Source of the DNA: an uncultured Eubacteriales bacterium
Lineage (GTDB): Bacteria; Bacillota; Clostridia; Oscillospirales; CAG-382
DNA length: 64,000 bases
NCBI GenBank assembly: GCA_934479825.1
Contig: CAKSOW010000007.1
Coordinates: 19,892-83,891 of the forward strand
Reading direction: 5' to 3'
In this document: piece by piece, positions 1 through 64,000 of the stretch
Layout: the number at the start of each line of letters is the position of its first letter
Numbering within the stretch: the first letter of the stretch is position 1
Notes under the pieces: generated by a model
Databases searched by the model: none
The model's input: the letters and a program-made list of their open reading frames with translations, nothing else
What the model was told of the DNA's origin: nothing
Program-made: the position numbers and the translations under genes

Positions 1-455
1 CCGACGATCAGCGTGTTGCGCGGCTTTTTATCACTGTCGGTCTCCACACGGTTGACAAAAACGCGGTAGATTAAGCGTGAAAGCAAAAGCCCGATTGCTG
101 AAAGAAGCAGATTGAAAATCAGAAAATCAACGTGATACGCAAGGCAGTCAAAAAGTGCGCCCTCTAAAAGGTTTATCGCGGAGAAAACGACGCCGGCCGA
201 TAAAAATGCCGCAAAAAAGCGCAGATATTCGTCATATTGGGCGTAGCGGTGAATGACGCGGTAAACGCCGAACAACTTGAAAACGATCGGATATACGACA
301 AGCAAAGTCGCCATAGCGACAAGCACGCGCGCTGTGTCGTGCGCGGAAACACCTGCTACGTCTGCCGGAAGAACCAGGCGGCTGGCAAACAGACTGATGA
401 GTAACGTGAAATAGTCAAGAATGATGATATAAACGGATCTCATTTTGGAATTCAT
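1..455 (-). CDS. CapD/PglF-like polysaccharide biosynthesis protein (nucleoside-diphosphate-sugar epimerase/dehydratase family), N-terminal membrane part only; 3' end lies outside the window
   Basis: Own translation of the minus strand from the ATG at 455-453: MNSKMRSVYIIILDYFTLLISLFASRLVL... Several hydrophobic helices are followed by ...DKKPRNTLIVG at the window edge, where CapD-family proteins begin their Rossmann motif. Absent from the ORF track because it is truncated. Confidence 0.5.
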   Translation of the reverse strand, partial: MNSKMRSVYIIILDYFTLLISLFASRLVLPADVAGVSAHDTARVLVAMATLLVVYPIVFKLFGVYRVIHRYAQYDEYLRFFAAFLSAGVVFSAINLLEGALFDCLAYHVDFLIFNLLLSAIGLLLSRLIYRVFVNRVETDSDKKPRNTLIV

Positions 456-505
456 GGGTGTGACGGCTCCTTCTTTGATTTTGAAAGTACAAAACGGAAA
501 GTGCT

Positions 506-1279
506 CTATTTTGCGCCGGATAAGCGGCAGTTGATAAATTCCTCGGCTTTTTCGAGAATTCTCTTGTCATGCCGGAAGTTTAAGGCCTCCAAGGCTTCCT
601 CGTAAGGGAGCAAGCGGTATTCCGAAATCTCCATGATGCTCATGCGCACGTCTTTCGGATGAAAGGAGGCGAGAAAATAAATGGCCTTTTTTCGGATGAA
701 ATTGTTGATCCGATAGTTGTAAAATTCGCGGAATCCGTCAATAATGGCAGTATGAACGCCGGTTTCCTCGTAAATTTCGCGAAGCGCCGTCTGTTTTTCG
801 GTTTCGCCGTATTCGATGTGTCCTTTCGGAAAGCCGATATGACCGGAAATGTTGGTGATGAGAATGTATTTGCGGACACCCTCGTCCTCGGTGTAAAGAA
901 CCGCGCCGCAGCTCTTTTCGTAGTAGCAGATAAATTCCGCTGAATCTTTGGGAATGAATTTTTCGGTAAGTTTTGCGATGTTGGGTTCGTAGAAAATGCT
1001 GTTTTCGCGGGCAGCGATGAGAATATCGTCTTTTTCTCCGGCTTTATCGTGCGCAAGGGCAATGATCTGGGCGTTGAATTTGTTGACCGGGAAGTTTTCT
1101 CCGATTAAGATCACTTCCTTGACGCCGTGTTTGCCGAGTGTTGTATAGCCGAAATTGAGAAAACCGGCGAAGCGGCCCTCCAAAAAGGCGCGGTAGGATT
1201 TTTTGACGTTTACCGTACAGGTAAGTCCTAAGACCTGTCTTGCGTAGTTTTTTGCCGTGAAATCGTTGAGATTGGCCAT
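506..1279 (-). CDS. NUDIX hydrolase with an uncharacterised N-terminal domain
   Basis: Nudix box GHIGFPKGHIEYGETEKQTALREIYEETGV. Start moved to MANLND (ATG at 1279), which is preceded by a GGAG RBS; the track ORF extends further upstream to 1405. Confidence 0.75.
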   Translation of the reverse strand: MANLNDFTAKNYARQVLGLTCTVNVKKSYRAFLEGRFAGFLNFGYTTLGKHGVKEVILIGENFPVNKFNAQIIALAHDKAGEKDDILIAARENSIFYEPNIAKLTEKFIPKDSAEFICYYEKSCGAVLYTEDEGVRKYILITNISGHIGFPKGHIEYGETEKQTALREIYEETGVHTAIIDGFREFYNYRINNFIRKKAIYFLASFHPKDVRMSIMEISEYRLLPYEEALEALNFRHDKRILEKAEEFINCRLSGAK

Positions 1280-1483
1280 GGATTCATCTCCTGTTGAATG
1301 GAAAGGGTACACAAAAGGCATAAGTGTCCCGTATATCATGATAAGTATATCACAAAAATGACGAATAGTCAACAGTAAAAGAACAGGTTTTGCGTTTTTG
1401 TACATTTATTATCCATTTTTGAGTGTGCTTTACAATAGATTACTTCAAAATACCCAAATTCCGTAAAAAACCGACAAAAGGTC

Positions 1484-1512
1484 TTGCAAGGTGGAGCCGG
1501 ATGTGATACAAT
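1484..1512 (+). promoter_or_regulatory. sigma-A-type promoter (TTGCAA-17 nt-TACAAT)
   Basis: TTGCAA at 1484-1489 and TACAAT at 1507-1512 with an exact 17-nt spacer, about 40 nt upstream of the 1552 start codon. Confidence 0.5.
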
Positions 1513-1551
1513 ATACTATAAAAGTAAAATATGGGGGAGGAGTGCGGCAAA

Positions 1552-2274
1552 ATGCTTCACATAATAGCGGGCATCTTGGTTTTTATCCTGAAAGCTTTGC
1601 TTTTTGTCCTGCTTGCCGTGCTTGTCCTTGTCTTGCTTTTGTGCCTTTCGCGACTCGGCGTCCGCGTCCGGTTAAAAGAGGACGGCTCGCTTGAATGGAT
1701 CGCGCGGCTTGGCATTTTTCAGTTTCCTGTGACGCGTTTTGCCGCATGGCGTGAGGCGCACCGGAAACAAAAGCCGCCGGCGCTTATCAAGTACACGGAG
1801 AATTTTGGTCTGTTCGGTGAAATGCCGGAAGAAAGCCAAGCCCAAAAGAAAAAGAAAACCAATCGATCCGCCCATAAAAAAGCGGTTGACAAAAAGCCGA
1901 AAGAAAAAGCGAAACCGGATGTGTTAGCGCTGATCGGGCAGATCACCGACTTCTTGTCCGAGGCGTATGACCGGCTTTCGGGAGACGGAGTTATCCGCGT
2001 GCGGCGGTTAGTGCTTGTCGCGGCGGCGCCGGAGGCGGCTGATACGGCGGCTTTATTCGGACATATGAATACCGCGGCGGCGTCTCTGTTACACGTCAGC
2101 TCCCAATTCAAAAGGTTGGATACGAAAAAAGCCAGAATCGGCGTTTATTCGGACTTTTCCGCGCAGGTGCCGCGTGCGGACGCGGATATTGAGCTGAATT
2201 TCAGCTTTCTTGTACTTGCGCGTGTCGCATGGAGCGCTTTACAAACGTATTTGGCTGTCAAAAAACACATATAA
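1552..2274 (+). CDS. DUF2953-like membrane protein (sporulation-associated partner of YtfJ)
   Basis: N-terminal TM helix (MLHIIAGILVFILKALLFVLLAVLVLVLLL), a K-rich linker, and a position immediately upstream of ytfJ, as is typical for DUF2953. Start chosen at the ATG at 1552, after a GGGGGAGGAG RBS. Confidence 0.5.
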   Translation: MLHIIAGILVFILKALLFVLLAVLVLVLLLCLSRLGVRVRLKEDGSLEWIARLGIFQFPVTRFAAWREAHRKQKPPALIKYTENFGLFGEMPEESQAQKKKKTNRSAHKKAVDKKPKEKAKPDVLALIGQITDFLSEAYDRLSGDGVIRVRRLVLVAAAPEAADTAALFGHMNTAAASLLHVSSQFKRLDTKKARIGVYSDFSAQVPRADADIELNFSFLVLARVAWSALQTYLAVKKHI

Positions 2275-2303
2275 AGATTCTTATAATAGAAAGGACAAGT
2301 ATC

Positions 2304-2837
2304 ATGGAAGAAAGACAACCGATGAGTGAAGTCATCAAGGAAACCATTGATAAAGTCAAAAGCATTGCCGATACCAAAACGGTCATCGGTGAGCCGATGA
2401 CGTTGATTGAGGGCGTGACCATTATACCGGTATCGCGCGTTTCGATTGCCGCGGCTCTCGGCGGCGGTGAATACGGCAACAAGAAAGACCGGAAAAAAGC
2501 GGATACCGAAAAGATCATAACCGACAATTTCGGTGGCGGAGGAGGAACGGGGATTACGGTGACGCCGGTGGCGTTTTTAGTCGTGACGGCGGACGGGGAG
2601 ACCAAGCTTCTCAACATTGGCGAAAACTCCGGCTATGTAAGCAGTGCCATTCTGGGTGCGGTCAACGGATTGGACAGCGCTCTTGATAAAGCGCCGGACA
2701 TTCTCGAAAAGATAAAAGGCCTGTTCGGCAAAAACAAAAAAGAGGGCAAAGCCGTGTCGGAGGTCGTGATTGCCGATGAAACGGCAGAAAATGCGGCAGA
2801 TACAGAAGATCGTGCAGACGGAGAAACGGGTGTATGA
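2304..2837 (+). CDS. ytfJ: GerW/YtfJ family sporulation protein
   Basis: MEERQPMSEVIKETIDKVKSIADTKTVIGEPMTLIEGVTIIPVSRVS...GGGGGTGITVTPVAFLVV matches the YtfJ/GerW pattern. The ATG at 2304 was verified in the sequence. Confidence 0.8.
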   Translation: MEERQPMSEVIKETIDKVKSIADTKTVIGEPMTLIEGVTIIPVSRVSIAAALGGGEYGNKKDRKKADTEKIITDNFGGGGGTGITVTPVAFLVVTADGETKLLNIGENSGYVSSAILGAVNGLDSALDKAPDILEKIKGLFGKNKKEGKAVSEVVIADETAENAADTEDRADGETGV

Positions 2838-4591
2838 AAGATTTCGGCGCATCGGAAAGCAATGTATCGCCGTCCGATATTCATAAAAAGCGCGACAAAC
2901 GGACCGAACGGAAAACGTTAAAATGGATTCTGTCCGTCGCACGCCCGGAAATTCCCACTGTGCTGTTTATTATCTTTGGCGAAGGACTTTGGGCAGTGTT
3001 CGGAACGGTCACGGCGTTGTTCTCCCGTGAGATTATCAATGGCGCGACGCGCGGCGACCGGGATCACATGTTTCTTTTCCTTATTATTTATTTAGTGGTT
3101 GCTTTGTCGCTTCTCGCTGTCCACGGTATCATGAACTATACTACCGAACGCTGCAAAGGACGGCTGGAAATCCTGTTCCGTTCGCGCGTGTTTGACAAAA
3201 TGCTTTCAAGACGCTATGCCGAGCTTCGCGAACATCACACCGGCGACCTTGTCAACCGCCTGTCGGGAGACGTGGGGGTCATTTCGGATGCGGCGGCGAC
3301 CATTATTCCGAATGTCGTCATGATGAGTGTGCGCCTTATCTGCGCCATGATCGTGTTAGTACGCTTAAACTGGCGTTTCGCGTTGGTGTTCAGTGTCGGC
3401 GGTATTTTAATTTTTTTGTTCGCACGACTGTTTAAAGGCATGGTGCAGGAATACCACAAGGCTATGCAGCAGGCGGACGGAAGAACGCGTTCGTTCTGGC
3501 AGGAAATTTTTGAAAACCTGATGGTCGTCAAATCCTTTGCCGGAGAGCAAAAGGCCGAAGAGAAGGCGTCGGCTTTGATGAACGAGCACTATAAACTCCG
3601 CATGAAGCGTTCGCTTATCGGCACGTTTTCCATGGTCGGAACGCGGGTGGTCGTGCGCATGGGACATTTGTTTGCCATCGGTTACGGCGCGTATTGCTTA
3701 CTTTCCGGAACAATGGATTTCGGAACGCTGACGGCGCTTAACCAATTGGTCGGTCAGGTTCAACAGCCGTTTGCCAACATGACCGGCATTATGCCGCGCT
3801 ACTACTCGGCGCTTTCGTCGGCTGAACGGCTTATGGAGATCGAAAACCTGCCAGAGGACACGGTCGGTACGCCGGTGAATGCGGCAGAAACCTACCGTAA
3901 GATGCAGAATATCGATGTGCAGGACATCACGTTCCGGTACGACGAAGACAAAACGGTTTTGGAGAATTGCTCTTGCGTGATTCAGAAGGGCGATTTTGTA
4001 TCGATTACCGGCATGTCGGGAATCGGAAAAAGCACCTTGTTCAAAGTGCTTCTCGATATCTACCCATTCGAGGCAGGGGAGGCTGTGCTTTGCACATCGG
4101 AGGGGCGGTTGCCTTTAACGGGCAGTACACGTACACTGTTTGCGTATGTACCGCAGGGAAATATGCTGTTTTCCGGCTCGTTAAGAGATAATCTGTTGTT
4201 CATGGCGCATGAAAACGTGTCGGATGAGCAGATACGGAAAGCGTTGGAATGCGCTTGTGCCGCGGAATTTGTGGACGCGCTGCCGGAAAAACTGGACACT
4301 GTTATCGGTGAAAACGGCGTCGGGCTTTCTGAGGGACAGATCCAGAGACTCTCGTTTGCAAGAGCCTTGCTTTCGGAGGCTCCAATCTTGCTTTTGGATG
4401 AAGCGACCAGCGCGTTAGATGAAGCCACCGAGGCGAAATTGTTAACCAATCTCAAAGCGCTGGATAACCGCACCTGTATTATTGTAACCCACAAAAAAGC
4501 GGCTCTTGCCGTGTGCAACCGTCATTTTGTGATAAAGGACAAGAAGTTTGTCGAGCCGGAAAACGGACTTGTCGGCGAGGTCCGCGTGTGA
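2834..4591 (+). CDS. ABC exporter, fused permease/ATP-binding protein (MsbA/type I exporter family)
   Basis: Six-TM N-terminal half followed by Walker A GMSGIGKST, signature LSEGQIQRL and Walker B ILLLDEATSALD. The start overlaps the ytfJ stop (ATGA). Confidence 0.85.
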   Translation: MKDFGASESNVSPSDIHKKRDKRTERKTLKWILSVARPEIPTVLFIIFGEGLWAVFGTVTALFSREIINGATRGDRDHMFLFLIIYLVVALSLLAVHGIMNYTTERCKGRLEILFRSRVFDKMLSRRYAELREHHTGDLVNRLSGDVGVISDAAATIIPNVVMMSVRLICAMIVLVRLNWRFALVFSVGGILIFLFARLFKGMVQEYHKAMQQADGRTRSFWQEIFENLMVVKSFAGEQKAEEKASALMNEHYKLRMKRSLIGTFSMVGTRVVVRMGHLFAIGYGAYCLLSGTMDFGTLTALNQLVGQVQQPFANMTGIMPRYYSALSSAERLMEIENLPEDTVGTPVNAAETYRKMQNIDVQDITFRYDEDKTVLENCSCVIQKGDFVSITGMSGIGKSTLFKVLLDIYPFEAGEAVLCTSEGRLPLTGSTRTLFAYVPQGNMLFSGSLRDNLLFMAHENVSDEQIRKALECACAAEFVDALPEKLDTVIGENGVGLSEGQIQRLSFARALLSEAPILLLDEATSALDEATEAKLLTNLKALDNRTCIIVTHKKAALAVCNRHFVIKDKKFVEPENGLVGEVRV

Positions 4592-4675
4592 CAAAGAAAA
4601 AACGCAGGGCAAACACCGTAAAATGTAAACTTTTTTGAAACGCCGAAAAAAATCGGGAAAAATTCAAAAAAACAC

Positions 4676-4704
4676 TTGCAATTTGCGCTATGCGGTGTTA
4701 TAAT
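4676..4704 (+). promoter_or_regulatory. sigma-A-type promoter of rpmB (TTGCAA-17 nt-TATAAT)
   Basis: Hexamers at 4676-4681 and 4699-4704 with a 17-nt spacer. Confidence 0.55.
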
Positions 4705-4787
4705 AATCCTTGCTGTCCTGTATGATGACAGGAATTTTGATTTAAAGTGATAATCAAGTTCAATCAACCACTTAGGAGGTGTAAACA

Positions 4788-4976
4788 ATGGCAAAATGTG
4801 AAATCTGCGGAAAGGGCGTTACTTTCGGCTGCAACGTATCGCACTCTCACAGAAAGACCAATCGGGCATGGAAGCCCAACATCAGACGTGTCAAGATTGT
4901 TGACAACGGTACGCACAAGACGGTCAACGTATGCTCTCGCTGCCTCCGTTCCAACAAAGTAACCAGAGCGGTTTGA
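4788..4976 (+). CDS. rpmB: 50S ribosomal protein L28
   Basis: MAKCEICGKGVTFGCNVSHSHRKTNRAWKPNIRRVKIV... is a canonical L28 sequence, preceded by an AGGAGG RBS. Confidence 0.95.
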   Translation: MAKCEICGKGVTFGCNVSHSHRKTNRAWKPNIRRVKIVDNGTHKTVNVCSRCLRSNKVTRAV

Positions 4977-5035
4977 TTTTTACCGGCTTTGTCCGGTTGT
5001 TCATAGAGCTTTTCAGCTTGCGTGACAGACACGAA

Positions 5036-5070
5036 AAAAGGGGCTTTGCTTTGCAAAAGCCCCTTTTTTA
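5036..5070 (+). terminator. rho-independent terminator after rpmB (A-tract upstream, so possibly bidirectional)
   Basis: GGGGCTTT...AAAGCCCC stem followed by TTTTTT (5064-5069). Confidence 0.8.
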
Positions 5071-5143
5071 ATCGAGTTATCGAATGGATATATTTTTCGG
5101 AGGGACTGCCGCTTGGGCAGCCCCATAAAGCGTTATAGAGAAA

Positions 5144-6124
5144 CTATTTTATTTTTATTTCATTGGTCAGCGGCTTTCCGGCGAAAAACTCATCAAAATT
5201 CTGAATTGTGACGCTCGCAATGTTGTCAAGCGCTTCTTCGGTTAAAAAAGCCTGATGTGACGTGATAAGAACATTCGGACGGCTGACAAGAAGCGCCAGG
5301 GTATCGTCCCGTATGATTTTGTCGGACATGTCCTCATAGAAAAGATTGGCTTCTTCTTCGTATACGTCGAGCGCCGCGCCGCGCAGTTTTCCGGCGGTGA
5401 GCACTTCCAAAAGCGCCTCGCTGTCTACCAGCGCACCGCGTGAGGTGTTGAGCAGAAAGGCGCCCGGTTTCATAAGATCAAGCGCCGCCCGGTCAATGAT
5501 GTGGTAGCTGGATTCCGTAAGGGGGCAGTGCAGGGAAATGACATCGCTTTCGCGCAGCAGCTTTTCAAGCGGCACGTATTCAATGCCGCTTCCCCCGGCC
5601 GGATACGGGTCGTAGGCGATAACTTTCATGCCAAGCCCTTTGCACAGGTCGATAAAGGTGCGGCCGATCTTTCCCGTTCCGATAATGCCGGCGGTCTTGC
5701 CATACAGGTCGATACCGGTCAGCCCATTGATGTTGAAATTGAAGTCGCGCGTGCGGATATAGGCGCGGTAAATGCGGCGGTTGAGCGCCAAAAGAAGTGC
5801 AAGCGCGTGTTCGGCTACGGCGTGCGGCGAATAGGCCGGTACGCGGACGACCGCTAGTTTATCTTTGGCGGCTGTGATATCCACATTGCTGAAACCGGCA
5901 CAGCGCATGGCAAGAATCTTTACACCGCGCTCAACCATGCGGTCGATTGCCATTTTGTTTATGTTGGAATTGACAAAGGCGCAAACGCCGTCAAATCCCT
6001 CGGTGATCTTGGCGGTGTGATGGTTGAGCTTTTCTTCAAAATAGGTGATCTCATAGTTTTTTCCGTATTGGTCAAAATACGTTTTATCATACGGTTTTGT
6101 ATCAAAAAATGCGATTTTTTTCAT
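5144..6124 (-). CDS. ldhA: D-isomer-specific 2-hydroxyacid dehydrogenase (D-lactate dehydrogenase-like)
   Basis: MKKIAFFDTKPYDKTYFDQ..., NAD-binding motif GIIGTGKIGR, and the catalytic-region pattern typical of D-LDH family proteins of about 330 aa. Confidence 0.8.
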   Translation of the reverse strand: MKKIAFFDTKPYDKTYFDQYGKNYEITYFEEKLNHHTAKITEGFDGVCAFVNSNINKMAIDRMVERGVKILAMRCAGFSNVDITAAKDKLAVVRVPAYSPHAVAEHALALLLALNRRIYRAYIRTRDFNFNINGLTGIDLYGKTAGIIGTGKIGRTFIDLCKGLGMKVIAYDPYPAGGSGIEYVPLEKLLRESDVISLHCPLTESSYHIIDRAALDLMKPGAFLLNTSRGALVDSEALLEVLTAGKLRGAALDVYEEEANLFYEDMSDKIIRDDTLALLVSRPNVLITSHQAFLTEEALDNIASVTIQNFDEFFAGKPLTNEIKIK

Positions 6125-6237
6125 AAATATTCGGACACTTCCTTTCTTAAAATATAGTATACCCGTTTTTCTTGCGGTTCGTCAACCAAAAAACGGAATT
6201 TTTCTTTTAATTATTGTTATCGCGGGAGGCAGGACAA

Positions 6238-9200
6238 ATGGCAATCCGTATTTCGGACATGTTAAGAGATGTGATTCGCTCGGAAAACGAATATAAACAG
6301 CTCTATAACACCCTTTATAAATTTATTTCCGGCGGCAGTCGGTTTTCACAAGGACCGGCGCTCATTACCGGGCTTTCCGACGGCGCGCGCAATGTGCTCT
6401 GTGCCTCTCTTGCCGCAGAAGAAGCGTTTCTGCAAGGGGAGAACGCAAAAAAAACGCCGCTCATTCTGGTTCCTGACGAAAAAACCGCTTATTCCATGCG
6501 CACCAAGCTTTCCGCTTTTGTGGCAAATGTCTGCGTATTTCCGGCGCGCGATTTTAACTTTCACAATGTCGGCGCTCTGTCCAAGGATTGGGAATATGAG
6601 CGCTTAAAGACGCTCCGGCTGTTGCTTGCCGGCGAGTGCGGCGCGGTGTTGGCTGTGCCGGAGGCGACGCTTTCTTTACTTCCGCCGAAAGAATATCTTG
6701 CCAAGGGCGATACGTTGAAACTTGGCGATACGGTGTCGGTTGCCGAACTTATTAAAACGCTTGACGGCTATGGCTATGTGCGTGTCGATACGGTTGAAGG
6801 GGCTGGGCAGTATTCGCTTCGCGGCGATATTTTGGATGTGTTTGTGCCGGATAACGAATATCCGCTCCGATTGGAATTCTTCGGCGATGAATTGGACGCG
6901 GCCGGTTTCTTTGACACCATGACGCAAAGACGCACCGAAAATGTGACGGAATTCACGGTAACGCCGGTACGGGAAACCGTCATACCGCCTCAAAAACGTG
7001 AATTGATTGAAGGAAAGATCGATACACTGATTGCGTCGGCTCTGCGCAAGAAAAACCAGACGCTTGCCGAAAAGCTCTCCAAAGAACGCACGGAATTTAT
7101 GAATGCCGATTTTCCCGCCGCCGACAAATATTTGCCGTATCTGTACGATTCCTTTACGACGCTATTTGATTATGCAGACGGCATTTGCGTTGTGTGCGAC
7201 TATCCGCGCGTCAAGGAACGCCTGAATTCGTTCTTGTGGCAGCTTCATGAAACGCTGACGGACCTTGCGGCTTCGGGTGAGATGTCGATAGCTGGCGGCG
7301 TCTGGTGCAAGGGCTATGAGGATTTAAAATATTTTCTTACCAAACGCCCGTCGGCTGTGACCGACCCGTTTACCGGCACACCGGATTTTGAAATTTCGGG
7401 ACTGTTTGAATTTGCTTCGCGGCAGACGGTGAGTATCGAATCCAGCGCGGATATTCTGTGCGATGATCTGACCGGTTATTTGAAAAGCGGATGCCGGACG
7501 GTGTTGTGCGTGCGCGGAAAAGCGCATGCGTCCGAGCTGTATGATATGTTAGGCGAACGCGGAATCGGGGCAGTCGTTTCGGGAGGTGCACCGCTTGCAG
7601 ATCTTGCCAAGAATCACGTGTATATCATGCCGAAAGACGATCCGGGCGACGAATATGTCGGCTTTGAATTGACCGCAACCAAGTTTGCGTTTTTATGTGA
7701 AAGCAATGCAGCCCAAGAATCCACTGCGCGTGCCGTAAGAAGCAACGAAAAGGCGAAAAAGTCCGCCAAAAAGAAGATCCTTTCTTATCTGGAGCTCACC
7801 GAGGGCGATTATGTGGTGCACGAACTGCATGGCGTTGGTCAGTATCTTGGCATCAAGACCTTGACCGTGGCCGGGGTGACGCGCGATTATATCACCATCA
7901 AATACGCCGGAAAAGATCAGTTATATGTGCCGTGCGACGGCCTTGACAAGGTGTCCAAGTATTCCGGAAAAGGCGAAAATGTAACGCTTTCCAAAATGGG
8001 CGGCAGTGAATGGATCAAAAAGAAAACACGTGCCAAAAAAGCGGCCAAGGATATGGCAAAAGAACTGATCGCGCTGTATGCCGAACGTACACGCCGTCCC
8101 GGCTATGCCTTTTCGCCGGACAGCGAATGGCAGCGCGAATTTGAAGCCGGCTTTGAGTATGAAGAGACCGACGGCCAATTGCAGGCTGTGCGCGAGATCA
8201 AACGGGACATGGAAAAGCCGTGTCCGATGGACAGACTCCTGTGCGGTGATGTGGGATTCGGCAAAACGGAAGTGGCTTTACGCGCTGCATTCAAGGCCGT
8301 CATGGACGGCAAGCAGGTGGCGGTGCTTGTGCCGACGACTATTTTAGCGTTTCAGCATTTCCGCACGTTCTGTTCGCGTATGCATGGTTTTCCGCTCCGT
8401 ATCGAAATGCTGTCGCGGTACGTCACTCCCAAAAACGCCAAACTTGTTTTGCAGAAGTTGGAAAACGGCGAGGCGGATATCGTGGTCGGGACGCACAAAC
8501 TGCTTGGAAAAAACGTCAAATTCAAGAATCTCGGACTTCTTATTGTCGATGAAGAGCAGCGCTTCGGCGTAGCGCACAAAGAACGGCTTAAAGAAATGTC
8601 CAAACAGGTTGATGTGCTGACGCTTACCGCCACCCCCATTCCGCGCACTTTCAATATGGCGCTTGTGGGAATCCGCGATATGTCGGTGCTCGAAGAAGCT
8701 CCGGTTGACCGGTATCCGGTGCAGACATATGTCTTGGAATATGACCGTACCATTCTTATGGAGGCAGTCAAAAAAGAATTGAGACGCGGCGGTCAGGTGT
8801 TTTATCTGCATAATAAAGTGGAGGACATCATGACGGTGGCTTCCCGTATCAAAGAAGCCGTTCCGGAGGCCAATGTCGCGGTGGCGCACGGCCAGATGGA
8901 TAAAGAGGAGATTTCTTCAATCTGGTACGACATGACCGAGGGGAAAATCGATGTTCTTGTGTGTACGACTATCATCGAAACCGGCGTGGATGTGCCCAAT
9001 GCCAACACGCTCATCATCGAGGACGCCGACCACATGGGACTTGCCCAGCTTCATCAGATCCGCGGCCGCGTCGGACGCTCCAATCGCCGTGCTTTCGCCT
9101 ATTTAACCTATAAACCGGAAAGCATGCTGAACGAAATCGCGCAAAAGCGGCTTATGGCTATCAAGGAGTTTACGGAATTCGGTTCCGGCTTTAAAATTGC

Positions 9201-9798
9201 TATGCGAGACCTTGAAATCCGCGGCGCAGGCAATCTCTTGGGCGCGGAGCAGTCGGGACACATGGAGGCGGTCGGCTACGATATGTTTGTGCGGCTTCTG
9301 GAACAGGCCGTGTTGGAGGAAAAAGGCGAAGCGGTGAAAGAAACGCCGGAATGCACGGTCGATCTCGGTATCAGCGCTTTTATCCCCGAACGCTATATCA
9401 AGCGCCCGTCCGGCCGGATCGAAATGTATAAGCGGATTTCCGAAATCAAAACCAAGGCGGATGCGGACGATGTGGCGGATGAATTGAGCGACCGGTATGG
9501 CGAGATCCCGAAAGAAACCAAAAATCTTCTTATGATTGCGTCGATACGCGCACGCGCCTCCGCACTCGGCATTCTCCGGATTGAGTATAAAAACGGCAAG
9601 CTTGCCGTTTATCCGGGCACGCCGCCCACGAAAGAGCAGTCGGTGGCGCTTGCCATGAAATTCCCCGGAAAAGTGCTGACATCTCTCGGCAAAAATCCGT
9701 GCTATAACATCAAGGCGGAGTCGGTCGAGGGGATTGGCACCGTGTTAGAGGAAATATTCAAGATTTATTCACCAAACAAGCCGGATAGCGTGGTATAA
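6238..9798 (+). CDS. mfd: transcription-repair coupling factor
   Basis: About 1186 aa. Contains a UvrB-homology N-terminus, an RNAP-interaction region, the superfamily-2 helicase motifs GDVGFGKTEVA and DEEQRFG, and a TRG/C-terminal domain. Start set at the ATG at 6238 after a GGGAGG RBS. Confidence 0.95.
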   Translation: MAIRISDMLRDVIRSENEYKQLYNTLYKFISGGSRFSQGPALITGLSDGARNVLCASLAAEEAFLQGENAKKTPLILVPDEKTAYSMRTKLSAFVANVCVFPARDFNFHNVGALSKDWEYERLKTLRLLLAGECGAVLAVPEATLSLLPPKEYLAKGDTLKLGDTVSVAELIKTLDGYGYVRVDTVEGAGQYSLRGDILDVFVPDNEYPLRLEFFGDELDAAGFFDTMTQRRTENVTEFTVTPVRETVIPPQKRELIEGKIDTLIASALRKKNQTLAEKLSKERTEFMNADFPAADKYLPYLYDSFTTLFDYADGICVVCDYPRVKERLNSFLWQLHETLTDLAASGEMSIAGGVWCKGYEDLKYFLTKRPSAVTDPFTGTPDFEISGLFEFASRQTVSIESSADILCDDLTGYLKSGCRTVLCVRGKAHASELYDMLGERGIGAVVSGGAPLADLAKNHVYIMPKDDPGDEYVGFELTATKFAFLCESNAAQESTARAVRSNEKAKKSAKKKILSYLELTEGDYVVHELHGVGQYLGIKTLTVAGVTRDYITIKYAGKDQLYVPCDGLDKVSKYSGKGENVTLSKMGGSEWIKKKTRAKKAAKDMAKELIALYAERTRRPGYAFSPDSEWQREFEAGFEYEETDGQLQAVREIKRDMEKPCPMDRLLCGDVGFGKTEVALRAAFKAVMDGKQVAVLVPTTILAFQHFRTFCSRMHGFPLRIEMLSRYVTPKNAKLVLQKLENGEADIVVGTHKLLGKNVKFKNLGLLIVDEEQRFGVAHKERLKEMSKQVDVLTLTATPIPRTFNMALVGIRDMSVLEEAPVDRYPVQTYVLEYDRTILMEAVKKELRRGGQVFYLHNKVEDIMTVASRIKEAVPEANVAVAHGQMDKEEISSIWYDMTEGKIDVLVCTTIIETGVDVPNANTLIIEDADHMGLAQLHQIRGRVGRSNRRAFAYLTYKPESMLNEIAQKRLMAIKEFTEFGSGFKIAMRDLEIRGAGNLLGAEQSGHMEAVGYDMFVRLLEQAVLEEKGEAVKETPECTVDLGISAFIPERYIKRPSGRIEMYKRISEIKTKADADDVADELSDRYGEIPKETKNLLMIASIRARASALGILRIEYKNGKLAVYPGTPPTKEQSVALAMKFPGKVLTSLGKNPCYNIKAESVEGIGTVLEEIFKIYSPNKPDSVV

Positions 9799-9832
9799 TA
9801 ATTTGATAACAAATGGGAAAGGAAGCGAACTT

Positions 9833-10906
9833 ATGTCCTCATTCAAGAGAATCCTTTCAGGGGTACTTACGCTTGCTTTGTGCCTTATGACGTTTGCCGG
9901 TTGTGCCGGTGACGCGAAAAACGCGGCTATTTCCATGGAAAACGGCGGCAGCGTGTCGGTTAGTTTTATGTATTTGCTTGCCTCAATTCAAAAAAATATG
10001 TATGCGGATGTTGCCGCGGCAAACGGCGGCAACTGGGATATGGTGGTCAATGAAGAAAAGGGGACGACGCTTTCCGATCTTCTGTATGAAGTGACCGTCA
10101 AGGCGGCGAGAAGCTCGCTGATTTGCGAATATCTGCACGATAAAGTCTGTAAGCTTGTGCTTACCGATGAACAAAAGCAGGTAATCGACAAACAGATGAC
10201 GGCTCTTGCCGAAAAAGCCGGTTCACAAAAAGCCTTGGAGGATGAACTTTCCAAGTACAGCGCCGACACAAAGACCATGCGCCGGTATTTGGAGCTCACC
10301 GTCAAGCAAGCCAATCTCTACAACTATTTTTATGGGGAAAACGGCATTTATGCCATCGATGAGTCTGCCATCAAGGCGGATTTCAAGGAAAACTACCATA
10401 TTGTCACACACATCTATTTCAATCTTGCCTCTAAAGTCAAAGAGGATGGCACGCTTGTGTCGCTTTCCGAAGAAGAAATCGCCGCGAAACGTGCGCTTGC
10501 AGAAGAAGTTTATAACCGCATTCTGGCCGGTGAGGATTTCTATACGCTGAAAGCCGAATACAGTGAGGACAGCTATGAGAGCGAATACTACCCCAACGGC
10601 TTTTTTGTCACAAACGACACGACTTTTCCGACAGAATTCACCTCGGCGGCCATAGAAATGAACGTCGGCGAATACCGTCTCACCGAAACCGGCGGCAGCG
10701 GCACGCCCGGACTTCATATTCTCTATAAGCTGCCCATGGACGAAAATCTGTATAACAGCGATAAAACGGTCTATAACAACATCAAAAGCAAGCTGATTTC
10801 GGCGGATTTTGATAAACGGCTTGCCGAATATACCGACAAAGTAAGCGTAAACGAAGAAAAAATGGCGCTTTTGAATGTGGCGATCGTGCCGGAATACACG
10901 TATTGA
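9833..10906 (+). CDS. lipoprotein, SurA/PrsA-like chaperone domain protein
   Basis: Lipobox LMTFAGC in MSSFKRILSGVLTLALCLMTFAGCAGD. It sits directly after mfd, where Firmicutes commonly encode PrsA/SurA-like proteins. No clear parvulin motif was recognised. Confidence 0.45.
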   Translation: MSSFKRILSGVLTLALCLMTFAGCAGDAKNAAISMENGGSVSVSFMYLLASIQKNMYADVAAANGGNWDMVVNEEKGTTLSDLLYEVTVKAARSSLICEYLHDKVCKLVLTDEQKQVIDKQMTALAEKAGSQKALEDELSKYSADTKTMRRYLELTVKQANLYNYFYGENGIYAIDESAIKADFKENYHIVTHIYFNLASKVKEDGTLVSLSEEEIAAKRALAEEVYNRILAGEDFYTLKAEYSEDSYESEYYPNGFFVTNDTTFPTEFTSAAIEMNVGEYRLTETGGSGTPGLHILYKLPMDENLYNSDKTVYNNIKSKLISADFDKRLAEYTDKVSVNEEKMALLNVAIVPEYTY

Positions 10907-10987
10907 CGGATACCGGTCAATCGGATAGAATTGAACCAATCGAAATAAAATCTGCTTGAAAAGACATGTGAAAGGGGACAGGCCGGA

Positions 10988-11554
10988 ATGAAAAGAATAA
11001 GAGAGAGTTTTGCCTCTTCCCGAGTCAGGGAACGCGTCTTTTTCAGCGTGCTGTTTTTGCTTGTTTTTTTGGCGTCTGCGTCGATTTTTCCCTATACCGG
11101 CTACACGGACAAGGAGAATATACGCACTGTGCCGGATGTTTTGCTTGCACTTTGCTTAGTAAGCGGAATTCTGGACGATGACCGGCATTATATCTCGCTG
11201 CTCGCGCTTATTTTCGGAGCGTTGTCCGACTTTTTCCTGACGCCGCCGACACATCTGTCGCCGATCCTCTTTTTCTTGGGCGCCTATTTTTCGTCGGTGA
11301 CGGTGAATGCGTTTACCTCGGTCAATGTACTTACGGCGACGGTTGCGTCACTGCCGTTTTGGTTAGCGCGCAGTGTCACAGGGGGACTTTTTCTTCTTTC
11401 GGAGGCAAAAGGCGCGGATTTCGGTTATGTGGTAAAGAAAATTTTAGTCCCGGAGCTTTGTGTCAATGTATTGGCAACGTTTCTTGTGTATTTGGCGGTT
11501 AGCTTTGTTTACAAAAAATGGATACGGCGCAAAGGCTATGAAGTTCGGTATTAG
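10988..11554 (+). CDS. polytopic membrane protein of unknown function
   Basis: 188-aa ORF with about 5 hydrophobic helices and an RBS (GAAAGGGGA). No diagnostic motif was seen. Confidence 0.4.
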   Translation: MKRIRESFASSRVRERVFFSVLFLLVFLASASIFPYTGYTDKENIRTVPDVLLALCLVSGILDDDRHYISLLALIFGALSDFFLTPPTHLSPILFFLGAYFSSVTVNAFTSVNVLTATVASLPFWLARSVTGGLFLLSEAKGADFGYVVKKILVPELCVNVLATFLVYLAVSFVYKKWIRRKGYEVRY

Positions 11555-11604
11555 ATCTGTCTGTGTGACGGATAGGATATAATAAATATTTCGGAGAGAG
11601 AAAC

Positions 11605-12855
11605 ATGACAAAAAAACGGAATGCCGTTATCGGACAGTCGGGAGGCCCGACTGCCGCGATCAACGCGACGTTGGCCGGTGTGATTGCAGGGTGTCTTGCA
11701 AAAGGAGATCACATTGACCGGATTTACGGAATGCGTCACGGTATTGAAGGCTTTATGAAAGAGGAACTTGTCGAATTAAATGACCGGTTTGCAGAAAATA
11801 CCGAGGAGTGTCTGCGGCTTCTGTCGCTGACGCCGGCGGCCTTGCTTGGTTCGTGCCGTGTCAAGCTCAAAGAGGAAGAACAGTTTGAGCGCATTTTTTC
11901 GGTTCTTGAAAAATACGAAATCGGCTACTTTTTCTATATCGGCGGCAACGACAGCATGGATGCGGTGGCGAAATTGGAGAACTACCGCGATAAACACCCC
12001 TCATTAAACCCAATCGGCACGCGCTTTATCGGCGTACCCAAAACGATTGATAACGACTTATGCCTTACCGACCATACGCCGGGTTTCGGCTCGGCCGCTA
12101 AGTTCATTGCGTCCAGCCTTGCGGAAATCGCACGCGACTGCGCGGTATACCGTCAGAAAGCTGTCACGGTGGTGGAACTCATGGGACGCGACGCAGGATG
12201 GTTGACGGCGTCGGCCGCTCTCACCAAGGAAATTGCCGGCATCGGCGCGGATCTTATCTATCTGCCGGAAGTTCCGTTTGATGTGGAACGCTTTTTGAGC
12301 GATGTCATGAATCAGTTGAATGTTCCCGGTAAGAATTTTGTTCTTGTGGCGGTTTCCGAAGGAATCCGGAACAAGGATGGCGAATATGTGGCGCGCGCGG
12401 CTATGAGCGGCGTGGTGGACAATTTCGGGCATGCCTATCTTTCCGGAACGGGCAAATATCTGGAAAATCTGATACGCGACGAGATCGGCTGCAAATGCCG
12501 TTCGGTAGAACTAAGCGTATTGCAGAGATGCGCGTCGCATCTGGCCTCCAAGACCGATATCGACGAGTCCTTTGCGATCGGACGCGCGGCGGCTGATACG
12601 GCGGTTTCCGGAAAGACCGGCCGCATGATGGCGTTTGAACGCAAAAATTTGGATTATGCCGCGCCCTATGAGATTGCCGTGACCGATGTGGACGTAAACG
12701 CTTCGGCCAACCGCGTCAAAGCCGTTCCGGCCGAATTCATTGCGGCTGACGGCAAAGGCGTTACACGCGCTTGTATCCGGTATCTGTTACCGCTTATTAA
12801 GGGAGAATGCGAAACGGTCTACTGCCGCGGAATTCCCCGGCACTTCACTCTGTGA
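11605..12855 (+). CDS. pfk: 6-phosphofructokinase family protein (long, about 415-aa clade; ATP versus PPi specificity unresolved)
   Basis: N-terminus AVIGQSGGPTAAINATLAGVI, plus the IGGNDSM and GVPKTIDNDL motifs of the PFK family. Confidence 0.85.
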   Translation: MTKKRNAVIGQSGGPTAAINATLAGVIAGCLAKGDHIDRIYGMRHGIEGFMKEELVELNDRFAENTEECLRLLSLTPAALLGSCRVKLKEEEQFERIFSVLEKYEIGYFFYIGGNDSMDAVAKLENYRDKHPSLNPIGTRFIGVPKTIDNDLCLTDHTPGFGSAAKFIASSLAEIARDCAVYRQKAVTVVELMGRDAGWLTASAALTKEIAGIGADLIYLPEVPFDVERFLSDVMNQLNVPGKNFVLVAVSEGIRNKDGEYVARAAMSGVVDNFGHAYLSGTGKYLENLIRDEIGCKCRSVELSVLQRCASHLASKTDIDESFAIGRAAADTAVSGKTGRMMAFERKNLDYAAPYEIAVTDVDVNASANRVKAVPAEFIAADGKGVTRACIRYLLPLIKGECETVYCRGIPRHFTL

Positions 12856-12927
12856 TTTTTATTTAGGCAATATGTATAGTTTTTATGGGACGTATTTGGA
12901 AAGATTCCACAAAAAAATAGTTGGTTC

Positions 12928-12956
12928 TTGACATCTGTACTTCCTTGGTGTAAAAT
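12928..12956 (+). promoter_or_regulatory. sigma-A-type promoter (TTGACA-17 nt-TAAAAT)
   Basis: Hexamers at 12928-12933 and 12951-12956 with a TG just upstream of the -10 element. Confidence 0.55.
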
Positions 12957-13036
12957 ATAAGATATCGACAGTATACCTATATGTGAGAAGTTTATTTTTT
13001 TGCATATAACTTAATTCAGAGAGGAACCGTAAGCAC

Positions 13037-15031
13037 ATGAAATCAAAGAGAGTATTAGCCTTTCTGCTCGCCGCCGTTATGGTCTTTACCGCTTTTGCGG
13101 CAACCGGCTGTTCCAAAAAGGGCAATAACGACGAGAGTGAAAAAAGCGGCATTGTCGCGCTCAATATGTTCATTCTGACTGAGGATGAAACGAGTCCGTC
13201 GGCCGCGCGCGAAGTGCAGATGGCAATTAACGAAATCACCGTCCCGAAATATAAAATCCTCGTAAAGATCAATTACTTAAAAGCCGATGAATACTGGGAT
13301 GCTGTTGACGCCGCCGAAGATGCGACAATCAACTATGTATCCGACGAGATTGCACAGCTTGAAGAGGCCGGTGTTGACCTTTCGGCAGCCGCCGGGGAGC
13401 AGGCCGCAACTGACGCTGCCGCAACCGATGACAATGCGGCAACTGGAGCGGACAGCGCTCTTTCCGAAGCGGATAAGGCTCTTGCGGAATTGAATAGAAA
13501 TAATTCAGTCAAGGACATTTCGGAAATGTCCTTCAATGAAGCAATCGACTATGTGTTCGACATTGACGATATCGAGCTTCCCGAACCGCAGATCGACGTA
13601 TTTGTCGTAGACGACTACGATAAGTTCTTACAGCTTGCCGATGACGGACGTTTGGCTGATATTGATATCAAATACGACCGCAAAGTGCTCACCAAATACA
13701 TACATCCCACGATTTTGTCCACGACTTCTATCGACGGCAAAACCTATGGCGTTCCGGTTAACTTCAAGATGAACGGCAAGTATGAATTTCTGGTATTCAA
13801 CAAGAATCTTCTTGACAAGTATAACTATACGGTTCACGATCTGCGCAAGATCGAGGATATGGGACCGTACCTTTCGCTTATCAAAAACAACGAACCGGGG
13901 TATTATCCGATCTCCGATCTGCCTGAAATGTCCGGCGCGGAAATCTACGACGGCATTCTGTTCTCGCTTTCACAGCTTACGCAGATTTCTACGTCCAGCT
14001 ATCCTGTCTATTTGAATAACTCCGCCTATGCGGACTACCTCAAAAAGACTGCTTCCTATCGTCAGAATGGCTACGTTGCCGCGGCAAACGGCGTGAAAAA
14101 CGCAAAATATGCGATTGAATACGTAACCGCCGATCACCTCATCGACCGCGAATGGACCGATGAGAACGGCACAACCTATCAGGCTTACCTGTATGACATT
14201 CCGCGCGTTACCGCCAAGGATGCGTTCAAGTCGGCTATGTGTGTCAGCGCTTACTCGATTCATAAGAGCAAGGCGGCGGAACTGATTGAACTGTTCAATA
14301 CCGATTCCGAGCTTGCCAATATGCTTCAATACGGCATTAGCGGCAAACATTACCGCGAAGAAAACGGCATTGTAAGCTATATCGATACCGATGCGGAAAA
14401 CGTTTACCGCATGGATAACTTTATCACCGGAAACACCTATATCAAATATGCAACGGAAGACAACGCCGATTATGTCGAGCAGGCTAAGGCGACCAACCTT
14501 TCCACCGCCCCCAGCGCTTATTTCGGCTTTAATCTGAAATTTGACGACGTCGCTTCGCAGTCGATCTACGAATGCGTCAAGACGTTCTCCACCGAAGCGC
14601 TTGACCGTGTTCAGAAAGGCGAAATGACAGTTGACGAGGTCTTTAATATTGCCGGCCGTGAGTTGAATGCTCTCGGTGCTCAATGGGATTCCAGCGGTTC
14701 GACTCTGTTGGGTGTGTTTGGTAAACTTGCATCGCAGCAAAAGACTTCTGCCGAAAAGAACACTTCGTATTTTGTGATTTCCGATGAAGCGGCTAATTAC
14801 AACAACGTTTATAAGTCGGCTGAGGAAATCGCCGAAGAAAAAGCGGCCGAAGAACAGGCAAAAGCCGATGAAGCCGCCGCAAAAGAAGCCCAAGAAGAAG
14901 CGGCGCTCGACGCGGAAATTGCGGCAGAAAATGCAGCAAATGAAAATACCGGAGACGGCGAAAACACCGACGGCGCAAACGCTGATACCGTAACAGAGCC
15001 GGAAACGCCGTCCGATGACGCACAAAACTAA
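13037..15031 (+). CDS. large lipoprotein, extracellular solute-binding-protein-like, with an acidic A/E-rich C-terminal tail
   Basis: Lipobox FAATGC. General resemblance to the large family-1 sugar-binding lipoproteins of Clostridia. No adjacent permease genes. The low-complexity tail is AEEKAAEEQAKADEAAAKEAQEEAA. Confidence 0.55.
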   Translation: MKSKRVLAFLLAAVMVFTAFAATGCSKKGNNDESEKSGIVALNMFILTEDETSPSAAREVQMAINEITVPKYKILVKINYLKADEYWDAVDAAEDATINYVSDEIAQLEEAGVDLSAAAGEQAATDAAATDDNAATGADSALSEADKALAELNRNNSVKDISEMSFNEAIDYVFDIDDIELPEPQIDVFVVDDYDKFLQLADDGRLADIDIKYDRKVLTKYIHPTILSTTSIDGKTYGVPVNFKMNGKYEFLVFNKNLLDKYNYTVHDLRKIEDMGPYLSLIKNNEPGYYPISDLPEMSGAEIYDGILFSLSQLTQISTSSYPVYLNNSAYADYLKKTASYRQNGYVAAANGVKNAKYAIEYVTADHLIDREWTDENGTTYQAYLYDIPRVTAKDAFKSAMCVSAYSIHKSKAAELIELFNTDSELANMLQYGISGKHYREENGIVSYIDTDAENVYRMDNFITGNTYIKYATEDNADYVEQAKATNLSTAPSAYFGFNLKFDDVASQSIYECVKTFSTEALDRVQKGEMTVDEVFNIAGRELNALGAQWDSSGSTLLGVFGKLASQQKTSAEKNTSYFVISDEAANYNNVYKSAEEIAEEKAAEEQAKADEAAAKEAQEEAALDAEIAAENAANENTGDGENTDGANADTVTEPETPSDDAQN

Positions 15032-15049
15032 ATAAATATACCGAAACAG

Positions 15050-15089
15050 GAAATCCCTTTTCATACCAATGAAAAGGGATTTCTTTTTT
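15050..15089 (+). terminator. rho-independent terminator
   Basis: 13-bp stem GAAATCCCTTTTC/GAAAAGGGATTTC followed by TTTTTT. Confidence 0.85.
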
Positions 15090-15099
15090 CTGCTTTTGC

Positions 15100-15128
15100 T
15101 TGACTTGTGAGCAAAAATCTGCTACAAT
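15100..15128 (+). promoter_or_regulatory. dnaA promoter (TTGACT-17 nt-TACAAT)
   Basis: Near-consensus hexamers at 15100-15105 and 15123-15128. Confidence 0.6.
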
Positions 15129-15241
15129 ATAATGTACGGATATTATATCGGGCCGTCGTAGCGGCCAGTGCGGCTCGTTTGGAATAGTCAGGCGTGGCAT
15201 TTATGCCGGAAAAAATACAAAAACCGAAAGGAAACAGGCAA

Positions 15242-16681
15242 ATGAACGAAAAAGATATATGGAATCTTGTGCTTACCGGATTAAAGGAAAATCATAATTT
15301 GTCAGAGATGACCGTGAATCTTTGGTTTGACAGCATGTCCATGGAAAAGCTGACGCCGTCTACCGCCTATTTCCGCACGGATAACGATTTGAAAAAGCAA
15401 ATTATTGAATCCAAGTATGCCGATATTCTGAAAGAAGAACTGAAACACGTTTTGGGATTTGATGTGGAAATCGTTCTTGTGTCTACCGAGCATGGGTCGT
15501 TCGAGAGCCAGTTGAATGCCTTGCAGAACCGCTTGCGCTCCGAGCAGTTGGAGGAAGTCACCGAAAAACTCGATGCCGAGGATGCTGTCGGAATGCGTCA
15601 GACGGCGGCGCACTTCGGAAAGGATTCATCGGGAATCATGGTCTCCTCATCGCTTTTGCCGGAATATTCGCCGGAATACACTTTTGAAAACTTCGTCGTT
15701 GGACGTTCCAACGACCTTGCCTATAAAATGGCGTGGTCGGTTGCCAATCAACCGGCCGTTGTGGCAAATCCCTTATATCTGTACGGTTCGCCGGGACTCG
15801 GAAAAACGCATTTGCTGTATGCCATTACGCACTTGTTGAATCAGAATCATCCGGAATTCAAGATTATTTACGCCAAAGGCGAAGATTTCACCAATGAGCT
15901 GATTGAATCGCTGTCCAATAAAACGCCGATTCTGTTCCGTGAAAAATACCGCAGTGCCGATGTGCTTCTCATCGACGATATCCAGTTTATTGCCGGTAAG
16001 GAAACCATACAGGAAGAATTTTTCCATACCTATGAGGCGCTCTTTGAGGCAGGCAAGCAGATCATCGTTACCTCCGACCGTTTGCCCAAGGATATCAAAA
16101 CCCTTGCCAGCCGTCTGCTTTCGCGCTTTGAACACGGAATCATCGTCGATATCCAACCGCCGGACTTGGAGCTTCGCGTGGCGATCTTCAAACGCAAGGC
16201 GGAGGCGCTTGGCATGAATGTGCCGAACGACGTTTTAATGTACTTAGGCGAAAACATCAAGGACAATATCCGTCAGATCGAGGGAGCGCTCAAAAAAATG
16301 CGTGCGCTTGCCTTTATCCAAGGCACGGATATCTGCATGGAGCACGCCAAAACCGCCGTTGCCGATATTTTAACTGCCAAGGCTTCGGCTGTCACTCCGG
16401 AAAAGATCCTGACGTTTGTGTCCCAGAAATACGGCATTCCGACCGAGGACATCATCGGAAAACGGAAAACCGACGCCATTGCTTCGGCAAGACAAGTGGC
16501 CATTTACTTACTCCGCGAGTTAACCGATATGTCCTTTGCCAACATCGGAAAGGTCTTTAACCGCGATCATTCCACGGTGGTCGCGTCGGTCAACAAGGTC
16601 AAGGACCGCATGAAAGAAGATTCCAGTTTTGAAGCGCAGATCGACGATATGATGAAAGATGTGCGCGCTGCCGGCTATTAA
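15242..16681 (+). CDS. dnaA: chromosomal replication initiator protein DnaA
   Basis: Walker A GSPGLGKTHLL, AAA+ sensor motifs, and a domain IV helix-turn-helix (RQVAIYLLRELTDMSFANIGKVFNRDHSTVVAS). Start set at MNEKDIWN (ATG at 15242) after AAAGGAAACAGG. Confidence 0.95.
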   Translation: MNEKDIWNLVLTGLKENHNLSEMTVNLWFDSMSMEKLTPSTAYFRTDNDLKKQIIESKYADILKEELKHVLGFDVEIVLVSTEHGSFESQLNALQNRLRSEQLEEVTEKLDAEDAVGMRQTAAHFGKDSSGIMVSSSLLPEYSPEYTFENFVVGRSNDLAYKMAWSVANQPAVVANPLYLYGSPGLGKTHLLYAITHLLNQNHPEFKIIYAKGEDFTNELIESLSNKTPILFREKYRSADVLLIDDIQFIAGKETIQEEFFHTYEALFEAGKQIIVTSDRLPKDIKTLASRLLSRFEHGIIVDIQPPDLELRVAIFKRKAEALGMNVPNDVLMYLGENIKDNIRQIEGALKKMRALAFIQGTDICMEHAKTAVADILTAKASAVTPEKILTFVSQKYGIPTEDIIGKRKTDAIASARQVAIYLLRELTDMSFANIGKVFNRDHSTVVASVNKVKDRMKEDSSFEAQIDDMMKDVRAAGY

Positions 16682-16697
16682 GCCATCAGGAGAAACT

Positions 16698-18773
16698 TTG
16701 AAGTATTTACCGAAACTTGGCACAAAGCCGTTACCCATGTCGCCCGAAGAATTGCCCGAAGGAACGGTTGTCGATTTTGTTTTTGTGACCGGCGACGCGT
16801 ATGTCGATCACCCCAGCTTTGTTACGGCCATTATCGGACGGGTTTTGGAGGACGCCGGCTATACGGTCGGTATTATCGCCCAACCCGACTATAAAAACCG
16901 CTACAAGGACGGCAGCGGAAAGGGCGTTTGCGTGTTCGGCAGACCAAGACTTGGTTTTATGGTCTGTTCGGGAAACATGGATTCCATGGTGGCGCATTAT
17001 ACGGCCTCCAAAAAGCGCCGCAGTGAAGATTATTATTCGCCCGAAATGAAAATTGGCTTGCGTCCCGATCGCGCCGTCATTGTCTATTGCAACCGGATCC
17101 GCGAGGCTTATGGCGATGTTCCGATCTTAATCGGCGGCGTGGAAGCGTCGCTTCGCCGGTTTGCCCATTACGATTATTGGGACGATAAGGTGCGCCGCAG
17201 TATCTTGATCGATTCCGGTGCAGATATCCTGCTTTACGGTATGGGAGAATACAACACGCCGGCTGTTGCCAAAATGTTGGATAAAGGCGTGCCGGTAAAA
17301 AAGATACGAGGAATACGCGGAACGGTTTTTGCCGCCGAACCGGATTATAAGCCGGAATTTGACTATGTCGATACCTATAAATACGACGAACTGAAAACCG
17401 ACAAGGAAAAGTACGCGCGTGCGTTCAAAATTCAATACAATAACCAAAGCCCGGTGGACGGAAAGGCAATCGTGGAGTATTACGACGGAAAAAAAGTCGT
17501 GCAGAATCCACCGCCGCCGCTATTGACCCGGGAGGATATGGACAAGGTCTATGCCTTGCCGTATACGCGCACCTGGCATCCGAGCTACGATAAGTACGGC
17601 GGCATTGCCGCGCTTTCTGAGGTCGGTTTTTCCATCACGCATAACCGCGGTTGTTTCGGCGGCTGTGCTTTTTGCTCGATTGCCTTCCATCAAGGACGAA
17701 ATGTTGTTTCGCGCAGTATCGAATCGGTGGTGGAAGAAGCAAAGCTTTTAACGACACTGCCCGGTTTCAAAGGCTATATTCACGATGTGGGCGGACCGAC
17801 CGCCAATTTCCGCTATGGACCGTGCCAAGCCGTTCGCGACGGCAAAAAGGGAATCTGTAAGGAGCGCCGTTGTCTGGCGCCAAAGCCCTGCAAGAATCTC
17901 ATCTGCGACCAAAGCGAATACGTGGAGCTTTTGGAAAAAGTGGCGGCTGTGCCGAAAATCAAGAAAGTGTTCGTGCGGAGCGGTGTGCGCTTCGACTATG
18001 CCGTTTACGATAAAGATGAAACTTTTATCGATGTTCTTGCCAAAAAGCATGTCAGCGGCCAGTTGAAAACCGCCCCGGAGCATATTTCCAACAACGTGCT
18101 TCGCTATATGGGAAAACCCGAAATTTCGGTTTACGAAAAATTCTGTGATAAGTATTTTGCCGCCTGCAAGCGTGCCGGTCTTGAACAGTATATCGTGCCG
18201 TATCTCATGTCCTCTCATCCGGGAAGTACGTTAGACGACGCGATTGACCTTGCGCTGTATCTGAAAAAGCACAAGATCCGTCCCGAACAGGTGCAGGACT
18301 TTTATCCGACGCCGGGAACCGCGGCGACAACTATGTATTATACCGGTTTGGATCCGTTTACCTTGCTTCCGGTGAAAGTGACGCGCGACTACGAGGAAAA
18401 ACGTATGCAGCGCGCGCTGCTGCAATCCACACGCCCGGAAAATGCAGAACTTGTCCGAAAAGCCATTATGCTTTCGGGACGGGAAGATGCCTGGCAGTTG
18501 TTGGGACACAGGCCGGATTTTCGTCAGAAGGACACAGGAAAAGCGAATGCCGCAAAAAATATGGGAAAAAGAGACGGGAAAAATTCCGGCAGGAATCTCG
18601 GAAAAAATTCTGAAAAGAATGCCGGCAGAAACGGAAAACCGTATGACGGCAGGGATCGCTATGAAACCGGGAAAAAGTCCGGCGCAAACGCACAAAAAAG
18701 CGGCGGCACCAAACGTACCGCCGGCCAAAAGAACCCGGCAAATCCCCAAGATTTCCGCAAAGGGAAACATTAA
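16698..18773 (+). CDS. ygiQ: YgiQ (UPF0313) family radical SAM protein with a basic K/G/N-rich C-terminal tail
   Basis: VFVTGDAYVDHPSF N-terminal signature, a CxxxCxxC-type cluster motif (GCFGGCAFCSI), and family length. The start is uncertain: TTG at 16698 after AGGAGA, or ATG at 16737. The track start at 16659 would overlap dnaA. Confidence 0.8.
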   Translation: MKYLPKLGTKPLPMSPEELPEGTVVDFVFVTGDAYVDHPSFVTAIIGRVLEDAGYTVGIIAQPDYKNRYKDGSGKGVCVFGRPRLGFMVCSGNMDSMVAHYTASKKRRSEDYYSPEMKIGLRPDRAVIVYCNRIREAYGDVPILIGGVEASLRRFAHYDYWDDKVRRSILIDSGADILLYGMGEYNTPAVAKMLDKGVPVKKIRGIRGTVFAAEPDYKPEFDYVDTYKYDELKTDKEKYARAFKIQYNNQSPVDGKAIVEYYDGKKVVQNPPPPLLTREDMDKVYALPYTRTWHPSYDKYGGIAALSEVGFSITHNRGCFGGCAFCSIAFHQGRNVVSRSIESVVEEAKLLTTLPGFKGYIHDVGGPTANFRYGPCQAVRDGKKGICKERRCLAPKPCKNLICDQSEYVELLEKVAAVPKIKKVFVRSGVRFDYAVYDKDETFIDVLAKKHVSGQLKTAPEHISNNVLRYMGKPEISVYEKFCDKYFAACKRAGLEQYIVPYLMSSHPGSTLDDAIDLALYLKKHKIRPEQVQDFYPTPGTAATTMYYTGLDPFTLLPVKVTRDYEEKRMQRALLQSTRPENAELVRKAIMLSGREDAWQLLGHRPDFRQKDTGKANAAKNMGKRDGKNSGRNLGKNSEKNAGRNGKPYDGRDRYETGKKSGANAQKSGGTKRTAGQKNPANPQDFRKGKH

Positions 18774-18792
18774 GATTCCGGATTCTCTTTGG

Positions 18793-19011
18793 TTAAATCT
18801 TGTCTTCGCCGTCCGTAATGATGTTGCGTTCGCGGAAAAGAAGCGAAATGCACCACAGTCCGGCAAGACCCACTAACACATATATAATGCGGCTGATGAC
18901 GCCTCCCTGGCCGCCGAACAGCCATGCGACGCAGTCAAACTGAAACAGTCCGATGCTGCCCCAGTTGAGCGCACCGATAATCGTTAAGATTAGCGCAATT
19001 CTGTCAAGCAT
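18793..19011 (-). CDS. DUF378 (YuzA-like) small membrane protein
   Basis: LDRIALILTIIGALNWGSIGLFQFDCVAWLFGG is the DUF378 signature. The ATG at 19011 is preceded by AAAGGAGAT. Confidence 0.8.
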   Translation of the reverse strand: MLDRIALILTIIGALNWGSIGLFQFDCVAWLFGGQGGVISRIIYVLVGLAGLWCISLLFRERNIITDGEDKI

Positions 19012-19161
19012 TGGTTTTATCTCCTTTAACAGCTCTTTTAAAATAGGCAAAATGAGTTTTTCATTCTCATTTTGCTTACAGTATACCCGACTGTTTGTTT
19101 TTTATGCACGCTGTGACGCTAAAAAACAAATAAATGGAAACCCGAAAGGAAAATACCTTTT

Positions 19162-19863
19162 ATGCGAATGAGAAAAAAGAAAAACGGCTCAAAGCGTATG
19201 CTTGCCTGCGCGGATATCCATATCACCGAGCCGACGGCTTTCAAAGGCAAATGGCGCACGCTTGCCGGCGAAAAGGCTTTGTATGCCGAAATCGGCTGCG
19301 GCAAAGGCGGTTTTATTACCGAGCTGGCACGCCGTCATCCGGAAAATTTCTATGTCGGCTTTGAAAAAGTGCCGGATGTTATCGTCATGGCCATGGAAAA
19401 GATCAAACAGGCAGAACTTTCCAATGTCGTGTTTGTCTGCGGCGACGCAGAGGCTTTGACCGATATTTTTGAAGAGAGCGAATTGGACGGACTGTATCTC
19501 AACTTTTCCGACCCATGGCCGAAGAAAAAGCATGCTAAGCGCCGGCTTACCTACATCCGTTTTCTCGAAAAGTATCGCACGGTTCTGAAAGACGGCGGAA
19601 AAATCTTCTTTAAAACCGATAACCGTCCGTTATTTGATTTTTCCCTTGAACAGTTCAACTTGGCGCATATTCCGCTTTCCGACGTTACAAACGATTTGCA
19701 TAACAGCGTCTATGAAGCGGATAATATCCATACCGAATACGAGGACAATTTTTCCGCCAAGGGCTTTTCCATTAACCGCCTTGTCGGAACAGTCGATAAG
19801 TCGCTGATACCGGAGGGGGAGCCGGAAAGCGAAGAAACGACAAACGAAAAAAGCGAGGCATGA
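19162..19863 (+). CDS. trmB: tRNA (guanine-N7)-methyltransferase
   Basis: MRMRKKKN... N-terminus, SAM motif EIGCGKGGF, and NFSDPWPKKKHAKRR. Confidence 0.9.
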   Translation: MRMRKKKNGSKRMLACADIHITEPTAFKGKWRTLAGEKALYAEIGCGKGGFITELARRHPENFYVGFEKVPDVIVMAMEKIKQAELSNVVFVCGDAEALTDIFEESELDGLYLNFSDPWPKKKHAKRRLTYIRFLEKYRTVLKDGGKIFFKTDNRPLFDFSLEQFNLAHIPLSDVTNDLHNSVYEADNIHTEYEDNFSAKGFSINRLVGTVDKSLIPEGEPESEETTNEKSEA

Positions 19864-21827
19864 ACATGTTTGATTTTGTAAGACTTGCCATGGCTGTGCC
19901 GCATACGGCGGTCGGCGCGGTGAGAAAAAATACCGAAAGTATTTTGAATAAAATTGAAAAAGCCGATAAAACGGGCGCACAGTACGTGATTTTTCCGGAA
20001 CTTGCATTGACCGGCTATACCTGTGCCGATTTGTTTTTTGCACAACCGCTTTTAGAGGAAACGCTGGATGCGCTTGCAAAAATCGCGCGTCTTACCGAAC
20101 AGCTGGATATCACGGTCTTGGTCGGCGCGCCGATTCGTATCGACTCGGCCTTGTATAACTGTGCGGTTGTCCTTTCCGGCGGCAGAATTTGCGGTCTTGT
20201 TCCCAAAACATTTTTGCCCAACTACAATGAATTCTATGAAAAAAGGTGGTTTGCCTCAGCACGTGATCTGAACCGCGATACGGTGGATTCACTGGAACTC
20301 GGGCAAAAAACCTCTTATCCCGTCCCGGTCTCAAACCGGCTTGTCTTTGTCGGGCGCGGCGGCGAGACGTTTGGCGTCGAGGTCTGCGAAGACTTGTGGA
20401 CGCCGCTTTCCCCCGGAACGCATTTGGCTTTGTCCGGCGCGGAAATGCTCTTCAACCTTTCCGCAAGCAACGAAACTATCGGCAAGCGTGCCTATCGCCG
20501 CGACATTGTGCGCGCCGAGTCGGCAAGCGCCTTATGCGTCTATGCCTATGTGTCGGCAGGCAGCGGCGAATCGACTACCGATCTCATTTTTTCGGGTCAT
20601 TCGTTGGTCTGCGAGAACGGCTCGGTGATTTGCGAAAATGAAACGTTGATCGACGACGATTATCTTCTCTGCACCGACGTGGATTTAGGCAAAATTCGTG
20701 CCGACCGTCGCAAGATTCGCAGTTTTTCCGATTGTGCGGCGGCAGATACCGAACGTGAAACAATTCGCCGCATCAAACTGTATGCACCGGTCACGCACCG
20801 AGAGAAGCGCGACGACGAGGGCGCACTGTATCCGCTTCGTAAGCTGCCGTTCGTGCCGCAGACCAAAGCCAAGCGAACCGAACGTTGCTTAGGAATCTTT
20901 GAGATGCAGGTGGCTGGTCTTGTCGGACGCCTGTCGGTCGCTGCACAGAAAGTGGTGGTCGGCGTATCGGGCGGCTTGGATTCGACGCTTGCCTTGTTGG
21001 TGTGCGTGCAGGCTATGAAAAAACTGCACCGTCCGGTGACAAACGTTATCGGCGTAACGATGCCGTGTTTCGGAACGACTTCGCGCACCTACAACAATTC
21101 GGTAGCGCTCATGAAAGCGCTTGGCGTGACGCTGCGCGAGATCAACATTAAAGACGCTTGCCTGCAACATTTCAAAGACATCGGACACGACGAAAACGTG
21201 CGCGATATCACCTACGAAAATGTGCAGGCAAGAGAACGCACCCAGGTTTTAATGGATGTGGCGAACGGCGATAATGCGCTTGTGTGCGGCACGGGCGATC
21301 TCAGCGAATTAGCGCTTGGCTGGTGTACCTATAATGCCGACCACATGAGTATGTACGGCGTGAATGCCAGCATTCCGAAAACGCTCATCCGGTGGATGAT
21401 CGAGAGCATTGCCGAGGGAGAAGTGTTCCCGGGGTGTGCCGATATTTTAATGGATGTGGCGGATACGCCGATCAGCCCCGAACTTCTGCCGCCCGACGCG
21501 AGCGGAAAAATCGCGCAAAAAACCGAGGATACCGTAGGCCCCTACGCTCTGCATGACTTTTTCCTTTATTATGTGCTTCGCTTCGGTTTTACCCCGGAAA
21601 AGATCTATTTTTTGGCGCGCCGCGCATTTTGTGAGGATTTCGACGCGGACACGATCAAAAAGTGGTTAAAAACGTTTTATCGCCGGTTCTTTACGCAACA
21701 GTTCAAACGCAGCTGCCTGCCGGACGGCGTCAAGGTCGGAAGCGTCTGCCTGTCGCCGCGCGGCGATTGGCGTATGCCGAGTGACGCGTCTGCCGCCGAT
21801 TGGCTTACAAGAGTGGAAAATTTATAG
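19860..21827 (+). CDS. nadE: glutamine-dependent NAD+ synthetase (CN-hydrolase domain plus NAD synthetase domain)
   Basis: Nitrilase-like N-terminal half (FPELALTGYTCADLF), a C-terminal PP-loop (GVSGGLDSTLAL), and 655 aa. The start overlaps the trmB stop. Confidence 0.9.
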   Translation: MNMFDFVRLAMAVPHTAVGAVRKNTESILNKIEKADKTGAQYVIFPELALTGYTCADLFFAQPLLEETLDALAKIARLTEQLDITVLVGAPIRIDSALYNCAVVLSGGRICGLVPKTFLPNYNEFYEKRWFASARDLNRDTVDSLELGQKTSYPVPVSNRLVFVGRGGETFGVEVCEDLWTPLSPGTHLALSGAEMLFNLSASNETIGKRAYRRDIVRAESASALCVYAYVSAGSGESTTDLIFSGHSLVCENGSVICENETLIDDDYLLCTDVDLGKIRADRRKIRSFSDCAAADTERETIRRIKLYAPVTHREKRDDEGALYPLRKLPFVPQTKAKRTERCLGIFEMQVAGLVGRLSVAAQKVVVGVSGGLDSTLALLVCVQAMKKLHRPVTNVIGVTMPCFGTTSRTYNNSVALMKALGVTLREINIKDACLQHFKDIGHDENVRDITYENVQARERTQVLMDVANGDNALVCGTGDLSELALGWCTYNADHMSMYGVNASIPKTLIRWMIESIAEGEVFPGCADILMDVADTPISPELLPPDASGKIAQKTEDTVGPYALHDFFLYYVLRFGFTPEKIYFLARRAFCEDFDADTIKKWLKTFYRRFFTQQFKRSCLPDGVKVGSVCLSPRGDWRMPSDASAADWLTRVENL

Positions 21828-21841
21828 TATTTTTACGAAAA

Positions 21842-21876
21842 CAGACCGCAGATTTCTTTTGGAAATCTGCGGTCTG
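21842..21876 (+). terminator. terminator-like hairpin after nadE (no strong T-tract)
   Basis: 15-bp stem CAGACCGCAGATTTC / GAAATCTGCGGTCTG. Its 3' half is re-used as the boundary of the tandem repeat that follows. Confidence 0.55.
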
Positions 21877-22284
21877 TCTGTTGCAAAAGTCTCCGTGACA
21901 TATCGGGCGAAGCCCGATTTAAATTTAAATTTGAAAAAATCGGGGACATGCGCCACGATTTTTTCTCAGATAGATTCGCGAGTGTCAAAAAGCGGAGACT
22001 TTTTGGCATGAGGCGCGAGCGTACGAATCTGGTTCGTGTCGTAAAACGAAGTTTTGCGACACGCGCAAAGAAATCCGCGGTCTGTCTGTTGCAAAAGTCT
22101 CTGTGACATATCGGGCGAAGCCCGATTAAAATACAAATTTGAAAAAATCGGGGACATGTGCCACGATTTTTTCTCGGATAGATTCGCGAGTGTCAAAAAG
22201 CAGAGGCTTTTTGGCATGAGGCGTGAGCGTACGGATCTGGTTCGTGTCGTAAAACGAAATTTTGCGACACGCGCAAAGAAATCC
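21869..22284 (+). repeat. two tandem copies (208 bp each) of a structured intergenic repeat, family 1
   Basis: Unit 1 spans 21869-22076 and unit 2 spans 22077-22284; both start GCGGTCTGTCTGTTGCAAAAGTC. The two units are near-identical by direct comparison, differing by scattered substitutions. Further copies lie at 39659-39850 (inverted) and 59037-59232. Confidence 0.9.
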
Positions 22285-22294
22285 GCGGTTTTAC

Positions 22295-24202
22295 TTATTC
22301 GGTTAAGGCTTCTTCTTGGTATGTTACCGTCGCGCCGAGTGCCTCCGCAACAAATCGGACAGGCGCATACGTGCGGTCGTTTTCGAGAAACACCGTTGCG
22401 TCAAGCGTGCGCGGTGCGCCGTTTACATAGGCGATGTTTGTGCCGATAGTGAGCCGAACTGTCGTGCTCTCTTTGACAAAGACTGCCGTTTTTGTTTCAT
22501 CCTCCCATGAAACCTCTGCGCCAAGCGATTCCGCAAGAAAACGTACCGGCACATAGGTGCGGTCGTCTCGCAAAAACGGCGGCGTATCGAGCACCTTTTC
22601 TTCCGCATTGACAAAAGCGGTCGTATTGCCAAGCGTCAGCCGGATCTCGGTCGTGTCGGTTGCAACGGTCACAAGCTTGCGGTACACAACGGGCTTCTCA
22701 TACGAAAAACGGAGAACACCGGCTCCGCTTGGGAAAATCACACTGCAAAGACCGAGTTTGGCATTATACTGTAAATCCACGCAAGAGGCTTGGCGGAAGA
22801 TTGCTTGGCCGTTTGCGTCGAGAAGCAACCAGTTTTCACCCTGACGTGCACGCCACAAGGCGGAAACTTGAAACATTACGGAATCGGCGGCGTAAATGTC
22901 GTCATAGACAAACGGAACACAGGTGTTGCCGTCGGCGTCCAAAACGCCGCACATGGATTCGCCTTTGCAGCCGATAATATAGCCTTGTTGATAGGAATTC
23001 CGGAAATTCGTGAATTCATACGGGGTAACTTCTGTCCCATCCGGACGGATGACGGCAAGAAGCTCGCCTTTCTTTGCCTGCAAAGCTGTGTTGGATAGCC
23101 GTTCCAAATAGTCATAGTCAAAGGGAAGAAGTATATTTCCGGCGCGGTCGATCATCCCCCATTTGCCGTCCTTTTCGACGAGGATCCGGTCGTTATCGAA
23201 ATAGTTTACAGCCCCGTATTCGATCGGAACAACCGGCTTTCCGGCAAGGTCGAATGCGCCGGTTAAGCCGTGTGAAACGGCTTGAACGAGTTCGCTTTGT
23301 GAGAGAGTGTTTGTCGGGATAGCGGAGCAGAGAAGCGACAGATTGTCGTATTCGAGCGGCAGAAGCAGGTTCCCGGAAACATCGATCATGCCGTACCGTG
23401 CGCCGGACGCATCCGAATTGTAAACGACAAGGACATTTTCCGAGATGAAGAAGAGGTGCGAATAGGCGAGAGGAACAACGACATTTCCGGCGTAATCGAG
23501 AAAACCGCATACATAGCCGTTTTCACTCTCGTTTGTCGCATAGATAAGCTCTCTTTTGGGGGAACTGAAATCCTGGGAAAGAGACTCGTATTCAAACGGA
23601 ATGAGAGCTTTTCCGGAAAGATCGATAAGCCCGTATCTTCCGTCTTTCTTGGCAAACAGCGGCGAATCGTTTTTGGTTTCATACAGAGCGGAATCGGCGC
23701 GTGTATCGAATTTTGGGTTTAGGGCGTCATAATCAAACGGCAGAACCGTGTTTCCGGCATAATCGATAACGCCGAATTTACCGGACTTGTTTTCAGCAAT
23801 GAGATACTTGTCGCCAAGCGCGGTAAAACCGTAGATATATCCGAACGGAACGACTATACGGCCGTCTGTATCGCACACGCCCCATTCGCCGGCTCCTTGC
23901 ACTCTGCCGGGGGAGATGTTCTTTCCGAGAGCGAAATAGCCGTCCGCAAGCGTGCGGATATCGTCATATTCGGCAGGAACGACGATCTTTCCGTCCGAAA
24001 GGCGTACAAGACCGCGCTTATACAGGAACGACCCTCCGCCGAAGAAAACGGCAACGTCTTCCGAGGCAGGATTTAAGGAGCGATAGTCGGAATTCGGCTC
24101 AATGAGCCACTGATAAGACCAAGCCGCACTTGCCGTAAGAGCGAAACATACAAGCCAAAAACAGATACAGACGGAAATCGGGAAAAATCGGAAACGTTTC
24201 AT
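22295..24202 (-). CDS. secreted WG-repeat (KWG-type) protein with two C-terminal copper-amine-oxidase-N-terminal-like domains
   Basis: Signal peptide, then repeated G(K/R)(F/Y/W)G(L/V/M)ID..G..(L/V)(I/L)PF(D/E)YD units. The C-terminus has two repeats of the kind ...VNG/AEEKVLD..PF...DRTYVPVRFLAESLGA. Confidence 0.7.
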   Translation of the reverse strand: MKRFRFFPISVCICFWLVCFALTASAAWSYQWLIEPNSDYRSLNPASEDVAVFFGGGSFLYKRGLVRLSDGKIVVPAEYDDIRTLADGYFALGKNISPGRVQGAGEWGVCDTDGRIVVPFGYIYGFTALGDKYLIAENKSGKFGVIDYAGNTVLPFDYDALNPKFDTRADSALYETKNDSPLFAKKDGRYGLIDLSGKALIPFEYESLSQDFSSPKRELIYATNESENGYVCGFLDYAGNVVVPLAYSHLFFISENVLVVYNSDASGARYGMIDVSGNLLLPLEYDNLSLLCSAIPTNTLSQSELVQAVSHGLTGAFDLAGKPVVPIEYGAVNYFDNDRILVEKDGKWGMIDRAGNILLPFDYDYLERLSNTALQAKKGELLAVIRPDGTEVTPYEFTNFRNSYQQGYIIGCKGESMCGVLDADGNTCVPFVYDDIYAADSVMFQVSALWRARQGENWLLLDANGQAIFRQASCVDLQYNAKLGLCSVIFPSGAGVLRFSYEKPVVYRKLVTVATDTTEIRLTLGNTTAFVNAEEKVLDTPPFLRDDRTYVPVRFLAESLGAEVSWEDETKTAVFVKESTTVRLTIGTNIAYVNGAPRTLDATVFLENDRTYAPVRFVAEALGATVTYQEEALTE

Positions 24203-24263
24203 AAGAATTCCTCACTTTCAACTTTTTACCGGTTTGCGTTCAACTGTTAGACGCATTATGTAC

Positions 24264-25040
24264 TTATTTTGTTCCGCAACGTTTTGCAAGTTCTTTGGCA
24301 ATTTCTAAGTAAGCTGCCGCTCCTTTGGAATGTTTGTCGAAATAGACGGCCGGCATTCCGAAACTGGGCGCTTCCGAAAGGCGCACGTTGCGCGGTACGG
24401 GCGTTGTGAAAAGTTTCCCGGGAAAGTGTTTTTTGATTTCTTCAAGCACCTGTACCGATAAGTTCAGTCTGCCGTCGAACATGGCAATGACTACGCCGAC
24501 CAAATCCAAGCGCGGATTGTATAGCCTTTTTATCTGCGAAATGGTGAGCGTCAGCTGGCTCAACCCTTCAAGCGCGAAGTATTCGCACTGCATGGGAACG
24601 ACCACGCCGTCGGCGGCGCTTAAAGCGTTAATGGTGAGAAGTCCGAGCGAGGGGGGGCAGTCGATCAGAATATAATCGTAGTCGGCACGCAGCGTGTCGA
24701 GTGCATTTTTGAGCTTGTATTGGCGATCCTTGACATCGACAAGTTCCAATTCCGCACCGGCCAGCGATATTTCCGACGGCAGTACATCAAGGTTATCAAA
24801 AGCCGTCTTGACGATACAGCCGTAGGGATTGGCGCCCATGATCAAGTCATAGGCCGAGTTGTCCTCGGTTTTTTCGGCTCCCACGCCGCTGGTGGCATTG
24901 CCCTGAGGGTCAAAATCCACAAGCAATACTTTGTGCCCGAGTATGCCGAGAGACGCGGCTAAGTTTACGGCGGAGGTTGTTTTTCCGACGCCGCCTTTTT
25001 GGTTGGCAAAGGCGAGAACCGTGCAGGGGGTTGAAGTCAT
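24264..25040 (-). CDS. soj: ParA/Soj family ATPase (no ParB/Spo0J gene adjacent)
   Basis: Deviant Walker A NQKGGVGKTT, plus DCPPSLG and a C-terminal region typical of chromosomal Soj. Start chosen at MTSTP (ATG at 25040), 6-7 nt after GGAGA. Confidence 0.85.
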   Translation of the reverse strand: MTSTPCTVLAFANQKGGVGKTTSAVNLAASLGILGHKVLLVDFDPQGNATSGVGAEKTEDNSAYDLIMGANPYGCIVKTAFDNLDVLPSEISLAGAELELVDVKDRQYKLKNALDTLRADYDYILIDCPPSLGLLTINALSAADGVVVPMQCEYFALEGLSQLTLTISQIKRLYNPRLDLVGVVIAMFDGRLNLSVQVLEEIKKHFPGKLFTTPVPRNVRLSEAPSFGMPAVYFDKHSKGAAAYLEIAKELAKRCGTK

Positions 25041-25053
25041 AGGCATTCTCCGT

Positions 25054-27060
25054 TTAGTTTTTGTTGCAAGCTTCGTTATAATGGTTGTCAATGGCTTGCT
25101 TTAATTGTTTCAAGGCGTCGGGAAGTGTGGTGTCGTTTAATTGGACGCCGGCCGCGTCATAATGACCGCCGCCGCCGAGGGCTTCGGTGATAAGCTGAAC
25201 GTTGACCGTCCCGTCTGAGCGCGCAGAAATGTGTACATTGCCATCGATACGGCATAAAACGAACGACGCGCACACGTTTTCCACCGTGAGCAAACGGTCG
25301 GCCGCCTTGGAGGCGGCAATCTTATCCTTTAAATCAGAATCCTTTTCACTGACCGAAATGGCGATTTTGTCTTTATAGATATGGATGTTGTTTTCAAACA
25401 CTGTTTCGCGCATGAAATCGCCGACCGAAGTGTCGAAAAGCTTTGTGGCAGCATAGGGTTCAGCGCCCTCACTTCGTAAGTACAGCGCCGCGCCGAACGT
25501 TTTCACACCGGTGTTTTTGGTAAACTGTTTGGTATCGAGAATGATGCCGGCAAAGAGCAGATTGGCTTCGGGGCGGGTGAGGGTTCCGGGAGGGGTAGCC
25601 TGTTCGAGAATCTCGCACATCAGTTCCGAAACCGAGGACGCGGCCGGTTCAATGTAGGCGATTTTCGGGGGATTGATGAATTCGCCGGTCTTGCGGTGGT
25701 GGTCGATGACTACAAAGGAGCTTGCCGATTCATACAGTTCGGGAAGCTCAAAGAACGGCGGATTGTTCACGTCGCAAACAACCAACAGCGTGTCCGAACG
25801 AATCAGCTCATGCGCCATTTCGCGGTCGATGAACAATTCATCATATTCGCCTGCCTGAAAACGCATGCTTTCAAATATTTTCTTCAAGTTGAAATCGTGA
25901 ATGTTGACAACGACATTGACCGGCGTTCCGAGAAATTTTGCCATGCGCGAAACGGCTACGCATGAGGCGATCGAGTCATGGTCGGCGTATTTGTGCCCCA
26001 TGACGATGACGTTTCCGCTTTTTTTGATAAGGCCGACCAATTCATTGGCAATCACGCGTGAACGGACCTTGGTTTTCTTCTGTACCGATTTGGAGCGGCC
26101 GCCATAATATTCGACACTGCTTTCGCTTTTCACGACCGCCTGGTCGCCGCCGCGCTGTAAAGCAAGGTCAAGAGCGCTGCGCGCCGCGCTCTCTTTTTCA
26201 GCAAGCGTGCCGCTGATCTTGGATACGCCGATTGAGGCCGTAAAGGGCATGGTGATGTTGTCGATCTCAATTTCGCGGATCTTATCGAGAATATCAAAAC
26301 GACTCTCGTCAAGTTTTTCAAAATGCCGCTGTTCAAAGATGATGATAAACTTGTCCTTGTCGTATTCCTTTAAAATGCCGCCTAAGGAGGCAGTCCATGC
26401 GTCAAGCGTACTGCCGATGAGGGCAAGCGCGGTGCGCTGTTTATCCTGAATGAACTGAACGGCCTCGGAAAAGTTGTCGATTACGACGAACGCAACCATG
26501 ACTGATTTCATTTCCAACTCTTTCTTCAAAGCGGTTAATTCGGTCGTGTCCTCCCAGACGGTAATACAGTGTCCCTTTCCGACGCTCTGCGTCTTGTAAC
26601 AGCTGACATTGTAATTTACACCGCGGAAAGAAACCGGAATCGGTTCGCCCGTGTCGCGGAACAGCCGCGCTGCGCTGAGCGACGGACTGAAATGTTCCGA
26701 CAGCTTTTTGCCGTACAGCGTTGTTTTTTCGCCGGCCGCCGCCAAAAAAGCTTTGTTGTACCAGACGATCTCACCCGTCTCACCGACAATGACCACCGGC
26801 GAGGCAAACGATGTGACAAAATTGAGCGTTAAGCCGGACAACATCGGGCCGTCCTTGGTCATGCCGCTTTTTTTGATTTCGCGCCATACGAAAACCAAGT
26901 GAATGATCAAATAGATTCCCGTAAAGACAAGACCTGCCGCACCAAGCGTTTTTTCTTGGCGCGCAAAGCAGGCGAGCGTGTACAGGATGAGAAGAACAAG
27001 TCCTGCAAACAGGCTTTTATGGGAACACAGCTTCTTTATATAGTCCTTGAAAGAAACCAT
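25054..27060 (-). CDS. gdpP: cyclic-di-AMP phosphodiesterase GdpP (DHH/DHHA1 family)
   Basis: Two N-terminal TM helices, a PAS-like region, a degenerate GGDEF region, a DHH motif (GHKYADHDSIAS) and the DHHA1 motif GGGHYDAAG. Length 668 aa. Confidence 0.85.
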   Translation of the reverse strand: MVSFKDYIKKLCSHKSLFAGLVLLILYTLACFARQEKTLGAAGLVFTGIYLIIHLVFVWREIKKSGMTKDGPMLSGLTLNFVTSFASPVVIVGETGEIVWYNKAFLAAAGEKTTLYGKKLSEHFSPSLSAARLFRDTGEPIPVSFRGVNYNVSCYKTQSVGKGHCITVWEDTTELTALKKELEMKSVMVAFVVIDNFSEAVQFIQDKQRTALALIGSTLDAWTASLGGILKEYDKDKFIIIFEQRHFEKLDESRFDILDKIREIEIDNITMPFTASIGVSKISGTLAEKESAARSALDLALQRGGDQAVVKSESSVEYYGGRSKSVQKKTKVRSRVIANELVGLIKKSGNVIVMGHKYADHDSIASCVAVSRMAKFLGTPVNVVVNIHDFNLKKIFESMRFQAGEYDELFIDREMAHELIRSDTLLVVCDVNNPPFFELPELYESASSFVVIDHHRKTGEFINPPKIAYIEPAASSVSELMCEILEQATPPGTLTRPEANLLFAGIILDTKQFTKNTGVKTFGAALYLRSEGAEPYAATKLFDTSVGDFMRETVFENNIHIYKDKIAISVSEKDSDLKDKIAASKAADRLLTVENVCASFVLCRIDGNVHISARSDGTVNVQLITEALGGGGHYDAAGVQLNDTTLPDALKQLKQAIDNHYNEACNKN

Positions 27061-27088
27061 GATAAAACCTCCTTAGAGAGTGTTGCTT

Positions 27089-28213
27089 TCAGATGTCGCC
27101 GCCGCTTAACTTGTCGCGAAGATTCGCGCTTAGCTGCGAGGACGCACCGACAAAGGCAAGAAAGGTAAAAATCAGACCGCCAAGCCCGAGAAGCATGCCC
27201 AAAAGCGGAAATGCAACAGCTAAAAGAGCGATACTGCCGGCACGGCTTTTTAATTTTTTGCATAAAAAAGTATACAAAAAGCGAATGCCGATCCACGCAA
27301 ACGGATAGGTTAAGATAGCCGAAAGATTCATGAACGCGACAAATAAGGCGCTGTCGGACGCGGTGAAACTGGTAATCAAATAGATGCCGTATGAAACGTA
27401 AAACATCACAACACTGCCGCTTGACAGGGAAAAACGCCCGTTGCCGGCAAAATCAAGCTTCTTTTCGGCATGCAGGGCGTGTGCTGTGGGCTTATAGAAA
27501 AGAAGTGTCAAAGCGGCGGCAATCATGCTGAAACATACCGCGAACGACGGCAACGACAGCCGAACCGACACGACCAAGGTTGGCTCAAAATCTTTCATGG
27601 CCTGTATGGTCTCGGCACTTTGAGCAGATCTTGCCGTAAGCGTTCCTTGTGAACTCGTGTTTTCTAATATGGCCGAATAGAATTTCCCGACATAAGCGGC
27701 TAAATCGTTGACGCCCTTTTCTAAAACTTCAAGGTTGAATGCCCCATAAAGTTGAATTAAGAGAAAAACGACATGCGAGGCAAGAAAAAGCGTATATACC
27801 GCGCAAAGCACGGCAAAAGCCACGCTTTTGGTCGAACCCTGACGGAGGCAGACGTAAAGCGCAAGCCCCGTGAGCAAAGCAAAAATTAAATTTGTGAAGC
27901 TTTGTACCGTATTCAACGTAAAACCGTCGGCAAAAAAAGCGCGTGCCAAAAGACTTATCGCACATACGACCGGAGGCACCGGCGTAAAGCGGACGTCGTT
28001 GGTCGCAAGAAGGAGCGCATACAGCGCGCAAAAGGCGGTAAGAACAAAAAGCCCCGGTAGATCCAATAACGGAAAAAGCGACAGATGCGTTACATATAAG
28101 AGCGCGACACAGGCCAAAAGACAGCTGATATACGGCGGCTTTTCGCCCGCATGCGGCATGGTTCCCGGTTGGTCTTGCAAATAGGACACCCCTTTTTGAA
28201 TCATTTTGGACAA
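27089..28213 (-). CDS. yybS: YybS-like polytopic membrane protein (DUF2232)
   Basis: About 10 TM helices and a position directly upstream of gdpP, matching the B. subtilis yybS-yybT arrangement. Confidence 0.6.
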   Translation of the reverse strand: MSKMIQKGVSYLQDQPGTMPHAGEKPPYISCLLACVALLYVTHLSLFPLLDLPGLFVLTAFCALYALLLATNDVRFTPVPPVVCAISLLARAFFADGFTLNTVQSFTNLIFALLTGLALYVCLRQGSTKSVAFAVLCAVYTLFLASHVVFLLIQLYGAFNLEVLEKGVNDLAAYVGKFYSAILENTSSQGTLTARSAQSAETIQAMKDFEPTLVVSVRLSLPSFAVCFSMIAAALTLLFYKPTAHALHAEKKLDFAGNGRFSLSSGSVVMFYVSYGIYLITSFTASDSALFVAFMNLSAILTYPFAWIGIRFLYTFLCKKLKSRAGSIALLAVAFPLLGMLLGLGGLIFTFLAFVGASSQLSANLRDKLSGGDI

Positions 28214-28290
28214 AAATCTCCATTTTTATTATTATACAGTATCAGTATACCACATCAGAGACTATTTTGCAAGACTTTTGAAAAATAGGC

Positions 28291-28333
28291 AAAAAAAGCC
28301 TCCGGAAAAATCAAAAATCGGTTTTTCCGGAGG
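28291..28333 (-). terminator. rho-independent terminator of the DUF3794/LysM gene
   Basis: Stem CCTCCGGAAAAA / TTTTTCCGGAGG, with a T-tract on the minus strand (plus-strand AAAAAAAG at 28291-28298). Confidence 0.75.
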
Positions 28334-28384
28334 GAAAACATAGGCGCGGCGCAAAACAAAGTTTTACGCCGCGCTTTGTACCGG

Positions 28385-29953
28385 TCAATCCGTCGTTTGC
28401 GGTGTATCGCCGCACGGAATCACGACCGTTTTGCGGTTTGGCGGCAGTGAATCGCCCCCAAACCCGTTGGTGCGGCGCAGAGTCTCCTGCGGAATCTCGT
28501 ACTTCTTGGCGATATCCCACAGGTTCTCCTCTTTTTCAGGATAATAGATGATATATTCAGCTTTGCAGAGCGGTTTCGGCTCGTCGTAGTGAATGTCCGC
28601 GCGGTCAATGGCTGTGATTTTTTCACGGTTTAAGCAAATGCCGGTCGTTTCGGTGTCGGCTGTGAGAAGAATTTCGCCGTCGCGCAGGACTGCATTGCAG
28701 TTTTTGCACTCGGTATTCAAAAGATACCGCTTTTCCGGAGTCATGTCACGCACACTTTCCAAGGGCAGATGAATATTGAAAACAGCGGAAGTACCGACGG
28801 TTTCTGCTTTTTCGTTGGCGCCAAGAACCCATGCGAAAGCGCGGCCGGTCATGGTGAGTTTCCCGTCGGACAGTTCCGGCGTCAGGGGTTCGAGGCGGAT
28901 TCCGGCATCGGTGATTTCGGTAAAGCCCTCTCGGTCGGCACGCAAGGACTGCTCCAAGCGGCCATGTTCGCTCACGGTCTGACCGGAGCTGTCAAAGGAA
29001 TACGTGTTTTTTCCAAAATCGCATTCATAGGCCGGCGAAAAACCATCGTCGAAATAGGTGATTTCCGTCTGATCGAACAGGTCGGCAAAGACTTTATAGC
29101 CGAGAGAAACATGAATGACGCGGTTTTCGCCGTAGGCATCAAAAGAAGAACCGGCTTCCATGCCCTCAGGGCGGATTTTTCCGATTACGGTCTGACCGTG
29201 ATGCGCGTCCGGCGAGGGAATCTCTCCCTCAAACGGCAGTTCCTTGGTGAGATAGACATATTCCGCATTCTGCGCATCGGGCGCACTTTCAGCACGGTAG
29301 GTGCACTTGAACAGAACCCGGCCGTTATACCGGATATTTTCGTCTGTCGGAGCAATGTCGTCCAACGAAAAAGCAGCTGTATAATCGACAATGTCAGCAA
29401 TCGGCGCAAGCCCCCCGTCAAGGACGATGTCCTCTTTCAGTTCTTCCGGTTCACTTTGCATTTTTTTGTGTACGGTGCAGAGGGCGGTGCAGGGACGAAG
29501 TTCCGTTTCGCCTTCCTCCGGCGAAAGCAGCGAAATTTCCCCGATATCGGTCACGCTCACACATAAAGCAAGTCCTAAGGTTATGCTCACGGAACGCGGA
29601 TTTTTTGGCTTTGCGGCGGCCGAGAGAATACAGCCGCTTTCTTCGATGACCGGCGTTCCGACGGTTTCCGGCATTTTGGACGCGTCAAAGGTGTGCTCAA
29701 ATTCATTCGGAAACACCGCGCATTTGAGAAATCCCTGCTTTTCGTCGTTATATAGTAAGCGCGTGTTTGTTTTTCCCTTTACGGTGATATGTCCGTCAGA
29801 GAGCGTTGAAGAAAGTGCATAAACATCCGCATCGGTACGGATGATCTTTCCGATTCCGGGGAGATATTCGGGGAGCGCCGCTTCAAATTCCAGCGGAATT
29901 TCCGCTTTGTCGTTGAACGTGACGCTGCATAAGGGGAAAGTGTACGGTTCCAT
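28385..29953 (-). CDS. DUF3794-like protein with a C-terminal LysM domain (spore-coat SafA-like architecture)
   Basis: C-terminal LysM (YIIYYPEKEENLWDIAKKYEIPQETLRRTNGF). The N-terminal repeated beta-rich region is typical of DUF3794 proteins. The ATG at 29953 is preceded by AAGGAG; the track ORF extends to 30118. Confidence 0.65.
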   Translation of the reverse strand: MEPYTFPLCSVTFNDKAEIPLEFEAALPEYLPGIGKIIRTDADVYALSSTLSDGHITVKGKTNTRLLYNDEKQGFLKCAVFPNEFEHTFDASKMPETVGTPVIEESGCILSAAAKPKNPRSVSITLGLALCVSVTDIGEISLLSPEEGETELRPCTALCTVHKKMQSEPEELKEDIVLDGGLAPIADIVDYTAAFSLDDIAPTDENIRYNGRVLFKCTYRAESAPDAQNAEYVYLTKELPFEGEIPSPDAHHGQTVIGKIRPEGMEAGSSFDAYGENRVIHVSLGYKVFADLFDQTEITYFDDGFSPAYECDFGKNTYSFDSSGQTVSEHGRLEQSLRADREGFTEITDAGIRLEPLTPELSDGKLTMTGRAFAWVLGANEKAETVGTSAVFNIHLPLESVRDMTPEKRYLLNTECKNCNAVLRDGEILLTADTETTGICLNREKITAIDRADIHYDEPKPLCKAEYIIYYPEKEENLWDIAKKYEIPQETLRRTNGFGGDSLPPNRKTVVIPCGDTPQTTD

Positions 29954-30148
29954 AAATAAAACTCCTTTGCCTGTGTTTTCTTTAATAAAACATATGCAAA
30001 GGAGTTTAAGGGTATGACTGGGCACAGCTTTCCGGGCTATCTTTTTTTGTCGCGTAGGAATAAACGTAAAAAAGGTTTCAAAAAACGCGGCGGTTTCAAT
30101 AATACGATTTTCATACAATCTTCCTTTCGTTGCGCAAGAACATTGCCT

Positions 30149-30307
30149 TTATTTGCATTTTAAGGCGAGAAATCCGGCAAGAATCAAGAGAATTGCCTCT
30201 ATACAGACCAATAGGACCGGCGGCAGGAAACAGGCGACAAGGATTCCAAGTCCGATGCAGAGAACGCCGACGCCGATAAGTGCGGATAGCGCTGTGAATT
30301 TTTTCAT
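30149..30307 (-). CDS. possible 52-aa two-helix membrane peptide
   Basis: Own translation: MKKFTALSALIGVGVLCIGLGILVACFLPPVLLVCIEAILLILAGFLALKCK*. Below the 60-aa track cut-off, with only a weak RBS (AGGCAGG). The overlapping 76-aa track ORF in another frame looks spurious. Confidence 0.35.
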   Translation of the reverse strand: MKKFTALSALIGVGVLCIGLGILVACFLPPVLLVCIEAILLILAGFLALKCK

Positions 30308-30524
30308 GTACTTCGCCTGCCTTTTGTAAAAAATCGGTCAAAGGATTTCACTCTCGGTGTAGTATATGCACGCGGTGTGAAAGTTGCCACTGTGAGTTGT
30401 GAAAATTTGGGCTTTGGCTAAGATTTTTTTGCGAAAATTCCTTTTTTCTTGACTTTTCCTTTCATTTATTGTACTCTTATAAGGAAAGAATGTAAGCTTG
30501 AAAAGGAAGAAAGGAAGTCGTAGT

Positions 30525-31478
30525 ATGCTTATCGGAGTGGATATCGGCGGCACAAAGTGCGCTTGTGTTGCGGCAAGCCAAAAGGAAAACGGCGTGGAAA
30601 TTTTAGCGCGTGAAGCCTTTGAAACCGCCGGAAATACGCCGGACGAGGTGTTGGAACGTTTTGACGGCCTTATTTGTCGTTTTACGGAACAATATGAGCC
30701 GTGTAAAGCCATCGGCATCAGTTGCGGCGGACCGCTTGACAGTGAAAAAGGCGTGATCCTGTCTCCGCCGAACCTGCCGGGCTGGGATAATATCGAAATC
30801 ACAAAACATTTTACAGAGCGTTTCGGCGTTCCGGCGCGCCTGATCAACGACGCAAACGCCTCGGCGCTTGCTGAATGGAAATACGGTGCAGGCGTCGGGA
30901 CCAAGAACATGATCTTTTTAACGTTCGGCACCGGGCTTGGGGCAGGTTTAATTTTAAACGGCGCCTTGTATGAAGGAACAAACGGCATGGCAGGCGAGGT
31001 CGGCCATATGCGCCTTGCACCGTTCGGACCGTCCGGCTATGGCAAATGCGGCTCATTCGAGGGCTTTTGCAGTGGCGGAGGTTTAGCGGAATTGGCCAGA
31101 GGACTAGCAAGAGAAGCTTTACAGCGCGGAGAGACGGTATCGTTTGTGCCGGGAAACGATCTGAAAAATGCAGCAATCACGGCCAAAAGTGTGGCGCAAG
31201 CCGCACGTGAGGGCGATCGGGTGGCGCTTGAAACATTCCGGCTCTGCGGTGAAAAGCTCGGAGAGGGGCTTTCGCTACTCATCGACCTCTTTAATCCGGA
31301 AGTCATTGTCATTGGCAGTATTTTTGCAAGATGTCAGGATCTGCTGTGGAAACACGCGCAGAATGTCATTTGTACCGAAGCGTTGAGCCAAAGCGCAGAA
31401 GTTTGTAAGGTCGTTCCGGCAAAGCTTGGCGAGCAGATCGGCGATTATGCCGCGCTTGCGGCGGCGTCGGAGGCATAA
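30525..31478 (+). CDS. ROK family sugar kinase
   Basis: MLIGVDIGGTKCA N-terminal ATPase motif and the ROK signature region (GMAGEVGHMRLAPFGPSGYGKCGSFEGFCSG). The ATG at 30525 follows GAAAGGAAG. Confidence 0.85.
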   Translation: MLIGVDIGGTKCACVAASQKENGVEILAREAFETAGNTPDEVLERFDGLICRFTEQYEPCKAIGISCGGPLDSEKGVILSPPNLPGWDNIEITKHFTERFGVPARLINDANASALAEWKYGAGVGTKNMIFLTFGTGLGAGLILNGALYEGTNGMAGEVGHMRLAPFGPSGYGKCGSFEGFCSGGGLAELARGLAREALQRGETVSFVPGNDLKNAAITAKSVAQAAREGDRVALETFRLCGEKLGEGLSLLIDLFNPEVIVIGSIFARCQDLLWKHAQNVICTEALSQSAEVCKVVPAKLGEQIGDYAALAAASEA

Positions 31479-31497
31479 TAATATTAGGAAAGAGAGA

Positions 31498-32133
31498 ATG
31501 ATTATGAGAATAAACGATTTGACTGCACGGTATCCGGCGCTTGCCGTATGTGCGGATTCAATTGAAAAGGCTGTGGAGTTACTCTATACGCGAACTGTTT
31601 CGGACGGAAAAATTCTGCTTTGCGGCAATGGCGGAAGCGCCGCCGACTGTGACCACATTGTCGGCGAATTGATGAAAGGATTTCTCTCTCGTCGGCCGCT
31701 TAAAGAGGCGGACAAGGCGCGTTTCGCGTCCGGCGCGTTTGCCGAACGGGGAAAGGAGATAGCCGACGCATTGCAATACGCGATCCCTGCCATTTCGCTT
31801 TGTGCACACAGCGCCGTGCTTACGGCGTTTGCCAACGATGTCCGGCCGGACGCCGTTTTTGCGCAGCTTATGTATGGCTACGGTACACAACGCGATACGG
31901 CGTTTTGCTTATCGACCTCGGGCAATTCCGTCAATGTCGTGAATGCCGCTCTTGCCGCAAAGGCACGCGGAATGGCGGTAGTGTCGATGACGGGGGAAAA
32001 GGCGGCGGCGTTAGATAAAGTGAGCGATGTTGTTATCAAAGTCCCCGAAACAGAGACTTATAAAATTCAAGAACTGCATTTGCCGGTATATCATTATATC
32101 TGTGCTGTGTTAGAAGAAAAGTTTTTCGGTTGA
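31498..32133 (+). CDS. SIS-domain sugar-phosphate isomerase (GmhA/DiaA-like phosphoheptose isomerase family)
   Basis: LLCGNGGSAADCDHIVGELMKGF and the STSGNS motif. Length about 211 aa. Confidence 0.8.
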   Translation: MIMRINDLTARYPALAVCADSIEKAVELLYTRTVSDGKILLCGNGGSAADCDHIVGELMKGFLSRRPLKEADKARFASGAFAERGKEIADALQYAIPAISLCAHSAVLTAFANDVRPDAVFAQLMYGYGTQRDTAFCLSTSGNSVNVVNAALAAKARGMAVVSMTGEKAAALDKVSDVVIKVPETETYKIQELHLPVYHYICAVLEEKFFG

Positions 32134-32140
32134 ACGGGAC

Positions 32141-32169
32141 TTGCAATTTTTCTCAAAAACCTGTATAAT
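32141..32169 (+). promoter_or_regulatory. sigma-A-type promoter (TTGCAA-17 nt-TATAAT) of the WYL regulator gene
   Basis: Hexamers at 32141-32146 and 32164-32169. Confidence 0.55.
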
Positions 32170-32201
32170 GAGAAAAAGTATTCGCATAAGGACGTGAAAT
32201 C

Positions 32202-33227
32202 ATGCCGCGCACTTCCCGACAGAAATTAAAACTGCTTTATTTAAAGGAATACCTTCTAAAAAACACCGACGAAACGCATGCCGTGACCGTGAAGGACATG
32301 GAAGAATACCTGGCAAGCTGCGGAATCAAGGCCGAACGCAAAAGTTTGTACGATGATATGGCAGTTCTTGCTGAAAGCGGTTTGGATATCGTTTCCGAAA
32401 AGCGCGACCGGAATATGTGGTATCATGTGGTGTCGCGCGAATTTGAGCTTTCCGAATTAAAACTCCTCGTAGACGCAGTGCTGGGTTCACGCTTTATCAC
32501 CGAGCGTAAGTCGGACGAGCTTATCCGCAAATTGGAAAGCTTATGCAGCCGTTTTGACGCTTATGCGCTTGACCGGCAAATGACGGTGGCCGGGCGTATC
32601 AAATCCATGAACGAGAGCATTTATTACAACGTTGATAAGATTCACACGGCAATTCGGGATAATACGCGTATCACATTCCGCTATTTTGACTATAACATCC
32701 GGAAAGAAAAGGTTTACAGGCATGGCGGCGCACTATACGAGGTCAGCCCGTTCGCCTTGTGCTGGGACGATGAAAACTACTATTTGGTGGCGTTTGACAG
32801 CGCACATCAGGCTATCCGGCATTACAGAGTCGATAAGATGAGCGGCCTTGAAGAAACGTCCTTGCACCGAGAGGGCAGGGCAGCCTTTCAAAAAGTGGAT
32901 GTTTCGGCGTATTCGCGCAAAGTTTTTTCCATGTTCGGCGGCGAAAGCGTCAAAGTGCGCATGGAGTTTGCCGAGGCGCTTGCCGGGGTGGTGTTCGACC
33001 GATTCGGTAAAGATATTTTTCTTTCGCCGGCAGGCAAGGGGTATTTTACGTTTGAAACTGAAATTGTGGTCAGTCCGCAGTTTTACGGTTGGTTGTTTTC
33101 TTTTGGCACAGACGCCAAGATCCTCTGGCCGCAGAGTGTAAAGGACGGTTTTACGGAATATCTGAGACAGACGGTGTCCTTATACGATGGCGGCATTGCC
33201 GCCTACCTGTTCTCACGCGAAGCGTGA
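32202..33227 (+). CDS. HTH plus WYL domain transcriptional regulator
   Basis: N-terminal winged-HTH region (QKLKLLYLKEYLLKNTDETHAVTVKDMEEYL) and a central WYL-like region (ITFRYFDYN...YEVSPFALCWDDENYYLVAFD...IRHYRVDKM). Confidence 0.7.
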   Translation: MPRTSRQKLKLLYLKEYLLKNTDETHAVTVKDMEEYLASCGIKAERKSLYDDMAVLAESGLDIVSEKRDRNMWYHVVSREFELSELKLLVDAVLGSRFITERKSDELIRKLESLCSRFDAYALDRQMTVAGRIKSMNESIYYNVDKIHTAIRDNTRITFRYFDYNIRKEKVYRHGGALYEVSPFALCWDDENYYLVAFDSAHQAIRHYRVDKMSGLEETSLHREGRAAFQKVDVSAYSRKVFSMFGGESVKVRMEFAEALAGVVFDRFGKDIFLSPAGKGYFTFETEIVVSPQFYGWLFSFGTDAKILWPQSVKDGFTEYLRQTVSLYDGGIAAYLFSREA

Positions 33228-33254
33228 GCTTGCCGCCCTGAAAGGGCGGCTGGG

Positions 33255-34330
33255 GAGCCTCTGTTACTTTTCGGAAAAGTAACAAAAGGGACGGTTTTAC
33301 GTTACTTTTTGCGGCGTGCAAAAAGTAACCAAAAAGCACGCGGGACTTCGTCCTGCGACCTCGGTTCAAAACCCGTGCGGTGCGGTTTTAGGTAAAAATT
33401 GAAACGCTCAGCGCATTAAGATTTTTCACAAAAATTTATTAGTGCCGCGATACGCACGGCCATGTTTTGAACCGGTGGAAAAGGGCGATTGCAGTGGAAA
33501 CGCAGAATCGGATTTTGCGGAAAATCGAGGTTGCGGTGCGGGCTTGACGCCGCAAGCGGTCGATGAAAAGAAAAATTGTACGTTATGTTTGTTGCAGTGG
33601 GAAAGAGAAATTGGCGTGGGATGTTAGAAAACTTAGCGTAATACTATGGCTTGGCATGACACAAAAGGTGTGTGGGCTGGCTGAAATTTTAAGATTTATT
33701 CCTACTTATTTGTGCGCGGAAAAAATGGAATTTTGGTATTTTTGAAACTTTTCGTTTCCTCAAAACATAGCGTACTGTCTGCAAAAAAGCAACTCTCACC
33801 AAACTTTCCTTTTTTTGAAAAACTGTTATCTGTTGTTTAAAAAACAGTATCCCACCAAAACCACCCATTCCATGAAACACATAACCTGCTGTCCACCCAA
33901 ATCGAATTCTGCCTTTTTATAAAAAACCACATATCCTTGCGTAGTAAAACACCCCTTTCGCACCGGTTCAAAATACTCCGAGCTATATGGCACAAGGCTG
34001 CAAATTCTTACAAAAATTCTTGATAGTTACACGACTTGCGTTTTAGTAAGTAATTCCCACGCTCGGAATTTTGAACCGTACTTGGGGTATCCAGAGGGGT
34101 GTACCCCTCTGGTGTACTTTTTGGTTACTTTTTCGTACAAGCGAAAAAGTAACATTAAAACGCCCCTTTTGCTTACTTTTCGCAAAGGCGAAAAGTAACG
34201 TAAAAACGTCCTTGGGGACTTTTTTGGGGGGCTTGGGGCACGCCGCAAAAAAGTAACAGAAAAACGTCCTCTTTTGCTTACTTTTCGAGAACCGAAAAGC
34301 ACCCTTTTTGAGGCTTTTCGGAAAAAGAAA
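33255..34330. repeat. family 2 structured non-coding locus, copy A (hairpin arrays, two CGGTTCAAAA-bounded IR elements, conserved core)
   Basis: No ORF above 103 aa and none conserved with copy B. Homologous in reverse complement to 56625-57445. Details are given in the findings. Confidence 0.85.
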
Positions 34331-34368
34331 AAAAGCACCGATACGGATTTCCGTATCGGTGCTTTTTG
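34321..34368 (-). terminator. bidirectional rho-independent terminator (serves the 34398-37364 gene)
   Basis: 13-bp stem GCACCGATACGGA / TCCGTATCGGTGC flanked by A- and T-tracts. Confidence 0.85.
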
Positions 34369-34397
34369 CGTAAGATCAATGCTTATGAAAAAAGGGC

Positions 34398-37364
34398 TTA
34401 CTTTTTGTCCGAAAGAATGCGGATATAGCGTCCCTCAATCGTATAGGAGAAACCGCAGATGTCACATAGAACATCTAAACTCAACATCGGCAGCGAATCG
34501 CAGAAAGCAAGCGGCATAGGTAACTTGTGCTTTTTGCCGTTTACCAAAACATAATCCTTGCCCTCGGTAAAATACATCTTTGTTGTACCGTGGAGCAGAT
34601 ACAGCGTGCGCTCATCGCGATACCATTCGTGATAGAAGCGAAGCCCCTCATAGGGACGGTTTTGCTCAAACGGAATAAAGACGCCTTTTTCAGTGATCCA
34701 CGGAAGAATCGACGGCAGATGAACCTTGCCGTCCACTGTGATGATCGGGGACTTGGTATCAGTGGTAAGTTCAATGGACTCGATCTCAAAACTGCCGGCG
34801 ATGTCGGTCGGGTCAAGCCGTAATCCGGTAATCGTGCCTTTCCAGGCGGCAAGGGAAGTCATATCGTAATAACAGTCGGTCATTTCGCCGCCTTTGATGA
34901 AAATATGGACTCCCTTGGATTCCGTCCAGACCTCGTCGGTGTCGGTGATAAAATAGACGCAGGAGTTTGCGCCGTCGCCGGAATTTGCTTTCAGACGGAT
35001 GTGCACACCTTTGACGGTTGCCGCGTCAATCGAAAGGCCGGTATGAATGATCTGCGGATCGAATTTATCGGATGTACCGCAAAGCTTTCCGTCACGGTTT
35101 TCGATGACAAGACCGTTTTCCGGATGCCAATAGGACGCGTCGGTCGGAATGTCCGCTACGTGCTCGGTCGGCTTGTTCTTTTCAAGATACTGTTCACAGC
35201 GCAATAAACTGCGTCCCTTGGGATATAAGTATCCGAGACGGTCAAGCTGATGCTCGTCGGGACGTACATCGATATGTTCTTCCGGCTCGTTGGTAAAGGC
35301 TTTGCGCATTTCGTCCAGATAGCCGAACCCATGTAGGTTCGACGGGCAGATATACGTTCCTTCACCGTATTCATTCCAGGTGGAGAACATGACCAGTTTC
35401 TTTTTCCAATCTTCGCCCTCGCTTGCCGGGAGAACGTCCTCTTTGAACCAGCGTAAGCACTCGCCCATATCTTCGCAGGTCATCTGCGGCGTGCGCGGAC
35501 GGTCCCAACCGATCGAATTGAACCCGGTGGAAACGGTGGGAACAACGTGAACCAGCTTCTTTTCGCGCTGTGCCGTGATCTGCGCCTTGGTGTAGTTCGG
35601 GTCAAAGCCCTGCGTTCCCCAGTTGTAAGCGTAAACGCCGTCAAAGCCGCAATTTTTGACCGCTTCGGTCGGTCCTCCGCAGGAGAGGAAGATAGCGCCG
35701 TCAAAACCGAGCTTTTTCACTTCTTCGCGGACATAGTCAAGCTGTTCTCTCACCGCATCTTCCGAACCGAAATCCTTGATAAGATTTCCTGAACCGAACA
35801 CGGCAATCAGCACTTTGTTGTCGATGGTGAAGTAACGCGGATCGGAGAAGAAATAATCCATCCAATACGGAACAATGTGTTTGCGGAATGCTTCGACCGA
35901 CGGATGCGCGCAGTTCATAGCCTCCCAAAGCAGGGCGAATTTCATGTAATCGCCGTATTTGGCATTGAAGTGACCGCCGTGAATGGCCGACGACAGACCA
36001 GTGGTGCAGATAGGTGCGTTCACCTGGCTGTTGTACCAGCAGTATAATTCAAAATCAAGTCCGTGTTCCGCCATCCATTTGATTTCCCAGTCGGCAACCT
36101 CCGGAAGTCCCTCATCGTAGTAACCCATATAGGTCTTGTTCTCGTGATAGGGAGAAACGGTGTCCCAACCCCAGTGGTCGCCGTTGCGCCAGAGGGAGCA
36201 GATGTTCATACCGACATAGTAGTCCTTCTTTTTCGGTAAAATCGGCGCCGGAACATAATCTGCCGGTTCGGGCTGCATTTCAAATGCAAAAATGTCGGTG
36301 AATTTCAAGATTCCGCCGGACGGCGCGGTGAACGACAACCGAAGTCCGTCCGCTTTTTTAGCACCGTCGGCTAACGGCAGTTCGCAGCACTTTTTGCCGC
36401 CTAACTTGATCAAGGCCTTGTTTGCGGCAAAACTCACTTCTACGCGGAGAGTCTGCCAGACGTTGACATGATGTTCGCGCAAAATCTGTTCTTCGTGCAG
36501 CAAAGCCTTGCCGTTGTCATGAAGCGTCAGAATCGGTTTTCTTCCGCTCGTTAAACTAACGGCGATGTCCTCGCCGACTGTTTTGGGAAGATATTTGATT
36601 TCTAAGCAAATCCCTGTTTTTACCGCGTCAAACTTCCGGTCAAGCGTTGCAGTCTTGCTGTCAGCAGTAAGGAGCGCATAGGTGGTGAGGCTCTGTCCCT
36701 CGGTGTAGGGACGGCGGTCGGCAAGCGCTTTTCCTTTGGCAGTCAGACGCCATGCGTCGCTCATCTTTCCGGGTATGGAAACATAGGCGCGGTCACAGAT
36801 CAGATAATTGATCCAAAGACGGGTCGTCAAGGGAATATAGCATGTCTGAACGCCTGCCGGCACGCCGATGATAAGGCGCGAAAGGCCTTTTCCGGCAAGC
36901 TTGAAAGAGCCGTAATTCATGTCGTCAAAGAAAACGGTCGCCGTTTTGCGGTCAAGATCAAATTCAATGCCGAGATAGTAGGTTTTGTTTTCGACGGCAA
37001 CCGGAATTTTTGTGCCGTTTACGCAGAAGAGACCGTCTTGGGCGGCAATTTCCAGCGCGACGGTTTCTTTTTTGTCTCCTGCGTCCAAAAAGCGCAGATA
37101 GAAGTTTTCGCCGTAGCGCAGACGGAAACTGTGGAAAAATCCGGCTTTTCCGGTTTTGACCGGAACGAAGCGGCGGGAAAGATACGGGTCAAAATCGCCC
37201 GTTTCATCCGAGCAGAGATAAATGCCCCGGATCTCTTCGCCGCGGGCGGTTCTCATGCCGCGGTTGTCAAAATTCCAGCCGCTCTGCGCATAGCCGCGCG
37301 AGCTCATGGTCTTATCGTCTATCAGGTAGACGGCGTCTTTTACGACGCGAGTGTCTTTTATCAT
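34398..37364 (-). CDS. multidomain GH99-like/WbsX-like glycoside hydrolase family protein with a C-terminal copper-amine-oxidase-N-like domain
   Basis: The central region (MGYYDEGLPEVADWEIKWMAEHGLDFELYCWYN ... FALLWEAMN ... STWNEYGEGTYI) resembles the WbsX/GH99-like family pattern as I recall it. No signal peptide is evident. The ATG at 37364 follows AAGGAG. Confidence 0.45.
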   Translation of the reverse strand: MIKDTRVVKDAVYLIDDKTMSSRGYAQSGWNFDNRGMRTARGEEIRGIYLCSDETGDFDPYLSRRFVPVKTGKAGFFHSFRLRYGENFYLRFLDAGDKKETVALEIAAQDGLFCVNGTKIPVAVENKTYYLGIEFDLDRKTATVFFDDMNYGSFKLAGKGLSRLIIGVPAGVQTCYIPLTTRLWINYLICDRAYVSIPGKMSDAWRLTAKGKALADRRPYTEGQSLTTYALLTADSKTATLDRKFDAVKTGICLEIKYLPKTVGEDIAVSLTSGRKPILTLHDNGKALLHEEQILREHHVNVWQTLRVEVSFAANKALIKLGGKKCCELPLADGAKKADGLRLSFTAPSGGILKFTDIFAFEMQPEPADYVPAPILPKKKDYYVGMNICSLWRNGDHWGWDTVSPYHENKTYMGYYDEGLPEVADWEIKWMAEHGLDFELYCWYNSQVNAPICTTGLSSAIHGGHFNAKYGDYMKFALLWEAMNCAHPSVEAFRKHIVPYWMDYFFSDPRYFTIDNKVLIAVFGSGNLIKDFGSEDAVREQLDYVREEVKKLGFDGAIFLSCGGPTEAVKNCGFDGVYAYNWGTQGFDPNYTKAQITAQREKKLVHVVPTVSTGFNSIGWDRPRTPQMTCEDMGECLRWFKEDVLPASEGEDWKKKLVMFSTWNEYGEGTYICPSNLHGFGYLDEMRKAFTNEPEEHIDVRPDEHQLDRLGYLYPKGRSLLRCEQYLEKNKPTEHVADIPTDASYWHPENGLVIENRDGKLCGTSDKFDPQIIHTGLSIDAATVKGVHIRLKANSGDGANSCVYFITDTDEVWTESKGVHIFIKGGEMTDCYYDMTSLAAWKGTITGLRLDPTDIAGSFEIESIELTTDTKSPIITVDGKVHLPSILPWITEKGVFIPFEQNRPYEGLRFYHEWYRDERTLYLLHGTTKMYFTEGKDYVLVNGKKHKLPMPLAFCDSLPMLSLDVLCDICGFSYTIEGRYIRILSDKK

Positions 37365-37427
37365 AAAAAACACACTCCTTTCGGAATTCGGGACTGTTTT
37401 TATGTCGTTTTTTTCCGGCATTTTCCC

Positions 37428-37453
37428 GAAACATTTCTGACGTTTTTTACGTC
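37428..37453 (+). promoter_or_regulatory. candidate ECF-sigma-type promoter (GAAAC-17 nt-CGTC)
   Basis: GAAAC at 37428-37432 and CGTC at 37450-37453, resembling the SigW/SigX-type TGAAAC-N16/17-CGTx consensus. It lies about 230 nt upstream of the ECF sigma gene. Confidence 0.3.
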
Positions 37454-37557
37454 AATTGCATTATAGAGGAAGCGGCTGTGCAAAGCAACCCCAACTGCGA
37501 AAAATTGTACAAATTGCATAAACGATTTGTGCAAAGTGACGGTAAAAGATCAGCCGC

Positions 37558-37586
37558 TTGATAAAGACACAAATTTGCCGTATAAT
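37558..37586 (+). promoter_or_regulatory. sigma-A-type promoter (TTGATA-17 nt-TATAAT) upstream of the ECF sigma gene
   Basis: Hexamers at 37558-37563 and 37581-37586. Confidence 0.5.
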
Positions 37587-37685
37587 AAAGCGTAAAGAAA
37601 AAAACACGCAAATCGCAGAAAAATTTAGAAAATTTTTGTGACCGATAAGGATTTCCGTGCGTGTTATGGGTGAGGAGGTCAAGAA

Positions 37686-38153
37686 ATGCAGGACATTCGG
37701 ATCAAAACGGCAGAGTTATATGCACGGTATGCGGATATACTTTACCGAACGGCATATGCCAAGCTGTTATCTGCGCACGACGCGGAGGACGCCGTTTCCG
37801 AAACCTTTGCAAAATATCTGGGTAAAACGCCCGAATTTCGCGATTCGTCGCACGAAAGAGCTTGGTTCTTGCGCGTATGTATCAATACCTGCACCGACAT
37901 CATGCGCCGGCGCTCGGTGCGCTCCTATACGCCGCTCGACGAGCTGGCGGAGGTTCTCCCGGCCGCTGAAAAGGACGCGCATGTTCTCGAAAGCGTGTAT
38001 GCGTTGCCGGAGAAATACCGATTGTGCGTTTTATTGTATTATTTTGAAAATCTTAACGTGGAAGAGACGGCAGAGTCTTTGAAAATATCCGTCTCCGCTG
38101 TGAAAATGCGGCTCTCCCGCGCAAGAGACATGTTAAAGACCGAACTTGTGTAA
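37686..38153 (+). CDS. ECF-type RNA polymerase sigma-70 family factor
   Basis: Region 2 (AEDAVSETFAKYL...ERAWFLRVCINTCTDIMRRR) and region 4 HTH (LNVEETAESLKISVSAVKMRLSRARDML). Length 155 aa. Confidence 0.85.
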   Translation: MQDIRIKTAELYARYADILYRTAYAKLLSAHDAEDAVSETFAKYLGKTPEFRDSSHERAWFLRVCINTCTDIMRRRSVRSYTPLDELAEVLPAAEKDAHVLESVYALPEKYRLCVLLYYFENLNVEETAESLKISVSAVKMRLSRARDMLKTELV

Positions 38154-38165
38154 AGGAGGGAAAAC

Positions 38166-38783
38166 GTGTTTGACAAATCAACCAAAGAACTGTATGAGAG
38201 CGTAAAAGCGCCCGAAAGTCTGAAAAGCCGTGTTGAAAACATGGCGGCGCAGGCCTATGAAAAAGAAAACGCGCCAAAAGCCGTTTCCCGGCCTTTTTTG
38301 GGCCGCAAGCACTTTGCAAACGCCGCTTATACACTTGCCGCGTGTGCGGCGGCTGTCGCTATCTTTTTTGCTTCACACATGCGCACGCCCGATGCTCCGG
38401 TTTTGCTTGTAAATGGTGAAAACCCGGCCGCACAGACAGTGACGCTTGAATTGACGCACCGCCCGGCTCGTTTTGCGCTGGATGTGCAGACGCTTGACGT
38501 GCCGACCGAGACCGTGTCAATGGTCTTGTCCCTCGAAACGAATGTAAAAACCGAGATTTCCGTATCGCGCGGAGCTGTGTCCGATATGCTGTCCGGGAAA
38601 CCGGCGACGGCGCTGACCTTTTCCGAAGACGCTAAGATCTATTGGGATATCGAGGACATAACCGCAGATGAAACCGCTTATTTAACCGTAAAAAATGCCG
38701 AAACAGGAACTGTATTTTCGGAATATGCCGTCGAAAAGGATGAGCAGACCGGAAACTGGCTTGTCCGGCAGATACAAAAATAA
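38166..38783 (+). CDS. putative single-pass membrane anti-sigma factor
   Basis: GTG start 12 nt after the sigma gene stop, with an AAAGGAGGG RBS. One TM helix (AAYTLAACAAAVAIFFA). The call rests on position only; no zinc-binding anti-sigma motif was found. Confidence 0.4.
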   Translation: MFDKSTKELYESVKAPESLKSRVENMAAQAYEKENAPKAVSRPFLGRKHFANAAYTLAACAAAVAIFFASHMRTPDAPVLLVNGENPAAQTVTLELTHRPARFALDVQTLDVPTETVSMVLSLETNVKTEISVSRGAVSDMLSGKPATALTFSEDAKIYWDIEDITADETAYLTVKNAETGTVFSEYAVEKDEQTGNWLVRQIQK

Positions 38784-38827
38784 CCTTAAAACCTCAAACA
38801 TAATAGTCAAGAAAGGAATTACTTATC

Positions 38828-39658
38828 ATGAAAAAGAAAATTGTGCTTTTGCTTGCTGCCCTTTTGGTTGCCACTGCCGCTTTTGGCTGTGCCAAGAAAG
38901 ATAACGGAGACGGCGATCCCAAAAACGACATTGTTACGCCGTCCGAGGACGACAAGAACAACGAGACCGGAGACGATCAAAAAGACGAGACAGAGGACGG
39001 CAATTCTGCCGCAGAGGATAACAAAGACAACAACGATGAAAACAAAGACGAGAACAAAGGGGAAAACAACGGCGAAATTGTAAAACCGGATGACAGCAAA
39101 AAAGACGACGCAAAGCCGAGTGATAAACCCTCAAAGCCGGATAACACCGAACAGCCCGAGGTTCCCGAAGTCCCGGCACCCGATTCAGGTCTTACGGATA
39201 ACGGCAACACCGGAACATCGGTCGATCTGTCCGGAAAAACCGCTTCGGACATCATTTCGATGATCTATGAGAAAAAGCCGGTCGATTTGGCGCTTGACAC
39301 CACTTCTGTTGACCTTGCCGACAAAGATGCCGTCAAATCCTATGCCGGCCTTACGAGCGCAGACGGCATTAAGGAAATTGCCGTTTCCGAGCCGATGATG
39401 AGTTCGCAGGCGTATTCGTTAGTGGTAGTGCGCGTATCGGACAGCGCCAACGCCGCGTCGGTGGCAAAATCCATGAAAGACGGCATTAACCCGAGAAAAT
39501 GGGTCTGCGTGGAGGCGGACGATATCAAAGCCGCCACCTATGGCGATTTGGTCGTATTCTTCATGGTGGATTCGGACTTTTCCGATACGGTAACAGCTTC
39601 CGACATCATGAATGCGTTCAAATCGATCTGCGGCGGTACGCTTGATTCCGAAATATAA
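38828..39658 (+). CDS. lipoprotein with a D/N/K-rich linker and a DUF4358-like C-terminal domain
   Basis: Lipobox AAFGC followed by a low-complexity acidic linker. The C-terminal region (EIAVSEPMMSSQAYSLVVVRV...GDLVVFFMV) resembles DUF4358. Confidence 0.55.
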   Translation: MKKKIVLLLAALLVATAAFGCAKKDNGDGDPKNDIVTPSEDDKNNETGDDQKDETEDGNSAAEDNKDNNDENKDENKGENNGEIVKPDDSKKDDAKPSDKPSKPDNTEQPEVPEVPAPDSGLTDNGNTGTSVDLSGKTASDIISMIYEKKPVDLALDTTSVDLADKDAVKSYAGLTSADGIKEIAVSEPMMSSQAYSLVVVRVSDSANAASVAKSMKDGINPRKWVCVEADDIKAATYGDLVVFFMVDSDFSDTVTASDIMNAFKSICGGTLDSEI

Positions 39659-39850
39659 CGTGTCGCAAAACTTGGTTTTACGCCACGAGCCAGATTCGTG
39701 CGCTCGCGCCTCATGCCAAAAAAGCTGACGCTTTTCGACACGCGCGAATCTATCGGAGAAAAAATCGTGGCGCGTGTCCCCGATTTTTTCAGAATTCAAT
39801 TTGAATCGGGCTTCGCCCAAAAAAGCCGAAAGACTTTTTTAACAGACTTA
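39659..39850 (-). repeat. family 1 structured repeat, inverted copy
   Basis: Starts one base after the stop codon of the 38828 gene. Its reverse complement aligns with 21869-22076 and 59037-59232 (core GGGCGAAGCCCGATT...AATCGGGGAC...GATAGATTCGCG...TTTTGGCATGAGGCG...TTTTGCGACACG). Confidence 0.85.
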
Positions 39851-39890
39851 GACTGTCAGTCGCTCCCTAAGGCGGTCTGACAGTCTTTTT
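39850..39890 (+). terminator. rho-independent terminator
   Basis: Stem AGACTGTCAG / CTGACAGTCT followed by TTTTT. Confidence 0.7.
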
Positions 39891-39904
39891 GTAGGAGATG
39901 AAAC

Positions 39905-41308
39905 ATGCTTTTTTCCAGTATTCCGTTTTTATATTTTTTTCTCCCGATCTTTTTCCTTATTTATTTTGCCGTACCGAGAAAATTCAAGAACTTTGTGCTT
40001 CTTGTGGCAAGCTTGTTTTTCTACGGCTGCGGTGAGCCGAAATATTTGATTCTGATGTCGATTTCCATTCTTATCGGTTATTTCGGCGGAATGCTTACGG
40101 GTTTTGCTAAGAAAAAAGGCGCAAAACGCGCTTTTCTTTCCCTTTCGGTCTTGCTTCTTGCCGGACTTTTGGGTTATTTCAAATATGCAGATTTCTTTAT
40201 ATCCAACTTTAATGCGCTTACCGGCTTATCCGTTCCGCTTTTGCGTGTGACGCTTCCGATCGGTATCAGCTTTTACACATTCCAGATTTTAAGCTATGTG
40301 GTGGATGTTTACCGCGGCGATACGCCGGTGCAAAAGAACCTTATCACCTTTGCCGCGTATGTCAGCATGTTTCCGCAGCTGATCGCCGGCCCTATTGTGC
40401 GCTATACCGATGTGGAAAAGGAGTTGGAAACGCGCACGCATTCGGTCATTCTTGCCTATGACGGAGTTAAACGTTTTTTGATCGGGCTTTCCAAAAAGAT
40501 CCTGCTTGCCAATCTGTTTGCCGAACTGTGCGATACGTTCCGGGCGTCGGGCGAAAAGTCGGTTTTGTTTTATTGGCTGTATGCGGTCGGTTTTACCATG
40601 CTTATCTATTTTGATTTTTCCGGTTACAGCGATATGGCTATCGGACTTGGCAAAATCATGGGATTCCGCTTTCCGGAAAACTTCAATTATCCGTATCTTT
40701 CGCGAAGCGTCACAGAGTTCTGGCGGCGCTGGCATATGACGCTCGGCACATGGTTCCGCGATTATGTATACATTCCGCTCGGCGGCAACCGCGTTTCGTT
40801 CGGACGCTGGATTTTCAACATTGCCGTCGTCTGGTTTCTCACGGGCTTATGGCACGGTGCGGCGTGGAATTTCGTTTTGTGGGGACTGCTGTTTGCCGTG
40901 CTTTTGGTGCTTGAAAAGCTCTTCCTCAAAAAATGGCTGAATAAACTGCCGCGCATATTGAATCATGCGCTTGTCATGCTTGTCATTATCATCAGCTTTG
41001 TTTTGTTCAATGCGTCAAGCCTTGCCGAGGCGGGAACGGATATAGCCGGTATGTTCGGCGGAACGGGAGTGCCGCTTGTAACGGCAGAAACGCTGTATTA
41101 TCTGCGCAGTTACGCAGTGGTATTTCTTCTCGGCATCATTGGCTGCACACCGCTTCCGGCCACTCTTGTCAAACGTTTTGCGGCAGGGAAAAAGGCCGCC
41201 CGGGTTTACCGCGTGTTAGAGGTGGCGGCGCTTGTGGTGCTGTTACTTGTGTGCACGGCGTTCTTGGTGGACGGTTCGTTCAATCCGTTCTTATATTTCC
41301 GTTTTTAA
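39905..41308 (+). CDS. MBOAT family O-acyltransferase (AlgI/DltB-like)
   Basis: 467 aa and polytopic, with the conserved MBOAT histidine region (FWRRWHMTLGTWFRDYVYIPLGGNR ... WHGAAWNF). Confidence 0.85.
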   Translation: MLFSSIPFLYFFLPIFFLIYFAVPRKFKNFVLLVASLFFYGCGEPKYLILMSISILIGYFGGMLTGFAKKKGAKRAFLSLSVLLLAGLLGYFKYADFFISNFNALTGLSVPLLRVTLPIGISFYTFQILSYVVDVYRGDTPVQKNLITFAAYVSMFPQLIAGPIVRYTDVEKELETRTHSVILAYDGVKRFLIGLSKKILLANLFAELCDTFRASGEKSVLFYWLYAVGFTMLIYFDFSGYSDMAIGLGKIMGFRFPENFNYPYLSRSVTEFWRRWHMTLGTWFRDYVYIPLGGNRVSFGRWIFNIAVVWFLTGLWHGAAWNFVLWGLLFAVLLVLEKLFLKKWLNKLPRILNHALVMLVIIISFVLFNASSLAEAGTDIAGMFGGTGVPLVTAETLYYLRSYAVVFLLGIIGCTPLPATLVKRFAAGKKAARVYRVLEVAALVVLLLVCTAFLVDGSFNPFLYFRF

Positions 41309-41327
41309 CAGAAAAAGGTGATTAAAT

Positions 41328-42434
41328 ATGAAAATAAAGAATCAGGCAATTGCAGGACTTGCCGTGCTGGGCAGCGTATGGGGCTTACTCTCGGCGGCGT
41401 GCTTTTTCAAATCTCCGACCGAAACGTCGGTGTCAGAACGCCGGAAATTGGCGTCTTTTCCCAAAACGAATGCCGAAACGCTCCTTTCCGGACGCTTTAT
41501 GGCCGATTTTGAGACCTACTCGCTTGACCAGTTTCCGTTTCGCGATACATTCCGCACTTTAAAAGCGGTAACTTCGCTCTATGCGCTCGGCAAGAAGGAC
41601 AATAACGGCATTTATCTGTCGGACGGCTATGCGGCAAAACTTGAATACCCGCTCGACGAAGAGTCGGTGGTGTCGGCGGCCGGGAAATTTGCCTCACTGT
41701 ACGAAACCTATATCCGCGATAAGGGCGGAAAAGTATATTTGGCTGTCGCGCCGGACAAGGGATATTTTTTGGCTGACAAAGGCGGTTATCCGTCGCTTGA
41801 CTATGAAAAAATGCTTTCGCTGTTAAAAGAAAATCTGCCGTGGGCTGAATATGTCGATCTGTTTCCGTCGCTTGCCTTGGAGGATTATTATAAGACCGAC
41901 ACGCATTGGCGGCAGGAAAAGATTGTTCCGGCGTCGCGCGTGTTAGCCGAAGCCATGGGCGGCACCGGAATCGGCGAATATACGACCGAAAAAGCGGAGG
42001 TGCCATTTTACGGCGTATATTACGGACAATCAGCACTGCCGCTGCCGTCCGAAACGATATATTATGTGACCAACGATATCTTAGATGGGTGTACGGTGAC
42101 CAATATCGAGACCGAAAAAAGCTATTCGGGGCTGATCGATTTTTCCAAAGCGGACGGCAAAGACCCGTATGAACTGTTTCTTTCAGGCGCGTCGCCGGTT
42201 ATTGTTATTGAAAACCCGTCAGTGACCGCAAAGCGCGAACTTGTCATTTTCCGCGATTCGTTCGGCAGCAGTATGGCGCCGCTGCTTGTGAGCGATTACA
42301 GCAAAGTGACGCTAGTCGATACGCGCTATATTGCGCCGAAATTAGTGGGGAATTTCGTTGATTTTGAGGGCGCGGACGTACTTTTCTTATATAGCACGCT
42401 GATTCTGAATCAGAGCGCGGCTTTAAAATCCTGA
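41328..42434 (+). CDS. DHHW family protein (AlgJ/AlgX-like SGNH partner of MBOAT)
   Basis: N-terminal anchor, the motif KTDTHWRQEK (DxHW), and typical adjacency to an MBOAT gene in Clostridia. Confidence 0.7.
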   Translation: MKIKNQAIAGLAVLGSVWGLLSAACFFKSPTETSVSERRKLASFPKTNAETLLSGRFMADFETYSLDQFPFRDTFRTLKAVTSLYALGKKDNNGIYLSDGYAAKLEYPLDEESVVSAAGKFASLYETYIRDKGGKVYLAVAPDKGYFLADKGGYPSLDYEKMLSLLKENLPWAEYVDLFPSLALEDYYKTDTHWRQEKIVPASRVLAEAMGGTGIGEYTTEKAEVPFYGVYYGQSALPLPSETIYYVTNDILDGCTVTNIETEKSYSGLIDFSKADGKDPYELFLSGASPVIVIENPSVTAKRELVIFRDSFGSSMAPLLVSDYSKVTLVDTRYIAPKLVGNFVDFEGADVLFLYSTLILNQSAALKS

Positions 42435-42550
42435 AAGCCGGAATAGAATCCCGACAATTGGCAAAAATATGTTAAAGTGCACTAATATTGGAGATTATAA
42501 TGCAAATTATCCGTCAAAACAGAGAATTTTCGGACGAGTTCCAAAAATTC

Positions 42551-42579
42551 TTGACAAAGACGGAAAAAGTACTTATAAT
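42551..42579 (+). promoter_or_regulatory. str operon promoter (TTGACA-17 nt-TATAAT)
   Basis: Perfect consensus hexamers at 42551-42556 and 42574-42579. Confidence 0.7.
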
Positions 42580-42653
42580 ATATAAGTCGGTTAGTGTGCT
42601 GTCTTGCGTCATGACAGGGACACGCCGTAAATTTTATGAAGAGGAGGTGCGGT

Positions 42654-43067
42654 ATGCCAACCTTTAACCAATTAGTAAGAAAAGGACGCGAGGACGCTAA
42701 GAAATCCAAGTCTTCCGCTCTTTTGCACGGCTTCAACACGTTAACCAAGCAGCAGACAGATATTGCTGCTCCTCAGAAGAGAGGCGTTTGCACGAAGGTC
42801 TCCACCAAGACCCCGAAGAAGCCGAACTCTGCTTTGAGAAAAATTGCGAGAGTCAGACTGACCAACGGTATCGAAGTTACTTCGTATATCCCCGGTATCG
42901 GTCACAACTTGCAGGAACACAGCGTTGTGTTGATCCGCGGCGGAAGAGTCAAGGACCTTCCTGGTGTACGTTATCACATCATTCGCGGTACTCTTGATAC
43001 GCAGGGCGTTGCCAAGAGAAACCAGTCGCGTTCCAAGTACGGTGCAAAGCGCGAAAAGAAGAAGTAA
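42654..43067 (+). CDS. rpsL: 30S ribosomal protein S12
   Basis: [13 protein letters not shown]...[10 protein letters not shown]...VRYHIIRG is canonical S12. The ATG at 42654 follows GAGGAGG. Confidence 0.97.
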
Positions 43068-43249
43068 TTCTTTCTGCTTGACCGAAAAGGCGCAATTTGC
43101 GCTTGTTTAAAGGTATTTTGAGAGGCTAAACCGCATTTTACTTATATGGAATCATATACGGTTTGCGGTGCATATCTCACAAAGTGCTGACGAAAGGTAA
43201 TCATTTCGAGTACCTGTGAATTCATTTTTTAGTGAAGGAGGGAAGTATA

Positions 43250-43717
43250 GTGCCAAGAAGAGGTTCTGTACCCAAGAGAGACGTACTCCCCGATCCGCTG
43301 TACAATTCTAAGCTCGTAACAAAGCTTATCAATAACATTATGTACGACGGCAAAAAGGGTGTTGCTCAGAAAATCGTATATGACGCATTTGAAATCATCA
43401 ATCAAAAAGTAGGCGATCCGCTGGAAAATTTCCAGAAGGCGCTTGAAAACATTATGCCTGTTCTCGAAGTTAAGGCTCGCCGTGTAGGCGGTTCGACTTA
43501 TCAGGTTCCGATCGAAGTCAGACCTGAGAGAAGACAGACACTCGGTTTACGTTGGCTCACGGTTTATTCGCGCGCCAGAAGCGAAAAGAACATGTCTGAA
43601 CGTCTTGCCGGTGAAATCATCGACGCTGTAAACGGACTCGGTTCCGCTGTTAAGAAGCGCGAGGATACCCACAAGATGGCGGAAGCAAACAAGGCTTTTG
43701 CTCATTACAGATATTGA
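43250..43717 (+). CDS. rpsG: 30S ribosomal protein S7
   Basis: (V)[27 protein letters not shown]... is canonical S7. GTG start at 43250 after GAAGGAGGG. Confidence 0.97.
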
Positions 43718-43761
43718 TTTTTGCTTTTGCAGAAATGCGAATAAATTAAAGGAGAAAACAA

Positions 43762-45873
43762 ATGCCGAGAACTTGTTCACTTGAACACACAAGAAATATT
43801 GGTATCATGGCTCACATCGACGCCGGTAAAACGACGACGACCGAGCGTATCCTGTATTATACCGGAAAAACGCATAAGATCGGCGAAGTTCACGAAGGTG
43901 CCGCTACCATGGACTGGATGGAACAGGAGCAGGAAAGAGGTATTACCATTACCTCCGCTGCTACCACGTGCTATTGGTCCGGCGAGCAGAAGCAGTATGC
44001 ACCGCACAGAATCAACATCATCGACACCCCTGGTCACGTTGACTTCACTGTTGAAGTTCAGCGTTCCTTGAAGGTGCTTGACGGTTCTGTCACCGTATTC
44101 TGCGCAAAGGGCGGCGTTGAGCCGCAGTCTGAAACTGTTTGGCGTCAGGCTGATGAATACCATGTGCCGCGTATGGCGTATGTCAACAAAATGGACATCA
44201 TGGGCGCAAACTTCTACCGTGTTATCGATATGATGCACGAGAGACTCCATGCAAACGCTGTACCGATTCAGCTCCCGATTGGTGCTGAGGATTCCTTTGT
44301 CGGTATTATCGACCTCGTTCTCATGAAAGCTTTTATTTTCACGAACGATCTCGGTACCGATATCAAGGTTGAAGATATCCCTGCGGATATGAAGGATAAG
44401 GCGGACGAATACCGTGCCGCTCTTCTCGAACACGTTGCTGAAACGGACGAGACCTTGCTTGACAAATATCTCGGCGGTGAAGAACTCACCGTTGAAGAAA
44501 TCAAGGGTGCTATCCGCAAATCTACTATCGCAAATACCATGGTTCCCGTGGTTTGCGGTACTTCTTACAGAAACAAAGGCGTGCAGAAGTTACTTGACGC
44601 AATCGTCGATTATATGCCTTCTCCGCTTGACATTCCTCCGATCAAGGGTATTGATCCGGAGCTTCCTGAGGGCGAAAACGAAACGGTTCGCCATTCTTCG
44701 GACGATGAGCCTTTTGCAGCTCTCGCGTTCAAGATTGCAACCGACCCGTTCATCGGACGTCTTTGCTTTATCCGCGTATATTCTGGTACTATCACCGCAG
44801 GTTCTACGGTGTACAACTCCTGCAAGCGCGGTAAAGAGCGCTTCGGCCGTATCGTTCTTATGCATGCTAACCACCGTGAAGATGTCGACCAGATCTATGC
44901 CGGCGATATCGCGGCTGTTATCGGCGTAAAGAATACGACCACAGGCGATACCCTCTGCGATGAAAATCATCCTGTTATCCTTGAATCCATGGTGTTCCCG
45001 GAACCGGTTATCCGCGTTGCCATCGAACCCAAGACCAAGGCCGGTCAGGAAAAGATGGGCATTGCGCTCTCGAAACTTGCCGAAGAAGACCCGACCTTCA
45101 AGGCTTATACCGATGAAGAAACCGGTCAGACCATCATCGCCGGTATGGGTGAACTTCACCTCGAAATCATTGTTGACAGATTGCTCCGCGAATTCAAAGT
45201 GGAAGCAAATGTCGGTAAACCTCAGGTTTCCTACAAGGAAGCTATCACCAAGAGCACCGATGTGGATATGAAATATGCACGTCAGTCGGGTGGTAAAGGT
45301 CAGTACGGTCATGTTAAGATCCATGTTGAACCCAACGAGCCGGGCGCCGGATATGTCTTTGAAAACAAAGTCGTCGGCGGTGCGATCCCGAAGGAATATA
45401 TTCCTGCGGTTGACGCCGGTATCCAGGGTGCTCTCACAAGCGGTATCCTTGCCGGCTACCAGGTAGTCGATATCAAGGTTACTCTGTACGACGGTTCTTA
45501 CCATGAAGTCGACTCTTCCGAAATGGCATTTAAGATCGCCGGTTCTATGGCTATCAAAGAAGCACTGCGTAAGGCAGGTTCTATCCTTACCGAACCGATT
45601 ATGAAAGTTGTTGTCGTTGTCCCGGATGATTACATGGGCGACGTTATCGGCGACCTTAACAGCCGCCGCGGCCAGATCCAGGGTATGGATCCGATTGCCG
45701 GCGGTCAGCAGATCCGTGCATTCGTTCCGTTGTCCAATATGTTCGGTTACGCAACCGACCTTCGTTCCAAGACCCAGGGACGCGGCACCTATGTTATGGA
45801 GCCGAGCCACTACGAACAGGTTCCGAAGAACATTCAGGAAACCATCGTTGCGGCAAGAGGCAAGAAAGAGTAA
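43762..45873 (+). CDS. fusA: elongation factor G
   Basis: [33 protein letters not shown], and full five-domain length (703 aa). Confidence 0.97.
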
Positions 45874-45908
45874 TCATGAACAAAGTGTAAAATGTGCCGC
45901 ATGGCATA

Positions 45909-45937
45909 TTGACACTTTGGTCTATTCAAAGTATAAT
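45909..45937 (+). promoter_or_regulatory. internal promoter for tuf (TTGACA-17 nt-TATAAT)
   Basis: Consensus hexamers at 45909-45914 and 45932-45937 in the fusA-tuf spacer. Confidence 0.6.
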
Positions 45938-45986
45938 TGAACCAGTAAATTTTAAACACTTACTTTAAAAACAGGAGGAAATAACA

Positions 45987-47189
45987 ATGGCAAAGGCAAA
46001 ATTTGAAAGAACAAAGCCCCATGTTAACATTGGTACCATCGGTCACGTTGACCATGGCAAGACCACCCTTACCGCAGCCATCACCAAGACCCTTTCTTTA
46101 CAGAACGGTTCTAACGAATTCATGGCTTACGATCAGATCGACAACGCTCCCGAAGAGAGAGCAAGAGGTATCACGATCAACACCCGTCACGTTGAGTACG
46201 AGACTGCAAAGCGTCACTATGCTCACGTTGACTGCCCCGGCCATGCTGACTATGTCAAGAACATGATTACCGGTGCAGCTCAGATGGACGGTGCTATCCT
46301 CGTTGTTGCAGGTACCGACGGTCCTATGCAGCAGACCCGTGAGCACATCCTTCTTGCCCGTCAGGTTGGCGTTCCTGCAATGGTTGTATTCCTCAACAAG
46401 TGCGACCTCGTTGACGACGCTGAACTTCTCGACCTCGTTGAAATGGAAACCAGAGACCTTCTCTCTTCCTACGACTTCCCGGGCGACGATATTCCGATCA
46501 TCCGCGGCAGCGCAAGAGCAGCTCTCGATGCTCCCAACGATTTGAGCGACCCGGCTTACAAGCCGATCCTCGACCTTATGGATGCAGTTGATGATTATAT
46601 TCCGACTCCGGACCGTGCTGCTGATCAGCCGTTCCTTATGCCGGTTGAAGACGTGTTCTCCATCTCCGGCCGTGGTACTGTTGCTACCGGTCGTGTTGAA
46701 AGAGGTCAGGTCAAGATGGCTGACGAAGTTGAAATCGTTGGTCTTTCCACCGAAGCTAAGAAGACCACCATTACCGGTATCGAAATGTTCCACAAGATGA
46801 TGGACTATGCAGAAGCCGGCGATAACATCGGTGCTCTGCTCCGTGGTATTGCAAAGAACGAAATCGAAAGAGGTCAGGTTCTTGCAAAGCCCGGTACGAT
46901 TACTCCTCATACCAAGTTTGTTGGTCACGTTTATGTTCTTACCGAAAAAGAAGGCGGCCGTCATAAGCCCTTCTTCTCGAATTACAGACCGCAGTTCTAT
47001 TTCAGAACGACCGACGTTACCGGTATCATCACCCTTCCGGAAGGCACTGAAATGTGCAATCCTGGCGATAACGTAGATATGAACGTTGAGCTCATCACTC
47101 CTATCGCTATGGAAAAGGGTCTTCGTTTCGCTATCCGTGAAGGCGGTCATACCGTTGGTTCCGGCGTTGTTAGCGAAATCATTGCCTAA
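45987..47189 (+). CDS. tuf: elongation factor Tu
   Basis: [33 protein letters not shown]..., [12 protein letters not shown]. Length 400 aa. Confidence 0.98.
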
Positions 47190-47344
47190 CTTTTAAACCA
47201 AACCGACTCCGGTCGGATACCGGAGGTGCGAACGGGAAACCGTTCGCACCTCTTGGCTTTGGCTGGAACTTTGTTCTCAAGCTTATTCATAGCGAAAGTC
47301 TAATTTGCCATAATAGAAATTTTGCGGCATACGAAAATTTAATA

Positions 47345-47495
47345 AACCATATTTTCAGGGCAGGGAGCATTTCCCTACCGGCGGTAAAGTCCGAGGGCGG
47401 AGCGGCGTTTCCTATCTTTTACGCACCCGCAGATCCGGTAAGTTTCCAAAAACAATTCCGGAACCGACAGTATAGTCTGGATAAAGAGAAGATGT
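47345..47495 (+). promoter_or_regulatory. FMN riboswitch (RFN element)
   Basis: Conserved RFN core strings CAGGGCAGGG...CCCTACCGGCGGTAA...CCGACAGTATAGTCTGGATAAAGAGAAGA, located upstream of a RibU-like gene. Confidence 0.85.
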
Positions 47496-47591
47496 GGTAA
47501 GCGTTATTTAAGCAGTTTTGCCGGATAACAGCTTATCTTGTTATGTCCTGAGACGAATTGTCCCGGGAATTTTTTGTTTTGAGGTGTTATT

Positions 47592-48161
47592 ATGCAAAAA
47601 AGCTTAAAAAAGACGGCTTTTGTCGGCGTTTTGTCGGCTATGTCGTTTGTCTTGTTTCTGTTCCCGAAATTTCCGATTCTGGCGGCGTTCCCATGGCTCG
47701 ATCTTGATCTCTCAGACGTGCCGGGCTTGTTTGCCTCTGTTATGATTTCGCCGCTTGCCGGACTTCTTGTAGCGCTGATCAAAAATGTGCTCCATTTGGC
47801 TGTTACATCCACAGCCATGATTGGCGAACTGTCCAATTTCCTGATCAACGGTTCCTTCGTTTTCGCAGTTGGGCTCTTGTATCACTATCTGTTTAAAGCG
47901 TCCGGAAAAAGCAGTATACTCGCGTTTTCTCTCGTTCTGGGCTCGGCTGTACAGATCCTTGCCGCGGTTCTTGTCAATTACTTCCTTATGATTCCGATGT
48001 ATTCGGCATTCGTCAATTTCTCCGAGCTCGGCGGCGCAGAAAAATATATTCTTGCCGGCGTAATTCCGTTTAACCTTATTAAGGATATTCTTGTTTCGGC
48101 GATATTCTTTGCCTTGTTCCGTCTGCTTTACCGGAAATTTCATGGTTATTTACATAAATAG
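47592..48161 (+). CDS. ribU: riboflavin ECF transporter S component
   Basis: Similar to B. subtilis RibU/YpaA as recalled (LDLSDVPG vs IDFSDVPA; AGVIPFNLIKDIL vs AGILPFNMIKGIV). The upstream FMN riboswitch supports the call. Confidence 0.75.
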   Translation: MQKSLKKTAFVGVLSAMSFVLFLFPKFPILAAFPWLDLDLSDVPGLFASVMISPLAGLLVALIKNVLHLAVTSTAMIGELSNFLINGSFVFAVGLLYHYLFKASGKSSILAFSLVLGSAVQILAAVLVNYFLMIPMYSAFVNFSELGGAEKYILAGVIPFNLIKDILVSAIFFALFRLLYRKFHGYLHK

Positions 48162-48244
48162 TTTACATCTGTGTCACATAATATTATTTGATTTTCTCGG
48201 ATGTATGATATAATTTTGTATATCTTGAATGGAGGTGTATCTGA

Positions 48245-48415
48245 ATGGCATATCAGATTTCTGACGCGTGCATCGCATGCGGCGCATGTGCGGACGAATG
48301 TCCTGTATCCTGCATTGCTGAAAAAGACGGTAAGTACGAAATCAACGCAGACGAATGCATCGATTGCGGTACCTGCGCAAGCGTATGTCCCGTAGAGGCT
48401 CCCGCTGCTCAGTAA
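48245..48415 (+). CDS. fdx: 2x[4Fe-4S] clostridial-type ferredoxin (56 aa)
   Basis: Own translation: MAYQISDACIACGACADECPVSCIAEKDGKYEINADECIDCGTCASVCPVEAPAAQ*. It has two CxxCxxCxxxCP motifs and a GGAGGTG RBS. Missed by the track because it is under 60 aa. Confidence 0.9.
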   Translation: MAYQISDACIACGACADECPVSCIAEKDGKYEINADECIDCGTCASVCPVEAPAAQ

Positions 48416-48469
48416 TTGTATTTTGCAATTTCTGCACTTGCCGTTTTGCGGCAAACGCCTTATACTTAC

Positions 48470-48507
48470 GAAAAAGCGCACCGGCTGTGGCCGGTGCGCT
48501 TTTTTAC
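48470..48507 (+). terminator. rho-independent terminator after the ferredoxin gene
   Basis: Stem AGCGCACCGG / CCGGTGCGCT followed by TTTTTT. Confidence 0.85.
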
Positions 48508-48717
48508 GCAAAAAATGAGATGTAAAATGAATTTAATAAAAAAATAAGAAATAAAACTTGACAAAATTCCGGATTTTGTAAACAACGTATTTACTTGTTA
48601 ATATTTAAAATATATAATAATATTGTGGAACATTCGCAGGCGATTTTTCGTCTTATGAGCAAATTCAATCATGATATCAGCTTACATACAGCTTCGGGAG
48701 GTACGCCTTACATAAAA

Positions 48718-49671
48718 ATGAAGTTTTCAACTGCTTTTAATAAAAAGGAAAAAAAGCCAAAGATCAAAAAGCCGCGTGTTGACGAAACATTAAGCAAGCG
48801 CGGAAGAAAAGAATTGCGGAAAGCCAAGCTTGTTTCCGCCGCTTTTCTTGCGCCGAGTTTTATCGGCGTTCTGGTTTTCTTTATTTTGCCGTTTTTGGTT
48901 ATCATCTATTATTCTCTTATCAATAATCCGGTTCAGAAAGAATTTGTAGGACTTGAAAATTACATCCGGCTCTTTCAGAATTATTCCTTTAAAACGGCGG
49001 CGTATAACACATTGCGGTTTTCGTTTGTCAGCGTGCCGTTAGCGGTTGTGCTGTCACTTCTTCTTGCCATGGCGCTCAACTGCAAGATCCCGATGCAGAG
49101 CAAGCTGCGTTCGTTCTTCTTATCGCCGATGATGGTGCCGGTTGCGTCCATTGTTTTGATCTGGCAGGTGCTATTCCACTACAACGGAACGGTCAACGGT
49201 TTCTTGGCACAATTCGGGGTTGAGAAGATCGACTGGATGAAATCGCCGCAGGGGATATGGGTTGTCGTACTGCTGTTCCTGTGGAAAAACTTAGGCTACA
49301 ATATGATCTTGTTTTTAGCCGCGCTCAACAACATTCCGAACGACATCTTAGAAGTGGCACGCGTGGAGGGGGCAGGACCTGTCCGACAGTTTTTCAGCAT
49401 TAAACTGCGCTACTTATCTTCAACCATTCTGTTCGTAGCAATCATGTCGCTGATCAACTCCTTTAAGATATTCCGCGAGGTGTATTTGCTTTCCGGCGAT
49501 GTGCCGTATGAAAGCCTGTACATGCTGCAACATTATATGAACAATACCTTCGCAAGCCTTGATTATCAGAAATTGTCCGCGGCTGCCATTATCATGGCCA
49601 TTGTCATGGTGCTTATTATAGGCATTCTATTCTTCGCGGACGACAAATACGGAAAGGATGTGGAGGAATGA
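48718..49671 (+). CDS. carbohydrate ABC transporter permease (MalF/UgpA-like)
   Basis: Six TM helices and an EAA-loop region (ILEVARVEGAGPVRQFFSIKLRYL). The start is uncertain: ATG at 48718 was chosen, while the track ORF starts at 48595. Confidence 0.8.
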   Translation: MKFSTAFNKKEKKPKIKKPRVDETLSKRGRKELRKAKLVSAAFLAPSFIGVLVFFILPFLVIIYYSLINNPVQKEFVGLENYIRLFQNYSFKTAAYNTLRFSFVSVPLAVVLSLLLAMALNCKIPMQSKLRSFFLSPMMVPVASIVLIWQVLFHYNGTVNGFLAQFGVEKIDWMKSPQGIWVVVLLFLWKNLGYNMILFLAALNNIPNDILEVARVEGAGPVRQFFSIKLRYLSSTILFVAIMSLINSFKIFREVYLLSGDVPYESLYMLQHYMNNTFASLDYQKLSAAAIIMAIVMVLIIGILFFADDKYGKDVEE

Positions 49672-50570
49672 GCGAGAGAAAACACTATATCCGCAAAAAA
49701 ATCGTCGCGTGGATGGCGGCGCTGCTGCTGTTACTCGTTGCATTTGCTTTCCTTGCCCCGACGATCCTTACCATATCCGGTTCGTTTTTCACCCAATCGG
49801 AGCTTAGCTCCAACTACGGTAAAATCTTTGACGGTGCCGGCAGCGGCAGTTCTTATGTCGCCGAGCAGACGAACTTGAAATTTATTCCGGATAAGGTTTC
49901 GTTCAAACAGTATTTTACGGTGCTGTTTCTCAGCCCGGAATACCTGTTCAAATTCTGGAACTCCGTCAAATACACAGTGCCGATCATGGCGTTTCAGACG
50001 GTCGTTGCGTGTCTTGCCGCGTATGGATTGACGCGTTACCGCTCCAAGGGACGGGAAATCGTACTGTTTGTGTATATCATCTTAATGTTAATGCCCTATC
50101 AGGTAACGCTTGTACCGAACCGATTGGTGGCGGAATGGCTGCATATCTACGGAACGTCATGGGCCGTTATTCTGCCGGGTATCTTTTCACCGTTTGCGGT
50201 GTTCTTGCTTACCAAATCCATGCGGCGTGTACCGACAGCCGTTGTGGAGGCGGCACGGCTCGACGGATGTAACGAGTGGCAGATATTCTTTAAGATCTAC
50301 CTGCCGTTATGCAAAAACATTGTATATTCCGTTATGATCCTTGTGTTTATCGACTATTGGAACATGGTTGAACAGCCGCTCATCCTGCTTGGCAGTGAAC
50401 ATGAGGATATGTATCCGCTTTCGATTTTCCTCTCCAAAATCAACGGCGGGGAAGTCGGCATCGCTTTTGCGGTGGCGGTCATTTATATGATACCAACGCT
50501 TTTGATGTTCCTGTATGGAGAGCAGTATCTTGTGGAAGGTATTGCCAATTCCGGAAGCGTTAAAGGTTAA
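49668..50570 (+). CDS. carbohydrate ABC transporter permease (MalG/UgpE-like)
   Basis: EAA-loop (VVEAARLDGCNEWQIFFKIYLPL) and six TM helices. Translationally coupled to the preceding gene by an overlapping ATGA. Confidence 0.85.
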   Translation: MSERKHYIRKKIVAWMAALLLLLVAFAFLAPTILTISGSFFTQSELSSNYGKIFDGAGSGSSYVAEQTNLKFIPDKVSFKQYFTVLFLSPEYLFKFWNSVKYTVPIMAFQTVVACLAAYGLTRYRSKGREIVLFVYIILMLMPYQVTLVPNRLVAEWLHIYGTSWAVILPGIFSPFAVFLLTKSMRRVPTAVVEAARLDGCNEWQIFFKIYLPLCKNIVYSVMILVFIDYWNMVEQPLILLGSEHEDMYPLSIFLSKINGGEVGIAFAVAVIYMIPTLLMFLYGEQYLVEGIANSGSVKG

Positions 50571-50633
50571 AACACGTTTATTTTATCACATACCACATAA
50601 CCGGCAGATTTTGTTTGCCGAAGGAGGACAAAC

Positions 50634-52922
50634 ATGGGAGAAAAAAAGATCAACCGCGAATGGGTCAAAACCTTCGCTATTATATTTTTGGCAGTTCTTT
50701 TGGTACTTACATTCTTTTCCAATACCATTATGAACATGACATTGCCGGAGGTTTCGACCGAATACATTCAGTACGGCTCGATTAAGACGCAGGTGCGCGG
50801 TTCGGGAACGATTACCGCGTCGGACAATTACAGCGTCACCATCCCGACTACACGTGAAATTTTAAAAGTTGCCGTCAGCAAAGGTACACAGGTTCAAAAA
50901 GGCGATGTGTTGTTTCTTCTTGCAGAGGGCGACAGCGACGAATTGGAAGCGGCAAAGACCAATTACGATAACCTGAATTATGAGTATGCGAAAATGTTGC
51001 TCGATTCGGCCAATAACGACGATTTTGCCGATAAGCGGCTCGCCATTGAACAGCAGAAAGAGGACTTGAACGACGCGAAAACCAAGCTTGCCGGTTTTTC
51101 CGAAACACAAAAAGCCATTGAGCTTGCCAAATTGGATGTCCGCGCTGCCGAAAAGGCTGTGACGCTCAAACAAAATCAGATTTCGGAATTGGAAAGCGAA
51201 AAGACCGCAATCGGCTACACCCCGACCGAAGACGAAGTGCTGACCGGCAAGGACAACAGCGTTTCCTACGACCAATATGCCAATGCCACCAAACAGCTTG
51301 ACGCGGCTGAGGAAAAGATCGATTCCGCCAAAGCGGAACTCACAAAGCTCCAAGCCGAACAGAACACCGTCAAGAATACCTACGATAAGGTCAAGCGCGA
51401 ATACGACGAGATCAACGGCAAGATCGAAACTCCGCTTGCTACTCTTGAAAAAGAAATTGAAACGTCCGACCGCAATATTGAATCCCTCGATAACGATTTA
51501 AAGTATCTCAAGCAGGAATTCTATAACCAGACGACCAACAGCAACCTTGAAAAAGCCTATGACGATTATAAGGACGAACAGGATAAATATCGCAAGGCCA
51601 AGAGAAAATTGGATAACCTGCGTTCCAGCGGCACGGCTACCGCAGAAGAGATTGCCAAGGCCGAACAGGAATACAAAGCGGCAATGGATCGTGTTGACAG
51701 CGCATATGACTACTACGAATCCATTCTTACCGATGAAAAGAACAGTGCAGACGCAATCGAAAAGAACCTTGCCGCCAAGGAAACCGAATTGAAGTATGCG
51801 CTCAAAGACAATACCGATTTAAAGGCGAAATTGGAAGAAACCAAAGAACTTGACAAGCAGTTGAAGTCCAAGAAAACGGAATTGGATAAAGCCGAAACTG
51901 CCTATAACAGCGCAACCGACAAGGCAAATGCGGCACAGACTACCTATGACAATGCCGTGGCGGACAAAGAAGTGCTCTCCAAGAGCCTTGAAAAGGTCAG
52001 AAACGGTTATAAGTACGTCAAGTACAAGGATTACGAAGACCGTATCGAAGCCGAGAAAACCAACCTCGAAAATCTCAATATTGCACTTGACAACGAAAAA
52101 GAAAAACTCTCTGATTTGCAGGCTCAAAGCTCCGACAGCGAAGAAACCCTGAAAGAACGTGTAAAGACGCTGGAACGTCAGCTTCTTACTTCAACGCGCG
52201 AATTGGAGCAGAGTATTGCCGACGCCGGCGACAAGAATAAATCGCAGGCATTGGAGCTTGAAAAGAAAAAGAAAGAAATTGACAAGGCCGCCAAAGAAAT
52301 TACCAAGCTGGAAGAAAAGTATACGTCTACTGAGGTTTTAGCACCTATTTCGGGAGAAATTGTTTCACTTAATGTAACAAGCGGACAAAAAACTCAGCCA
52401 GATACTTCATTATGTGAAATTGCTCTCGCTGAGCAAGGCTATAAGATGACTATGACGGTTACCCAAGAACAAGCAGCAAAACTTCGTATGGGTGTTCAAG
52501 CAGAGGTTACGAGTTACATTCCAGGTGGAAAGACGATAACAGCAACGCTTACTGCCATAAAAAATGATACTGCCAATCCCGGAAGCCGTCAAAAAATTCT
52601 TGAATTTAGCGTTGAAGGTGACGGAGTTAAGGTAAATGATACACTTTCGGTAGCCGTCGGCGACAAGAACGCAAGCTACGACAGCACCGTTCCCAACACG
52701 GCTATCCGCGAGGACAGCGACGGCAAGTATATCCTTATCGTTGAATCCCAGTCCACGCCGATCTCGACGCGCTATAAGGCAAAACGCGTCGCTGTCAACG
52801 TCGTTGCAAGCGACGATACCCGTTCGGCTATCTCCGGCGATTTCCAGAACTATTCGTATGTCATTGCTACATCCTCCAAACCGATCAATAACGGAGAGCA
52901 GGTGAAGCTGATTGAAAACTAA
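50634..52922 (+). CDS. HlyD/membrane-fusion-protein family adaptor with an unusually long coiled-coil insertion
   Basis: N-terminal TM helix, a lipoyl-like half (IKTQVRGSGTITA...VSKGTQVQKGDVLFLL), about 450 aa of heptad-rich E/K/A/L sequence, a second lipoyl half (VLAPISGEIVSLNV), and a beta-barrel region. Confidence 0.7.
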   Translation: MGEKKINREWVKTFAIIFLAVLLVLTFFSNTIMNMTLPEVSTEYIQYGSIKTQVRGSGTITASDNYSVTIPTTREILKVAVSKGTQVQKGDVLFLLAEGDSDELEAAKTNYDNLNYEYAKMLLDSANNDDFADKRLAIEQQKEDLNDAKTKLAGFSETQKAIELAKLDVRAAEKAVTLKQNQISELESEKTAIGYTPTEDEVLTGKDNSVSYDQYANATKQLDAAEEKIDSAKAELTKLQAEQNTVKNTYDKVKREYDEINGKIETPLATLEKEIETSDRNIESLDNDLKYLKQEFYNQTTNSNLEKAYDDYKDEQDKYRKAKRKLDNLRSSGTATAEEIAKAEQEYKAAMDRVDSAYDYYESILTDEKNSADAIEKNLAAKETELKYALKDNTDLKAKLEETKELDKQLKSKKTELDKAETAYNSATDKANAAQTTYDNAVADKEVLSKSLEKVRNGYKYVKYKDYEDRIEAEKTNLENLNIALDNEKEKLSDLQAQSSDSEETLKERVKTLERQLLTSTRELEQSIADAGDKNKSQALELEKKKKEIDKAAKEITKLEEKYTSTEVLAPISGEIVSLNVTSGQKTQPDTSLCEIALAEQGYKMTMTVTQEQAAKLRMGVQAEVTSYIPGGKTITATLTAIKNDTANPGSRQKILEFSVEGDGVKVNDTLSVAVGDKNASYDSTVPNTAIREDSDGKYILIVESQSTPISTRYKAKRVAVNVVASDDTRSAISGDFQNYSYVIATSSKPINNGEQVKLIEN

Positions 52923-53925
52923 GGCGCGCCTGATTCATCTTGTCGTTACCCTTGTTCTTGCCGCTGTGGCGGTCAGTATCGGAATCGCCATGAATGTGTA
53001 CATGAATTCGTTTGATCACGAGCAGGTCGCGAAAAACTTCTCGAAGGGCACGCGCTTTACGCAGATTACGGTCTTTGTGCCGGAAACGGCCGGGCTTACC
53101 GTCGATAAGATCATGTACTTCCGGTATAAACTGGAAACAAAGTTGACCGAAAAATCGATTACTCCGTCCAGCGACGGCGCAAGGCTCTATGCCGACGCCT
53201 TTACCTCGTTTGCCGACGCTTCGCTTTCCACGGACGGCTCGCGTTCGTCAAACGTCAAACTGGCGTATGTCGGCGGCGATTATCCGCTTTTCTATAAGGC
53301 TTACCGGGATATGCCGAATGTGGGAGGCGATATTAACCATGACCGCATTCTGCTGTCGCGCACGGCGGCATGGCAGCTGTACGGCGGCGAATCGCTGTAC
53401 GATTATCCGGTCAAAATCGGACCCGCAACTTTCTACATCAGCGGCGTGTATCCTGACTACAAGGAATCCGCATATATCAAGGATTTCTACGGCGACAAGG
53501 CGGCAGCAGCGGCCGATATCCAATCGGATGCCGCTATCAACATTACCTGCTATGACTTGATTTTAGTTGACCCGGTCAAGAATTTTGCCGTTGAAACGGT
53601 CAAGGAATGCTTGGATTTAACGGAGGGAACCTATCTTTTGGTGGAGAATTCCAAGCGGTTCTCCCTTGCCAACCTCTTCAAGACGATTCCGAAGCTGGTC
53701 AACGCGGATGAGCCGCTCCCGACCGGCGTCGATATCACACCGGAGGAAATGGCGGCACGGCATGCCGAAAAGGTGCTTGCCGTAATGCTTGTGGTATTCC
53801 TTATGTTTGCGGTGTATCCGTTTATTGGGGTATTGATTCTGCTATATCGCTTGATCCGCTTTATCAAAAAGCTGTTTGACAGGCTTGTCGTGAACAAGAT
53901 CAAGGATAAACTCTCTTATTCATAA
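52912..53925 (+). CDS. bitopic membrane protein resembling the extracytoplasmic domain of MacB/FtsX-type permeases but lacking the FtsX C-terminal TM bundle
   Basis: TM helix at each end. The central ...ILLSRTAAWQLYGGESLYDYPVKIGPATFYISGVYPD... recalls the MacB_PCD pattern. A TTG start at 52912 overlaps the upstream stop; an alternative ATG lies at 52990. Confidence 0.4.
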   Translation: MKTKARLIHLVVTLVLAAVAVSIGIAMNVYMNSFDHEQVAKNFSKGTRFTQITVFVPETAGLTVDKIMYFRYKLETKLTEKSITPSSDGARLYADAFTSFADASLSTDGSRSSNVKLAYVGGDYPLFYKAYRDMPNVGGDINHDRILLSRTAAWQLYGGESLYDYPVKIGPATFYISGVYPDYKESAYIKDFYGDKAAAAADIQSDAAINITCYDLILVDPVKNFAVETVKECLDLTEGTYLLVENSKRFSLANLFKTIPKLVNADEPLPTGVDITPEEMAARHAEKVLAVMLVVFLMFAVYPFIGVLILLYRLIRFIKKLFDRLVVNKIKDKLSYS

Positions 53926-53996
53926 TTTCGGGCAAAAACAAAACATATAAACCGAAACGAAAACGTTTCAAACAAAGAAAGGAATTGGTTATCAAC

Positions 53997-56501
53997 ATGA
54001 AGAAAAGACTTCTCAGCTTAGCGCTGGCCGCCGTTATGACGGTTTCGTCGCTTGCGCTTACCGCCTGCAATCCGAGTTCCGACGTGAGCGGAAAACCCGG
54101 AAAAGGCGCACTCACCACAAGAGATCTCACCAATATCTATAAGGCGGATTCCGTCAGCACGGTGGGGACTATCTTTGAGAATCTTCAAATCAATCAGGTC
54201 TACAAAATGAACGACGGTAAGTTGCTTGTCTGCGGCTATACCACCGAAGACTACGAAGACAAGTATTACATCACCGATATTGATTTCAAGAACGCCTCCG
54301 AAATGACTATTAAAAAGGCAGAGGGGCAGAATTCCGGAACCTACATTCAGAACGTGACGGTCAATCCGACCGACGGCTCTATCTGGTATGTCAAGAACGT
54401 CTACTCGTATTCGGACAACACGGACGGCGATATTTCCGATACAATGGAAAAATATGCGATGCCGACCGTTATCGGCGGTGCAGACGGAGCAGCCGTAGCT
54501 ATCGGTTCTGATATAGCCATTGATTCCGGCTTTGCCGTCGACGCTACCGAGGATGCCAACGCTTACTACCTTGTCAAGGTGGACGCAGAGGGCAACATCG
54601 TTTCGGAAACATATATTTCCGCTGACCTTACGGTGACCGACGAAAGCGGTAACAGCTATCAATCCTCTCCCAGCAACCTGGTGCTTGCAGGAAACAAGCT
54701 TCTTTTCTGCGTTGATACGGTTGTTAAGGTCTATAATGCAGACACTGCTACCAAAGAAAATGAATATAAGATCACCGATCAGTACATCGACAACCTGTAT
54801 GTCGGCGCTTCCGGTACGGTTTATTATGTGCTCTGGGGCGAAAACGGCCAAGAGCTTTATAAGTTTGACCCCGAAACCGGCAAGAGCGATAAGACTGAAT
54901 TTACCGGCCTTGACAATCTTTATAGCTACCAGTTCAACGCCGGAACAAACGGGTATGAGTTTATTTTGACGAATGAAGACAGCATTTTGGGTTACAATCC
55001 GGGCGATGCAGCTCCTACCGAAATTTGCAGTTACACGAATTCCGACCTGGATATGACATCCGGAAATGTCAGTGCTCCGATCTTCTTGGAGGATGGCCGT
55101 ATTCTTCTCTGTTTCTATGACTATGATACCAGCCAGAACGATGTTCTTCTTCTCTCCAAGGTCGATCCGTCTATGGTCAAGGAAAAGTATATCATTACGC
55201 TTGGCGCACGCTATATGGACTATCAGATCAAGAGAGCGCTTTTGAAGTTCAACCGCACCAGCGACGAGTATAAGGTTGTGTTCAAGGACTATTCCAAGTA
55301 CGACAATGAATCCAACAATTATAACGGTGCTTACGAAGCTCTTGATAAGGATATCCTTTCCAAGAACGATGCGCCCGATATTATTGTTGTCGATTCCTAT
55401 GGCATGGACTACAAGAGCTACATTTCCAAGGGCATTTTTGCCGACCTTGAAAAGTATATGGATGCAGACGAAACTTTCAACAAGGACGATTATCTGGCAA
55501 ACGTATTTGAAGCAGAAAAGATCAACGGTCACTTGTACACCATCTCCCCGGCTGTAAGCTTTATGACGCTTGCCGGCAAGAAATCCATTTTTGGCGACAG
55601 AACACATTGGAATATGAAAGAATTCCTTGAAATGCACCGTTCGCTTGGTGAGGGCGAGCAGATGCTTCCCGAATCGGCCAGAGACAGCTACGGTTCTGTT
55701 ATGTTGATGATTGCCGAAAACGAATTTATCGACGATAACGGCAACTGCACGTTTGACAGCGAAGAATTCAAGGATATTTTGGCTTATCTGAAAGATCTCC
55801 CGGCCGATTACACGGCATATCAGGAAAAATGGCAGAACAACGACAACTATTGGCAGGAGCAGGAGCTTTCGTACAGCAAGGGCACGACCAAGCTTTATAA
55901 CGCTTATATCTACAACTTCGATATGATTCCGGAGTTGGAGAACTATATGGGCGAAGAAGTGACGCTGATTGGTTATCCGACGGCCACCGAAGGCGCCCAG
56001 GGCGTTCTGATCCAGCCGGCTACCGAACTTGCTATCAACGCCAATTCCAAGGTAACAGCCGGTTGTTGGGAAGTTATCAAGTATTTGCTTTCCGATGAGT
56101 ACCAGAACCAGTTCTCCGGCGACCGGAGCGGAAACAGGGGATACTACGGTTCGTATCTGTTCCCGATCAAAAAGAGCATTATTGAGAAGAAGAAACAGAA
56201 CGATATTCTTCCGCAATACTACACGGACTATGACGAAAACGGCAACGAGATTCAGGTAGAACGTCCGCGTTATACGTGGATCGGCGATACGAAAGTCGAA
56301 AAGCGTAAGAGTACCGAGGAAGATGTGGCGCGTCTGTATGACATATTTACGAACGCAAACTTCTTTGTACGCGAAAACAAAGAAATTACCGATATCGTTA
56401 TGAACGAAGCTCAGCCGTATTTTGATAATCAGAAGTCGGTAGACGAAGTAGTCGGCATTATCAACAGCCGTGTTCGTCTGTATGTCAACCAACAGAGATA
56501 A
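53997..56501 (+). CDS. large lipoprotein: N-terminal beta-rich domain fused to an extracellular solute-binding (family 1-like) domain
   Basis: Lipobox LALTAC. The C-terminal ~450 aa resemble sugar-binding proteins (DIIVVDSYGMDYKSYISKGIFADLEKYM...). It is the last gene of the operon that carries the two permeases. Confidence 0.65.
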   Translation: MKKRLLSLALAAVMTVSSLALTACNPSSDVSGKPGKGALTTRDLTNIYKADSVSTVGTIFENLQINQVYKMNDGKLLVCGYTTEDYEDKYYITDIDFKNASEMTIKKAEGQNSGTYIQNVTVNPTDGSIWYVKNVYSYSDNTDGDISDTMEKYAMPTVIGGADGAAVAIGSDIAIDSGFAVDATEDANAYYLVKVDAEGNIVSETYISADLTVTDESGNSYQSSPSNLVLAGNKLLFCVDTVVKVYNADTATKENEYKITDQYIDNLYVGASGTVYYVLWGENGQELYKFDPETGKSDKTEFTGLDNLYSYQFNAGTNGYEFILTNEDSILGYNPGDAAPTEICSYTNSDLDMTSGNVSAPIFLEDGRILLCFYDYDTSQNDVLLLSKVDPSMVKEKYIITLGARYMDYQIKRALLKFNRTSDEYKVVFKDYSKYDNESNNYNGAYEALDKDILSKNDAPDIIVVDSYGMDYKSYISKGIFADLEKYMDADETFNKDDYLANVFEAEKINGHLYTISPAVSFMTLAGKKSIFGDRTHWNMKEFLEMHRSLGEGEQMLPESARDSYGSVMLMIAENEFIDDNGNCTFDSEEFKDILAYLKDLPADYTAYQEKWQNNDNYWQEQELSYSKGTTKLYNAYIYNFDMIPELENYMGEEVTLIGYPTATEGAQGVLIQPATELAINANSKVTAGCWEVIKYLLSDEYQNQFSGDRSGNRGYYGSYLFPIKKSIIEKKKQNDILPQYYTDYDENGNEIQVERPRYTWIGDTKVEKRKSTEEDVARLYDIFTNANFFVRENKEITDIVMNEAQPYFDNQKSVDEVVGIINSRVRLYVNQQR

Positions 56502-56588
56502 ATAAGTAATTTTCAAGAAAAATGCGGCTTTTTTTAAAAGAAATGCCGCGTGAAAAAGAATGCAAGGGCTGCATGCCCTTGCATTCTT

Positions 56589-56627
56589 GCCGCCCGATGG
56601 CTTGATCATCGGGCGGCTTTTTCTTTT
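56589..56627 (+). terminator. rho-independent terminator (second of two consecutive hairpins)
   Basis: Stem GCCGCCCGATG / CATCGGGCGGC followed by TTTTTCTTTT. It is preceded by the hairpin AGAATGCAAGGGC / GCCCTTGCATTCT. Confidence 0.8.
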
Positions 56628-57445
56628 CCGGAAAAGCCCGGATAGGGGCTTTTCGTTTCGCGAAAAGCATATAAGAGACGGTTTTTGTCTTACTTTTTCG
56701 CTTGTACGAAAAAGTAACCAAAAAGTACACCAGAGGTCTGCTGACCTCTGGGCTCTGGGGAACGGTTCAAAATTCCGAGCGTGGAGTTTATTTGTTAAAC
56801 CGCAAGCCGTGTGACTATCAAGGAATTTTACGGAAATTTGCAACCTTGTGCCATATAGCTCGGAGTATTTTGAACCGGCGCGAGACGGCGGTTTTACTGT
56901 GTAAGGATTTATGATTTTTTATGAAAAGGCATACTCTGATTTGGGTAGACAGCAGGTTATGTGTTTCATGAAAAGTGAGAGTTTGGTGGGAGGTTGTTTT
57001 TGAGAGGACAGAAAGCTATTATTTAGGAAAACGGAAAGTTTTGTAAGAGTGCAAAAATCCGATTTTCTACATATATACAAACCGCAGGTTTACTTCTACT
57101 CAACCCACCCCAACTTTCCATTTCCACCGCACCAAATATAACGTACAGTTTCCCTTTTAAACGATCGCTTGCGGCGGCAAGACCGCACCGCAACTTCGAT
57201 TTTCCACAAAACCCGATTCTGCGTTTGTACTACACTTCCGTTTCGCACCGGTTCAAAGCCTGAAAGCTGTTTTAGAGACAAAAAACTACAATTTTTATCA
57301 AAGGCATGCCTGTGTAGAGCTTTGAACCGCTCTCCGGGAGTCCAGAGGGCTATTTTGCAGCGGCGCTTCGCCGCCCCTCGGTCTGCTTTTGGTTACTTTT
57401 CGCAGAGGCGAAAAGTAACAGAAAAACGTCCTTTGGGAACTTGGG
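56625..57445. repeat. family 2 structured non-coding locus, copy B (reverse-complement homologue of 33255-34330)
   Basis: Manual alignment of the reverse complement with copy A. Matching blocks: 44 nt with 43 identical, 33 nt with 32 identical, and 68 nt with 60 identical. The order of architectural modules is the same in both copies. Confidence 0.85.
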
Positions 57446-57471
57446 GCACCGCCAAAAACTATAATTTCCAT

Positions 57472-57516
57472 AAAAAAAGACATGCGGTGCCACAGAGGTT
57501 CCTGTGACACCGCATG
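57472..57516 (-). terminator. rho-independent terminator of the fucosidase gene
   Basis: 15-bp stem CATGCGGTGCCACAG / CTGTGACACCGCATG, with a minus-strand T-tract (plus-strand AAAAAAAG at 57472-57479). Confidence 0.85.
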
Positions 57517-57569
57517 CCAAAACTCCAATTCTTTTGCTGCCTTTTTTAAAAGGACAAAAGCCCGTATTG

Positions 57570-58895
57570 TTACTTCAAGAACAGCTCAATGACCGGCACA
57601 ACCACATCGGGCGCAGGGACGGGGAGCGATAAGACAAGCAAATCGTCCGCTTCGGTGCGACAGTCGCTGAAATGCTTGCTGGACTTTTCCGTGAATTTGA
57701 TTTCACTGCCATCGTGTAAAAATTGCGCATAGTCAACCTTTCCGGCAAAACCGCGCATTTCCAAAAAGGCGTACGGATATTCCATCAAATGAACATATAA
57801 CCGCTTTCCGTCCGCACTCTGCGTAAACCGACAGCCGCGCGGAACAGGCAGATCCGGATCTGCCATGGTGCAGCCGTATATCGACCGACTGTTTAATCTC
57901 ATCCATTCGCCGTAAACTTCCAAAGCCGCGTCGGCACGCTTGTCAAAATTGCCTCGTGAAGTCGGTCCGACATTCATTAAAAGATTTCCGCCGATACAAA
58001 CCGTGTTGATGAGCATTTCAATGAGCATGCGCGGCGATTTCCAGCTCTTTTCGTCGCGATGATATCCCCAAGAGCCGGAAAACGTCTGGCAGGCCTCCCA
58101 GGTGACGCGTTCGCCGGTTTTCGGATGTTTCGGCCAGTCCAATACCTGATATTGCTCCGGCGTCCATAAGTCTTGTTCTAAATCGGCACGATTGTCAATA
58201 ATGATGTTCGGCTGTAACGAGCGAACGAGTGCAATAAGCTTTTCGGATTCCCATTCGTTTTTGCCCTTGGCGCCGCCGTATTGCATCCAAGGCTTGACCG
58301 ACGCAGGAGCGGGGTTGGTGTAGGAAAAATCTAACCATAAAATATCGATTTTGCCGTAGTTGGTCAAGAGTTCTGTCAGCTGATTCCGCATGTACTCCGC
58401 ATACTTGTGCACATCGCGTCCCTTGTCCAATTCTTCGGCATTCGGGTCATTGCGGCGCGGATGAATCGAATCGATCGGAAACTCCGGATGATGCCAGTCG
58501 ATGAGAGAGTAGTAAAAACCGACATGTAAGCCCTCGGCACGAAATGCATCGGCATATTCTCTGACAAGATCTCTGCCAAACGCGGTGTTGGTAATCTTGT
58601 AGTCCGTGAATTGGCTGTCAAACAGACAAAAGCCCTCATGGTGCTTGGTGGTGAGAACGGCATATTTCATGCCGGCCGCTTTTGCTTTTTTGGCCCATTC
58701 GCGCGCATCGAACAGATCCGGATCAAAGTGGTTGAAATATTTCTCATACTTTTCCTCGGGTATGAATTCCAAGGTCTTGACCCATTCATGACGTGCCGGC
58801 ATGGCATATAAGCCGAAATGGATAAACATGCCGAATCGGTCATGAATGAACCAGCTTGTATCACCAAGAGTTTTGTGTTCGGGGAATAATGGCAT
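57570..58895 (-). CDS. alpha-L-fucosidase (GH29)
   Basis: WFIHDRFGMFIHFGLYAMPARHEW ... AGMKYAVLTTKHHEGFCLFDS is the GH29 N-terminal catalytic signature. Length 441 aa, with no signal peptide. Confidence 0.9.
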   Translation of the reverse strand: MPLFPEHKTLGDTSWFIHDRFGMFIHFGLYAMPARHEWVKTLEFIPEEKYEKYFNHFDPDLFDAREWAKKAKAAGMKYAVLTTKHHEGFCLFDSQFTDYKITNTAFGRDLVREYADAFRAEGLHVGFYYSLIDWHHPEFPIDSIHPRRNDPNAEELDKGRDVHKYAEYMRNQLTELLTNYGKIDILWLDFSYTNPAPASVKPWMQYGGAKGKNEWESEKLIALVRSLQPNIIIDNRADLEQDLWTPEQYQVLDWPKHPKTGERVTWEACQTFSGSWGYHRDEKSWKSPRMLIEMLINTVCIGGNLLMNVGPTSRGNFDKRADAALEVYGEWMRLNSRSIYGCTMADPDLPVPRGCRFTQSADGKRLYVHLMEYPYAFLEMRGFAGKVDYAQFLHDGSEIKFTEKSSKHFSDCRTEADDLLVLSLPVPAPDVVVPVIELFLK

Positions 58896-59036
58896 GGGAG
58901 AACCTCCTTGCAGTGTGTTGATTTTGAGTGCGTTTTGGTATCTTTATTCTATCATAACCACAGGATTTTGCCATGTGTTTTTTACCGAAAAATATGTGTT
59001 TTTCGGTAAAATAAAACCGCTCCGGATTTTCGGAAC

Positions 59037-59232
59037 GGTTCTGTCTGTGACAAAAGTCATAGGACTGTTTCGGGCAAAGCCCGATTCAAATTGAATTTTG
59101 AAAAAATCGGGGACATGTGCCACGATTTTTTCCCCGATAGATTCGCGAGTGTCGAAAAGCGTAAGCTTTTTGGCATGAGGCGCGAGCGCACGAATCTGTT
59201 GCGCGTCGCAAAATGAAATTTTGCGACACGCG
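59037..59232 (+). repeat. family 1 structured repeat, fourth copy
   Basis: Aligns with 21869-22076 over the whole core. Flanked on both sides by similar hairpins (AAAACCGCTCCGGATTTTCGGAACGGTT on the left and AAAACCGCTCCGATTTCTCGGAGCGGTTTT on the right). Confidence 0.85.
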
Positions 59233-59233
59233 T

Positions 59234-59264
59234 AAAAACCGCTCCGATTTCTCGGAGCGGTTTT
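59234..59264 (-). terminator. rho-independent terminator of the surface-protein operon
   Basis: Stem CCGCTCCGA / TCGGAGCGG with a T-tract on the minus strand. Confidence 0.7.
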
Positions 59265-59272
59265 GCTGTATT

Positions 59273-59398
59273 TTATTCCTCTAACCATTCGCCGTCAATA
59301 TCGACGTCGTCTTGGGGATCTTCGCCGCTGCTCATGAGCAGGTCAGCGGTCAAAAGTTCAATATCCATTTCAGGCGAAATATAATTCTTCTTACGCAT
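59273..59398 (-). CDS. possible 41-aa acidic peptide, translationally coupled to the surface-protein gene
   Basis: Own translation: MRKKNYISPEMDIELLTADLLMSSGEDPQDDVDIDGEWLEE*. The ATG lies inside ...GCCAATGCGTAA (the stop of the upstream gene), with GGAGGA 7 nt upstream. It ends 9 nt before the terminator. Confidence 0.35.
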   Translation of the reverse strand: MRKKNYISPEMDIELLTADLLMSSGEDPQDDVDIDGEWLEE

Positions 59399-62300
59399 TG
59401 GCGCTTCCTCCGTTTACAATATTATTGATATAGTCTTGTTCCTCTTCCGACATGCTTGAAAATGCATCCGAGTTCTGTAACTCTTGTGCAACCTCAAACA
59501 TGCTTCTTGCATAAGGTGAACTGTAATAATAATTGTTTCCGATTTTGATGTAAGCGCGTACAGCGAGGGAAGTGTTGTTATTCTTTATATTGTAGACAAC
59601 GCAGGTGATACCTTCGCTTTCGCCGAATTTGATATCACTGCCTAACGAACCGCCGCCGTTATCGTAAACGATGTCCGTGCCGTCGTTTTTGTTGTAAGCC
59701 ACACCGTAGACGTATTTCGTTCCATCCGGCGTAGTACCTTTGGCTTGCGGACCGGACGGGCCGAAAACGAGGTTGTTCATGGTTTCATCTTTCGCGGTGA
59801 GAGCGGTCTTGTTGCCGACAATGAATCCGATTTCTTCGGCTTGTGCAAGATTTTTTGCGGCAAGGTTCACTTTTGCGGCAAAACGGATACCGGTATTTCC
59901 GGTAATGCGGATAGAATTCTTTTCGATCATGGTCGGAACCGTGATCGAATCCTTTTTCCAGATCGCGTAAAGATTGTTTTCGGAGGTGTTTGTAATGTCA
60001 ATCGAGGCGACCGTGGTCGTGGCATCCGGAGAAGTACCCCAACCGAGGAACACATACCCCTCACGGGCAGGAATGTCGCCGGTCAGACGGTAATCGACGC
60101 CAACAGCCGCTTTGGTGTCGGTTGCAAAAGCCGTACCCGAATTGTCGTTCATGTAATAGGTCACAGTTTTATCACCGGTGCGATAGAACCGGATGTAATC
60201 GACAAGAGACGTGTCACCGATGCTGTATGCCTTGCGGAGTGCATCAAAGTGAAGGGTGTTTTTATTCGTCATGCTTGCGTAATCGAATTTAGACTCGTAT
60301 TCTTTAAGGGAATCGGCATATTTTCCGCCAAATGTGGCTAAGCTTTTATTGTCGGTGCTCTTCAATTCCATGTACGGAAGTTTTTTGTTAAAACGTACAC
60401 GTGCTTTGGCTCGGTTGAAGTCGGCAGAAAGCCCCAAATCAGATACATCTAAGACATAGTAGTGATAGTTGCCCGTCATGTTTACCAAAGCTGTCACGGT
60501 CATAATTCCGTTTGAAAAAGAGGGCTGGGAGTTTTGATGGGTATATGTGAGTTTATCGCTGTTATCAAACTCAAATCCGACGGAAGACGGACGTGTATCC
60601 AACCAGCAGGCATACAGATTTACATCGGCATTTCCAATGGTGATAGCGTCGCTCGGATCGAGCAGATTTGTTTCGGCTTTGGCATCGCTCTCACTTGTTG
60701 CCCAGCCGCGGAATACATAGCCGGTACGTGTCGGAACTTTTCCGGTCAAACGATACCCCACACCGACAGCAGCCTTGTCATCCATATCAAACGTTTCCAT
60801 GGTACCGTCATTCATATAGTATGTGACGGTTTTGTCGCCGGTGCGATAGAAACGAACGTAGTCAATGTTTGCACTTTCCAAGGCGTTGCTTTCATCTGCT
60901 ACTTTTTTTGGTACACGTAAAGCGTCAACAGCAATGATATTTAGCGTACTTGTAAGATCCGGATTCCAGCTTTGTTTAAACTCATGTAATTCGTCTGTGT
61001 ACGGCTTTGCGACACTTTCGTTGTTGCCGCTTTTTGTCAGCCAGAATACACCGGACGAGTGATTGCCAAGAGCAGTATTATTAACATTCAACACAGCCAT
61101 GGCGGCCTGGTTGGTGTTGGAACTTAACCGAGCGCGTAAGAAAATTCGGTTGTAGTCTCCGTTTAAGCCATCGGAATACTTGGCGGCAATATTGATTTTA
61201 AAGCGGTTATATACTCGGTCGGGAAATACTGCGGTAGGAGTATATACACCCAAACCGTTTTGCAGAGTAAGTTTTGAATAGGCGAGGTTTCTGTCTTGAT
61301 AGAGTGTGTCTAAAATTTCGTCTTCATCGTCGCCGCCGAATTCCACGCTTTTCATGGACAGAGCTGTGTAATCATAATCCCAAACCGCATAAAGTGTAAT
61401 GGCATCTGTGGTTTCCGGTGTAATTTCCGTAATCAGATCTTCGTCTTTGTATGCGGCAAGAGCAATTTGCGTTTTCGACCAACCTTTAAAAACAAAATAT
61501 TTGGCGGTCGGTTTGACAGCTGAAAGAGCATTGGACTCGTTCAGAACAGCGTATCCATCCGCAGGCATGCCGCTCACTGCGTCGGCAAGAACCGGCTTAT
61601 TGGCGTCGTAAACGACCTTGGCAAGCTTGCTTTCGTCGATGTTAGCGTAAAGTGTAATGTCGGCACGATTCAAAGCCACGGAAGTTACGGGTTCGCCGCC
61701 TTGTTTGGTTGCCCAGCCGTTTAACGCATCGCCATAAGGATTATAGTTCGGCGTAAAGTTTTCAAGGAAATTACCTTTGTCGTCGATCAGCGTATATTCC
61801 GTTTTGAGAACAGAACTTCCGTCCGGCGTGCAGTAGGTGATTTTGTAGTAGGGGACAAACATAAGGTTGTCCAGATAAACAGAATTGCCTCTATCTAATT
61901 GAAAACCGGCAATCGTTACATCCTGGGAAGAGTAAACAGCAAAAGTTCTTCTGACCGGACTTCCAGTACTGGAACCAACGTCAATGACTTTGGCGTTGCC
62001 GCCGGACGTGGCTAACCACTTTATGCCGGTAGGGTTTGTGTAAAGAAAGTTTTCCTTTTGGTCACTTAGCGTTTTGTGGTTAAAACCGATAAACCAAAAG
62101 TTGGAGTTGCCTATTGTTTGTACATCAACAGAAACATACAACGGACGCTCAGCATCTAAATTGAACTTCCACTGAAAATAAGGATATGTACCGGATACTG
62201 CATTTACTTGTAAAGCTTTGCTGGAATTATTGGTGATAATGGTTGCAGAATCTACATTGGAGATACTTATAATACTGTTGGTTAACAAAACTTGTTTGTT

Positions 62301-62550
62301 CTCAACCCATTTTTCCCCTTCTTCGTAGCTCTCAAACGTCTCCGCCTCCGTTGTCCCGGTAAGAATATTAGTACCAGGGGGGGGGTATGATTCCTGTATC
62401 AGCGGTCAGATCCGCCGTTTCTTGTGCCGGTTCGGCAACCGGGGTGGTCTCCATGCCGTTTTCAACCGGTTCAAGCACCGGAACGGCAAACGCCGTCATG
62501 CAAAGCAAAACTGCAAGCAGAACGATGGCAAGGGTATTGCGCTTTTTCAT
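59391..62550 (-). pseudogene. secreted Listeria-Bacteroides-repeat surface protein (about 1050 aa) interrupted by a frameshift at a homopolymer; a phase-variable gene or an assembly error
   Basis: The 62368-62550 ORF encodes only a Sec signal peptide plus linker (MKKRNTLAIVLLAVLLCMTAFA/VP...) and stops just after the C9 tract. The 965-aa body ORF (59391-62288) is open back to the tract in the frame reached by removing one C. The body contains YVF(R/L/K)GW...LYA(C/I/V)W repeats. Confidence 0.75.
62377..62385. repeat. G9 (coding-strand C9) homopolymeric tract
   Basis: Counted directly: G at 62377-62385. It encodes PPP in the signal-peptide frame. Confidence 0.95.
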
Positions 62551-62642
62551 GAGAAAACTCCTTTCAAATTTATATGTTTTTAAGCGCCGGCTGATAGAAA
62601 CAACCTGAGCGGCGTTTCACAAAAGAAACAATTTCTTTTTTA

Positions 62643-62671
62643 ATTATAAATTTTTCTATGCGCGAAATCAA
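62643..62671 (-). promoter_or_regulatory. sigma-A-type promoter of the surface-protein gene (TTGATT-17 nt-TATAAT on the minus strand)
   Basis: The reverse complement of 62643-62671 reads TTGATTTCGCGCATAGAAAAATTTATAAT. It lies about 90 nt upstream of the ATG at 62550, in an AT-rich spacer. Confidence 0.5.
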
Positions 62672-62861
62672 TTGCAAATCAAAGAAAAAAGTTTGCATAT
62701 AATGACTTTCTTGCTTTTGGTAAAAGGAGAGGCAAAATGTTTGCATAAAGCATATTTATTTTCGCTTATTAGTAATTTATGGTTGAATTATAGCATGGAT
62801 TATGAATTTATATGTTGACAATTTATTTCTGAATATAAATTAAATAGTTAAATATGCACAT

Positions 62862-62898
62862 AAAAAAGAGCTTTCCCCAAGGGAAAGCTCTTTTTTTA
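62862..62898 (-). terminator. bidirectional rho-independent terminator after icd
   Basis: Stem AGAGCTTTCCC / GGGAAAGCTCT flanked by A6 and T7 tracts. Confidence 0.85.
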
Positions 62899-62920
62899 TA
62901 GTCATATACGGTAAGTTGTT

Positions 62921-64000
62921 TTAAGCAAGTTTCTTTTCTAACCGTTCACGGATAGCGGAAATGAACTCGCCTGTTGTGGCGGTCGTCACCTTGATGCCCT
63001 CGGCAAGACCGGCGAGGTCCTTTGTCATAATGCCGTCGTTCAAGGTATCGATGCAGGCTTCTTCCAGTTTATCCGCAAAAGCGGAAAGGTCGGCAAGACC
63101 GTCAAGCTCGCCGCGTTTGCGAAGTGCGCCCGTCCAGGCGTAAATGGTCGCCATGGGGTTGGTGGAGGTCTCCTCACCGGCAAGATATTTGTAGTAATGC
63201 CGCGTGACTGTGCCGTGTGCCGCTTCGTATTCATAGTTCCCGTCCGGGCTGACAAGGACGCTTGTCATCATGGCAAGCGAGCCGAACGCCGTGGAGACCA
63301 TATCGCTCATCACATCGCCGTCGTAGTTTTTGCAGGCCCAAATATAGCCGCCCTCGCTGCGGATGACGCGTGCGACGGCATCGTCGATCAACGTGTAGAA
63401 ATATGTAATGCCGAGTTTTTCAAACGTTTCTTTATAGTCGGCTTCGTAGACTTCTGCAAAAATGTCCTTGAAAGTGTGGTCGTACTTCTTGCTGATCGTA
63501 TCCTTGGTGGAGAACCACAGATCCTGCTTGGTATCGATGGCGTATTTGAAACAGGAATGGGCGAACGACCGGATCGAGGTATCCTTGTTGTACTGCCCCT
63601 GTAAAACGCCGGGGCACTCAAAATCGTATACCGTCTGACGGGTCTCGTTTCCGTTTTCATCGGTAAAGACGATTTCCGCTTTGCCCTTACCGGGAATGCG
63701 CATTTCAGAAGCCTTGTATACGTCGCCGTAGGCATGGCGGGCAATGGTAATCGGCTTTTTCCAGTTTTTCACAACCGGTTTGATAGAATCAATTAGGATC
63801 GGCGCGCGGAAAACCGTGCCGTCCAAGATCGCGCGGATAGTGCCGTTGGGGCTTTTCCACATTTCTTTGAGGTGGTATTCCTCAACGCGCTGGGCGTTGG
63901 GCGTGATGGTGGCGCATTTGACGGCAACGCCGTACTTTTTGGCGGCATTGCTTGCGTCGATGGTCACTTGGTCGTCGGTGCGGTCGCGCTCGGGAAGTCC
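62921..64000 (-). CDS. icd: NADP-dependent isocitrate dehydrogenase (eukaryote-like IDH1/2 subfamily), N-terminus outside the window
   Basis: ...[59 protein letters not shown]... The frame stays open to position 64000 ([11 protein letters not shown]). Confidence 0.9.

Follow-up and report, generated by a model that had tools for sequence, protein, structure and literature searches.

Positions 33228-34397 of the window (the whole stretch of 64,000 nucleotides that was analysed) are occupied by a two-fold symmetric, non-coding mosaic, and the symmetry first noticed in the sequence-only reading is confirmed as real. The best explanation is that this locus is one member of a dispersed family of non-coding nested palindromes located between the genes of a few uncultured Clostridia of the human gut. 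With a probability of about 0.58, the element is an interspersed, mosaic and palindromic repeat that works at the DNA level, of the same kind as BIMEs, REPINs, BOX elements and MITEs, and is served by a putative mobilising enzyme. It behaves like selfish, recombination-prone DNA and unlike an RNA gene or the target of the adjacent WYL regulator. If this reading is correct, dozens of palindromic mosaics of ~1 kb lie between the genes of an uncultured human-gut Clostridia lineage.

Organization of the element

The gap that contains the element extends from the stop codon of a WYL/WCX gene (33227) to that of a minus-strand gene encoding a 1007-aa protein (34398). ORFs inside it are at most 103 aa long and none keeps its frame across copies, as expected from the earlier description of the gap as ORF-free and of the two window copies as sharing no frame. 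A systematic ORF survey of the copies recovered no consistent reading frame. A peptide in the R-arm that seemed to be conserved between both window copies was rejected (its ATG is lost in locus L004 and a stop occurs in L007).

The second window copy (copy B, ~56620-57450) is inverted with respect to the first (copy A) and the two are 22.5 kb apart. The sequence-only reading had placed this copy at 56.5-57.6 kb and called its blocks almost invariant; the copy exists, but it is inverted and its blocks are 79-88% identical to those of copy A. The left half of copy A and the reverse complement of its right half can be aligned along the terminal ~230 nt, with weaker similarity farther in. Thus the ends are in mirror orientation, as had been claimed, and are terminal inverted repeats in the sense used for MITEs. 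The strings quoted earlier are present: GTAACCAAAAAG at 33325-33336 (plus strand) and 34117-34128 (minus strand), and GGTTCAAAA at 33363 (+), 33465 (-), 33965 (+) and 34069 (-). Half-sites of the CGAAAAGTAAC type have 10 matches (2.0 expected by chance), nine of which are within the two loci. As a single strand the locus folds better than shuffled sequence, with z-scores of -3 to -3.8 for the modules and of -4.5 for the whole element as ssDNA.

Copy A begins with an outer left flank (33232-33283) in which a GC hairpin (GCCGCCC-TGAAA-GGGCGGC) is followed by TGGGGAGCC and a hairpin unit (GTTACTTTTCG/GAAAAGTAAC, 33263-33283) located in the half-site search; this outer unit is seen again at the edges of other copies. 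The left terminal hairpin unit, GTTACTTTTTG-CGGCGTG-CAAAAAGTAAC (33301-33329), is evident from the sequence, the half-sites and the inverted alignment. Next are an A-run and GC hairpin (GCGGGAC..GTCCTGC, 33330-33361, minus strand); read on that strand, the hairpin is followed by TTTTTGG and is terminator-like, pointing outward. In other strains (L106, L107 and L109) a nested insert of ~117 nt occupies this site, making it a presence/absence polymorphism. Module type a (33362-33475) is a long-stem hairpin cassette between CGGTTCAAAAC and GTTTTGAACCG with a second stem of CCGTGCG/CGCACGG. The L-arm (33476-33640) is conserved in sequence and G-rich on the inward strand, and has little consensus structure. 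It is followed by the AT-rich variable centre (33641-33839), where the GC skew changes sign (near 33700). The length of the centre differs between copies, and one of its units is tandemly repeated in the sp2 subfamily. The R-arm (33840-33963) is likewise conserved in sequence and is C-rich on the plus strand; it is distantly homologous, in inverted orientation, to the inner portion of the L-arm. Module type b (33964-34078) lies between CGGTTCAAAAT and ATTTTGAACCG and has a second stem of CCGAGC/GCTCGG. The right GC hairpin, CCAGAGGGG-TGTA-CCCCTCTGG followed by TGTACTTTTTG (34091-34123, plus strand), is again terminator-like and outward. In the right terminal hairpin unit, GTTACTTTTTCG-TACAAG-CGAAAAAGTAAC (34124-34153), the GTAC at the start of the loop has a complementary GTAC ahead of the T-run. 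Further hairpin units with AAAACGTCC spacers between them form an array at 34166-34300. The intrinsic terminator of the 1007-aa gene (34330-34367, minus strand) marks the boundary and is outside the element core.

Copy B is preceded by the terminator of an upstream 834/838-aa gene (56589-56617, plus strand), a hairpin of the type CGCCCGATGG..CCATCGGGCG that is found again at other loci. Within the inverted copy, 56640-56762 contains hairpin units, a GC hairpin and, at 56714-56725, GTAACCAAAAAG; on the minus strand the GC hairpin has the form of a terminator, from 56751 to 56730. Module type b (56763-56877), the R-arm (56880-57001), the centre (57002-57100, ~90 nt shorter than that of copy A) and the L-arm (57101-57234) follow, with both arms reverse-complemented relative to copy A. 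Module type c (57249-57329) is a short cassette between CGGTTCAAAGC and GCTTTGAACCG, a bounding repeat whose two sides are altered together. Last in order are a long variant of the GC hairpin, a T-run and a terminal hairpin unit (57330-57419, plus strand; unit at 57391-57419).

The same architecture is common to the family. From the outside in, each half-element consists of REP-like hairpin units, a GC hairpin and T-run (the outward terminator-like part), a long-stem module (80-115 nt, bounded by CGGTTCAAA/TTTGAACCG) and an arm (125-165 nt), and a variable centre separates the two conserved, unstructured arms. The order module-L-arm-centre-R-arm-module is invariable (the L-side module is of type a or c, the R-side module of any of the three types), the orientation of the modules relative to the arms is constant in 54/54 copies, and the core measures 315-518 nt across these 54 copies. 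Types a, b and c are present in the window, and two further types are found in the sister species. Stems vary with module type, as CCGTGCG/CGCACGG, CCGAGC/GCTCGG and CCGGTCG/CGACGG. The repeats that bound the modules change in concert (AAAAC/GTTTT, AAAAT/ATTTT, AAAGC/GCTTT and AAATC/GATTT), and the hairpin stems show compensatory differences between module types and end classes. The earlier suggestion that the GC hairpins differ in sequence yet keep their pairing is correct; a double compensatory change separates 99%-identical strains there (one pair). In the hairpin units the inner stem, CTTTT(T)CG/CGAAAA(A)G, is conserved and the outer stem covaries; each flank has one to several units, in varying combinations. 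Solo or truncated modules also exist. Like REPs and BIMEs, the hairpin units are short, imperfect extragenic palindromes that are present in many copies and arranged in mosaics.

Terminator-like ends and the RNA-gene reading

Among the hairpins of the two window copies, those at 34091-34112 (+) and 56751-56730 (-), each followed by TGTACTTTTT, have the form of intrinsic terminators. The pattern of GC hairpin and T-run recurs in 85 unique ends, and in 81 of these the first nucleotides in the loop of the next hairpin pair with the 4-7 nt that precede the T-run (four sequence classes). Judged by their sequence, these outward hairpins and T-runs are putatively terminator-like. A purely DNA-level model has no need of a well-conserved outward hairpin and T-run, and this feature counts against the preferred reading.

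The terminator-like ends raise the possibility that two divergent ncRNAs are transcribed from the centre, each of ~300 nt in which a C-rich arm is followed by a long hairpin module and then by an intrinsic terminator, as members of a multi-copy RNA family. GC hairpins followed by TTTTTGG point outward at either end of each window copy, as they do in nearly all others, the arm sequence is conserved with CCCACC/CCUCC-like motifs on the outward strand, and one pair in the R-arm switches between A-U and G-U on that strand. Nevertheless, this model is very unlikely. There is no sigma-70 promoter at a conserved position on either strand (no site is common to more than 3/29 aligned full copies), and sigma-54 and ECF-type motifs, which were inspected by eye, have the wrong spacings. 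The arms have RNAalifold consensus energies of only -2.5 kcal/mol (48 sequences), -9.0 kcal/mol (45 sequences) and -1.6 kcal/mol (63 sequences, including the second subfamily), with 0-2 compensatory (double-change) pairs. Structure is confined to the modules and terminal hairpins and is equal on both strands. The modules have a slightly better MFE when the inward strand is folded, contrary to the requirement of the model. Stem mismatches number 72 vs 47 by strand, but the copies are non-independent and there is no convincing strand bias in hairpin mismatches. At some ends of the sister-species subfamily the T-run is replaced by TCCCCG. At least 90 such genes per genome would be unprecedented for a regulator.

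Rfam provides no match for the RNA model either. At the gathering threshold, the only hit in the whole window is an FMN riboswitch located elsewhere. Permissive scans of the copy A interior (E<=10) and of copy B (E<=1) give only weak matches on terminator or flank hairpins, far below gathering. The earlier failure to place the locus in a known ncRNA family is upheld by these scans for both copies. The large structured ncRNA that had been offered as a candidate is not supported, given the lack of an Rfam match, conserved promoter, arm consensus structure and strand bias. For annotation, if the DNA-level reading holds, recognising that the locus is not a WYL-linked RNA averts a wrong label.

Distribution, strain variation and proposed mobilization

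The element pattern is found at 71 metagenome loci, and the source is human gut in all whose record names one. One metagenome assembly, from a related uncultured gut Clostridia genome, has at least 45 complete copies at a uniform coverage of 7-9x. This is a multi-copy family, which the sequence-only reading could not show. The element is also present on four contigs of one GTDB representative MAG, and a diverged subfamily is present in one further species. In the window's own species, short-read contigs break at the element. Plasmid and phage records contain no blastn match to it, viral contigs scanned for the module pattern have 0 matches, and a literature search found no description of this repeat family.

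The adjoining genes that were scanned with Pfam are ordinary chromosomal genes, several of them housekeeping. They include genes for RNase HII, M19 dipeptidase, GyrA/ParC, UDP-GlcNAc epimerase and alpha-L-fucosidase, and in a crude ORF call their orientations are convergent in 10 cases, tandem in 11 and divergent in four. The locus had been associated with the adjacent WYL regulator, and it is scarcely credible that it is a cis-regulatory or effector site of that WYL-domain protein, or one-off decaying junk. The one point in favour is adjacency, as the element begins right after the stop of the WYL+WCX gene. The copy survey contradicts it: more than 50 other copies adjoin unrelated genes, and copy B has a fucosidase gene on one side and, on the other, a large protein of unknown family. 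Because copies also adjoin unrelated housekeeping genes, the WYL adjacency is coincidental and the implied link is not borne out. One-off junk is ruled out because the element is conserved across species.

Copies are ~82% identical to each other, both within a genome and between the window species and the other species. Equal identity within and between species counts against the preferred reading, and selection on the arm sequence (by host or element) fits it better than a recent burst does. In two species whose orthologous genes are 83% identical, the element is located in the same intergenic region but belongs to different subfamilies. These observations suit a host-selected, non-selfish DNA site, in keeping with the protein-bound architectural site offered earlier as a candidate, with arms that bind a chromosomal protein for nucleoid organisation, insulation or programmed recombination/inversion. 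So do the conservation of the arms in sequence without structure, the inverted placement of the window copies 22.5 kb apart and the rearrangement of strains at these loci.

Comparison between strains is part of the evidence for the DNA-level reading. Flanks are 95-100% identical, whereas internal patches fall to ~80%; these patches are gene-conversion-like. In the L-arm of copy B, for example, a patch of ~100 nt differs from strains L102 and L103 and both sides are identical. Breakpoints between strains lie in hairpin loops, and homology with contigs of eight other strains stops at 57408, in the loop of the 57391-57419 unit. A 25-nt palindrome is found inside loops of hairpin units, and nested palindromes are polymorphic between strains at one orthologous site. 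Around copy B there are three gene arrangements. A host-selected site is unlikely for the following reasons. The junctions of the rearrangements are within the hairpin arrays on the flanks, rather than at a single constant site in the core. There is free exchange of modules, hairpin units and nested inserts, whose number varies per copy. Most sampled contigs of the window species that carry the fucosidase gene have a different neighbour, and the spacer there consists of hairpin units without the core. No recombinase gene is linked to any copy. For the whole element, no clean empty site was recovered by flanking-protein look-ups, which led to contigs ending at the repeat or to rearranged neighbours. 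The repeats mark the junctions of strain-level rearrangements and break short-read assemblies of the lineage, with contigs that end at them.

The earlier candidate of a decayed or non-autonomous mobile element comes closest, given the copy number, intergenic location, mosaic structure and polymorphic nested insertions; the word decayed does not apply. As a classical MITE, the element would be an internally deleted IS with terminal inverted repeats of ~300 bp, moved by cut-and-paste using the transposase of a full-length relative. The ends do have long inverted similarity and are more conserved than the centre, and the many copies are intergenic and have no ORF. Still, this version is quite unlikely. 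Among the 54 copies (core 315-518 nt) there is no autonomous full-length relative and no copy with an enlarged, ORF-bearing centre, and the copies are ~18% diverged, not near-identical. The boundaries of repetitiveness in 29 copies show no target-site duplication or common terminus; the repeat zone (851-1220 nt) instead grades into hairpin arrays, which take up all of the intergenic space. No transposase or recombinase was found beside any copy, and none is recurrent in ~0.55 Mb of flanking DNA (813 ORFs clustered all-against-all, loci L001-L083). Pfam searches of the genes enclosed between neighbouring copies and of 30 window genes found no partner transposase. A tblastn search with IS200 TnpA found nothing in 0.73 Mb (window and loci; best E-value 0.3), a weak test in that the query is only remotely related and the genome is not complete.

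The mobile-element candidate in general is left with no target-site duplication, sharp end or transposase found. The same absences, together with that of an adjacent recombinase and a clean empty site, stand against the preferred reading.

Other resemblances were considered and rejected. The element is not an inverton: its modules have one orientation in 54/54 copies, and there is neither a conserved internal promoter nor a recombinase nearby. Nor is it an integron attC site, defined here by the consensus R''(RYYYAAC)...R'(GTTRRRY) and a linked IntI integrase; the module ends TTTGAAC and GGTTCAAA violate the consensus at R positions and no integrase gene is nearby. Resemblances to a tRNA T-loop and to Tn7 ends were dropped, as the defining features are absent.

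The proposed model for a DNA-level mosaic repeat is as follows. The family would act at the DNA level via hairpin or cruciform intermediates and would be copied or mobilised in trans by a putative enzyme. The best guess for this enzyme is a hairpin-recognising HUH/Y1 (RAYT-like) transposase, for which the conserved arms and terminal hairpins may serve as the recognition platform. Gene conversion, perhaps started by breaks at hairpin tips, would homogenise and shuffle the copies. Any effects on the host would be side effects: the outward terminator-like hairpins would insulate neighbouring genes, and the repeats would be hot spots of inversion and rearrangement.

Comparison with known repeat systems

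The element resembles the REP-built BIMEs of Enterobacteria in being extragenic, with tens to hundreds of copies per genome, and in being a mosaic that combines variable numbers of short palindromic units, of several kinds, with linker motifs. Further similarities are a location mostly after gene 3' ends, compensatory stem changes and an association with rearrangement hot spots. However, it has a conserved core of 0.65-0.85 kb (unstructured arms of 125-165 nt and modules of 80-115 nt) that BIMEs lack, its host belongs to a Gram-positive Clostridia lineage and no RAYT was found. Tagged REPs are not known from that lineage; they are described from eight phyla in PMC3733652, where 'Firmicutes' and Clostridi- names are absent from the main text. 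According to PMC3733652, the REP tag is a conserved GTAG or CGTC that is unpaired and located at the base of the stem. In the present family the inter-unit spacer AAAACGTCC(C/T)TTT has a recurrent CGTC motif, ~6-8 nt from the stem, but the stems and loops are unlike those of the published CGTC families, which have an 8-9-bp stem and a 4-5-nt loop (PMC3733652).

As in REPINs (RAYT, Y1/HUH), a variable spacer in each module separates conserved ends in inverted orientation (CGGTTCAAA..), so that a long hairpin similar to a REP doublet is formed. Solo or truncated modules and apparent persistence across species are also shared. The modules differ from REPINs in that they are nearly always at fixed positions of a larger element and have no GTAG tag, and a repeat-flanked, single-copy RAYT gene was not seen in the window and locus DNA searched.

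BOX elements of Streptococcus pneumoniae are composed of boxA-boxB(n)-boxC and are roughly 100-300 bp in length. They too have a Firmicute host and are modular, non-coding, high-copy and intergenic, with strong secondary-structure potential. BOX is not known to have a cognate transposase, and none was found for the window element. BOX is not a two-fold symmetric composite with conserved arms, and sequence similarity between the two is not expected. The Correia elements of Neisseria and other MITEs are likewise non-autonomous and ORF-less with inverted ends, and may have terminators or promoters that affect neighbouring genes, but the window element is larger, diverged and mosaic, and target-site duplication, sharp ends and a parent IS were not found. 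The large RNAs ROOL, GOLLD, OLE, raiA and HEARO are also non-coding, several hundred nt long and found in Firmicutes (HEARO in multiple copies); in contrast, the element has no covariance-model match even under permissive scanning and its arms are without conserved structure.

A more far-reaching proposal, which is tentative and on balance doubtful, is that the family is a previously undescribed repeat class of Gram-positive gut anaerobes. Such a large nested-palindrome element would expand and spread by the placement of palindromes into the loops of existing hairpins via ssDNA hairpin intermediates, with its 125-165-nt arms recognised by a dedicated trans-acting enzyme that may be domesticated and encoded in a single copy. 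At 45 copies of ~1 kb it would make up 1-2% of the genome and drive gene conversion and large inversions. The question raised is which enzyme recognises both the hairpins and the conserved arms. The family would be the Firmicute counterpart of REPIN-RAYT, of quite different architecture. If the DNA-level reading is true, the REP/BIME/REPIN phenomenon, which has been studied mostly in Proteobacteria, extends to Firmicutes in a new and much larger form.

Anatomy and copy number of the element

Copy A fills the gap between a WYL+WCX gene (stop at 33227) and a convergent 1007-aa gene that ends at 34398. The sequence-only reading described this gap as ORF-free, with ends in mirror orientation. The sequences that it quoted were found where it had placed them, the longest ORF between the two genes is at most 103 aa, and the left half of copy A aligns with the reverse complement of the right half. 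The GC skew switches sign at the centre of copy A. CGAAAAGTAAC-type half-sites occur 10 times in the window (2.0 expected by chance), nine of them inside the two loci. Single-strand folding is better than that of shuffled sequence (z-scores of -3 to -3.8 for modules; -4.5 for the complete element as ssDNA). A second copy, copy B, is indeed present at approximately 56620-57450, but it is inverted and its blocks, reported earlier as almost invariant, are only 79-88% identical; it also departs from copy A by large indels in its centre and by carrying another left-side module. The earlier statement that no reading frame is conserved holds, as no ORF stays in frame across copies.

From the outside inwards, each half consists of one to several short hairpin units (with AAAACGTCC as spacers), GTAACCAAAAAG, a GC hairpin, a module of 80-115 nt and an arm (L-arm approximately 165 nt, R-arm approximately 125 nt). 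An AT-rich, variable centre lies between the arms. The hairpin units share a conserved inner stem, CTTTT(T)CG/CGAAAA(A)G, and have an outer stem that covaries. In the outward direction the GC hairpin leads into TTTTTGG and scores as an intrinsic terminator; separate terminators of the flanking genes lie beyond the element (34330-34367, minus strand; 56589-56617, plus strand; 57479-57518, minus strand). The module is bounded by CGGTTCAAA...TTTGAACCG and folds into a stem of approximately 20 bp. Its bounding repeats differ by type (AAAAC/GTTTT in a, AAAAT/ATTTT in b, AAAGC/GCTTT in c and AAATC/GATTT in the diverged subfamily sp2), and its second stems are also of discrete types (CCGTGCG/CGCACGG, CCGAGC/GCTCGG and CCGGTCG/CGACGG). 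The hairpins are preserved through compensatory differences between discrete types. At 81 of 85 unique ends from the window and loci L001-L083 (for example, window 34113-34140), the 4-7 nt preceding the T-run are complementary to the loop start of the following hairpin unit. This complementarity, which is a pseudoknot or alternative pairing in its topology, is shared by ends of four classes by sequence (GTAC, GCGTG/CGTGC, CTGC and CTAC), and its count was not attained in any of 1000 shuffles.

The structure is a multi-copy family rather than a single locus. Among GTDB representative genomes, a terminal-region pattern matched one uncultured Clostridia MAG, obtained from a Hadza gut sample, on four of its contigs; eight further matches, in genomes of unrelated taxa, were taken as chance. 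A module pattern matched 71 metagenome loci (human gut in every record naming its source), the bulk of them in a single assembly, ERZ857757, where coverage is a uniform 7-9x. When the loci were annotated with segments of both window copies, 54 elements proved complete (two in the window, four in the MAG, 45 in ERZ857757 and three in other samples). The MAG and the ERZ857757 organism are the same species, because loci L001 and L013 share 97.9% identity across 3.1 kb. No match to the element was found in viral contigs (module-pattern scan) or in plasmids and phages (blastn). Short-read contigs of the window's own species end at or within the element. The sp2 loci have the same architecture with two extra module types and strongly diverged arms, and their genes show 83% identity with those orthologous to them in the ERZ857757 organism. 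In the sp2 centre a 57-60-nt unit is repeated in tandem approximately three times (L035 12690-12880; L021 900-1010); the main-subfamily centre has one homologous stretch (..GAAAGTTTGG.GTAAAAC.ATGGCTTGGCA).

Differences between strains and species

Strain comparisons are the most informative line of evidence. L004 (MAG) and L071 (ERZ857757) have an identical flank, GC hairpin and first ~45 nt of module b, beyond which identity falls abruptly to approximately 80% throughout the remainder of the element; the far module is type c in one and type a in the other. L006 and L077 are 95% identical in the R-half and right flank and 84% in the L-halves, with unrelated left flanks. Copy B differs from its counterparts on contigs L102 and L103 at three places within otherwise identical sequence. 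The GC hairpin shows a double compensatory change, bearing out the proposal that these hairpins retain their pairing, the outer hairpin unit is swapped, and a patch of ~100 nt contains ~20 differences. Similar patches occur in the L-arm and module b between copy A and loci L106, L107 and L109.

In these last three loci, the left type-1 GC hairpin contains an element of ~117 nt (GACTCCTTGAAACATGGTCG...GACGCGTCCGAG) that the window lacks at the orthologous site (33338-33356). It is also found in L016, L068 and L076 and, truncated, in L025 (3770-3830); its presence or absence between strains at an orthologous site makes it a candidate for a small mobile element. In the corresponding loop, immediately ahead of its contig end, L106 has a palindrome of ~25 nt related to that of other hairpin-unit loops. 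The near-perfect 25-nt palindrome CTTGAATTTACAATGTAAGTGCAAG lies in hairpin-unit loops of L015 (near 100-130, reverse complement), L093 (~4400-4425) and the L106 end, and in L093 it connects half-stems from two different unit types.

Three gene arrangements surround copy B within the window species: an 834-aa gene, the element and a fucosidase gene (window and L102; in L098 element B likewise adjoins the fucosidase gene); the 834-aa gene, the element and an AraC regulator (L103); and an 892-aa gene, hairpin units only and the fucosidase gene (eight contigs). Homology breaks in a hairpin-unit loop (window 57408) or between hairpin units, with junctions in the hairpin arrays at window 57408 and 57440-57450 (loci L092-L095, L097, L099-L101, L102 and L103). 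The differing neighbours of the fucosidase and 834-aa genes suggest a repeat-mediated large inversion or translocation. The repetitive zone of each copy (851-1220 nt) is essentially the entire intergenic space, and its ends have no direct repeat or common terminus. A classical MITE is quite unlikely, as neither target-site duplications nor sharp ends were found, nor any parent element among the 54 copies.

The arms are conserved at the sequence level. Between the two window copies arm identity is 79-84%, and copies from the ERZ857757 species resemble them as closely or more closely (median 81-84%, best 87-90%); compared among themselves, the copies of that species have a median identity of 82%. 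This flat identity fits better with sequence constraint or continued exchange than with a single old burst. L035 (12226-13184) and L055 (6538-7564) belong to two species, and their adjacent orthologous genes are 83% identical in nucleotide sequence; the orthologous intergenic region holds an element in each, but the two elements belong to different subfamilies and can be aligned only over their terminal hairpins. A protein-binding or recombination site selected by the host would agree with the flat arm conservation across species and with the observation that two species have elements of different subfamilies in one orthologous intergenic region, and is considered unlikely.

Genomic context and transcription

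The Pfam-scanned neighbours (RNase HII, M19 dipeptidase, GyrA/ParC, UDP-GlcNAc 2-epimerase, MFS transporter and alpha-L-fucosidase) are of ordinary chromosomal kinds, and several have housekeeping roles. By a crude ORF call, gene orientation around 25 copies is convergent in 10, tandem in 11 and divergent in four. The window itself is ordinary spore-former chromosome (dnaA, mfd, parA-like, gdpP, YtfJ and SipL), and adjacency to the WYL gene is therefore coincidental. The copy survey contradicts both a WYL-linked function and junk, and either is scarcely credible.

A DnaA-family gene at window 15194-16681 (Bac_DnaA and Bac_DnaA_C) has a radical-SAM gene next after it instead of dnaN; mfd, gdpP and a parA-like gene are close by. 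Proximity of the window to the replication origin is one possibility, and a dnaA paralogue is another. An FMN riboswitch (RF00050, 76.5 bits) is located at 47347-47497 (plus strand), upstream of an ORF at 47592-48161. A second, unrelated intergenic repeat family has a unit of ~208 nt (copies 81-94% identical) and lies between genes at window 21862-22277 (two tandem units), 39659-39847 (inverted) and 59029-59236 and at L092 2660-2860; it has no Rfam match at the gathering threshold.

The large structured ncRNA suggested earlier finds little support in Rfam, promoter, consensus folding and ORF tests. The Rfam search proposed with it gave no match to copy A (E<=10) or copy B (E<=1). Among 29 aligned full-length copies, no more than three share a sigma-70-like site at any column on either strand. 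RNAalifold gives -2.5 kcal/mol, six pairs and no compensatory changes for 48 R-arms, and -9.0 kcal/mol with two compensatory pairs for 45 L-arms, the latter dropping to -1.6 kcal/mol once sp2 is included. The inward strand of the module folds somewhat better (mean 2.7 kcal/mol), and in a composition-free strand test closing-stem mismatches are only 72 G:T versus 47 A:C, from non-independent copies. The outward-facing terminator-like pair is well conserved and is the sole feature favouring transcription; part of sp2 has TCCCCG in place of the T-run. A divergent pair of ncRNAs, for which these terminators are the sole basis, is improbable.

A proposed repeat acting at the DNA level

No recurrent ORF family was found near the copies, and adjacent copies enclose only ordinary chromosomal genes, with no mobilising enzyme. 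An IS200 TnpA query, a weak test, had no match in 0.73 Mb. The following mechanism is proposed for a repeat acting at the DNA level. The hairpins would form in single-stranded or cruciform DNA, and a putative trans-acting enzyme would recognise the element ends and arms. SbcCD-type nucleases cleave hairpins, and breaks at hairpin tips could initiate gene conversion templated by other copies.

Literature searches returned no description of this repeat family. A survey of tagged REPs covers eight phyla, and its main text contains neither 'Firmicutes' nor any Clostridi- name (PMC3733652). The family is real, abundant and unclassified, and it poses a concrete question, namely which enzyme mobilises the copies. 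It is most likely one more form of bacterial repetitive DNA rather than a new functional RNA or regulatory system. The copies are many, extragenic, mosaic in composition and involved in rearrangements, with compensated hairpins. These are hallmarks of interspersed palindromic repeats, and membership tests placed the element in no specific named family; it is therefore read as a nested-palindrome repeat acting at the DNA level, probably a selfish one. It shares these hallmarks with REP/BIME, REPIN, BOX and MITE sequences, but is set apart from them by its size, by a composite plan with two-fold symmetry and by long conserved arms that are unstructured.

Follow-up and report, generated by a model that had tools for sequence, protein, structure and literature searches.

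A family of dispersed, ORF-less repeats of about 1 kb in a lineage of uncultured gut Clostridia

Bacterial interspersed mosaic elements (BIMEs) of enterobacteria are clusters of REP palindromes and stay below about 300 bp. BOX elements of Streptococcus pneumoniae are assembled as boxA-boxB(n)-boxC and span about 100 to 400 nt, and MITEs, exemplified by the Correia elements (CREE) of Neisseria, are usually shorter than about 600 bp. The region considered here lies in a stretch of 64,000 nucleotides, the window of this analysis. It is one member of a family of dispersed repeats of about 0.9 to 1.05 kb that lack ORFs and occur in an uncultured gut Clostridia lineage. A search of the literature returned nothing relevant.

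Positions 56502 to 57569 had been taken by the sequence-only reading for a second copy, in opposite orientation, of a locus further upstream in the window. Formal alignment bears this out: taken in reverse complement, 56502-57569 aligns as a homolog of 33228-34397, at 78.5% identity over 405 nt and 81% over 158 nt (MAFFT and blastn). The two loci are called copy A (plus strand) and copy B (minus strand; Table 1). Copy B occupies the whole gap between the 3' ends of the convergent genes 53997-56501(+) and 57570-58895(-), and copy A sits between the 3' ends of the convergent genes 32202-33227(+) and 34398-37421(-). One of the neighbor genes has a product of 1007 aa.

The core identity of copies A and B is 73% (716 aligned columns), and it is unevenly distributed, as the mosaic pattern proposed earlier had implied. 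The variance between 20-nt windows is 10.8 versus a binomial expectation of 3.9, a value reached by none of 5,000 column permutations (p<0.0002), and the longest identical runs of 47 and 35 nt compare with a permutation mean of 18. All three blocks quoted before, with 43/44, 32/33, and 60/68 identical positions, were reproduced exactly. The right arm adds a perfect match of 47/47 nt (A 34105-34151), which is an arm haplotype common to both copies. The roughly 100 extra base pairs in the center of copy A are real, because B is shorter there by about 57 nt and about 53 nt (MAFFT); comparison across the family identified one of these length differences as a deletion in B and the other as an insertion in A, and about 50 to 80 nt of the central region occur only in A. 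The motifs GTTACTTTTYG (15 matches versus 3.6 expected) and CGGTTCAAAR (8 versus 0.85) are, within the window, essentially confined to the two loci.

Table 1. Positions of copies A and B and of their parts in the window.
Feature	Position	Strand	Description
Copy B of the repeat family	56504-57469	-	nhmmer profile match (E=6e-258), alignments, flanking genes
B left arm (terminal inverted repeat)	57330-57465	-	Unit AAAGGACGTTTTT; hairpin h1 57392-57419; GC hairpin region 57330-57377
B module 1, short type	57249-57329	-	Arms CGGTTCAAAGC / GCTTTGAACCG around 59 nt; arm change G-C versus A-T matches the long type seen in copy A
B conserved block I	57159-57226	-	60/68 identical to A 33498-33565
B conversion-like patch	57094-57185	-	27 differences in 92 nt versus strains L012/L017
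B conserved block II	56938-56970	-	32/33 identical to A 33871-33903; family conservation about 0.9
B module 2	56763-56877	-	Arms CGGTTCAAAATacTCCGAGC / GCTCGGAATTTTGAACCG; interior, the most conserved of the family, contains TGGCAC-N4-TTGCA and CTTGATAG
B right-arm GC-rich hairpin	56718-56751	-	Hairpin 56730-56751, spacer TGTAC, T-run; outward-facing terminator-like site
B right-arm hairpin units	56623-56717	-	h1 56690-56717; h2 56648-56668; h3 56623-56639
Terminator of gene 53997-56501	56589-56617	+	At the outer edge of the element
Copy A of the repeat family	33239-34374	+	nhmmer matches 33239-33805 and 33795-34374
A left arm	33262-33357	+	Hairpins 33262-33284 and 33301-33329; GC hairpin 33339-33357
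A module 1, long type	33362-33474	+	Arms CGGTTCAAAAC / GTTTTGAACCG, extended by CCGTGCG / CGCACGG
A center	33498-33903	+	Block I 33498-33565; block I' about 33575-33625; block II 33871-33903
A module 2	33964-34078	+	
A right arm	34091-34327	+	GC hairpin and T-run 34091-34122; units 34124-34153, 34173-34198, 34281-34299, 34312-34327

The element is delimited by terminal inverted repeats (TIRs) of about 170 nt, in which palindromic hairpin units are followed by a GC-rich hairpin and then by an outward-facing T-run. The units are of the type GTTACTTTTTCG-loop-CGAAAAAGTAAC or of two other hairpin types, and CGGTTCAAAAT is also present in the arms. Positions 58-223 and 837-1005 of the consensus are 81% identical over 170 nt as inverted repeats, and reverse-strand profile matches cover the entire element. 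The arms enclose about 700 nt of conserved core. Two modules of 80 to 115 nt are delimited by four CGGTTCAAA(A/G) sites in the order > < > <, and an inner inverted repeat of 28 nt (TTTGAACCGGTGCGAAAGG) encloses a unique center of about 400 nt with conserved, unstructured blocks. The order of the motifs is constant among the copies, and the hairpin stems, including those of the GC hairpins, vary in a compensatory manner. As copies differ in how many hairpin units they carry, the outer boundary is blurred. Arm haplotypes are discrete and freely combined, so that every combination of arm type and module-1 type is present, and clusters of hairpin units also exist without a core (L027 3990-4216 and the L009 remnant). 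A GCCGCCCGATGG hairpin like the terminator at the outer edge of copy B recurs in other copies.

Of the earlier picture of two loci, the assignment of B as a second copy stands, but the restriction to two copies does not. At least 15 full copies are present in one metagenomic genome, 3 in the related MAG CAKSHV01, and 2 in the window. One 20-mer scan identified 14 contigs of a single assembly, all with about 7.2- to 8.5-fold coverage and each with different housekeeping genes beside the element; the invariance of the two 20-mers used in scans is partly a matter of ascertainment. A profile search of the same assembly yielded 15 full copies plus about 10 fragments at contig ends, and further family sites were recovered through a protein search with the spurious ORFs. 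Contigs end at the arms of the element, which are thus sites of assembly breaks. Identity among the copies is 70 to 83%, and it is always the same blocks that are conserved. Since the highest identity of any pair of copies within a genome is 83% and no near-identical pair exists, there is no evidence of recent transposition.

The copies reside in unrelated chromosomal contexts with a clear positional preference: 9 of 13 are located between convergent genes, and 26 of 34 element flanks are gene 3' ends. The element extends to 3 to 100 nt from the stop codons of its neighbors and takes in their terminator hairpins. Among the recurrent neighbor genes, only paralogous GTPases and a glycosidase family were found, and no mobile-element protein. 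These data could mean that the copies are BIME-like intergenic modules maintained by the host, which would serve as terminators, mRNA 3'-end stabilizers, or nucleoid or topoisomerase sites at convergent junctions and would have been spread by recombination instead of transposition. The enrichment at gene 3' ends, the inclusion of neighboring terminators, the mosaic combinations of palindromic units, the core-less unit clusters, and conservation that persists without evidence of recent transposition agree with such a function. On the other hand, BIMEs measure a few hundred base pairs at most and have neither a unique core of about 400 nt nor modules bounded by 9- to 10-mers, and we know of no protein that binds such modules. 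Maintenance by the host also leaves unexplained how at least 15 unrelated loci came to possess the same 1-kb unit, and this explanation is considered rather doubtful.

The information conserved between copies A and B had been assumed to be non-coding, and the family confirms this. Both copies do contain the reported 61-aa ORFs, which have FEPV in common and diverge afterwards, but across 22 copies there is no ORF with a conserved frame, start, or length, and only DNA-level stops are common to them. The protein search with the spurious ORFs returned only 8 unnamed clusters with no Pfam domains. Short ORFs in both copies could suggest that a protein-coding gene has decayed at the two loci or that a segment was duplicated locally, in either case with an uneven identity due to chance. 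ORF frames, starts, and lengths that differ between the copies, unrelated flanks, a dispersed family, and the over-dispersed identity (p<0.0002) have already refuted this explanation. The possibility that both loci derive from a longer element with ORFs had been raised as well; no element of this kind turned up.

A function at the RNA level needs more careful evaluation. Each copy might be an ncRNA gene or a divergent gene pair, with the blocks as functional RNA (seed or protein-binding regions) and the GC hairpin with its T-run as terminators, present in many copies as in some sRNA families. Blocks that are kept in deeply diverged copies, and terminator-like hairpins with compensatory changes and T-runs at both ends, are what such genes would look like. 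The modules fold as long hairpins (z of about -4), the inner module-2 helix shows a few G-U changes and one compensatory change, and the spacer-loop complementarity covaries in 3 to 4 haplotypes. This last result was obtained with a register-free pairing test, which was chosen because register shifts in the T-runs would give false mismatches in column-based counts. Covarying hairpins and inverted repeats are, however, equally explicable as DNA palindromes.

At the Rfam 15 gathering threshold, loci A and B have no match, the sole hit in the window being an FMN riboswitch at 47347-47497, and even at E<5 they give only sub-threshold matches at chance level. The RNAalifold consensus of the 439-column center is weak on both strands, with values of only -8.8 and -19.6 kcal/mol and 2 to 5 pairs left when G-U was forbidden. 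A G-U-rich helix on the reverse strand is a method artifact, because the G-U excess is equal on both strands and the structure is lost without G-U. Single-sequence z-scores range from -2.6 to +0.6, and a structured long RNA in the center was rejected. The locus had been called structured, which applies to the inverted repeats and hairpins, the only robust pairings, and not to the remainder, where RNA structure is weak. An antisense target was likewise rejected, since no complement of at least 16 nt to the element core is present in about 320 kb of masked flanks. Together with a mirror-symmetric DNA architecture beyond the needs of an RNA gene and the promoter data below, these results make an ncRNA gene unlikely.

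The proposed promoter TTGCAA-N17-TGATAGT did not withstand comparison with the family. In TTGCAA-N17/18-(T)GATAGT, a T closes the -10 motif in copies A and B alone (including the strain allele L012 of B), and G, C, or A does so elsewhere; the motif was not called in a promoter scan of loci A and B, and a sigma-70 promoter was rejected. No aligned position carries a promoter-like site in more than 3 of 22 copies, and no sigma-70-like promoter is conserved at any of them. The TGGCAC-N4-TTGCA motif in module 2 is one base short of the sigma-54 spacing, and a sigma-54 site was also rejected. The TTGCAA...GATAGT motif in A and B bears as well on the question of whether a site-specific recombinase inverts the CGGTTCAAA-bounded modules, in the manner of an inverton or shufflon, and thereby switches an internal promoter. 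Inverted repeats of 11 to 20 nt do surround segments of about 60 to 95 nt, and variant modules are exchanged at or near the CGGTTCAAA sites. The module interiors nevertheless have the same orientation toward the center in 22 of 22 copies, the promoter motif is not conserved, and no recombinase gene is present in the window. Both ends of the element face gene 3' ends, so that no downstream gene is placed to be switched. An inverton was rejected for lack of any flipped copy and is very improbable.

Two processes had been offered for the uneven identity, selection on specific segments and patchy gene conversion, and the data argue for both. Columns identical in A and B have a conservation of 0.82 in 20 other copies versus 0.55 for columns at which A and B differ (r=0.53, p=4.5e-54). 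The blocks conserved between A and B are therefore those conserved family-wide, which indicates that they are probably under selection; conservation is highest inside the element, in module 2 and block II, and not at its termini. Between the window and the conspecific strains L012/L017, the patch at 57094-57185 contains 27 differences in 92 nt, with zero in the next 570 nt and identical flanks, and the patch is present in two independent assemblies. Such a patch between strains with identical flanks indicates that copies probably exchange segments through ectopic gene conversion. Additional strain-variable patches at 56637-56756, a comparison of L019 with L038, and the reassortment of arm and module variants among copies point in the same direction.

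Other sources of this variation were considered. A diversity-generating retroelement was rejected, because the substitutions are of all types and Pfam scans of the window proteins showed no reverse transcriptase. Homogenization of the arms within a copy was rejected as well, as left and right arms of the same copy are no more similar (0.498) than arms of different copies (0.501). Seven strain contigs have only hairpin-unit remnants where the core of B would be. In this "empty" allele, what is left of the element adjoins different downstream genes, and the site is not cleanly empty; an A-B inversion as the origin of the alternative arrangement was rejected since the downstream proteins are unrelated.

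We give a probability of about 50% to the reading that the family belongs among the non-autonomous interspersed elements, of which MITEs, foldback elements, and BIMEs are examples. It would have been spread, or may still be spreading slowly, by a protein supplied in trans, with the CGGTTCAAA sites and the sites repeated along the arms as its recognition targets. Within the element, the conserved blocks would serve as cis-acting DNA sites for this protein or for a host protein, and the outward terminators would insulate neighboring genes. The mosaic of A and B would then be the result of purifying selection on the cis sites and patchwise conversion between copies. Pfam scans of the 38 window proteins detected no transposase or recombinase in the 64-kb window, and about 300 kb of flanks contained neither such a gene recurring beside copies nor a parent element with the same ends. 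A plasmid or phage origin was rejected: the element had no blastn match in plasmid and phage collections, and scans of viral contigs with three patterns gave nothing or generic hairpins only. Concerning target-site duplications and sharp ends, the boundary varies with the number of hairpin units, and the sole comparison of a filled with an empty site was not clean.

We tentatively consider, in addition, that the family may be a previously undescribed chromosomal element of gut Clostridia and more than a decaying MITE, that is, a foldback unit of about 1 kb that lacks ORFs, is kept by selection, and acts as substrate of a putative trans-acting recombinase or of a DNA- or RNA-binding machinery. 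The substrate would be composed of the four CGGTTCAAA sites, the arms with their covarying hairpins and spacer loops, and the unstructured conserved blocks, and constant patchwise conversion would hold the copies together as a coevolving set.

Should this picture of the family hold, the element would make up about 1% or more of the chromosome of these uncultured gut Clostridia, by an extrapolation that takes about 20 copies, each of about 1 kb, and assumes a genome of 2 to 3 Mb. Short-read assemblies break at the element, which also marks junctions that vary among strains and appears to swap sequence between its copies; knowledge of the family accounts for contig breaks and for spurious small ORFs found in MAGs of the lineage. 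The element may provide a natural system to study ectopic gene conversion in bacteria as well as selection acting on their non-coding DNA, and the conserved 9- to 10-mer sites and blocks are handles for finding the recognizing protein.

The element matches no catalogued RNA or mobile-element family, but it has features in common with several. It resembles invertons of gut bacteria in the short inverted repeats around a segment of about 100 bp with a promoter-like motif, and differs in having no flipped copy, no adjacent invertase, and no downstream gene to regulate. As with OLE, ROOL, and GOLLD and with multi-copy sRNAs, several hundred nucleotides of conserved non-coding Firmicutes DNA have terminator-like 3' ends; unlike OLE, ROOL, and GOLLD, it is symmetric DNA of high copy number with no covariance-model match and no rich conserved structure. 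BOX elements are likewise intergenic and modular Firmicutes elements with variable internal units, complementary ends, predicted stable hairpins, and no known transposase, but they have no sequence similarity to the element, no long unique core, and no layout of four > < > < sites.

MITEs such as CREE are closer, being non-coding, dispersed in many copies in unrelated contexts, flanked by TIRs, strain-polymorphic, and assembly-breaking, and eukaryotic foldback transposons also have long arms built from sub-repeats. In contrast to MITEs, copies of 0.9 to 1.05 kb exceed the typical bacterial size, and young near-identical copies are missing; no target-site duplication was seen at the variable boundary, and no parent insertion sequence was found in the window or in about 300 kb of flanks. 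MITEs do not usually have an interior that is better conserved than their termini, which counts against this assignment. The element differs from BIMEs in its size of about 1 kb, its conserved unique center of about 400 nt, its two CGGTTCAAA-bounded modules, and its Clostridia host; its hairpin units have no REP sequence and are not its only constituents, and no RAYT-type or Y1-transposase gene is among the window proteins. Like BIMEs, it is extragenic, ORF-less, and multi-copy, located mostly at gene 3' ends and in convergent gaps, and composed of palindromic units and other short motifs in variable number, which form a mosaic of discrete variants.

The segment 56502-57569 is the entire intergenic space separating two convergent genes, and its reverse complement aligns to 33228-34397, the space separating a gene for a WYL/WCX regulator (+) from one for a 1007-aa WbsX-like glycosidase (-). 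These loci harbor copy B (56504-57469, -) and copy A (33239-34374, +), which belong to a family and are not just a pair: the locus is a member of an ORF-less, modular, dispersed repeat family bounded by terminal inverted repeats, located in gene 3' intergenic DNA, with selected blocks and ongoing gene conversion. The three A/B blocks quoted by the sequence-only reading (43/44, 32/33, and 60/68 identical) were exact. Identity was 73% over 716 aligned core columns and clearly clumped as that reading had claimed, with a variance in 20-nt windows of 10.8 versus 3.9 expected and 0 of 5,000 permutations as high. The longest identical runs comprised 47 and 35 nt, and the former (34105-34151 and 56690-56736) was one haplotype of the terminal arms common to both copies. 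A 941-codon open frame, antisense to the called gene for an 834-aa product, extends into element B; the sense product had no Pfam match, and only gene calls from other assemblies speak to which strand is expressed.

The order of the parts is common to all copies. In the orientation of copy A, a variable number of hairpin units, h3 GGGCTTTTCCGGAAAAG, h2 GCTTTTCG-TTTCG-CGAAAAGC, and h1 GTTACTTTTTCG-loop-CGAAAAAGTAAC, is followed by a GC-rich hairpin, site S (CGGTTCAAA), the module-1 interior of 59 or 91 nt, inverted S and then CCGGTGCGAAAGG, about 400 nt of unique sequence holding the central blocks I, I', and II, CACCGG-S, the module-2 interior (about 95 nt), where conservation within the family peaks, inverted S, a GC-rich hairpin with a 4- to 7-nt spacer and a T-run, and hairpin units once more. 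Aligned against its reverse complement, the consensus matched itself over 170 nt at the termini (81% identity) and over a 28-nt stretch at the inner S sites; the element is therefore of the foldback type, and its terminal inverted repeats are long. Compensatory changes, among them a paired deletion (GTTAC/GTAAC versus GTTC/GAAC), distinguish several versions of the hairpin stems. An unexpected covariation was that the spacer preceding the T-run is complementary to the h1 loop in every arm haplotype (GTAC/GTAC, TCTGC/GCAGA, GGCGTG/CACGCC, and GCGTGC/GCACGC), with a mean match of 4.8 nt versus 3.26 ± 0.22 nt under random re-pairing of spacers and loops; it may reflect a pseudoknot or a switch, or may merely accompany the way in which the palindromes originate. 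A hairpin-unit cluster without an adjacent core, upstream of a gene for a 1731-aa WbsX-like protein (contig L027, 3990-4216), indicates that the units can exist on their own, like REP sequences.

Features of the window, with position and strand
Feature	Position	Strand	Remark
mfd	6214-9798		
DnaA-family ATPase gene	15194-16681		
parA/soj	24264-25091		
WYL/WCX-domain regulator gene	32202-33227	+	abuts copy A
Spacer-loop complementarity, A	34113-34123 with 34135-34141		same positions in 30 arms of other copies
ECF-type sigma factor gene	37686-38153	+	just past the glycosidase gene, on the other side of copy A
FMN riboswitch RF00050	47347-47497	+	76.5 bits, full length, ~95 nt upstream of ORF 47592-48161
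Gene for 834-aa product, unannotatable	53997-56501	+	flanks copy B
941-codon open frame	54018-56843	-	
Spacer-loop complementarity, B	56718-56729 with 56700-56706		same positions in 30 arms of other copies
alpha-L-fucosidase gene	57570-58895	-	flanks copy B

Both explanations offered for the mosaic, selection on segments and patchy gene conversion, were borne out. The blocks common to A and B are those common to all copies: conservation in 20 other copies was 0.82 for columns in which A and B agree versus 0.55 for discordant columns (r = 0.53, p = 4.5e-54), and inter-copy identity was 70 to 83%, whether within one genome or across two species, which argues that selection or a constrained source lineage, rather than recent A-B exchange, maintains the blocks. 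The conspecific strain contig L012 matches the window without a difference across kilobases of flank and across the 570 nt adjoining the patch 57094-57185, in which 27 of 92 nt differ; further clusters of differences lie at 56637-56673 and 56737-56756. The patch is identical in L012 and in L017, which stems from another sample that was assembled independently, so it is not an assembly artefact. An orthologous pair of copies (L019/L038) displayed the same contrast between flank and interior, the arm haplotypes and the two module-1 types were found in all combinations, and both arms of one copy were no more alike than arms from different copies. A patch of about 400 nt at 52200-52700, inside the HlyD-like gene 50634-52922, with about 96 differences from the otherwise identical L012, resembles a segment imported by recombination.

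All related sequences come from metagenomes, and the public collections were scanned with exact 20-mers, which are thus invariant by ascertainment. Apart from two chance matches, a 20-mer from module 2 picked out three copies, all on short contigs of a single Hadza gut MAG ("uncultured Clostridia"); a different 20-mer matched 17 metagenome contigs, 14 of them from assembly ERZ857757, all at about 7.2- to 8.5-fold coverage and each with different housekeeping genes (among them hydF, der, mnmE, gyrA/parC-like, fusA-like, ABC, and MatE). On those contigs, a five-copy profile found 15 full-length copies, one not selected by the 20-mer pattern, and about 10 partial copies at contig ends; genome-wide copy numbers refer to the DNA fetched. 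Contigs of other assemblies bearing the window's own flanking genes end inside the element. The family was not found in plasmid, phage, and viral collections, and its distribution is narrow: a translated spurious ORF of the element retrieved only 8 clusters, unnamed and all gut-metagenomic, from 5.8 billion proteins. Two full copies in direct orientation surround a single gyrA/parC-like gene (PF00521) on L028 (6601-7511 and 9900-10823), and recombination between them would delete this gene. Element density is locally high on L041, where copies at both ends (2-307 and 6036-6563) lie only 5.7 kb apart with a TRAP-transporter operon between them.

Copies were situated between convergent genes in 9 of 13 cases with both flanks readable, and 26 of 34 flanks were gene 3' ends. 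The element extends to 3 to 100 nt from the stop codons, and its outermost part often includes the terminator hairpin of the neighboring gene. In seven strain contigs (L009, L010, L011, L013, L015, L016, and L018), only hairpin-unit remnants and entirely different genes followed the same fucosidase gene; in L009, about 450 nt of coreless remnants (7327-7906) precede unrelated genes for an 892-aa and an SLH/WbsX-like 1560-aa protein. The junction at which the element sits thus varies between strains, and the element itself is polymorphic, with no clean empty site among these strains. In its gene content, with mfd, a dnaA-family gene, parA, fusA, tuf, and sporulation genes, the window is ordinary chromosome, and it may be near the replication origin. 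No link was found between copy A and the neighboring regulator or sigma factor genes.

A protein-coding function was rejected, there being no conserved ORF in the element. That the copies form an ncRNA gene family is a less probable alternative. No Rfam family matched the element, the FMN riboswitch being the only match within the window, and a richly structured RNA was not supported: the modules fold only via their inverted repeats (z about -4, either strand), block I alone had z = -1.1 on one strand and -0.8 on the other, and the whole center lay between +0.6 and -2.6, varying by copy and strand. The consensus fold of the center (439 columns; -8.8 kcal/mol forward, -19.6 kcal/mol reverse) relies on G-U for about 30% of its pairs, whichever the strand, and vanishes with G-U disallowed. 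The family has no conserved sigma-70-type promoter; the proposed TTGCAA...TGATAGT promoter did not hold up: a usable -10 is present in A, in B, and in the L012 strain allele of B, but in no other copy. TGGCAC-N4-TTGCA has a spacing one base too short for a sigma-54 site, no module was seen flipped as in an inverton, the window contains no transposase or recombinase gene, and across about 320 kb of fetched flanks the core had no complement elsewhere that could be an antisense target.

With a probability of about 0.5, the family represents a non-autonomous interspersed element of MITE, foldback, or BIME type. The S sites, hairpin units, and central blocks would function as DNA, providing repeated sites for a protein supplied in trans, and the outward-facing terminators would insulate the neighboring genes. 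Counting against this are an interior more conserved than the ends and, in the DNA fetched, the lack of a partner gene, a target-site duplication, and young copies.

A BIME-like module maintained by the host is an alternative about as probable as the ncRNA family; these two and the non-autonomous element are not mutually exclusive. Among known elements, those most similar in their workings are BIMEs and BOX elements, with mosaic palindromic units at gene ends, and foldback elements and MITEs, with long inverted arms and no ORF. The family is too large for either group, and neither its conserved unique core of about 400 nt nor its four-site S layout is present in any of them. The family was rated as falling among the interspersed non-coding repeats, a known kind, as a variant with parts of its own.

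Follow-up and report, generated by a model that had tools for sequence, protein, structure and literature searches.

Between positions 59037 and 59232 of the 64-kb stretch of DNA analysed here (the window) lies a repeat of about 190 bp that is enclosed by two near-duplicate terminator hairpins. This arrangement raises the question of what kind of sequence the repeat is and how it came to lie between two copies of one terminator. The comparison of related copies identified it as a MITE-like structured repeat of a previously undescribed family. It is mobile, has terminal repeats and conserved helices, lacks coding capacity, and at six of 12 two-sided loci is found between duplications that have the length of the target palindrome.

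Copies of the repeat and empty sites

The window is ordinary chromosome. It encodes NAD synthase, Mfd, DnaA, EF-G, EF-Tu, ribosomal proteins, a fucosidase and an ECF riboflavin transporter preceded by an FMN riboswitch. For the fucosidase, the closest relative that carries a name is a protein from a MAG with the label Candidatus Flemingibacterium sp. (89% identity); other homologues are labelled Eubacteriales, Oscillospiraceae or Clostridia. A first-pass annotation, made from the letters of the window, had counted four copies of the repeat. An nhmmer search of the 64 kb with a profile built from these copies confirmed exactly four full elements (E 1e-65 to 1e-70) with pairwise identities of 82-94%, and besides self-palindromic echoes there was no further match above E 1e-6.

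Copies 1 and 2 are arranged head to tail as a tandem of 208 bp and are more closely related to each other (94% identity) than to any other copy. Copy 1 (21874-22066, plus strand; nhmmer 21871-22065, E 7e-70) was delimited by alignments and extends from CTGTCTGTTGCAAAAG to GTTTTGCGACACGCGC. A terminator palindrome, CAGACCGCAGATTTC-TTTT-GGAAATCTGCGGTCTG (21842-21876; perfect, 15/16 bp), is located at its 5' end, and the final 3 nt of this palindrome are at the same time the first 3 nt of the element. The two copies are separated by AAAGAAATCCGCGGT (22067-22081, plus strand), a remnant of the duplicated target which consists of the A-run and the right arm of the hairpin and forms a direct repeat of 12-15 nt with the upstream hairpin arm. 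Copy 2, the tandem duplicate of copy 1 (22082-22274, plus strand; nhmmer 22079-22273), is followed by a second copy of the half-hairpin remnant AAAGAAATCCGCGGT and then by TTTAC, the original T-tract (22275-22289, plus strand), as revealed by comparison of the flank with the empty site described below. Hence the tandem has the full hairpin upstream and only the remnant of 12-15 nt downstream. The tandem probably arose by unequal exchange between the long flanking repeats, and the 94% identity of the two copies supports this.

Copy 3 is located on the minus strand (39656-39848; nhmmer 39659-39850). Its last three bases, TTA on the minus strand, provide the TAA stop codon of the plus-strand gene at 38828-39658, and there is no duplicated hairpin on this side. 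The flank sequence at its 5' end contains the palindrome GACTGTCAG...CTGACAGTC (39851-39885), followed by TTTTT on the plus strand. Copy 4, delimited by alignment and folding, occupies 59041-59233 on the plus strand (nhmmer 59038-59232). Near-duplicate hairpins on both of its sides had been noted in the first-pass annotation, and they are indeed present at 59013-59040 and 59235-59262. In the flank alignment the upstream palindrome, AAAACCGCTCCGGATTTTCGGAACGGTT (59013-59040), is decayed and lacks a T-tract on the plus strand; the downstream palindrome, AAAACCGCTCCGATTTCTCGGAGCGGTTTT (59235-59264), is predicted to be an intact bidirectional intrinsic terminator.

Sequence collections were scanned with a 22-base degenerate pattern derived from the conserved core. 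Of 185,579 species representatives a single genome matched; this uncultured Eubacteriales MAG, recovered from the Hadza gut (L001), contains two diverged copies (L001a and L001b). In the metagenome collection eight contigs matched. Two of these, L006 (99.4%) and L009 (97.8%), represent the window's own loci in other strains, and four are probably other sites in one genome, since they stem from the same sample and have the same coverage. Two additional sites (L025 and L026) were reached via a six-frame peptide search of 5.8 billion proteins, which returned only two ORFs, both spurious. Altogether there are about 15 distinct insertion sites, at least 11 of them outside the window on related gut metagenome contigs and MAGs; these counts are lower bounds because assemblies often break inside the element, but they do not demonstrate the very abundant genomic family that the first-pass annotation had deduced from the four copies. 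The family appears to be restricted to one narrow lineage of uncultured Clostridia from the gut. No similar DNA was detected in plasmid or phage collections (blastn, distant mode), and pattern scans of IMG/VR viral contigs gave either no match or chance matches in unrelated AT-rich DNA. The comparison with Rfam that had been proposed at the outset was carried out and no described family matches the element: at gathering thresholds the sole match in the window was the FMN riboswitch elsewhere, and at E 10 the best sub-threshold score for the element was 26.5 bits with a threshold of 55.

The comparison of filled and empty sites, also suggested by the first-pass annotation, revealed two empty sites in sister species, one beside NadE and one beside the fucosidase gene, with one hairpin each. 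The sister contigs L022 and L023 encode a NadE with 90% identity and the same convergent neighbor gene as the window. The intergenic region between these genes comprises 48 bp with one bidirectional terminator, compared to 467 bp in the window. The hairpin orthologous to that of copy 1 is single (L022, 11966-12013), and deletion of 21874-22289 from the window results in a collinear alignment with L022. In the second case, L020, whose fucosidase shares 93% identity with that of the window, only one hairpin, ACGCTCCGGAAA...TTTCCGGAGCGT, comes after the conserved left flank ...ATATGTGTTTTTCGGTAAAAT. This hairpin is orthologous to the palindrome at 59013-59040; at the equivalent point the window shows hairpin, copy 4, hairpin. 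The right flank of L020 is not orthologous because the window species has an extra surface-protein gene. Two empty sites with a single hairpin argue that the element arrived by insertion at a terminator and that the insertion produced the second hairpin. No copy of the element was present in about 59 kb of sister-species DNA. Copies 3 and 4 are fixed in the window species, as they are present in every contig which reaches them (L009 for copy 3).

Target duplications and element ends

The association with terminator hairpins and a long target duplication, which the first-pass annotation had suspected from copy 4, was borne out at 6 of the 12 two-sided loci, where a direct duplication abuts both ends of the element exactly. 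The duplications are perfect at L003 (23 bp), L005 (24 bp) and L001b (25 bp, adjoining tRNA-Pro), contain one mismatch at L008 (26 bp), are decayed at copy 4 (28 bp) and comprise 30 bp at L004. Their local alignment scores range from 18.5 to 25, compared to a maximum of 11 among 110 mismatched flank pairs. Each duplication consists of the local GC-rich stem-loop together with its paired A/T tracts, i.e. of a bidirectional intrinsic terminator, and its length equals that of the palindrome within 1-2 nt. The target palindromes have no sequence in common; all of them are terminator-like and located at the 3' ends of genes or tRNAs, and two insertion sites adjoin tRNA genes. Hairpins directly adjoin the element on its 5' side at 11 of 13 loci and on its 3' side at 8 of 12. 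No duplication is present at four of the 12 two-sided loci (copy 3, L001a, L025 and L026), and L025 has two different hairpins on its two sides. The duplicated target copies differ from each other by about 5.6% (9 mismatches in about 160 nt). At L004 the hairpin copies differ by compensatory changes, and the hairpin of copy 1 has taken in bases of the element.

Boundaries and helices of the element were derived from an alignment of 13 copies (A3). The element comprises about 193 bp (190-197 bp across the copies) with the common boundaries 5' (T)CAGACTGTYGCAAAAGTC ... GTTTTGCGACACGCTC 3'. Its ends are imperfect terminal inverted repeats, 5' (T)CAGACTGTTGCAAAAG ... CTTTTGCGACACGCTC 3'; in the comparison of the 5' sequence CTGTTGCAAAAG with the CTTTTGCGACAG-like 3' end about 10 of 13 positions are alike, and a TGTYGCAAAA core is found in inverted orientation at the two ends. 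The left terminal repeat, located at 59041-59058 (plus strand) in copy 4, sits in the most variable part of the element. Thus the repeat displays the properties of a MITE, namely small size, terminal inverted repeats, flanking duplication, presence or absence at orthologous sites and no transposase gene. The length of the flanking duplication is atypical for a MITE, and variable. No transposase or integrase domain was found among the window genes by Pfam, and neither the window nor about 260 kb of related loci contained an autonomous partner with matching ends.

The left end shows similarity to a known family of insertion sequences. Members of the IS6/IS26 family have a 14-bp terminal repeat with the consensus GGTTCTGTTGCAAA, in which G1, G2 and G7 are invariant, and generate duplications of 8 bp (PMC6807381). 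The left end CAGACTGTTGCAAAAG matches this consensus at positions 5-14, including G7, G10 and the TTGCAA hexamer; at the right end only 9 of 14 positions match. A further comparison is that of the start of L001a, GGTTTGTTGCAAAAAGTTT, with IS1216, GGTTCTGTTGCAAAGTTT; the ends of IS26 and IS1216 were checked on annotated plasmids. Membership in this family is not supported, because the invariant GG is missing in most copies, the duplications have 23-30 bp or are absent instead of having 8 bp, and tblastn with the IS26 and IS1216 transposases detected no IS6-type transposase in about 260 kb of related DNA. Most copies have CA in place of G1 and G2, and the GG of copies 1, 2 and 4 is part of the target hairpin. 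At the loci without long duplication there are no 8-bp repeats. Unlike the element, the IS6/IS26 family has no known preference for hairpins. MITEs of this family are listed in ISfinder (MITEBth2, MITEHarch3). The similarity of the left end is a lead to a related DNA-binding specificity, perhaps that of the clostridial 'long' group, the ends of which rarely begin with GG.

Folded core and coding capacity

Folding of the alignment with RNAalifold and explicit counting of pairs in A3 revealed five helices with covariation support. H1, ATCGGGC-GAA-GCCCGAT, is located at 59070-59075/59079-59084 in copy 4 (plus strand, as for all helices). H2, GAAAAAATCGGGG...CCACGATTTTTTC (59100-59111/59120-59132), shows compensatory changes in L025, L026 and L001a. 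H3 is a long-range helix, TAGATTCG/CGAATCTG (59138-59145/59191-59198), which closes a junction. H4 (59146-59157/59168-59179) has the form GTGTCRAAAAGC-loop-GCTTTTTGGCAT, and H5 (59202-59214/59218-59230) is the terminal 13-bp hairpin. The right terminal repeat forms the right arm of H5, and the left arm represents the terminal repeat for a third time, in direct orientation. In total 96.6% of the pair cells are paired, compared to 31-46% in slid controls. Double changes were observed at 11 pairs versus 2.2 +/- 1.3 in shuffled alignments, and none of 500 shuffles reached 11. Such changes are clearly seen in A-U/U-A to U-A/C-G in H2 of L025 and L026, GGGG/CCAC to GCAG/CTGC in L001a and C-G to U-A in the loop-closing pair of H5.

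With compensatory changes so far above the shuffled controls, the repeat is a structured element, as the first-pass annotation had proposed. The four helices named there stood in part. The hairpin CGGGC-GAA-GCCCG, the A/T stem with a variable loop (the loop of H4) and the 13-bp terminal hairpin were recovered. The fourth helix, CCCGATT...AATCGGGG, shows no covariation and every variant disrupts its pairing; AATCGGGG pairs downstream within H2 instead. H2 and the long-range H3 had not been recognized before.

In the A/T stem the loop sequence is just variable. The idea that the variable loops are guides complementary to their own target hairpin was rejected, as inspection by eye of copies 1, 3 and 4 and of L003, L005, L008 and L025 showed no relation. 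Complementarity between the 5' region and the loop of H4 is confined to copies 1 and 2.

Across ten copies, paired columns show a per-site variability of 0.056, compared to 0.24 for unpaired columns and 0.42 for the 33 nt at the 5' end; there are also invariant unpaired blocks, e.g. GAGGCGCGAGCG. The value for the stems is close to the divergence of the duplicated targets (about 5.6%), which was used as a neutral clock since insertion. As the stems vary like the duplicated flanks, they seem to have changed at a roughly neutral rate after insertion, and the source elements probably differed already in the variable parts. We infer that the constraint on the stems acts on mobility rather than on a function for the host, so that the helices would serve transposition.

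The element does not encode a protein, in agreement with the first-pass annotation: stops and frameshifts vary from copy to copy, there is no conserved ATG, and the reading frame of the 3' half changes between copies. The peptide EKIGDMRHDFF.DRFAS was considered as a conserved product and rejected, since the substitutions are mostly non-synonymous and the ATG is lost in three copies. It looks conserved because the underlying nucleotide block is free of indels. The orientation is also independent of the neighboring genes, as had been claimed. Six loci are sense, downstream of a gene or tRNA (copies 1/2, L003, L004, L007, L008 and L001b), and five are antisense (copies 3 and 4, L005, L001a and L026), which is expected for a symmetric DNA target.

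Possible mode of insertion and related systems

Taken together, the element is probably a MITE-like non-autonomous transposon that is moved in trans, with strand transfers at the feet of terminator palindromes. A transposase provided in trans, which may be of the DDE type, would pick its targets by DNA shape, namely the GC-rich palindromes of intrinsic terminators, and two strand transfers would occur at the two feet of the palindrome. An extruded cruciform would be the simplest way to bring both feet together. Subsequent gap repair would copy the whole palindrome, so that the length of the duplication would correspond to the local palindrome (23 to 30 or more bp). The insertion would double the terminator, the upstream copy would be parted from its T-tract, and the long direct repeats could lead either to tandem amplification, as proposed for copies 1 and 2, or to the loss of one repeat. 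A fixed stagger would produce duplications of constant length; the fact that the length tracks that of the palindrome suggests that the structure itself joins the two sites. The cruciform step in particular is put forward because duplication and palindrome lengths agree at six loci.

The nearest precedent, by analogy of targeting, would be the hairpin targeting of IS1272. [quoted passage not shown] The likeness lies in the structure-based choice of terminator-type inverted repeats of unrelated sequence and the insertion at the base of the stem, as seen here at both ends of the element (11/13 and 8/12 loci); it refers to the targeting and not to the ends. IS1272 is an autonomous insertion sequence of 1.9 kb with a 548-aa transposase, which deletes or replaces the hairpin without duplication, whereas the element has 193 bp, is non-coding and usually duplicates the whole palindrome. 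An IS1182-type transposase was not found in the window and the related loci. The mixture of duplications and duplication-free insertions would fit the cruciform scheme. A more far-reaching version, in which the stagger at the four-way junction of the cruciform is determined by DNA secondary structure instead of the enzyme, and the covarying hairpin core is an obligatory folded cofactor (RNA or single-stranded DNA) guiding the enzyme, has no described counterpart and seems doubtful.

The folded core displays a preference for one strand. Both RNA and DNA parameters give the more stable fold for the aligned (top) strand, in 12 of 12 copies. On this strand G.T (G.U in RNA) is fixed at five positions, and in total G.T is found in 54 cells compared to 10 cells of A.C, which corresponds to G.T of the other strand. 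In addition, H1 and H5 carry GNA triloops closed by C-G (GCGAAGC, C-GAA-G, C-GCA-G, C-GGA-G), which are known to form unusually stable DNA mini-hairpins. These properties, and targets which are structures and not sequences, would suit an element that moves as single-stranded DNA, with an HUH-type or other strand-specific enzyme reading the hairpins of the top strand and inserting the element beside terminator hairpins at replication forks; in target finding it would be comparable to IS200/IS605 elements and their derivatives, integron cassettes and group IIC introns. However, known single-strand transposons do not duplicate their target and insert 3' of a conserved tetra- or pentanucleotide, whereas the element has duplications of 23-30 bp, variable bases beside its 5' end and flanks without a conserved short motif. 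For the same reasons a palindrome-associated element derived from IS200/IS605 was rejected. There is also no orientation bias relative to genes (6 versus 5), the window copies occur on both strands, and no HUH gene was found, so that we regard movement as single-stranded DNA as unlikely. A bias towards one replication strand is uninformative in the window, because the GC skew is uniform and copies are located on both strands.

The same helices could also belong to a structured RNA with a function of its own, be it a small RNA or a module of the 3' UTR or terminator, which is selected by the host and spread only secondarily, the doubled hairpins being terminators. The compensatory changes, the many G.U pairs on one strand and invariant unpaired blocks such as GAGGCGCGAGCG are in line with this, and H1 together with the T-rich run behind it scores as an intrinsic terminator. 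The six sense loci are directly downstream of a gene or tRNA, and read-through into these copies is plausible because the hairpin of the upstream gene or tRNA has lost its T-tract. Against a function as host RNA, the element is antisense to the transcription of its flanks at five loci, promoter prediction gave no consistent signal inside the element, Rfam gave no match even at E 10, the element is absent at two orthologous sites of sister species, and the stems have diverged to the same extent as the neutral duplicated flanks. An orthologous copy (L016) contains 8 changes in 195 nt, several of them at otherwise invariant positions, versus 4 in 455 nt of its flank, a point which is weak because it comes from a single contig of low coverage. 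On this evidence a host-selected RNA is improbable as the origin of the family.

Duplication of a whole palindrome (23-33 bp) mirrors the action of Cas1-Cas2 on the CRISPR repeat, where the strand transfers also flank a palindromic repeat that is duplicated by repair, and Cas1-Cas2 is known to prefer sequences that can form cruciforms when it acts off target. Casposons are bounded by terminal inverted repeats, generate duplications of 14-15 bp and prefer sites beside tRNA genes, which two of the sites described here adjoin as well. A Cas1-like integrase (casposase) that places the transfers on either side of the palindrome is nevertheless very unlikely: the ruler of Cas1 gives a fixed length, whereas the duplications here follow the palindrome (23 to 30 or more bp), what is inserted is a defined element of 193 bp bounded by terminal repeats of its own, which resemble IS6-type ends instead, and no cas1 or casposon gene was present at any examined locus. 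Scarcely credible, too, is an element that is not mobile but results from segmental duplication or recombination between terminator regions with flanking repeats made by palindrome-mediated template switching: the tandem of copies 1 and 2 is indeed an in situ duplication and palindrome-correcting changes occur in hairpin copies (L004, copy 1), but the element occupies about 15 sites in unrelated gene contexts with sharp common boundaries, the flanking homology stops at the element ends, the flanking duplications differ in sequence from site to site and the empty sites are clean.

Compared with other small repeats, the transposon favored here resembles Correia/NEMIS, bcr1, RUP, ERIC and SPRITE, which are likewise non-coding intergenic elements of 100-200 bp with stable stem-loops. 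For bcr1 compensatory changes have been described, and SPRITE elements are found near convergent gene ends and are terminator-like (PMC3184786). These repeats have no sequence similarity to the element and, in contrast to it, show short fixed duplications (TA; 5 bp in bcr1) or none. We know of no structured MITE-like repeat among them that has been reported to duplicate an entire terminator palindrome. A REP or BIME, i.e. a single imperfect palindrome of 20-40 nt in hundreds of copies, was rejected, as the unit described here measures 193 bp, contains five helices and has defined ends. Group II introns of class C home just downstream of the stem-loops of intrinsic terminators and recognize the hairpin. 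They differ from the element as ribozyme retroelements of more than 600 nt which insert in one orientation without target duplication, and Rfam detected no group II intron domains in the element. What is unusual is the combination of a terminator duplication of palindrome length, a strongly constrained, strand-specific core of five hairpins and IS6-like termini.

If the proposed mode of insertion is correct, the element would provide natural evidence that bacterial transposition can read DNA shape and leave a footprint which equals the target palindrome. A footprint of this size has been modelled for the IS1182 family, and we found no documented case. A repeat between two copies of one terminator could then serve as a signature in the search for similar elements. 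For the evolution of terminators and 3' UTRs an insertion would mean that a terminator is doubled, one of its T-tracts is stripped and about 190 nt of structured sequence are added, and through the long flanking repeats an insertion could readily be amplified in tandem or lost precisely. All copies are old: between different sites they share only 80-87% identity and none are near-identical, so there is no sign of recent activity. In practical terms, this uncharacterised repeat breaks short-read assemblies of a Clostridia lineage that is common in the human gut.

Sequence differences between duplicated terminator hairpins

The palindromes that flank the element are often duplicated terminator hairpins, and in the duplicates at window positions 21842-21876 and on the related contig L004 (5580-5616 and 5806-5840) the differences preserve a perfect palindrome within each copy. 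The hairpin upstream of copy 1 carries CGCAG/CTGCG, whereas the downstream remnants carry CCGCGG. This upstream hairpin has also acquired CAGAC, which pairs with GTCTG, the first bases of the element. In the L004 pair, one hairpin reads AGCCGG...CCGGCT and the other ATCCGG...CCGGAT. Palindrome-preserving differences of this type look like the outcome of quasi-palindrome correction by template switching.

Copy 4 and its surroundings

The orthologue of copy 4 in another strain of the window species (L016, 510-702) differs at 8 positions in 195 nt, compared with 4 changes in 455 nt of flanking sequence in this one strain. The changes include otherwise invariant positions of the core and a 2-nt deletion, and three of the eight correspond to variants present in other copies of the element. 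The differences could reflect decay or gene conversion, or the assembly could be chimeric at this point. In the sister species (L020, 9785-10000) the fucosidase gene is directly preceded by the isocitrate dehydrogenase gene. In the window species two extra ORFs are located between these genes beside copy 4 (59277-62920), one encoding a surface protein of 965 aa with Listeria-Bacteroides repeats and the other comprising 41 aa. A promoter-like site (TTGTCA, 16 nt, GAAAAT) is located on the minus strand at 59026-59053 and is directed at the fucosidase gene; its -35 element lies within the left terminal repeat of copy 4 and its -10 element within the upstream hairpin copy. An outward-directed TTGCAA -35 element is known from the ends of the IS6 family (PMC6807381).

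Copy 3, a deleted copy and an H5-like palindrome

With its final three bases (39656-39658), copy 3 supplies the TAA stop codon of a DUF4358-like gene (38828-39658), and therefore the insertion may have truncated or re-terminated this gene. Gene calls for other strains (L027) give the same product of 276 aa. The related contig L002 (7197-7286) carries a copy shortened to about 110 nt by an internal deletion. This copy retains its left end, both H1 and H2, and some of the terminal hairpin H5, lacks H3 and H4, and has a terminator hairpin at its 5' side only. Downstream of a SipL/LysM gene the window contains the palindrome GCGGCGCAAAAC-AAA-GTTTTACGCCGC (28344-28373), which is similar to H5 of the element (CGTGTCGCAAAAY-GAA-GTTTTGCGACACG) and is scored weakly by nhmmer in either orientation (E 0.07-0.18). 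The palindrome may be a terminator that arose by chance, or else a solitary pair of terminal repeats.

Further features of the window

A full-length DnaA homologue with N-terminal, ATPase and C-terminal domains is encoded at 15194-16681, but an origin-type skew switch is not visible and the GC skew is positive throughout the window. The plus strand carries an FMN riboswitch at 47347-47497 (Rfam RF00050, 76.5 bits), located immediately 5' of the gene for the S component of an ECF-type riboflavin transporter (47592-48161), which is an ordinary arrangement. The two strands of one region carry very long ORFs, of 838 aa (53985-56501, plus strand) and 941 aa (54018-56843, minus strand), whose overlap is almost complete. 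No Pfam match was obtained for either ORF, and on the sister contig L021 the version called is the one of 837 aa.

What the first reader, a model, noticed from the sequence alone, without database searches (positions are those of the whole stretch)
62368..62390. G9 homopolymer separates the signal peptide from the body of a ~1050-aa surface protein: candidate slipped-strand phase-variation switch
On the coding (minus) strand, the 60-aa ORF encodes MKKRNTLAIVLLAVLLCMTAFA... and ends ...IIPPPWY* immediately after a C9 tract (plus-strand G at 62377-62385). I translated the region by hand. With C8 (or C11) the frame continues as ...IIPPPGTNILTGTTEAETFESYEEGEKWVENKQVLLTNSIISISNVD..., running straight into the 965-aa ORF at 59391-62288. 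The gene is therefore OFF in this sequence and one slippage event from ON. It has lower GC near its 5' end, sits behind an AT-rich 370-bp control region, and encodes Listeria-Bacteroides repeat modules typical of adhesin-like proteins. Homopolymer switches are well documented in Neisseria, Campylobacter and Mycoplasma. I am not aware of them being commonly described in gut Clostridia.
Basis: partly seen in the sequence, partly recalled or inferred. Interest (0 to 1): 0.62.

Follow-up and report, generated by a model that had tools for sequence, protein, structure and literature searches.

The report
Poly-C on/off frameshift in surface-protein gene
A run of nine C's near the start of a large secreted adhesin-like gene of an uncultured human-gut Clostridia bacterium breaks the reading frame here, while nearly identical strains in other people carry eight C's and an intact gene, so this is a real natural on/off polymorphism of a well-known kind, not yet shown to switch at high frequency.

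Summary
On the minus strand a C9 run (plus-strand G 62377-62385) ends a 60-aa signal-peptide ORF. C8 or C11 fuses it to the 965-aa ORF and gives a 1052/1053-aa secreted Listeria-Bacteroides-repeat protein. It is not an assembly artefact. About 30 public human-gut metagenome contigs of the same species carry either C8 or C9. One strain differs from the window by 1 SNP plus the tract over 6.5 kb and is C8, with an intact gene. C9 sits on three haplotype backgrounds, which suggests recurrent slippage, but the gene is visibly recombining, so this is not proven. Most sampled populations are OFF: C9 in at least 11 samples, and a separate non-repeat frameshift (C3 to C4) in at least 10. Only about 5 samples are intact. 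The sister species has interrupted or short tracts at the same codons and carries its own 1-nt-deletion lineage. Within-species pN/pS is 0.5-1.3 in the gene and about 0.05 in the neighbouring icd. The best reading is a slippage-prone homopolymer acting as a mutational ON/OFF switch in a dispensable, fast-evolving surface protein. This is a candidate contingency locus, a new member of a known kind. Reversible high-frequency switching within a clone is untested.

The parts
62377..62385 (-). Homopolymer tract. It is C9 on the coding (minus) strand and covers codons 56-58 (Pro-Pro-Pro). C9 is the frameshifted OFF state; C8 is the in-frame ON state.
   Evidence: C8 or C9 was found in 30 same-species loci.
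62368..62550 (-). The 60-aa truncated product of the OFF allele. It has a signal peptide (MKKRNTLAIVLLAVLLCMTAFA|VP), a short acidic linker, PPP, then WY and a stop.
   Evidence: This exact 60-aa product is called on 18 public contigs.
59391..62550 (-). Full extent of the surface-protein gene when ON (1052 aa with C8). In the window the body is the 965-aa ORF 59391-62288, which lacks a signal peptide.
   Evidence: One search gives the fusion. Searches show natural 1052-aa alleles P0047, P0048 and P0051; P0048 is identical to the repaired window protein. Searches give the Flg_new and TIGR02543 repeats.
61925..61927 (-). Second inactivation site. It is C3 here (TCTTCCCAGG, codon ~207). It is C4 in a widespread lineage, which splits the gene into 219 + 850 aa. 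This short run is not expected to be hypermutable.
62558..62565 (-). Shine-Dalgarno sequence GAAAGGAG, 7 nt upstream of the ATG at 62550.
   Evidence: Read directly from the sequence.
62643..62671 (-). Sigma-70-like promoter candidate (TTGATT, 17 nt spacer, TATAAT) in the 28% GC intergenic region.
   Evidence: a 10 of 12 match, but shuffled sequence gives 2.1 such sites on average, so this is only a candidate.
62862..62896 (.). Perfect 16-bp hairpin flanked by A and T runs. It is the likely terminator of the upstream icd gene and insulates the surface-protein gene from read-through.
   Evidence: I4.
59273..59398 (-). Conserved 41-aa acidic ORF that overlaps the stop of the surface-protein gene. 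It is probably co-transcribed, so it may be affected by polarity in the OFF state (inference).
   Evidence: It is called in all same-species loci and in the sister species as 41 or 42 aa. No family match.

Best explanation
The tract is a real, slippage-prone poly-C run at codons 56-58 of a 1052-aa secreted, adhesin-like Listeria-Bacteroides-repeat protein. The organism is an uncultured human-gut member of the class Clostridia. C8 (or C11) is in frame and yields the full pre-protein. C9 shifts the frame, so translation stops two codons later and only a 60-aa signal-peptide fragment is made. The window carries the OFF allele. In natural populations the locus exists as both C8 and C9, on near-identical and on different haplotypes. 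This is best explained by recurrent single-base replication slippage, so the tract works as a heritable mutational ON/OFF switch (a candidate contingency locus).

Shown: the anatomy, the frame consequences, the natural C8/C9 polymorphism, and its occurrence on several backgrounds.

Inferred: that the changes are independent slippage events at an elevated rate; that they run in both directions; that OFF abolishes surface display; and that OFF is favoured or tolerated in the gut.
For: 1. Frame logic.

2. A natural ON allele exists. P0048 (1052 aa) is identical to the repaired window protein. Its contigs L001 and L002 differ from the window by 1 mismatch plus the 1-base tract gap over 6503 and 4830 bp.

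3. C9 occurs in at least 10 other samples and on 18 contigs from different assemblers. Two assemblies of the same run (ERR912164) agree on C9.

4. C9 lies on three haplotype classes defined by SNPs 109 and 79 bp upstream: G-T, G-C and A-C. C8 haplotypes exist with G-C (L001) and A-C (L006). That means at least 2-3 changes at one site. The remaining 3.68 kb has 68 variable columns, so the tract changes roughly 100 times or more faster than the per-site average (inference). This falls in the 100-10,000-fold range that defines simple-sequence-repeat (SSR) phase-variable loci (review PMC11868660).

5. The tract is uninterrupted in all 30 same-species loci and is built from minor Pro codons.

6. 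In the sister species the same codons vary in length in frame: CCCCTCTCCC, CCCACCCCC and CCCCCC. This points to a long-standing indel-prone spot filtered by selection for frame.

7. The position and product are typical of such loci. The tract lies in the 5' 5% of a gene for a signal-peptide protein with adhesin-type repeats. The gene evolves fast: about 50% aa identity between species, while the flanking genes are 83-88% nt identical. Within-species pN/pS is 0.5-1.3, against about 0.05 for icd.

8. A direct precedent exists in a gut commensal. In Bifidobacterium breve, the reference genome carries the OFF length of pilus-gene G-tracts, and G10 or G9 fuses the split ORFs (PMC9187656).
Against: No within-sample or read-level length heterogeneity could be examined. 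Only lengths 8 and 9 were seen. C7, C10 and C12 could not be searched.

The gene is mosaic and recombining. Several ordinary SNPs show as many four-gamete conflicts (16-17 of 35) as the tract does (16 of 35). A single C9 origin spread by short-patch recombination is therefore not excluded. Between the L001 and L003 haplotypes the roughly 1.5 kb around the tract is identical, so such an import would be invisible.

The same gene is inactivated by non-repeat frameshifts. One is C3 to C4 in this species (15 contigs). The other is a 1-nt deletion in the sister species (12 contigs, including the GTDB representative genome of that species). OFF can therefore be permanent, and no switch is required.

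The tract is not conserved beyond this species. C8 is at the low end of tract lengths known to phase-vary. A G/C run of 8 or more is expected 0.63 times per 64 kb under a Markov-1 model.
Confidence: 0.6

Rival explanations
1. Segregating pseudogene allele with no special switching. A single +1 slip made C9 once. The allele then persisted and spread onto other backgrounds by homologous recombination, because loss of this protein is neutral or beneficial. The tract is just where one of several knock-outs happened.
For: The gene is knocked out by ordinary frameshifts in two species, and those lineages are widespread. About 85% of sampled contigs of this species are OFF. pN/pS of 0.5-1.3 indicates weak constraint. 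Recombination is pervasive in the gene. Only two tract lengths were seen. The sister species lacks a long tract.
Against: C9 and C8 pair up on near-identical haplotypes: window versus L001/L002, and the L024 type versus L006. The A/G SNP only 109 bp from the tract conflicts with it, so recombination would need a very short patch. No C9 allele carries any secondary disruption, and all 10 full-length haplotypes keep a 3156-nt ORF once the known frameshift is removed. G/C runs of 8-9 are intrinsically far more mutable than average sites (established knowledge; review).
Confidence: 0.27
2. Sequencing or assembly artefact. The true tract is C8 and the gene is intact in this genome.
For: Homopolymers are the classic site of indel errors, and the window's sequencing platform is unknown.
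Against: The exact 60-aa C9 product is called on 18 contigs from at least 10 independent samples, assembled with MEGAHIT, SPAdes and Logan. Two assemblies of one run agree. C8 is called just as consistently in at least 15 other samples. No other long ORF in the window is visibly broken at a homopolymer.
Confidence: 0.03
3. Recoding rescues the C9 allele. Either RNA-polymerase slippage on the C9/G9 run, or +1 ribosomal slippage of tRNA-Pro on CCC-C during the EF-P-dependent PPP stall, yields some full-length protein. C9 would then be 'low', not OFF. This can coexist with the main explanation.
For: CCC-C is a known +1-prone context and PPP is a known stalling motif (general knowledge, not tested here). 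Homopolymer runs of 9 or more can support transcriptional slippage (Atkins et al. 2016, cited in PMC9187656).
Against: In-frame C8 alleles are common, so the frameshifted arrangement is not a conserved, obligatory design. The 0-frame stop lies two codons after the run, not adjacent to it, and no stimulatory element was identified. Transcriptional slippage is best documented for A/T runs. In the comparable B. breve case the authors attribute the effect to replication slippage.
Confidence: 0.05

Closest known systems
Bifidobacterium breve UCC2003 sortase-dependent pilus G-tract switches (bbr_0113, bbr_1889; Penno et al. 2022, PMC9187656)
   Same: The host is a Gram-positive human-gut commensal. 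An intragenic G/C homopolymer lies in a surface-structure gene. The reference genome carries the OFF length, annotated as two split ORFs, and a one-base change fuses them. OFF predominates.
   Different: The B. breve tracts are longer (G10-G11) and recur across the genus. Their switching was measured directly by maximum-depth sequencing and shown to shift in mice. Here the tract is C8/C9, confined to one species, in a non-pilus Flg_new protein, with only between-sample evidence.
Classical SSR contingency loci (poly-G/C tracts in Campylobacter jejuni, Neisseria and Haemophilus surface genes; review PMC11868660)
   Same: A homopolymer sits in the 5' part of a surface-protein ORF. ON and OFF are set by the reading frame. 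Tract length is polymorphic among closely related strains.
   Different: Those organisms carry many such loci (a 'phasome'), often lack full mismatch repair, and show wide length distributions with measured rates of 1e-5 to 1e-2. Here only one locus is known from 64 kb, only two lengths were seen, and no rate is available.
Invertible-promoter phase variation in Clostridia and streptococci (C. difficile cwpV, flgB, cmrRST, pdcB; S. zooepidemicus SZO08560)
   Same: The outcome is ON/OFF heterogeneity of surface or signalling proteins in Firmicutes. SZO08560 is itself a Listeria-Bacteroides-repeat surface protein with an invertible promoter, and it is lost in S. equi (PMC2654543).
   Different: The mechanism is site-specific inversion, not slippage. 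Here no convincing inverted repeats flank the promoter (I3 is 73% complementary and AT-rich). All 30 loci are collinear.
Homopolymer-tract frameshift polymorphisms in Mycobacterium tuberculosis and Bordetella pertussis (PMC11898584, PMC1891110)
   Same: Short G/C tracts of 7-9 bases give recurrent, homoplastic frameshifts across lineages in otherwise stable genomes. Whether to call them phase variation or microevolution is debated.
   Different: Those are pathogens, studied with isolate collections and phenotypes. Here the organism is an uncultured commensal known only from metagenome assemblies.

Membership tests
SSR-mediated phase-variable (contingency) locus | Uninterrupted simple-sequence repeat, long enough to be slippage-prone, inside an ORF or promoter | tested here: met
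   C9 in the window. C8 or C9, never interrupted, in 30 same-species loci. It is the only G/C run of 8 or more in 64 kb.
SSR-mediated phase-variable (contingency) locus | Changes in repeat number toggle between a full-length and a truncated product | tested here: met
   C8 and C11 give 1052 and 1053 aa. C9 gives 60 aa. C7 and C10 give 88 and 89 aa.
SSR-mediated phase-variable (contingency) locus | Tract-length polymorphism among closely related strains | tested here: met
   The window (C9) and L001/L002 (C8) differ by 1 SNP plus the tract in 6.5 and 4.8 kb. C9 sits on three haplotype classes.
SSR-mediated phase-variable (contingency) locus | High-frequency switching within a clonal population (about 100-10,000 times the basal rate) | not testable with these tools
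   No reads or cultures are available. An indirect estimate of 100-fold or more over the per-site average comes from homoplasy but is confounded by recombination.
SSR-mediated phase-variable (contingency) locus | Reversibility (both ON to OFF and OFF to ON) | tested here: inconclusive
   The haplotype pattern needs repeated changes or recombination, and direction cannot be polarised.
SSR-mediated phase-variable (contingency) locus | Tract maintained by selection (conserved in orthologues or related lineages) | tested here: not met
   The syntenic orthologues in the sister species have CCCCTCTCCC, CCCACCCCC or CCCCCC at the same codons, all in frame. Within the species the tract is always intact, and it uses minor Pro codons.
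SSR-mediated phase-variable (contingency) locus | Product is surface-exposed or mediates interaction with host or phage | tested here: inconclusive
   The N-terminal signal peptide was identified by inspection. Flg_new and TIGR02543 repeats were found. No anchor motif or family was found. The AlphaFold model is poor (pLDDT 52) and there is no PDB relative.
Listeria-Bacteroides repeat (Flg_new, PF09479 / TIGR02543) surface proteins | Repeats score above the curated family thresholds | tested here: met
   Pfam 60.3 bits against a cutoff of 27, in 2 stretches. TIGR02543 66 bits against 20.95, in 3 stretches.
Listeria-Bacteroides repeat (Flg_new, PF09479 / TIGR02543) surface proteins | Cell-wall anchoring signal (LPXTG, SLH, CWB2 and the like), as in internalins or SZO08560 | tested here: not met
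   No such domain appears in the Pfam or NCBIfam scans. The C-terminus ...NNIVNGGSANA has no LPXTG.
Programmed recoding site (transcriptional slippage or +1 ribosomal frameshift) | The out-of-frame arrangement is the conserved, obligatory gene structure | tested here: not met
   In-frame C8 alleles are common in the same species, and all sister-species alleles are in frame at this site.
Invertible-promoter (inverton) switch | Inverted repeats flank a promoter, and both orientations are seen | tested here: not met
   Only a weak AT-rich inverted repeat was found (73% complementary). All public loci are collinear with the window.

The most novel reading that the evidence does not exclude
This is a true contingency locus in an uncultured, spore-forming gut Clostridia species. 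Under this reading a homopolymer switch sits on an adhesin-like Flg_new protein and flips within hosts. OFF is strongly favoured in vivo, so strongly that two sister species have independently fixed permanent frameshifts in the same gene. That would point to a common selective agent (IgA, phage or a competitor) targeting this protein. It would be the first SSR-type phase variation documented in commensal Clostridia, where only DNA inversion switches are known.
Probability: 0.35. Interest if true: 0.55.

Novelty: new member of a known kind. Interest (0 to 1): 0.4.

Why it matters
Phase variation in gut Firmicutes has so far been described almost only as DNA inversion. An SSR switch on an adhesin-like protein in a commensal Clostridia species would extend homopolymer contingency loci to a major, mostly uncultured part of the human microbiota.

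The locus is also practical to study. ON and OFF genotypes can be read directly from public metagenomes. Most people sampled carry OFF populations, reached by three different mutational routes across two species. This gives a concrete, testable hint that expressing this surface protein is costly in the gut. For genome annotation, the 60-aa + 965-aa split should be recorded as one frameshifted, possibly phase-variable gene, not as two genes.

Tried and rejected
1. Other tract lengths. A homologous-protein search with the 89-aa C10 product found nothing. This is probably because only cluster representatives are searched. Exact look-up of the C6, C7, C9, C10, C12 and C13 short products also failed, even for the C9 positive control. 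The absence of C7 and C10 is therefore uninformative. The one JGI metagenome pattern scan (gap of 5-14 bases) returned a single C9 contig.

2. Apparent third disruption. L032 (303 + 762 aa) turned out to be an N-gap scaffolding artefact. Its tract is C8 and site 2 is C3.

3. Structure. An AlphaFold2 model from an 11-sequence alignment gave mean pLDDT 51.6 and pTM 0.33. That is too poor for fold searches, so none were run. A profile search of PDB sequences gave no hits.

4. Inverton hypothesis. It was rejected because the only inverted repeat is weak and all loci are collinear.

5. Four-gamete test. It was meant to single out the tract as uniquely homoplastic. It did not, because several SNPs are equally incompatible: the gene recombines.

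6. GnT hotspot idea (PMC12344412). On the plus strand the tract is followed by T. A T-to-G change there would turn ATA into ATC (synonymous) and lengthen the run in frame. All same-species loci keep ATA, so there is no sign of this.

7. Genome-collection scan. It found only the sister species ('Clostridia bacterium HGM12628'), not the window's own species. The organism is therefore named only to class. This rests on that record title and on a SipL/SPOCS sporulation protein in the window.

8. Rfam. It found no regulatory RNA near the gene.

Full report
**1. Observation**

On the minus strand the window reads ...GGA ATC ATA CCC CCC CCC TGG TAC TAA. The C9 run is plus-strand G at 62377-62385. The ORF list shows a 60-aa ORF at 62368-62550(-), MKKRNTLAIVLLAVLLCMTAFA...IIPPPWY*, and a 965-aa ORF at 59391-62288(-).

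I rebuilt the gene with different tract lengths:
- C8 gives a continuous 1052-aa protein and C11 a 1053-aa protein (...IIPPPGTNILTGTTEAETF...).
- C6, C9 and C12 give 59-61 aa.
- C7 and C10 give 88-89 aa.

The tract is the only G/C run of 8 or more in 64 kb; the next longest are G7 and C6. A first-order Markov model expects 0.14 runs of 9 or more and 0.63 runs of 8 or more in a window of this size. Presence alone is only mildly unusual.

The codon choice is more telling. Proline in this window is 68% CCG, 20% CCC and 8% CCT. CCC-CCC-CCT is an unlikely way to write PPP, and the one other poly-Pro run uses CCA-CCG-CCG-CCG.

Side claims:
- The upstream intergenic region is 28% GC. Confirmed.
- The protein has Listeria-Bacteroides (Flg_new / TIGR02543) repeats. 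Confirmed.
- The 5' 300 nt of the gene are not low in GC (49%). Not confirmed.

**2. What is there: evidence from other samples**

Its members are 1052 aa (intact), 965 aa (as in the window), and 219 + 850/823 aa. I fetched the encoding contigs. This gave 30 same-species loci, all from human-gut metagenome assemblies.

The loci fall into three mutually exclusive states:
- C8 with the rest intact (ON): L001, L002, L005, L006, L032, about 5 samples.
- C9 (OFF): the window plus at least 10 other samples. The exact 60-aa product is on 18 contigs.
- C8 plus a second +1 frameshift (TCTTCCCAGG to TCTTCCCCAGG at codon ~207; window 61925-61927): 15 contigs, at least 10 samples.

C9 is called by MEGAHIT, SPAdes and Logan assemblies, and by two assemblies of the same run. 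It is not an assembly artefact.

The intact protein P0048 is identical to my in-silico repair of the window gene. Its contigs match the window with 1 mismatch plus the single tract gap over 6503 and 4830 bp. A practically identical strain in another person is ON.

**3. Recurrence versus recombination**

A table of variable sites shows C9 on three haplotype classes:
- the window/L028 type;
- the L003/L023 type;
- the L024-L027/L029 type.

C8 partners share the flanking SNPs: L001/L002 with the first class, and L006 with the third.

The tract conflicts (four gametes) with a SNP only 109 bp away. The simplest reading is two to three independent single-base slips. Against 68 variable columns in 3.68 kb, that is roughly 100 times or more above the per-site average. 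This falls in the range used to define SSR phase-variable loci (review PMC11868660).

The gene is clearly mosaic, however. Several ordinary SNPs show just as many incompatibilities. The roughly 1.5 kb around the tract is identical between two of the backgrounds. A single origin moved by recombination cannot be excluded.

The C3 to C4 insertion looks monophyletic at its 5' side.

**4. Comparative context**

A sister species carries the syntenic orthologue. Its representative genome is titled 'Clostridia bacterium HGM12628'. The gene order is aconitase, a 257-aa gene, isocitrate dehydrogenase, the surface gene, a 42-aa ORF, then alpha-L-fucosidase.

At the same codons its alleles read CCCCTCTCCC (IPSPG), CCCACCCCC (IPTPG) or CCCCCC (IPPG). 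All are in frame. The site is thus an old, indel-tolerant Pro-rich linker. A long uninterrupted tract exists only in the window's species.

The flanking genes are 83-88% identical in DNA between the two species. The surface protein is only about 50% identical in protein and occurs as mosaic alleles of 1056-1076 aa.

Within the window's species pN/pS is 0.5-1.3 for this gene. For icd it is about 0.05 (6 synonymous and 1 non-synonymous difference).

The sister species also has a widespread lineage, including its representative genome, with a 1-nt deletion at a non-repeat site (CTT-CAT to CTT-AT). This splits the gene into 253 + 740 aa and is seen on 12 contigs.

Loss of this protein is therefore tolerated or favoured in both species, by three different mutational routes.

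**5. Gene anatomy and product**

- A GAAAGGAG Shine-Dalgarno sequence lies 7 nt before the ATG.
- A TTGATT-17-TATAAT promoter-like site lies at 62671-62643. Shuffled sequence gives as many such sites, so it is only a candidate.
- A perfect 16-bp hairpin at 62862-62896 probably terminates icd.
- There is no credible inverted-repeat pair around the promoter, and all loci are collinear. An inverton is rejected.
- The product has a typical signal peptide (AFA|VP) and a short acidic linker.
- The PPP junction follows the linker, then about 1000 residues of predicted beta-rich modules with Flg_new repeats.
- No recognisable wall anchor was found.
- The AlphaFold model was too poor to use (pLDDT 52), and there is no PDB sequence relative.
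- Flg_new repeat proteins are generally treated as adhesin-like and gut-associated (PMC7883539).
- One of them, SZO08560 of Streptococcus zooepidemicus, is phase-variable through an invertible promoter and is lost in S. equi (PMC2654543).

**6. Mechanism**

*Shown.* Tract length sets the frame. Both lengths exist in nature on near-identical backgrounds. The window is OFF.

*Inferred.* Replication slippage on the C8/C9 run adds or removes one base at a rate far above background. This gives heritable ON/OFF variants. In OFF, only a 60-aa secreted fragment is made, and the signal-less 965-aa ORF is not displayed. OFF predominates in the human gut.

*Unresolved.* Whether the tract is a selected switch or simply the most fragile site of a gene that is often lost.

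*Rivals:*
- A single-origin pseudogene allele spread by recombination (about 0.27).
- Recoding that makes C9 leaky (about 0.05, not mutually exclusive).
- A sequencing artefact (about 0.03).

**7. Comparison with known systems and novelty**

The closest precedent is the pair of G-tract switches in Bifidobacterium breve pilus genes. There the reference genome also carries the OFF length as split ORFs, and G10 or G9 restores the gene. That study adds direct measurements and in-vivo enrichment (PMC9187656).

Classical Campylobacter and Neisseria contingency loci share the logic but form large phasomes. In Clostridia, the phase variation covered by the 2025 review is inversion-based, and my literature searches found no homopolymer example in commensal Clostridia.

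The locus meets the structural and polymorphism criteria of an SSR contingency locus. It fails the criterion of conservation beyond the species. The rate and reversibility criteria cannot be tested here.

I rate it a new member of a known kind. It is of moderate interest, mainly because ON and OFF states can be read from public metagenomes and OFF dominates through convergent inactivation.

Noticed in passing
window 59013-59264; copies at about 39659-39847 (+) and 22078-22277 (-): A repeated intergenic element of about 190-250 bp occurs three times in the window. The copies are 85-87% identical. The core is conserved and includes a GTGTCGCAAAA...TTTTACGACAC hairpin. The copy downstream of the surface-protein gene has 28-nt imperfect terminal inverted repeats. 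The sister species has a shorter intergenic region at that position (about 170 versus 378 bp), which suggests the element is absent there. It has no Rfam match and may be a MITE-like or REP-like element or a small RNA.
   Followed up: partly
window 59273-59398 (-): A 41-aa, highly acidic ORF (MRKKNYISPEMDIELLTADLLMSSGEDPQDDVDIDGEWLEE) overlaps the stop codon of the surface-protein gene. A 41/42-aa ORF is called at the same position in every same-species locus and in the sister species. It has no family match. It could be a translationally coupled partner whose expression depends on the ON/OFF state upstream.
   Followed up: partly
L017 4001-7173 (identical to L033); sister species 'Clostridia bacterium HGM12628': The orthologue in the sister species' representative genome carries a 1-nt deletion at a non-repeat site (CTT-CAT to CTT-AT). 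This splits it into 253 + 740 aa. The same lesion is on 12 contigs from at least 7 samples. It is an independent, apparently irreversible inactivation of the same gene.
   Followed up: yes
window 61925-61927 (plus-strand GGG; minus-strand TCTTCCCAGG): In a widespread lineage of the same species this C3 is C4, which frameshifts the gene at codon ~207 (219 + 850 aa) while the poly-C tract stays at the ON length C8. The lesion is on 15 contigs and looks monophyletic at its 5' side, with recombinant 3' parts.
   Followed up: yes
sister-species alleles P0002-P0026 (1056-1076 aa): The orthologues in the sister species are mosaics. Internal modules (N-terminal domain, middle domains) are swapped in different combinations between alleles, which suggests cassette-like recombination in this surface protein.
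   Followed up: no
window 47347-47497 (+): An FMN riboswitch (RF00050, 76.5 bits) lies upstream of the ORF at 47592-48161.
   Followed up: no
window 28385-30118 (-) and 22295-24202 (-): A SipL/SPOCS-domain protein (a Clostridia spore-coat morphogenesis marker) supports a spore-forming Clostridia origin. A copper-amine-oxidase-N-domain plus WG-repeat protein is another putative envelope protein nearby.
   Followed up: no
window 62377-62386 (plus strand G9 followed by T): On the plus strand the tract is a GnT motif, reported as a T-to-G substitution hotspot (PMC12344412). Here T to G would change ATA to ATC (both Ile) and lengthen the run by one base without changing the frame. That would be a silent route to a longer, more mutable tract. 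No same-species locus shows it.
   Followed up: partly
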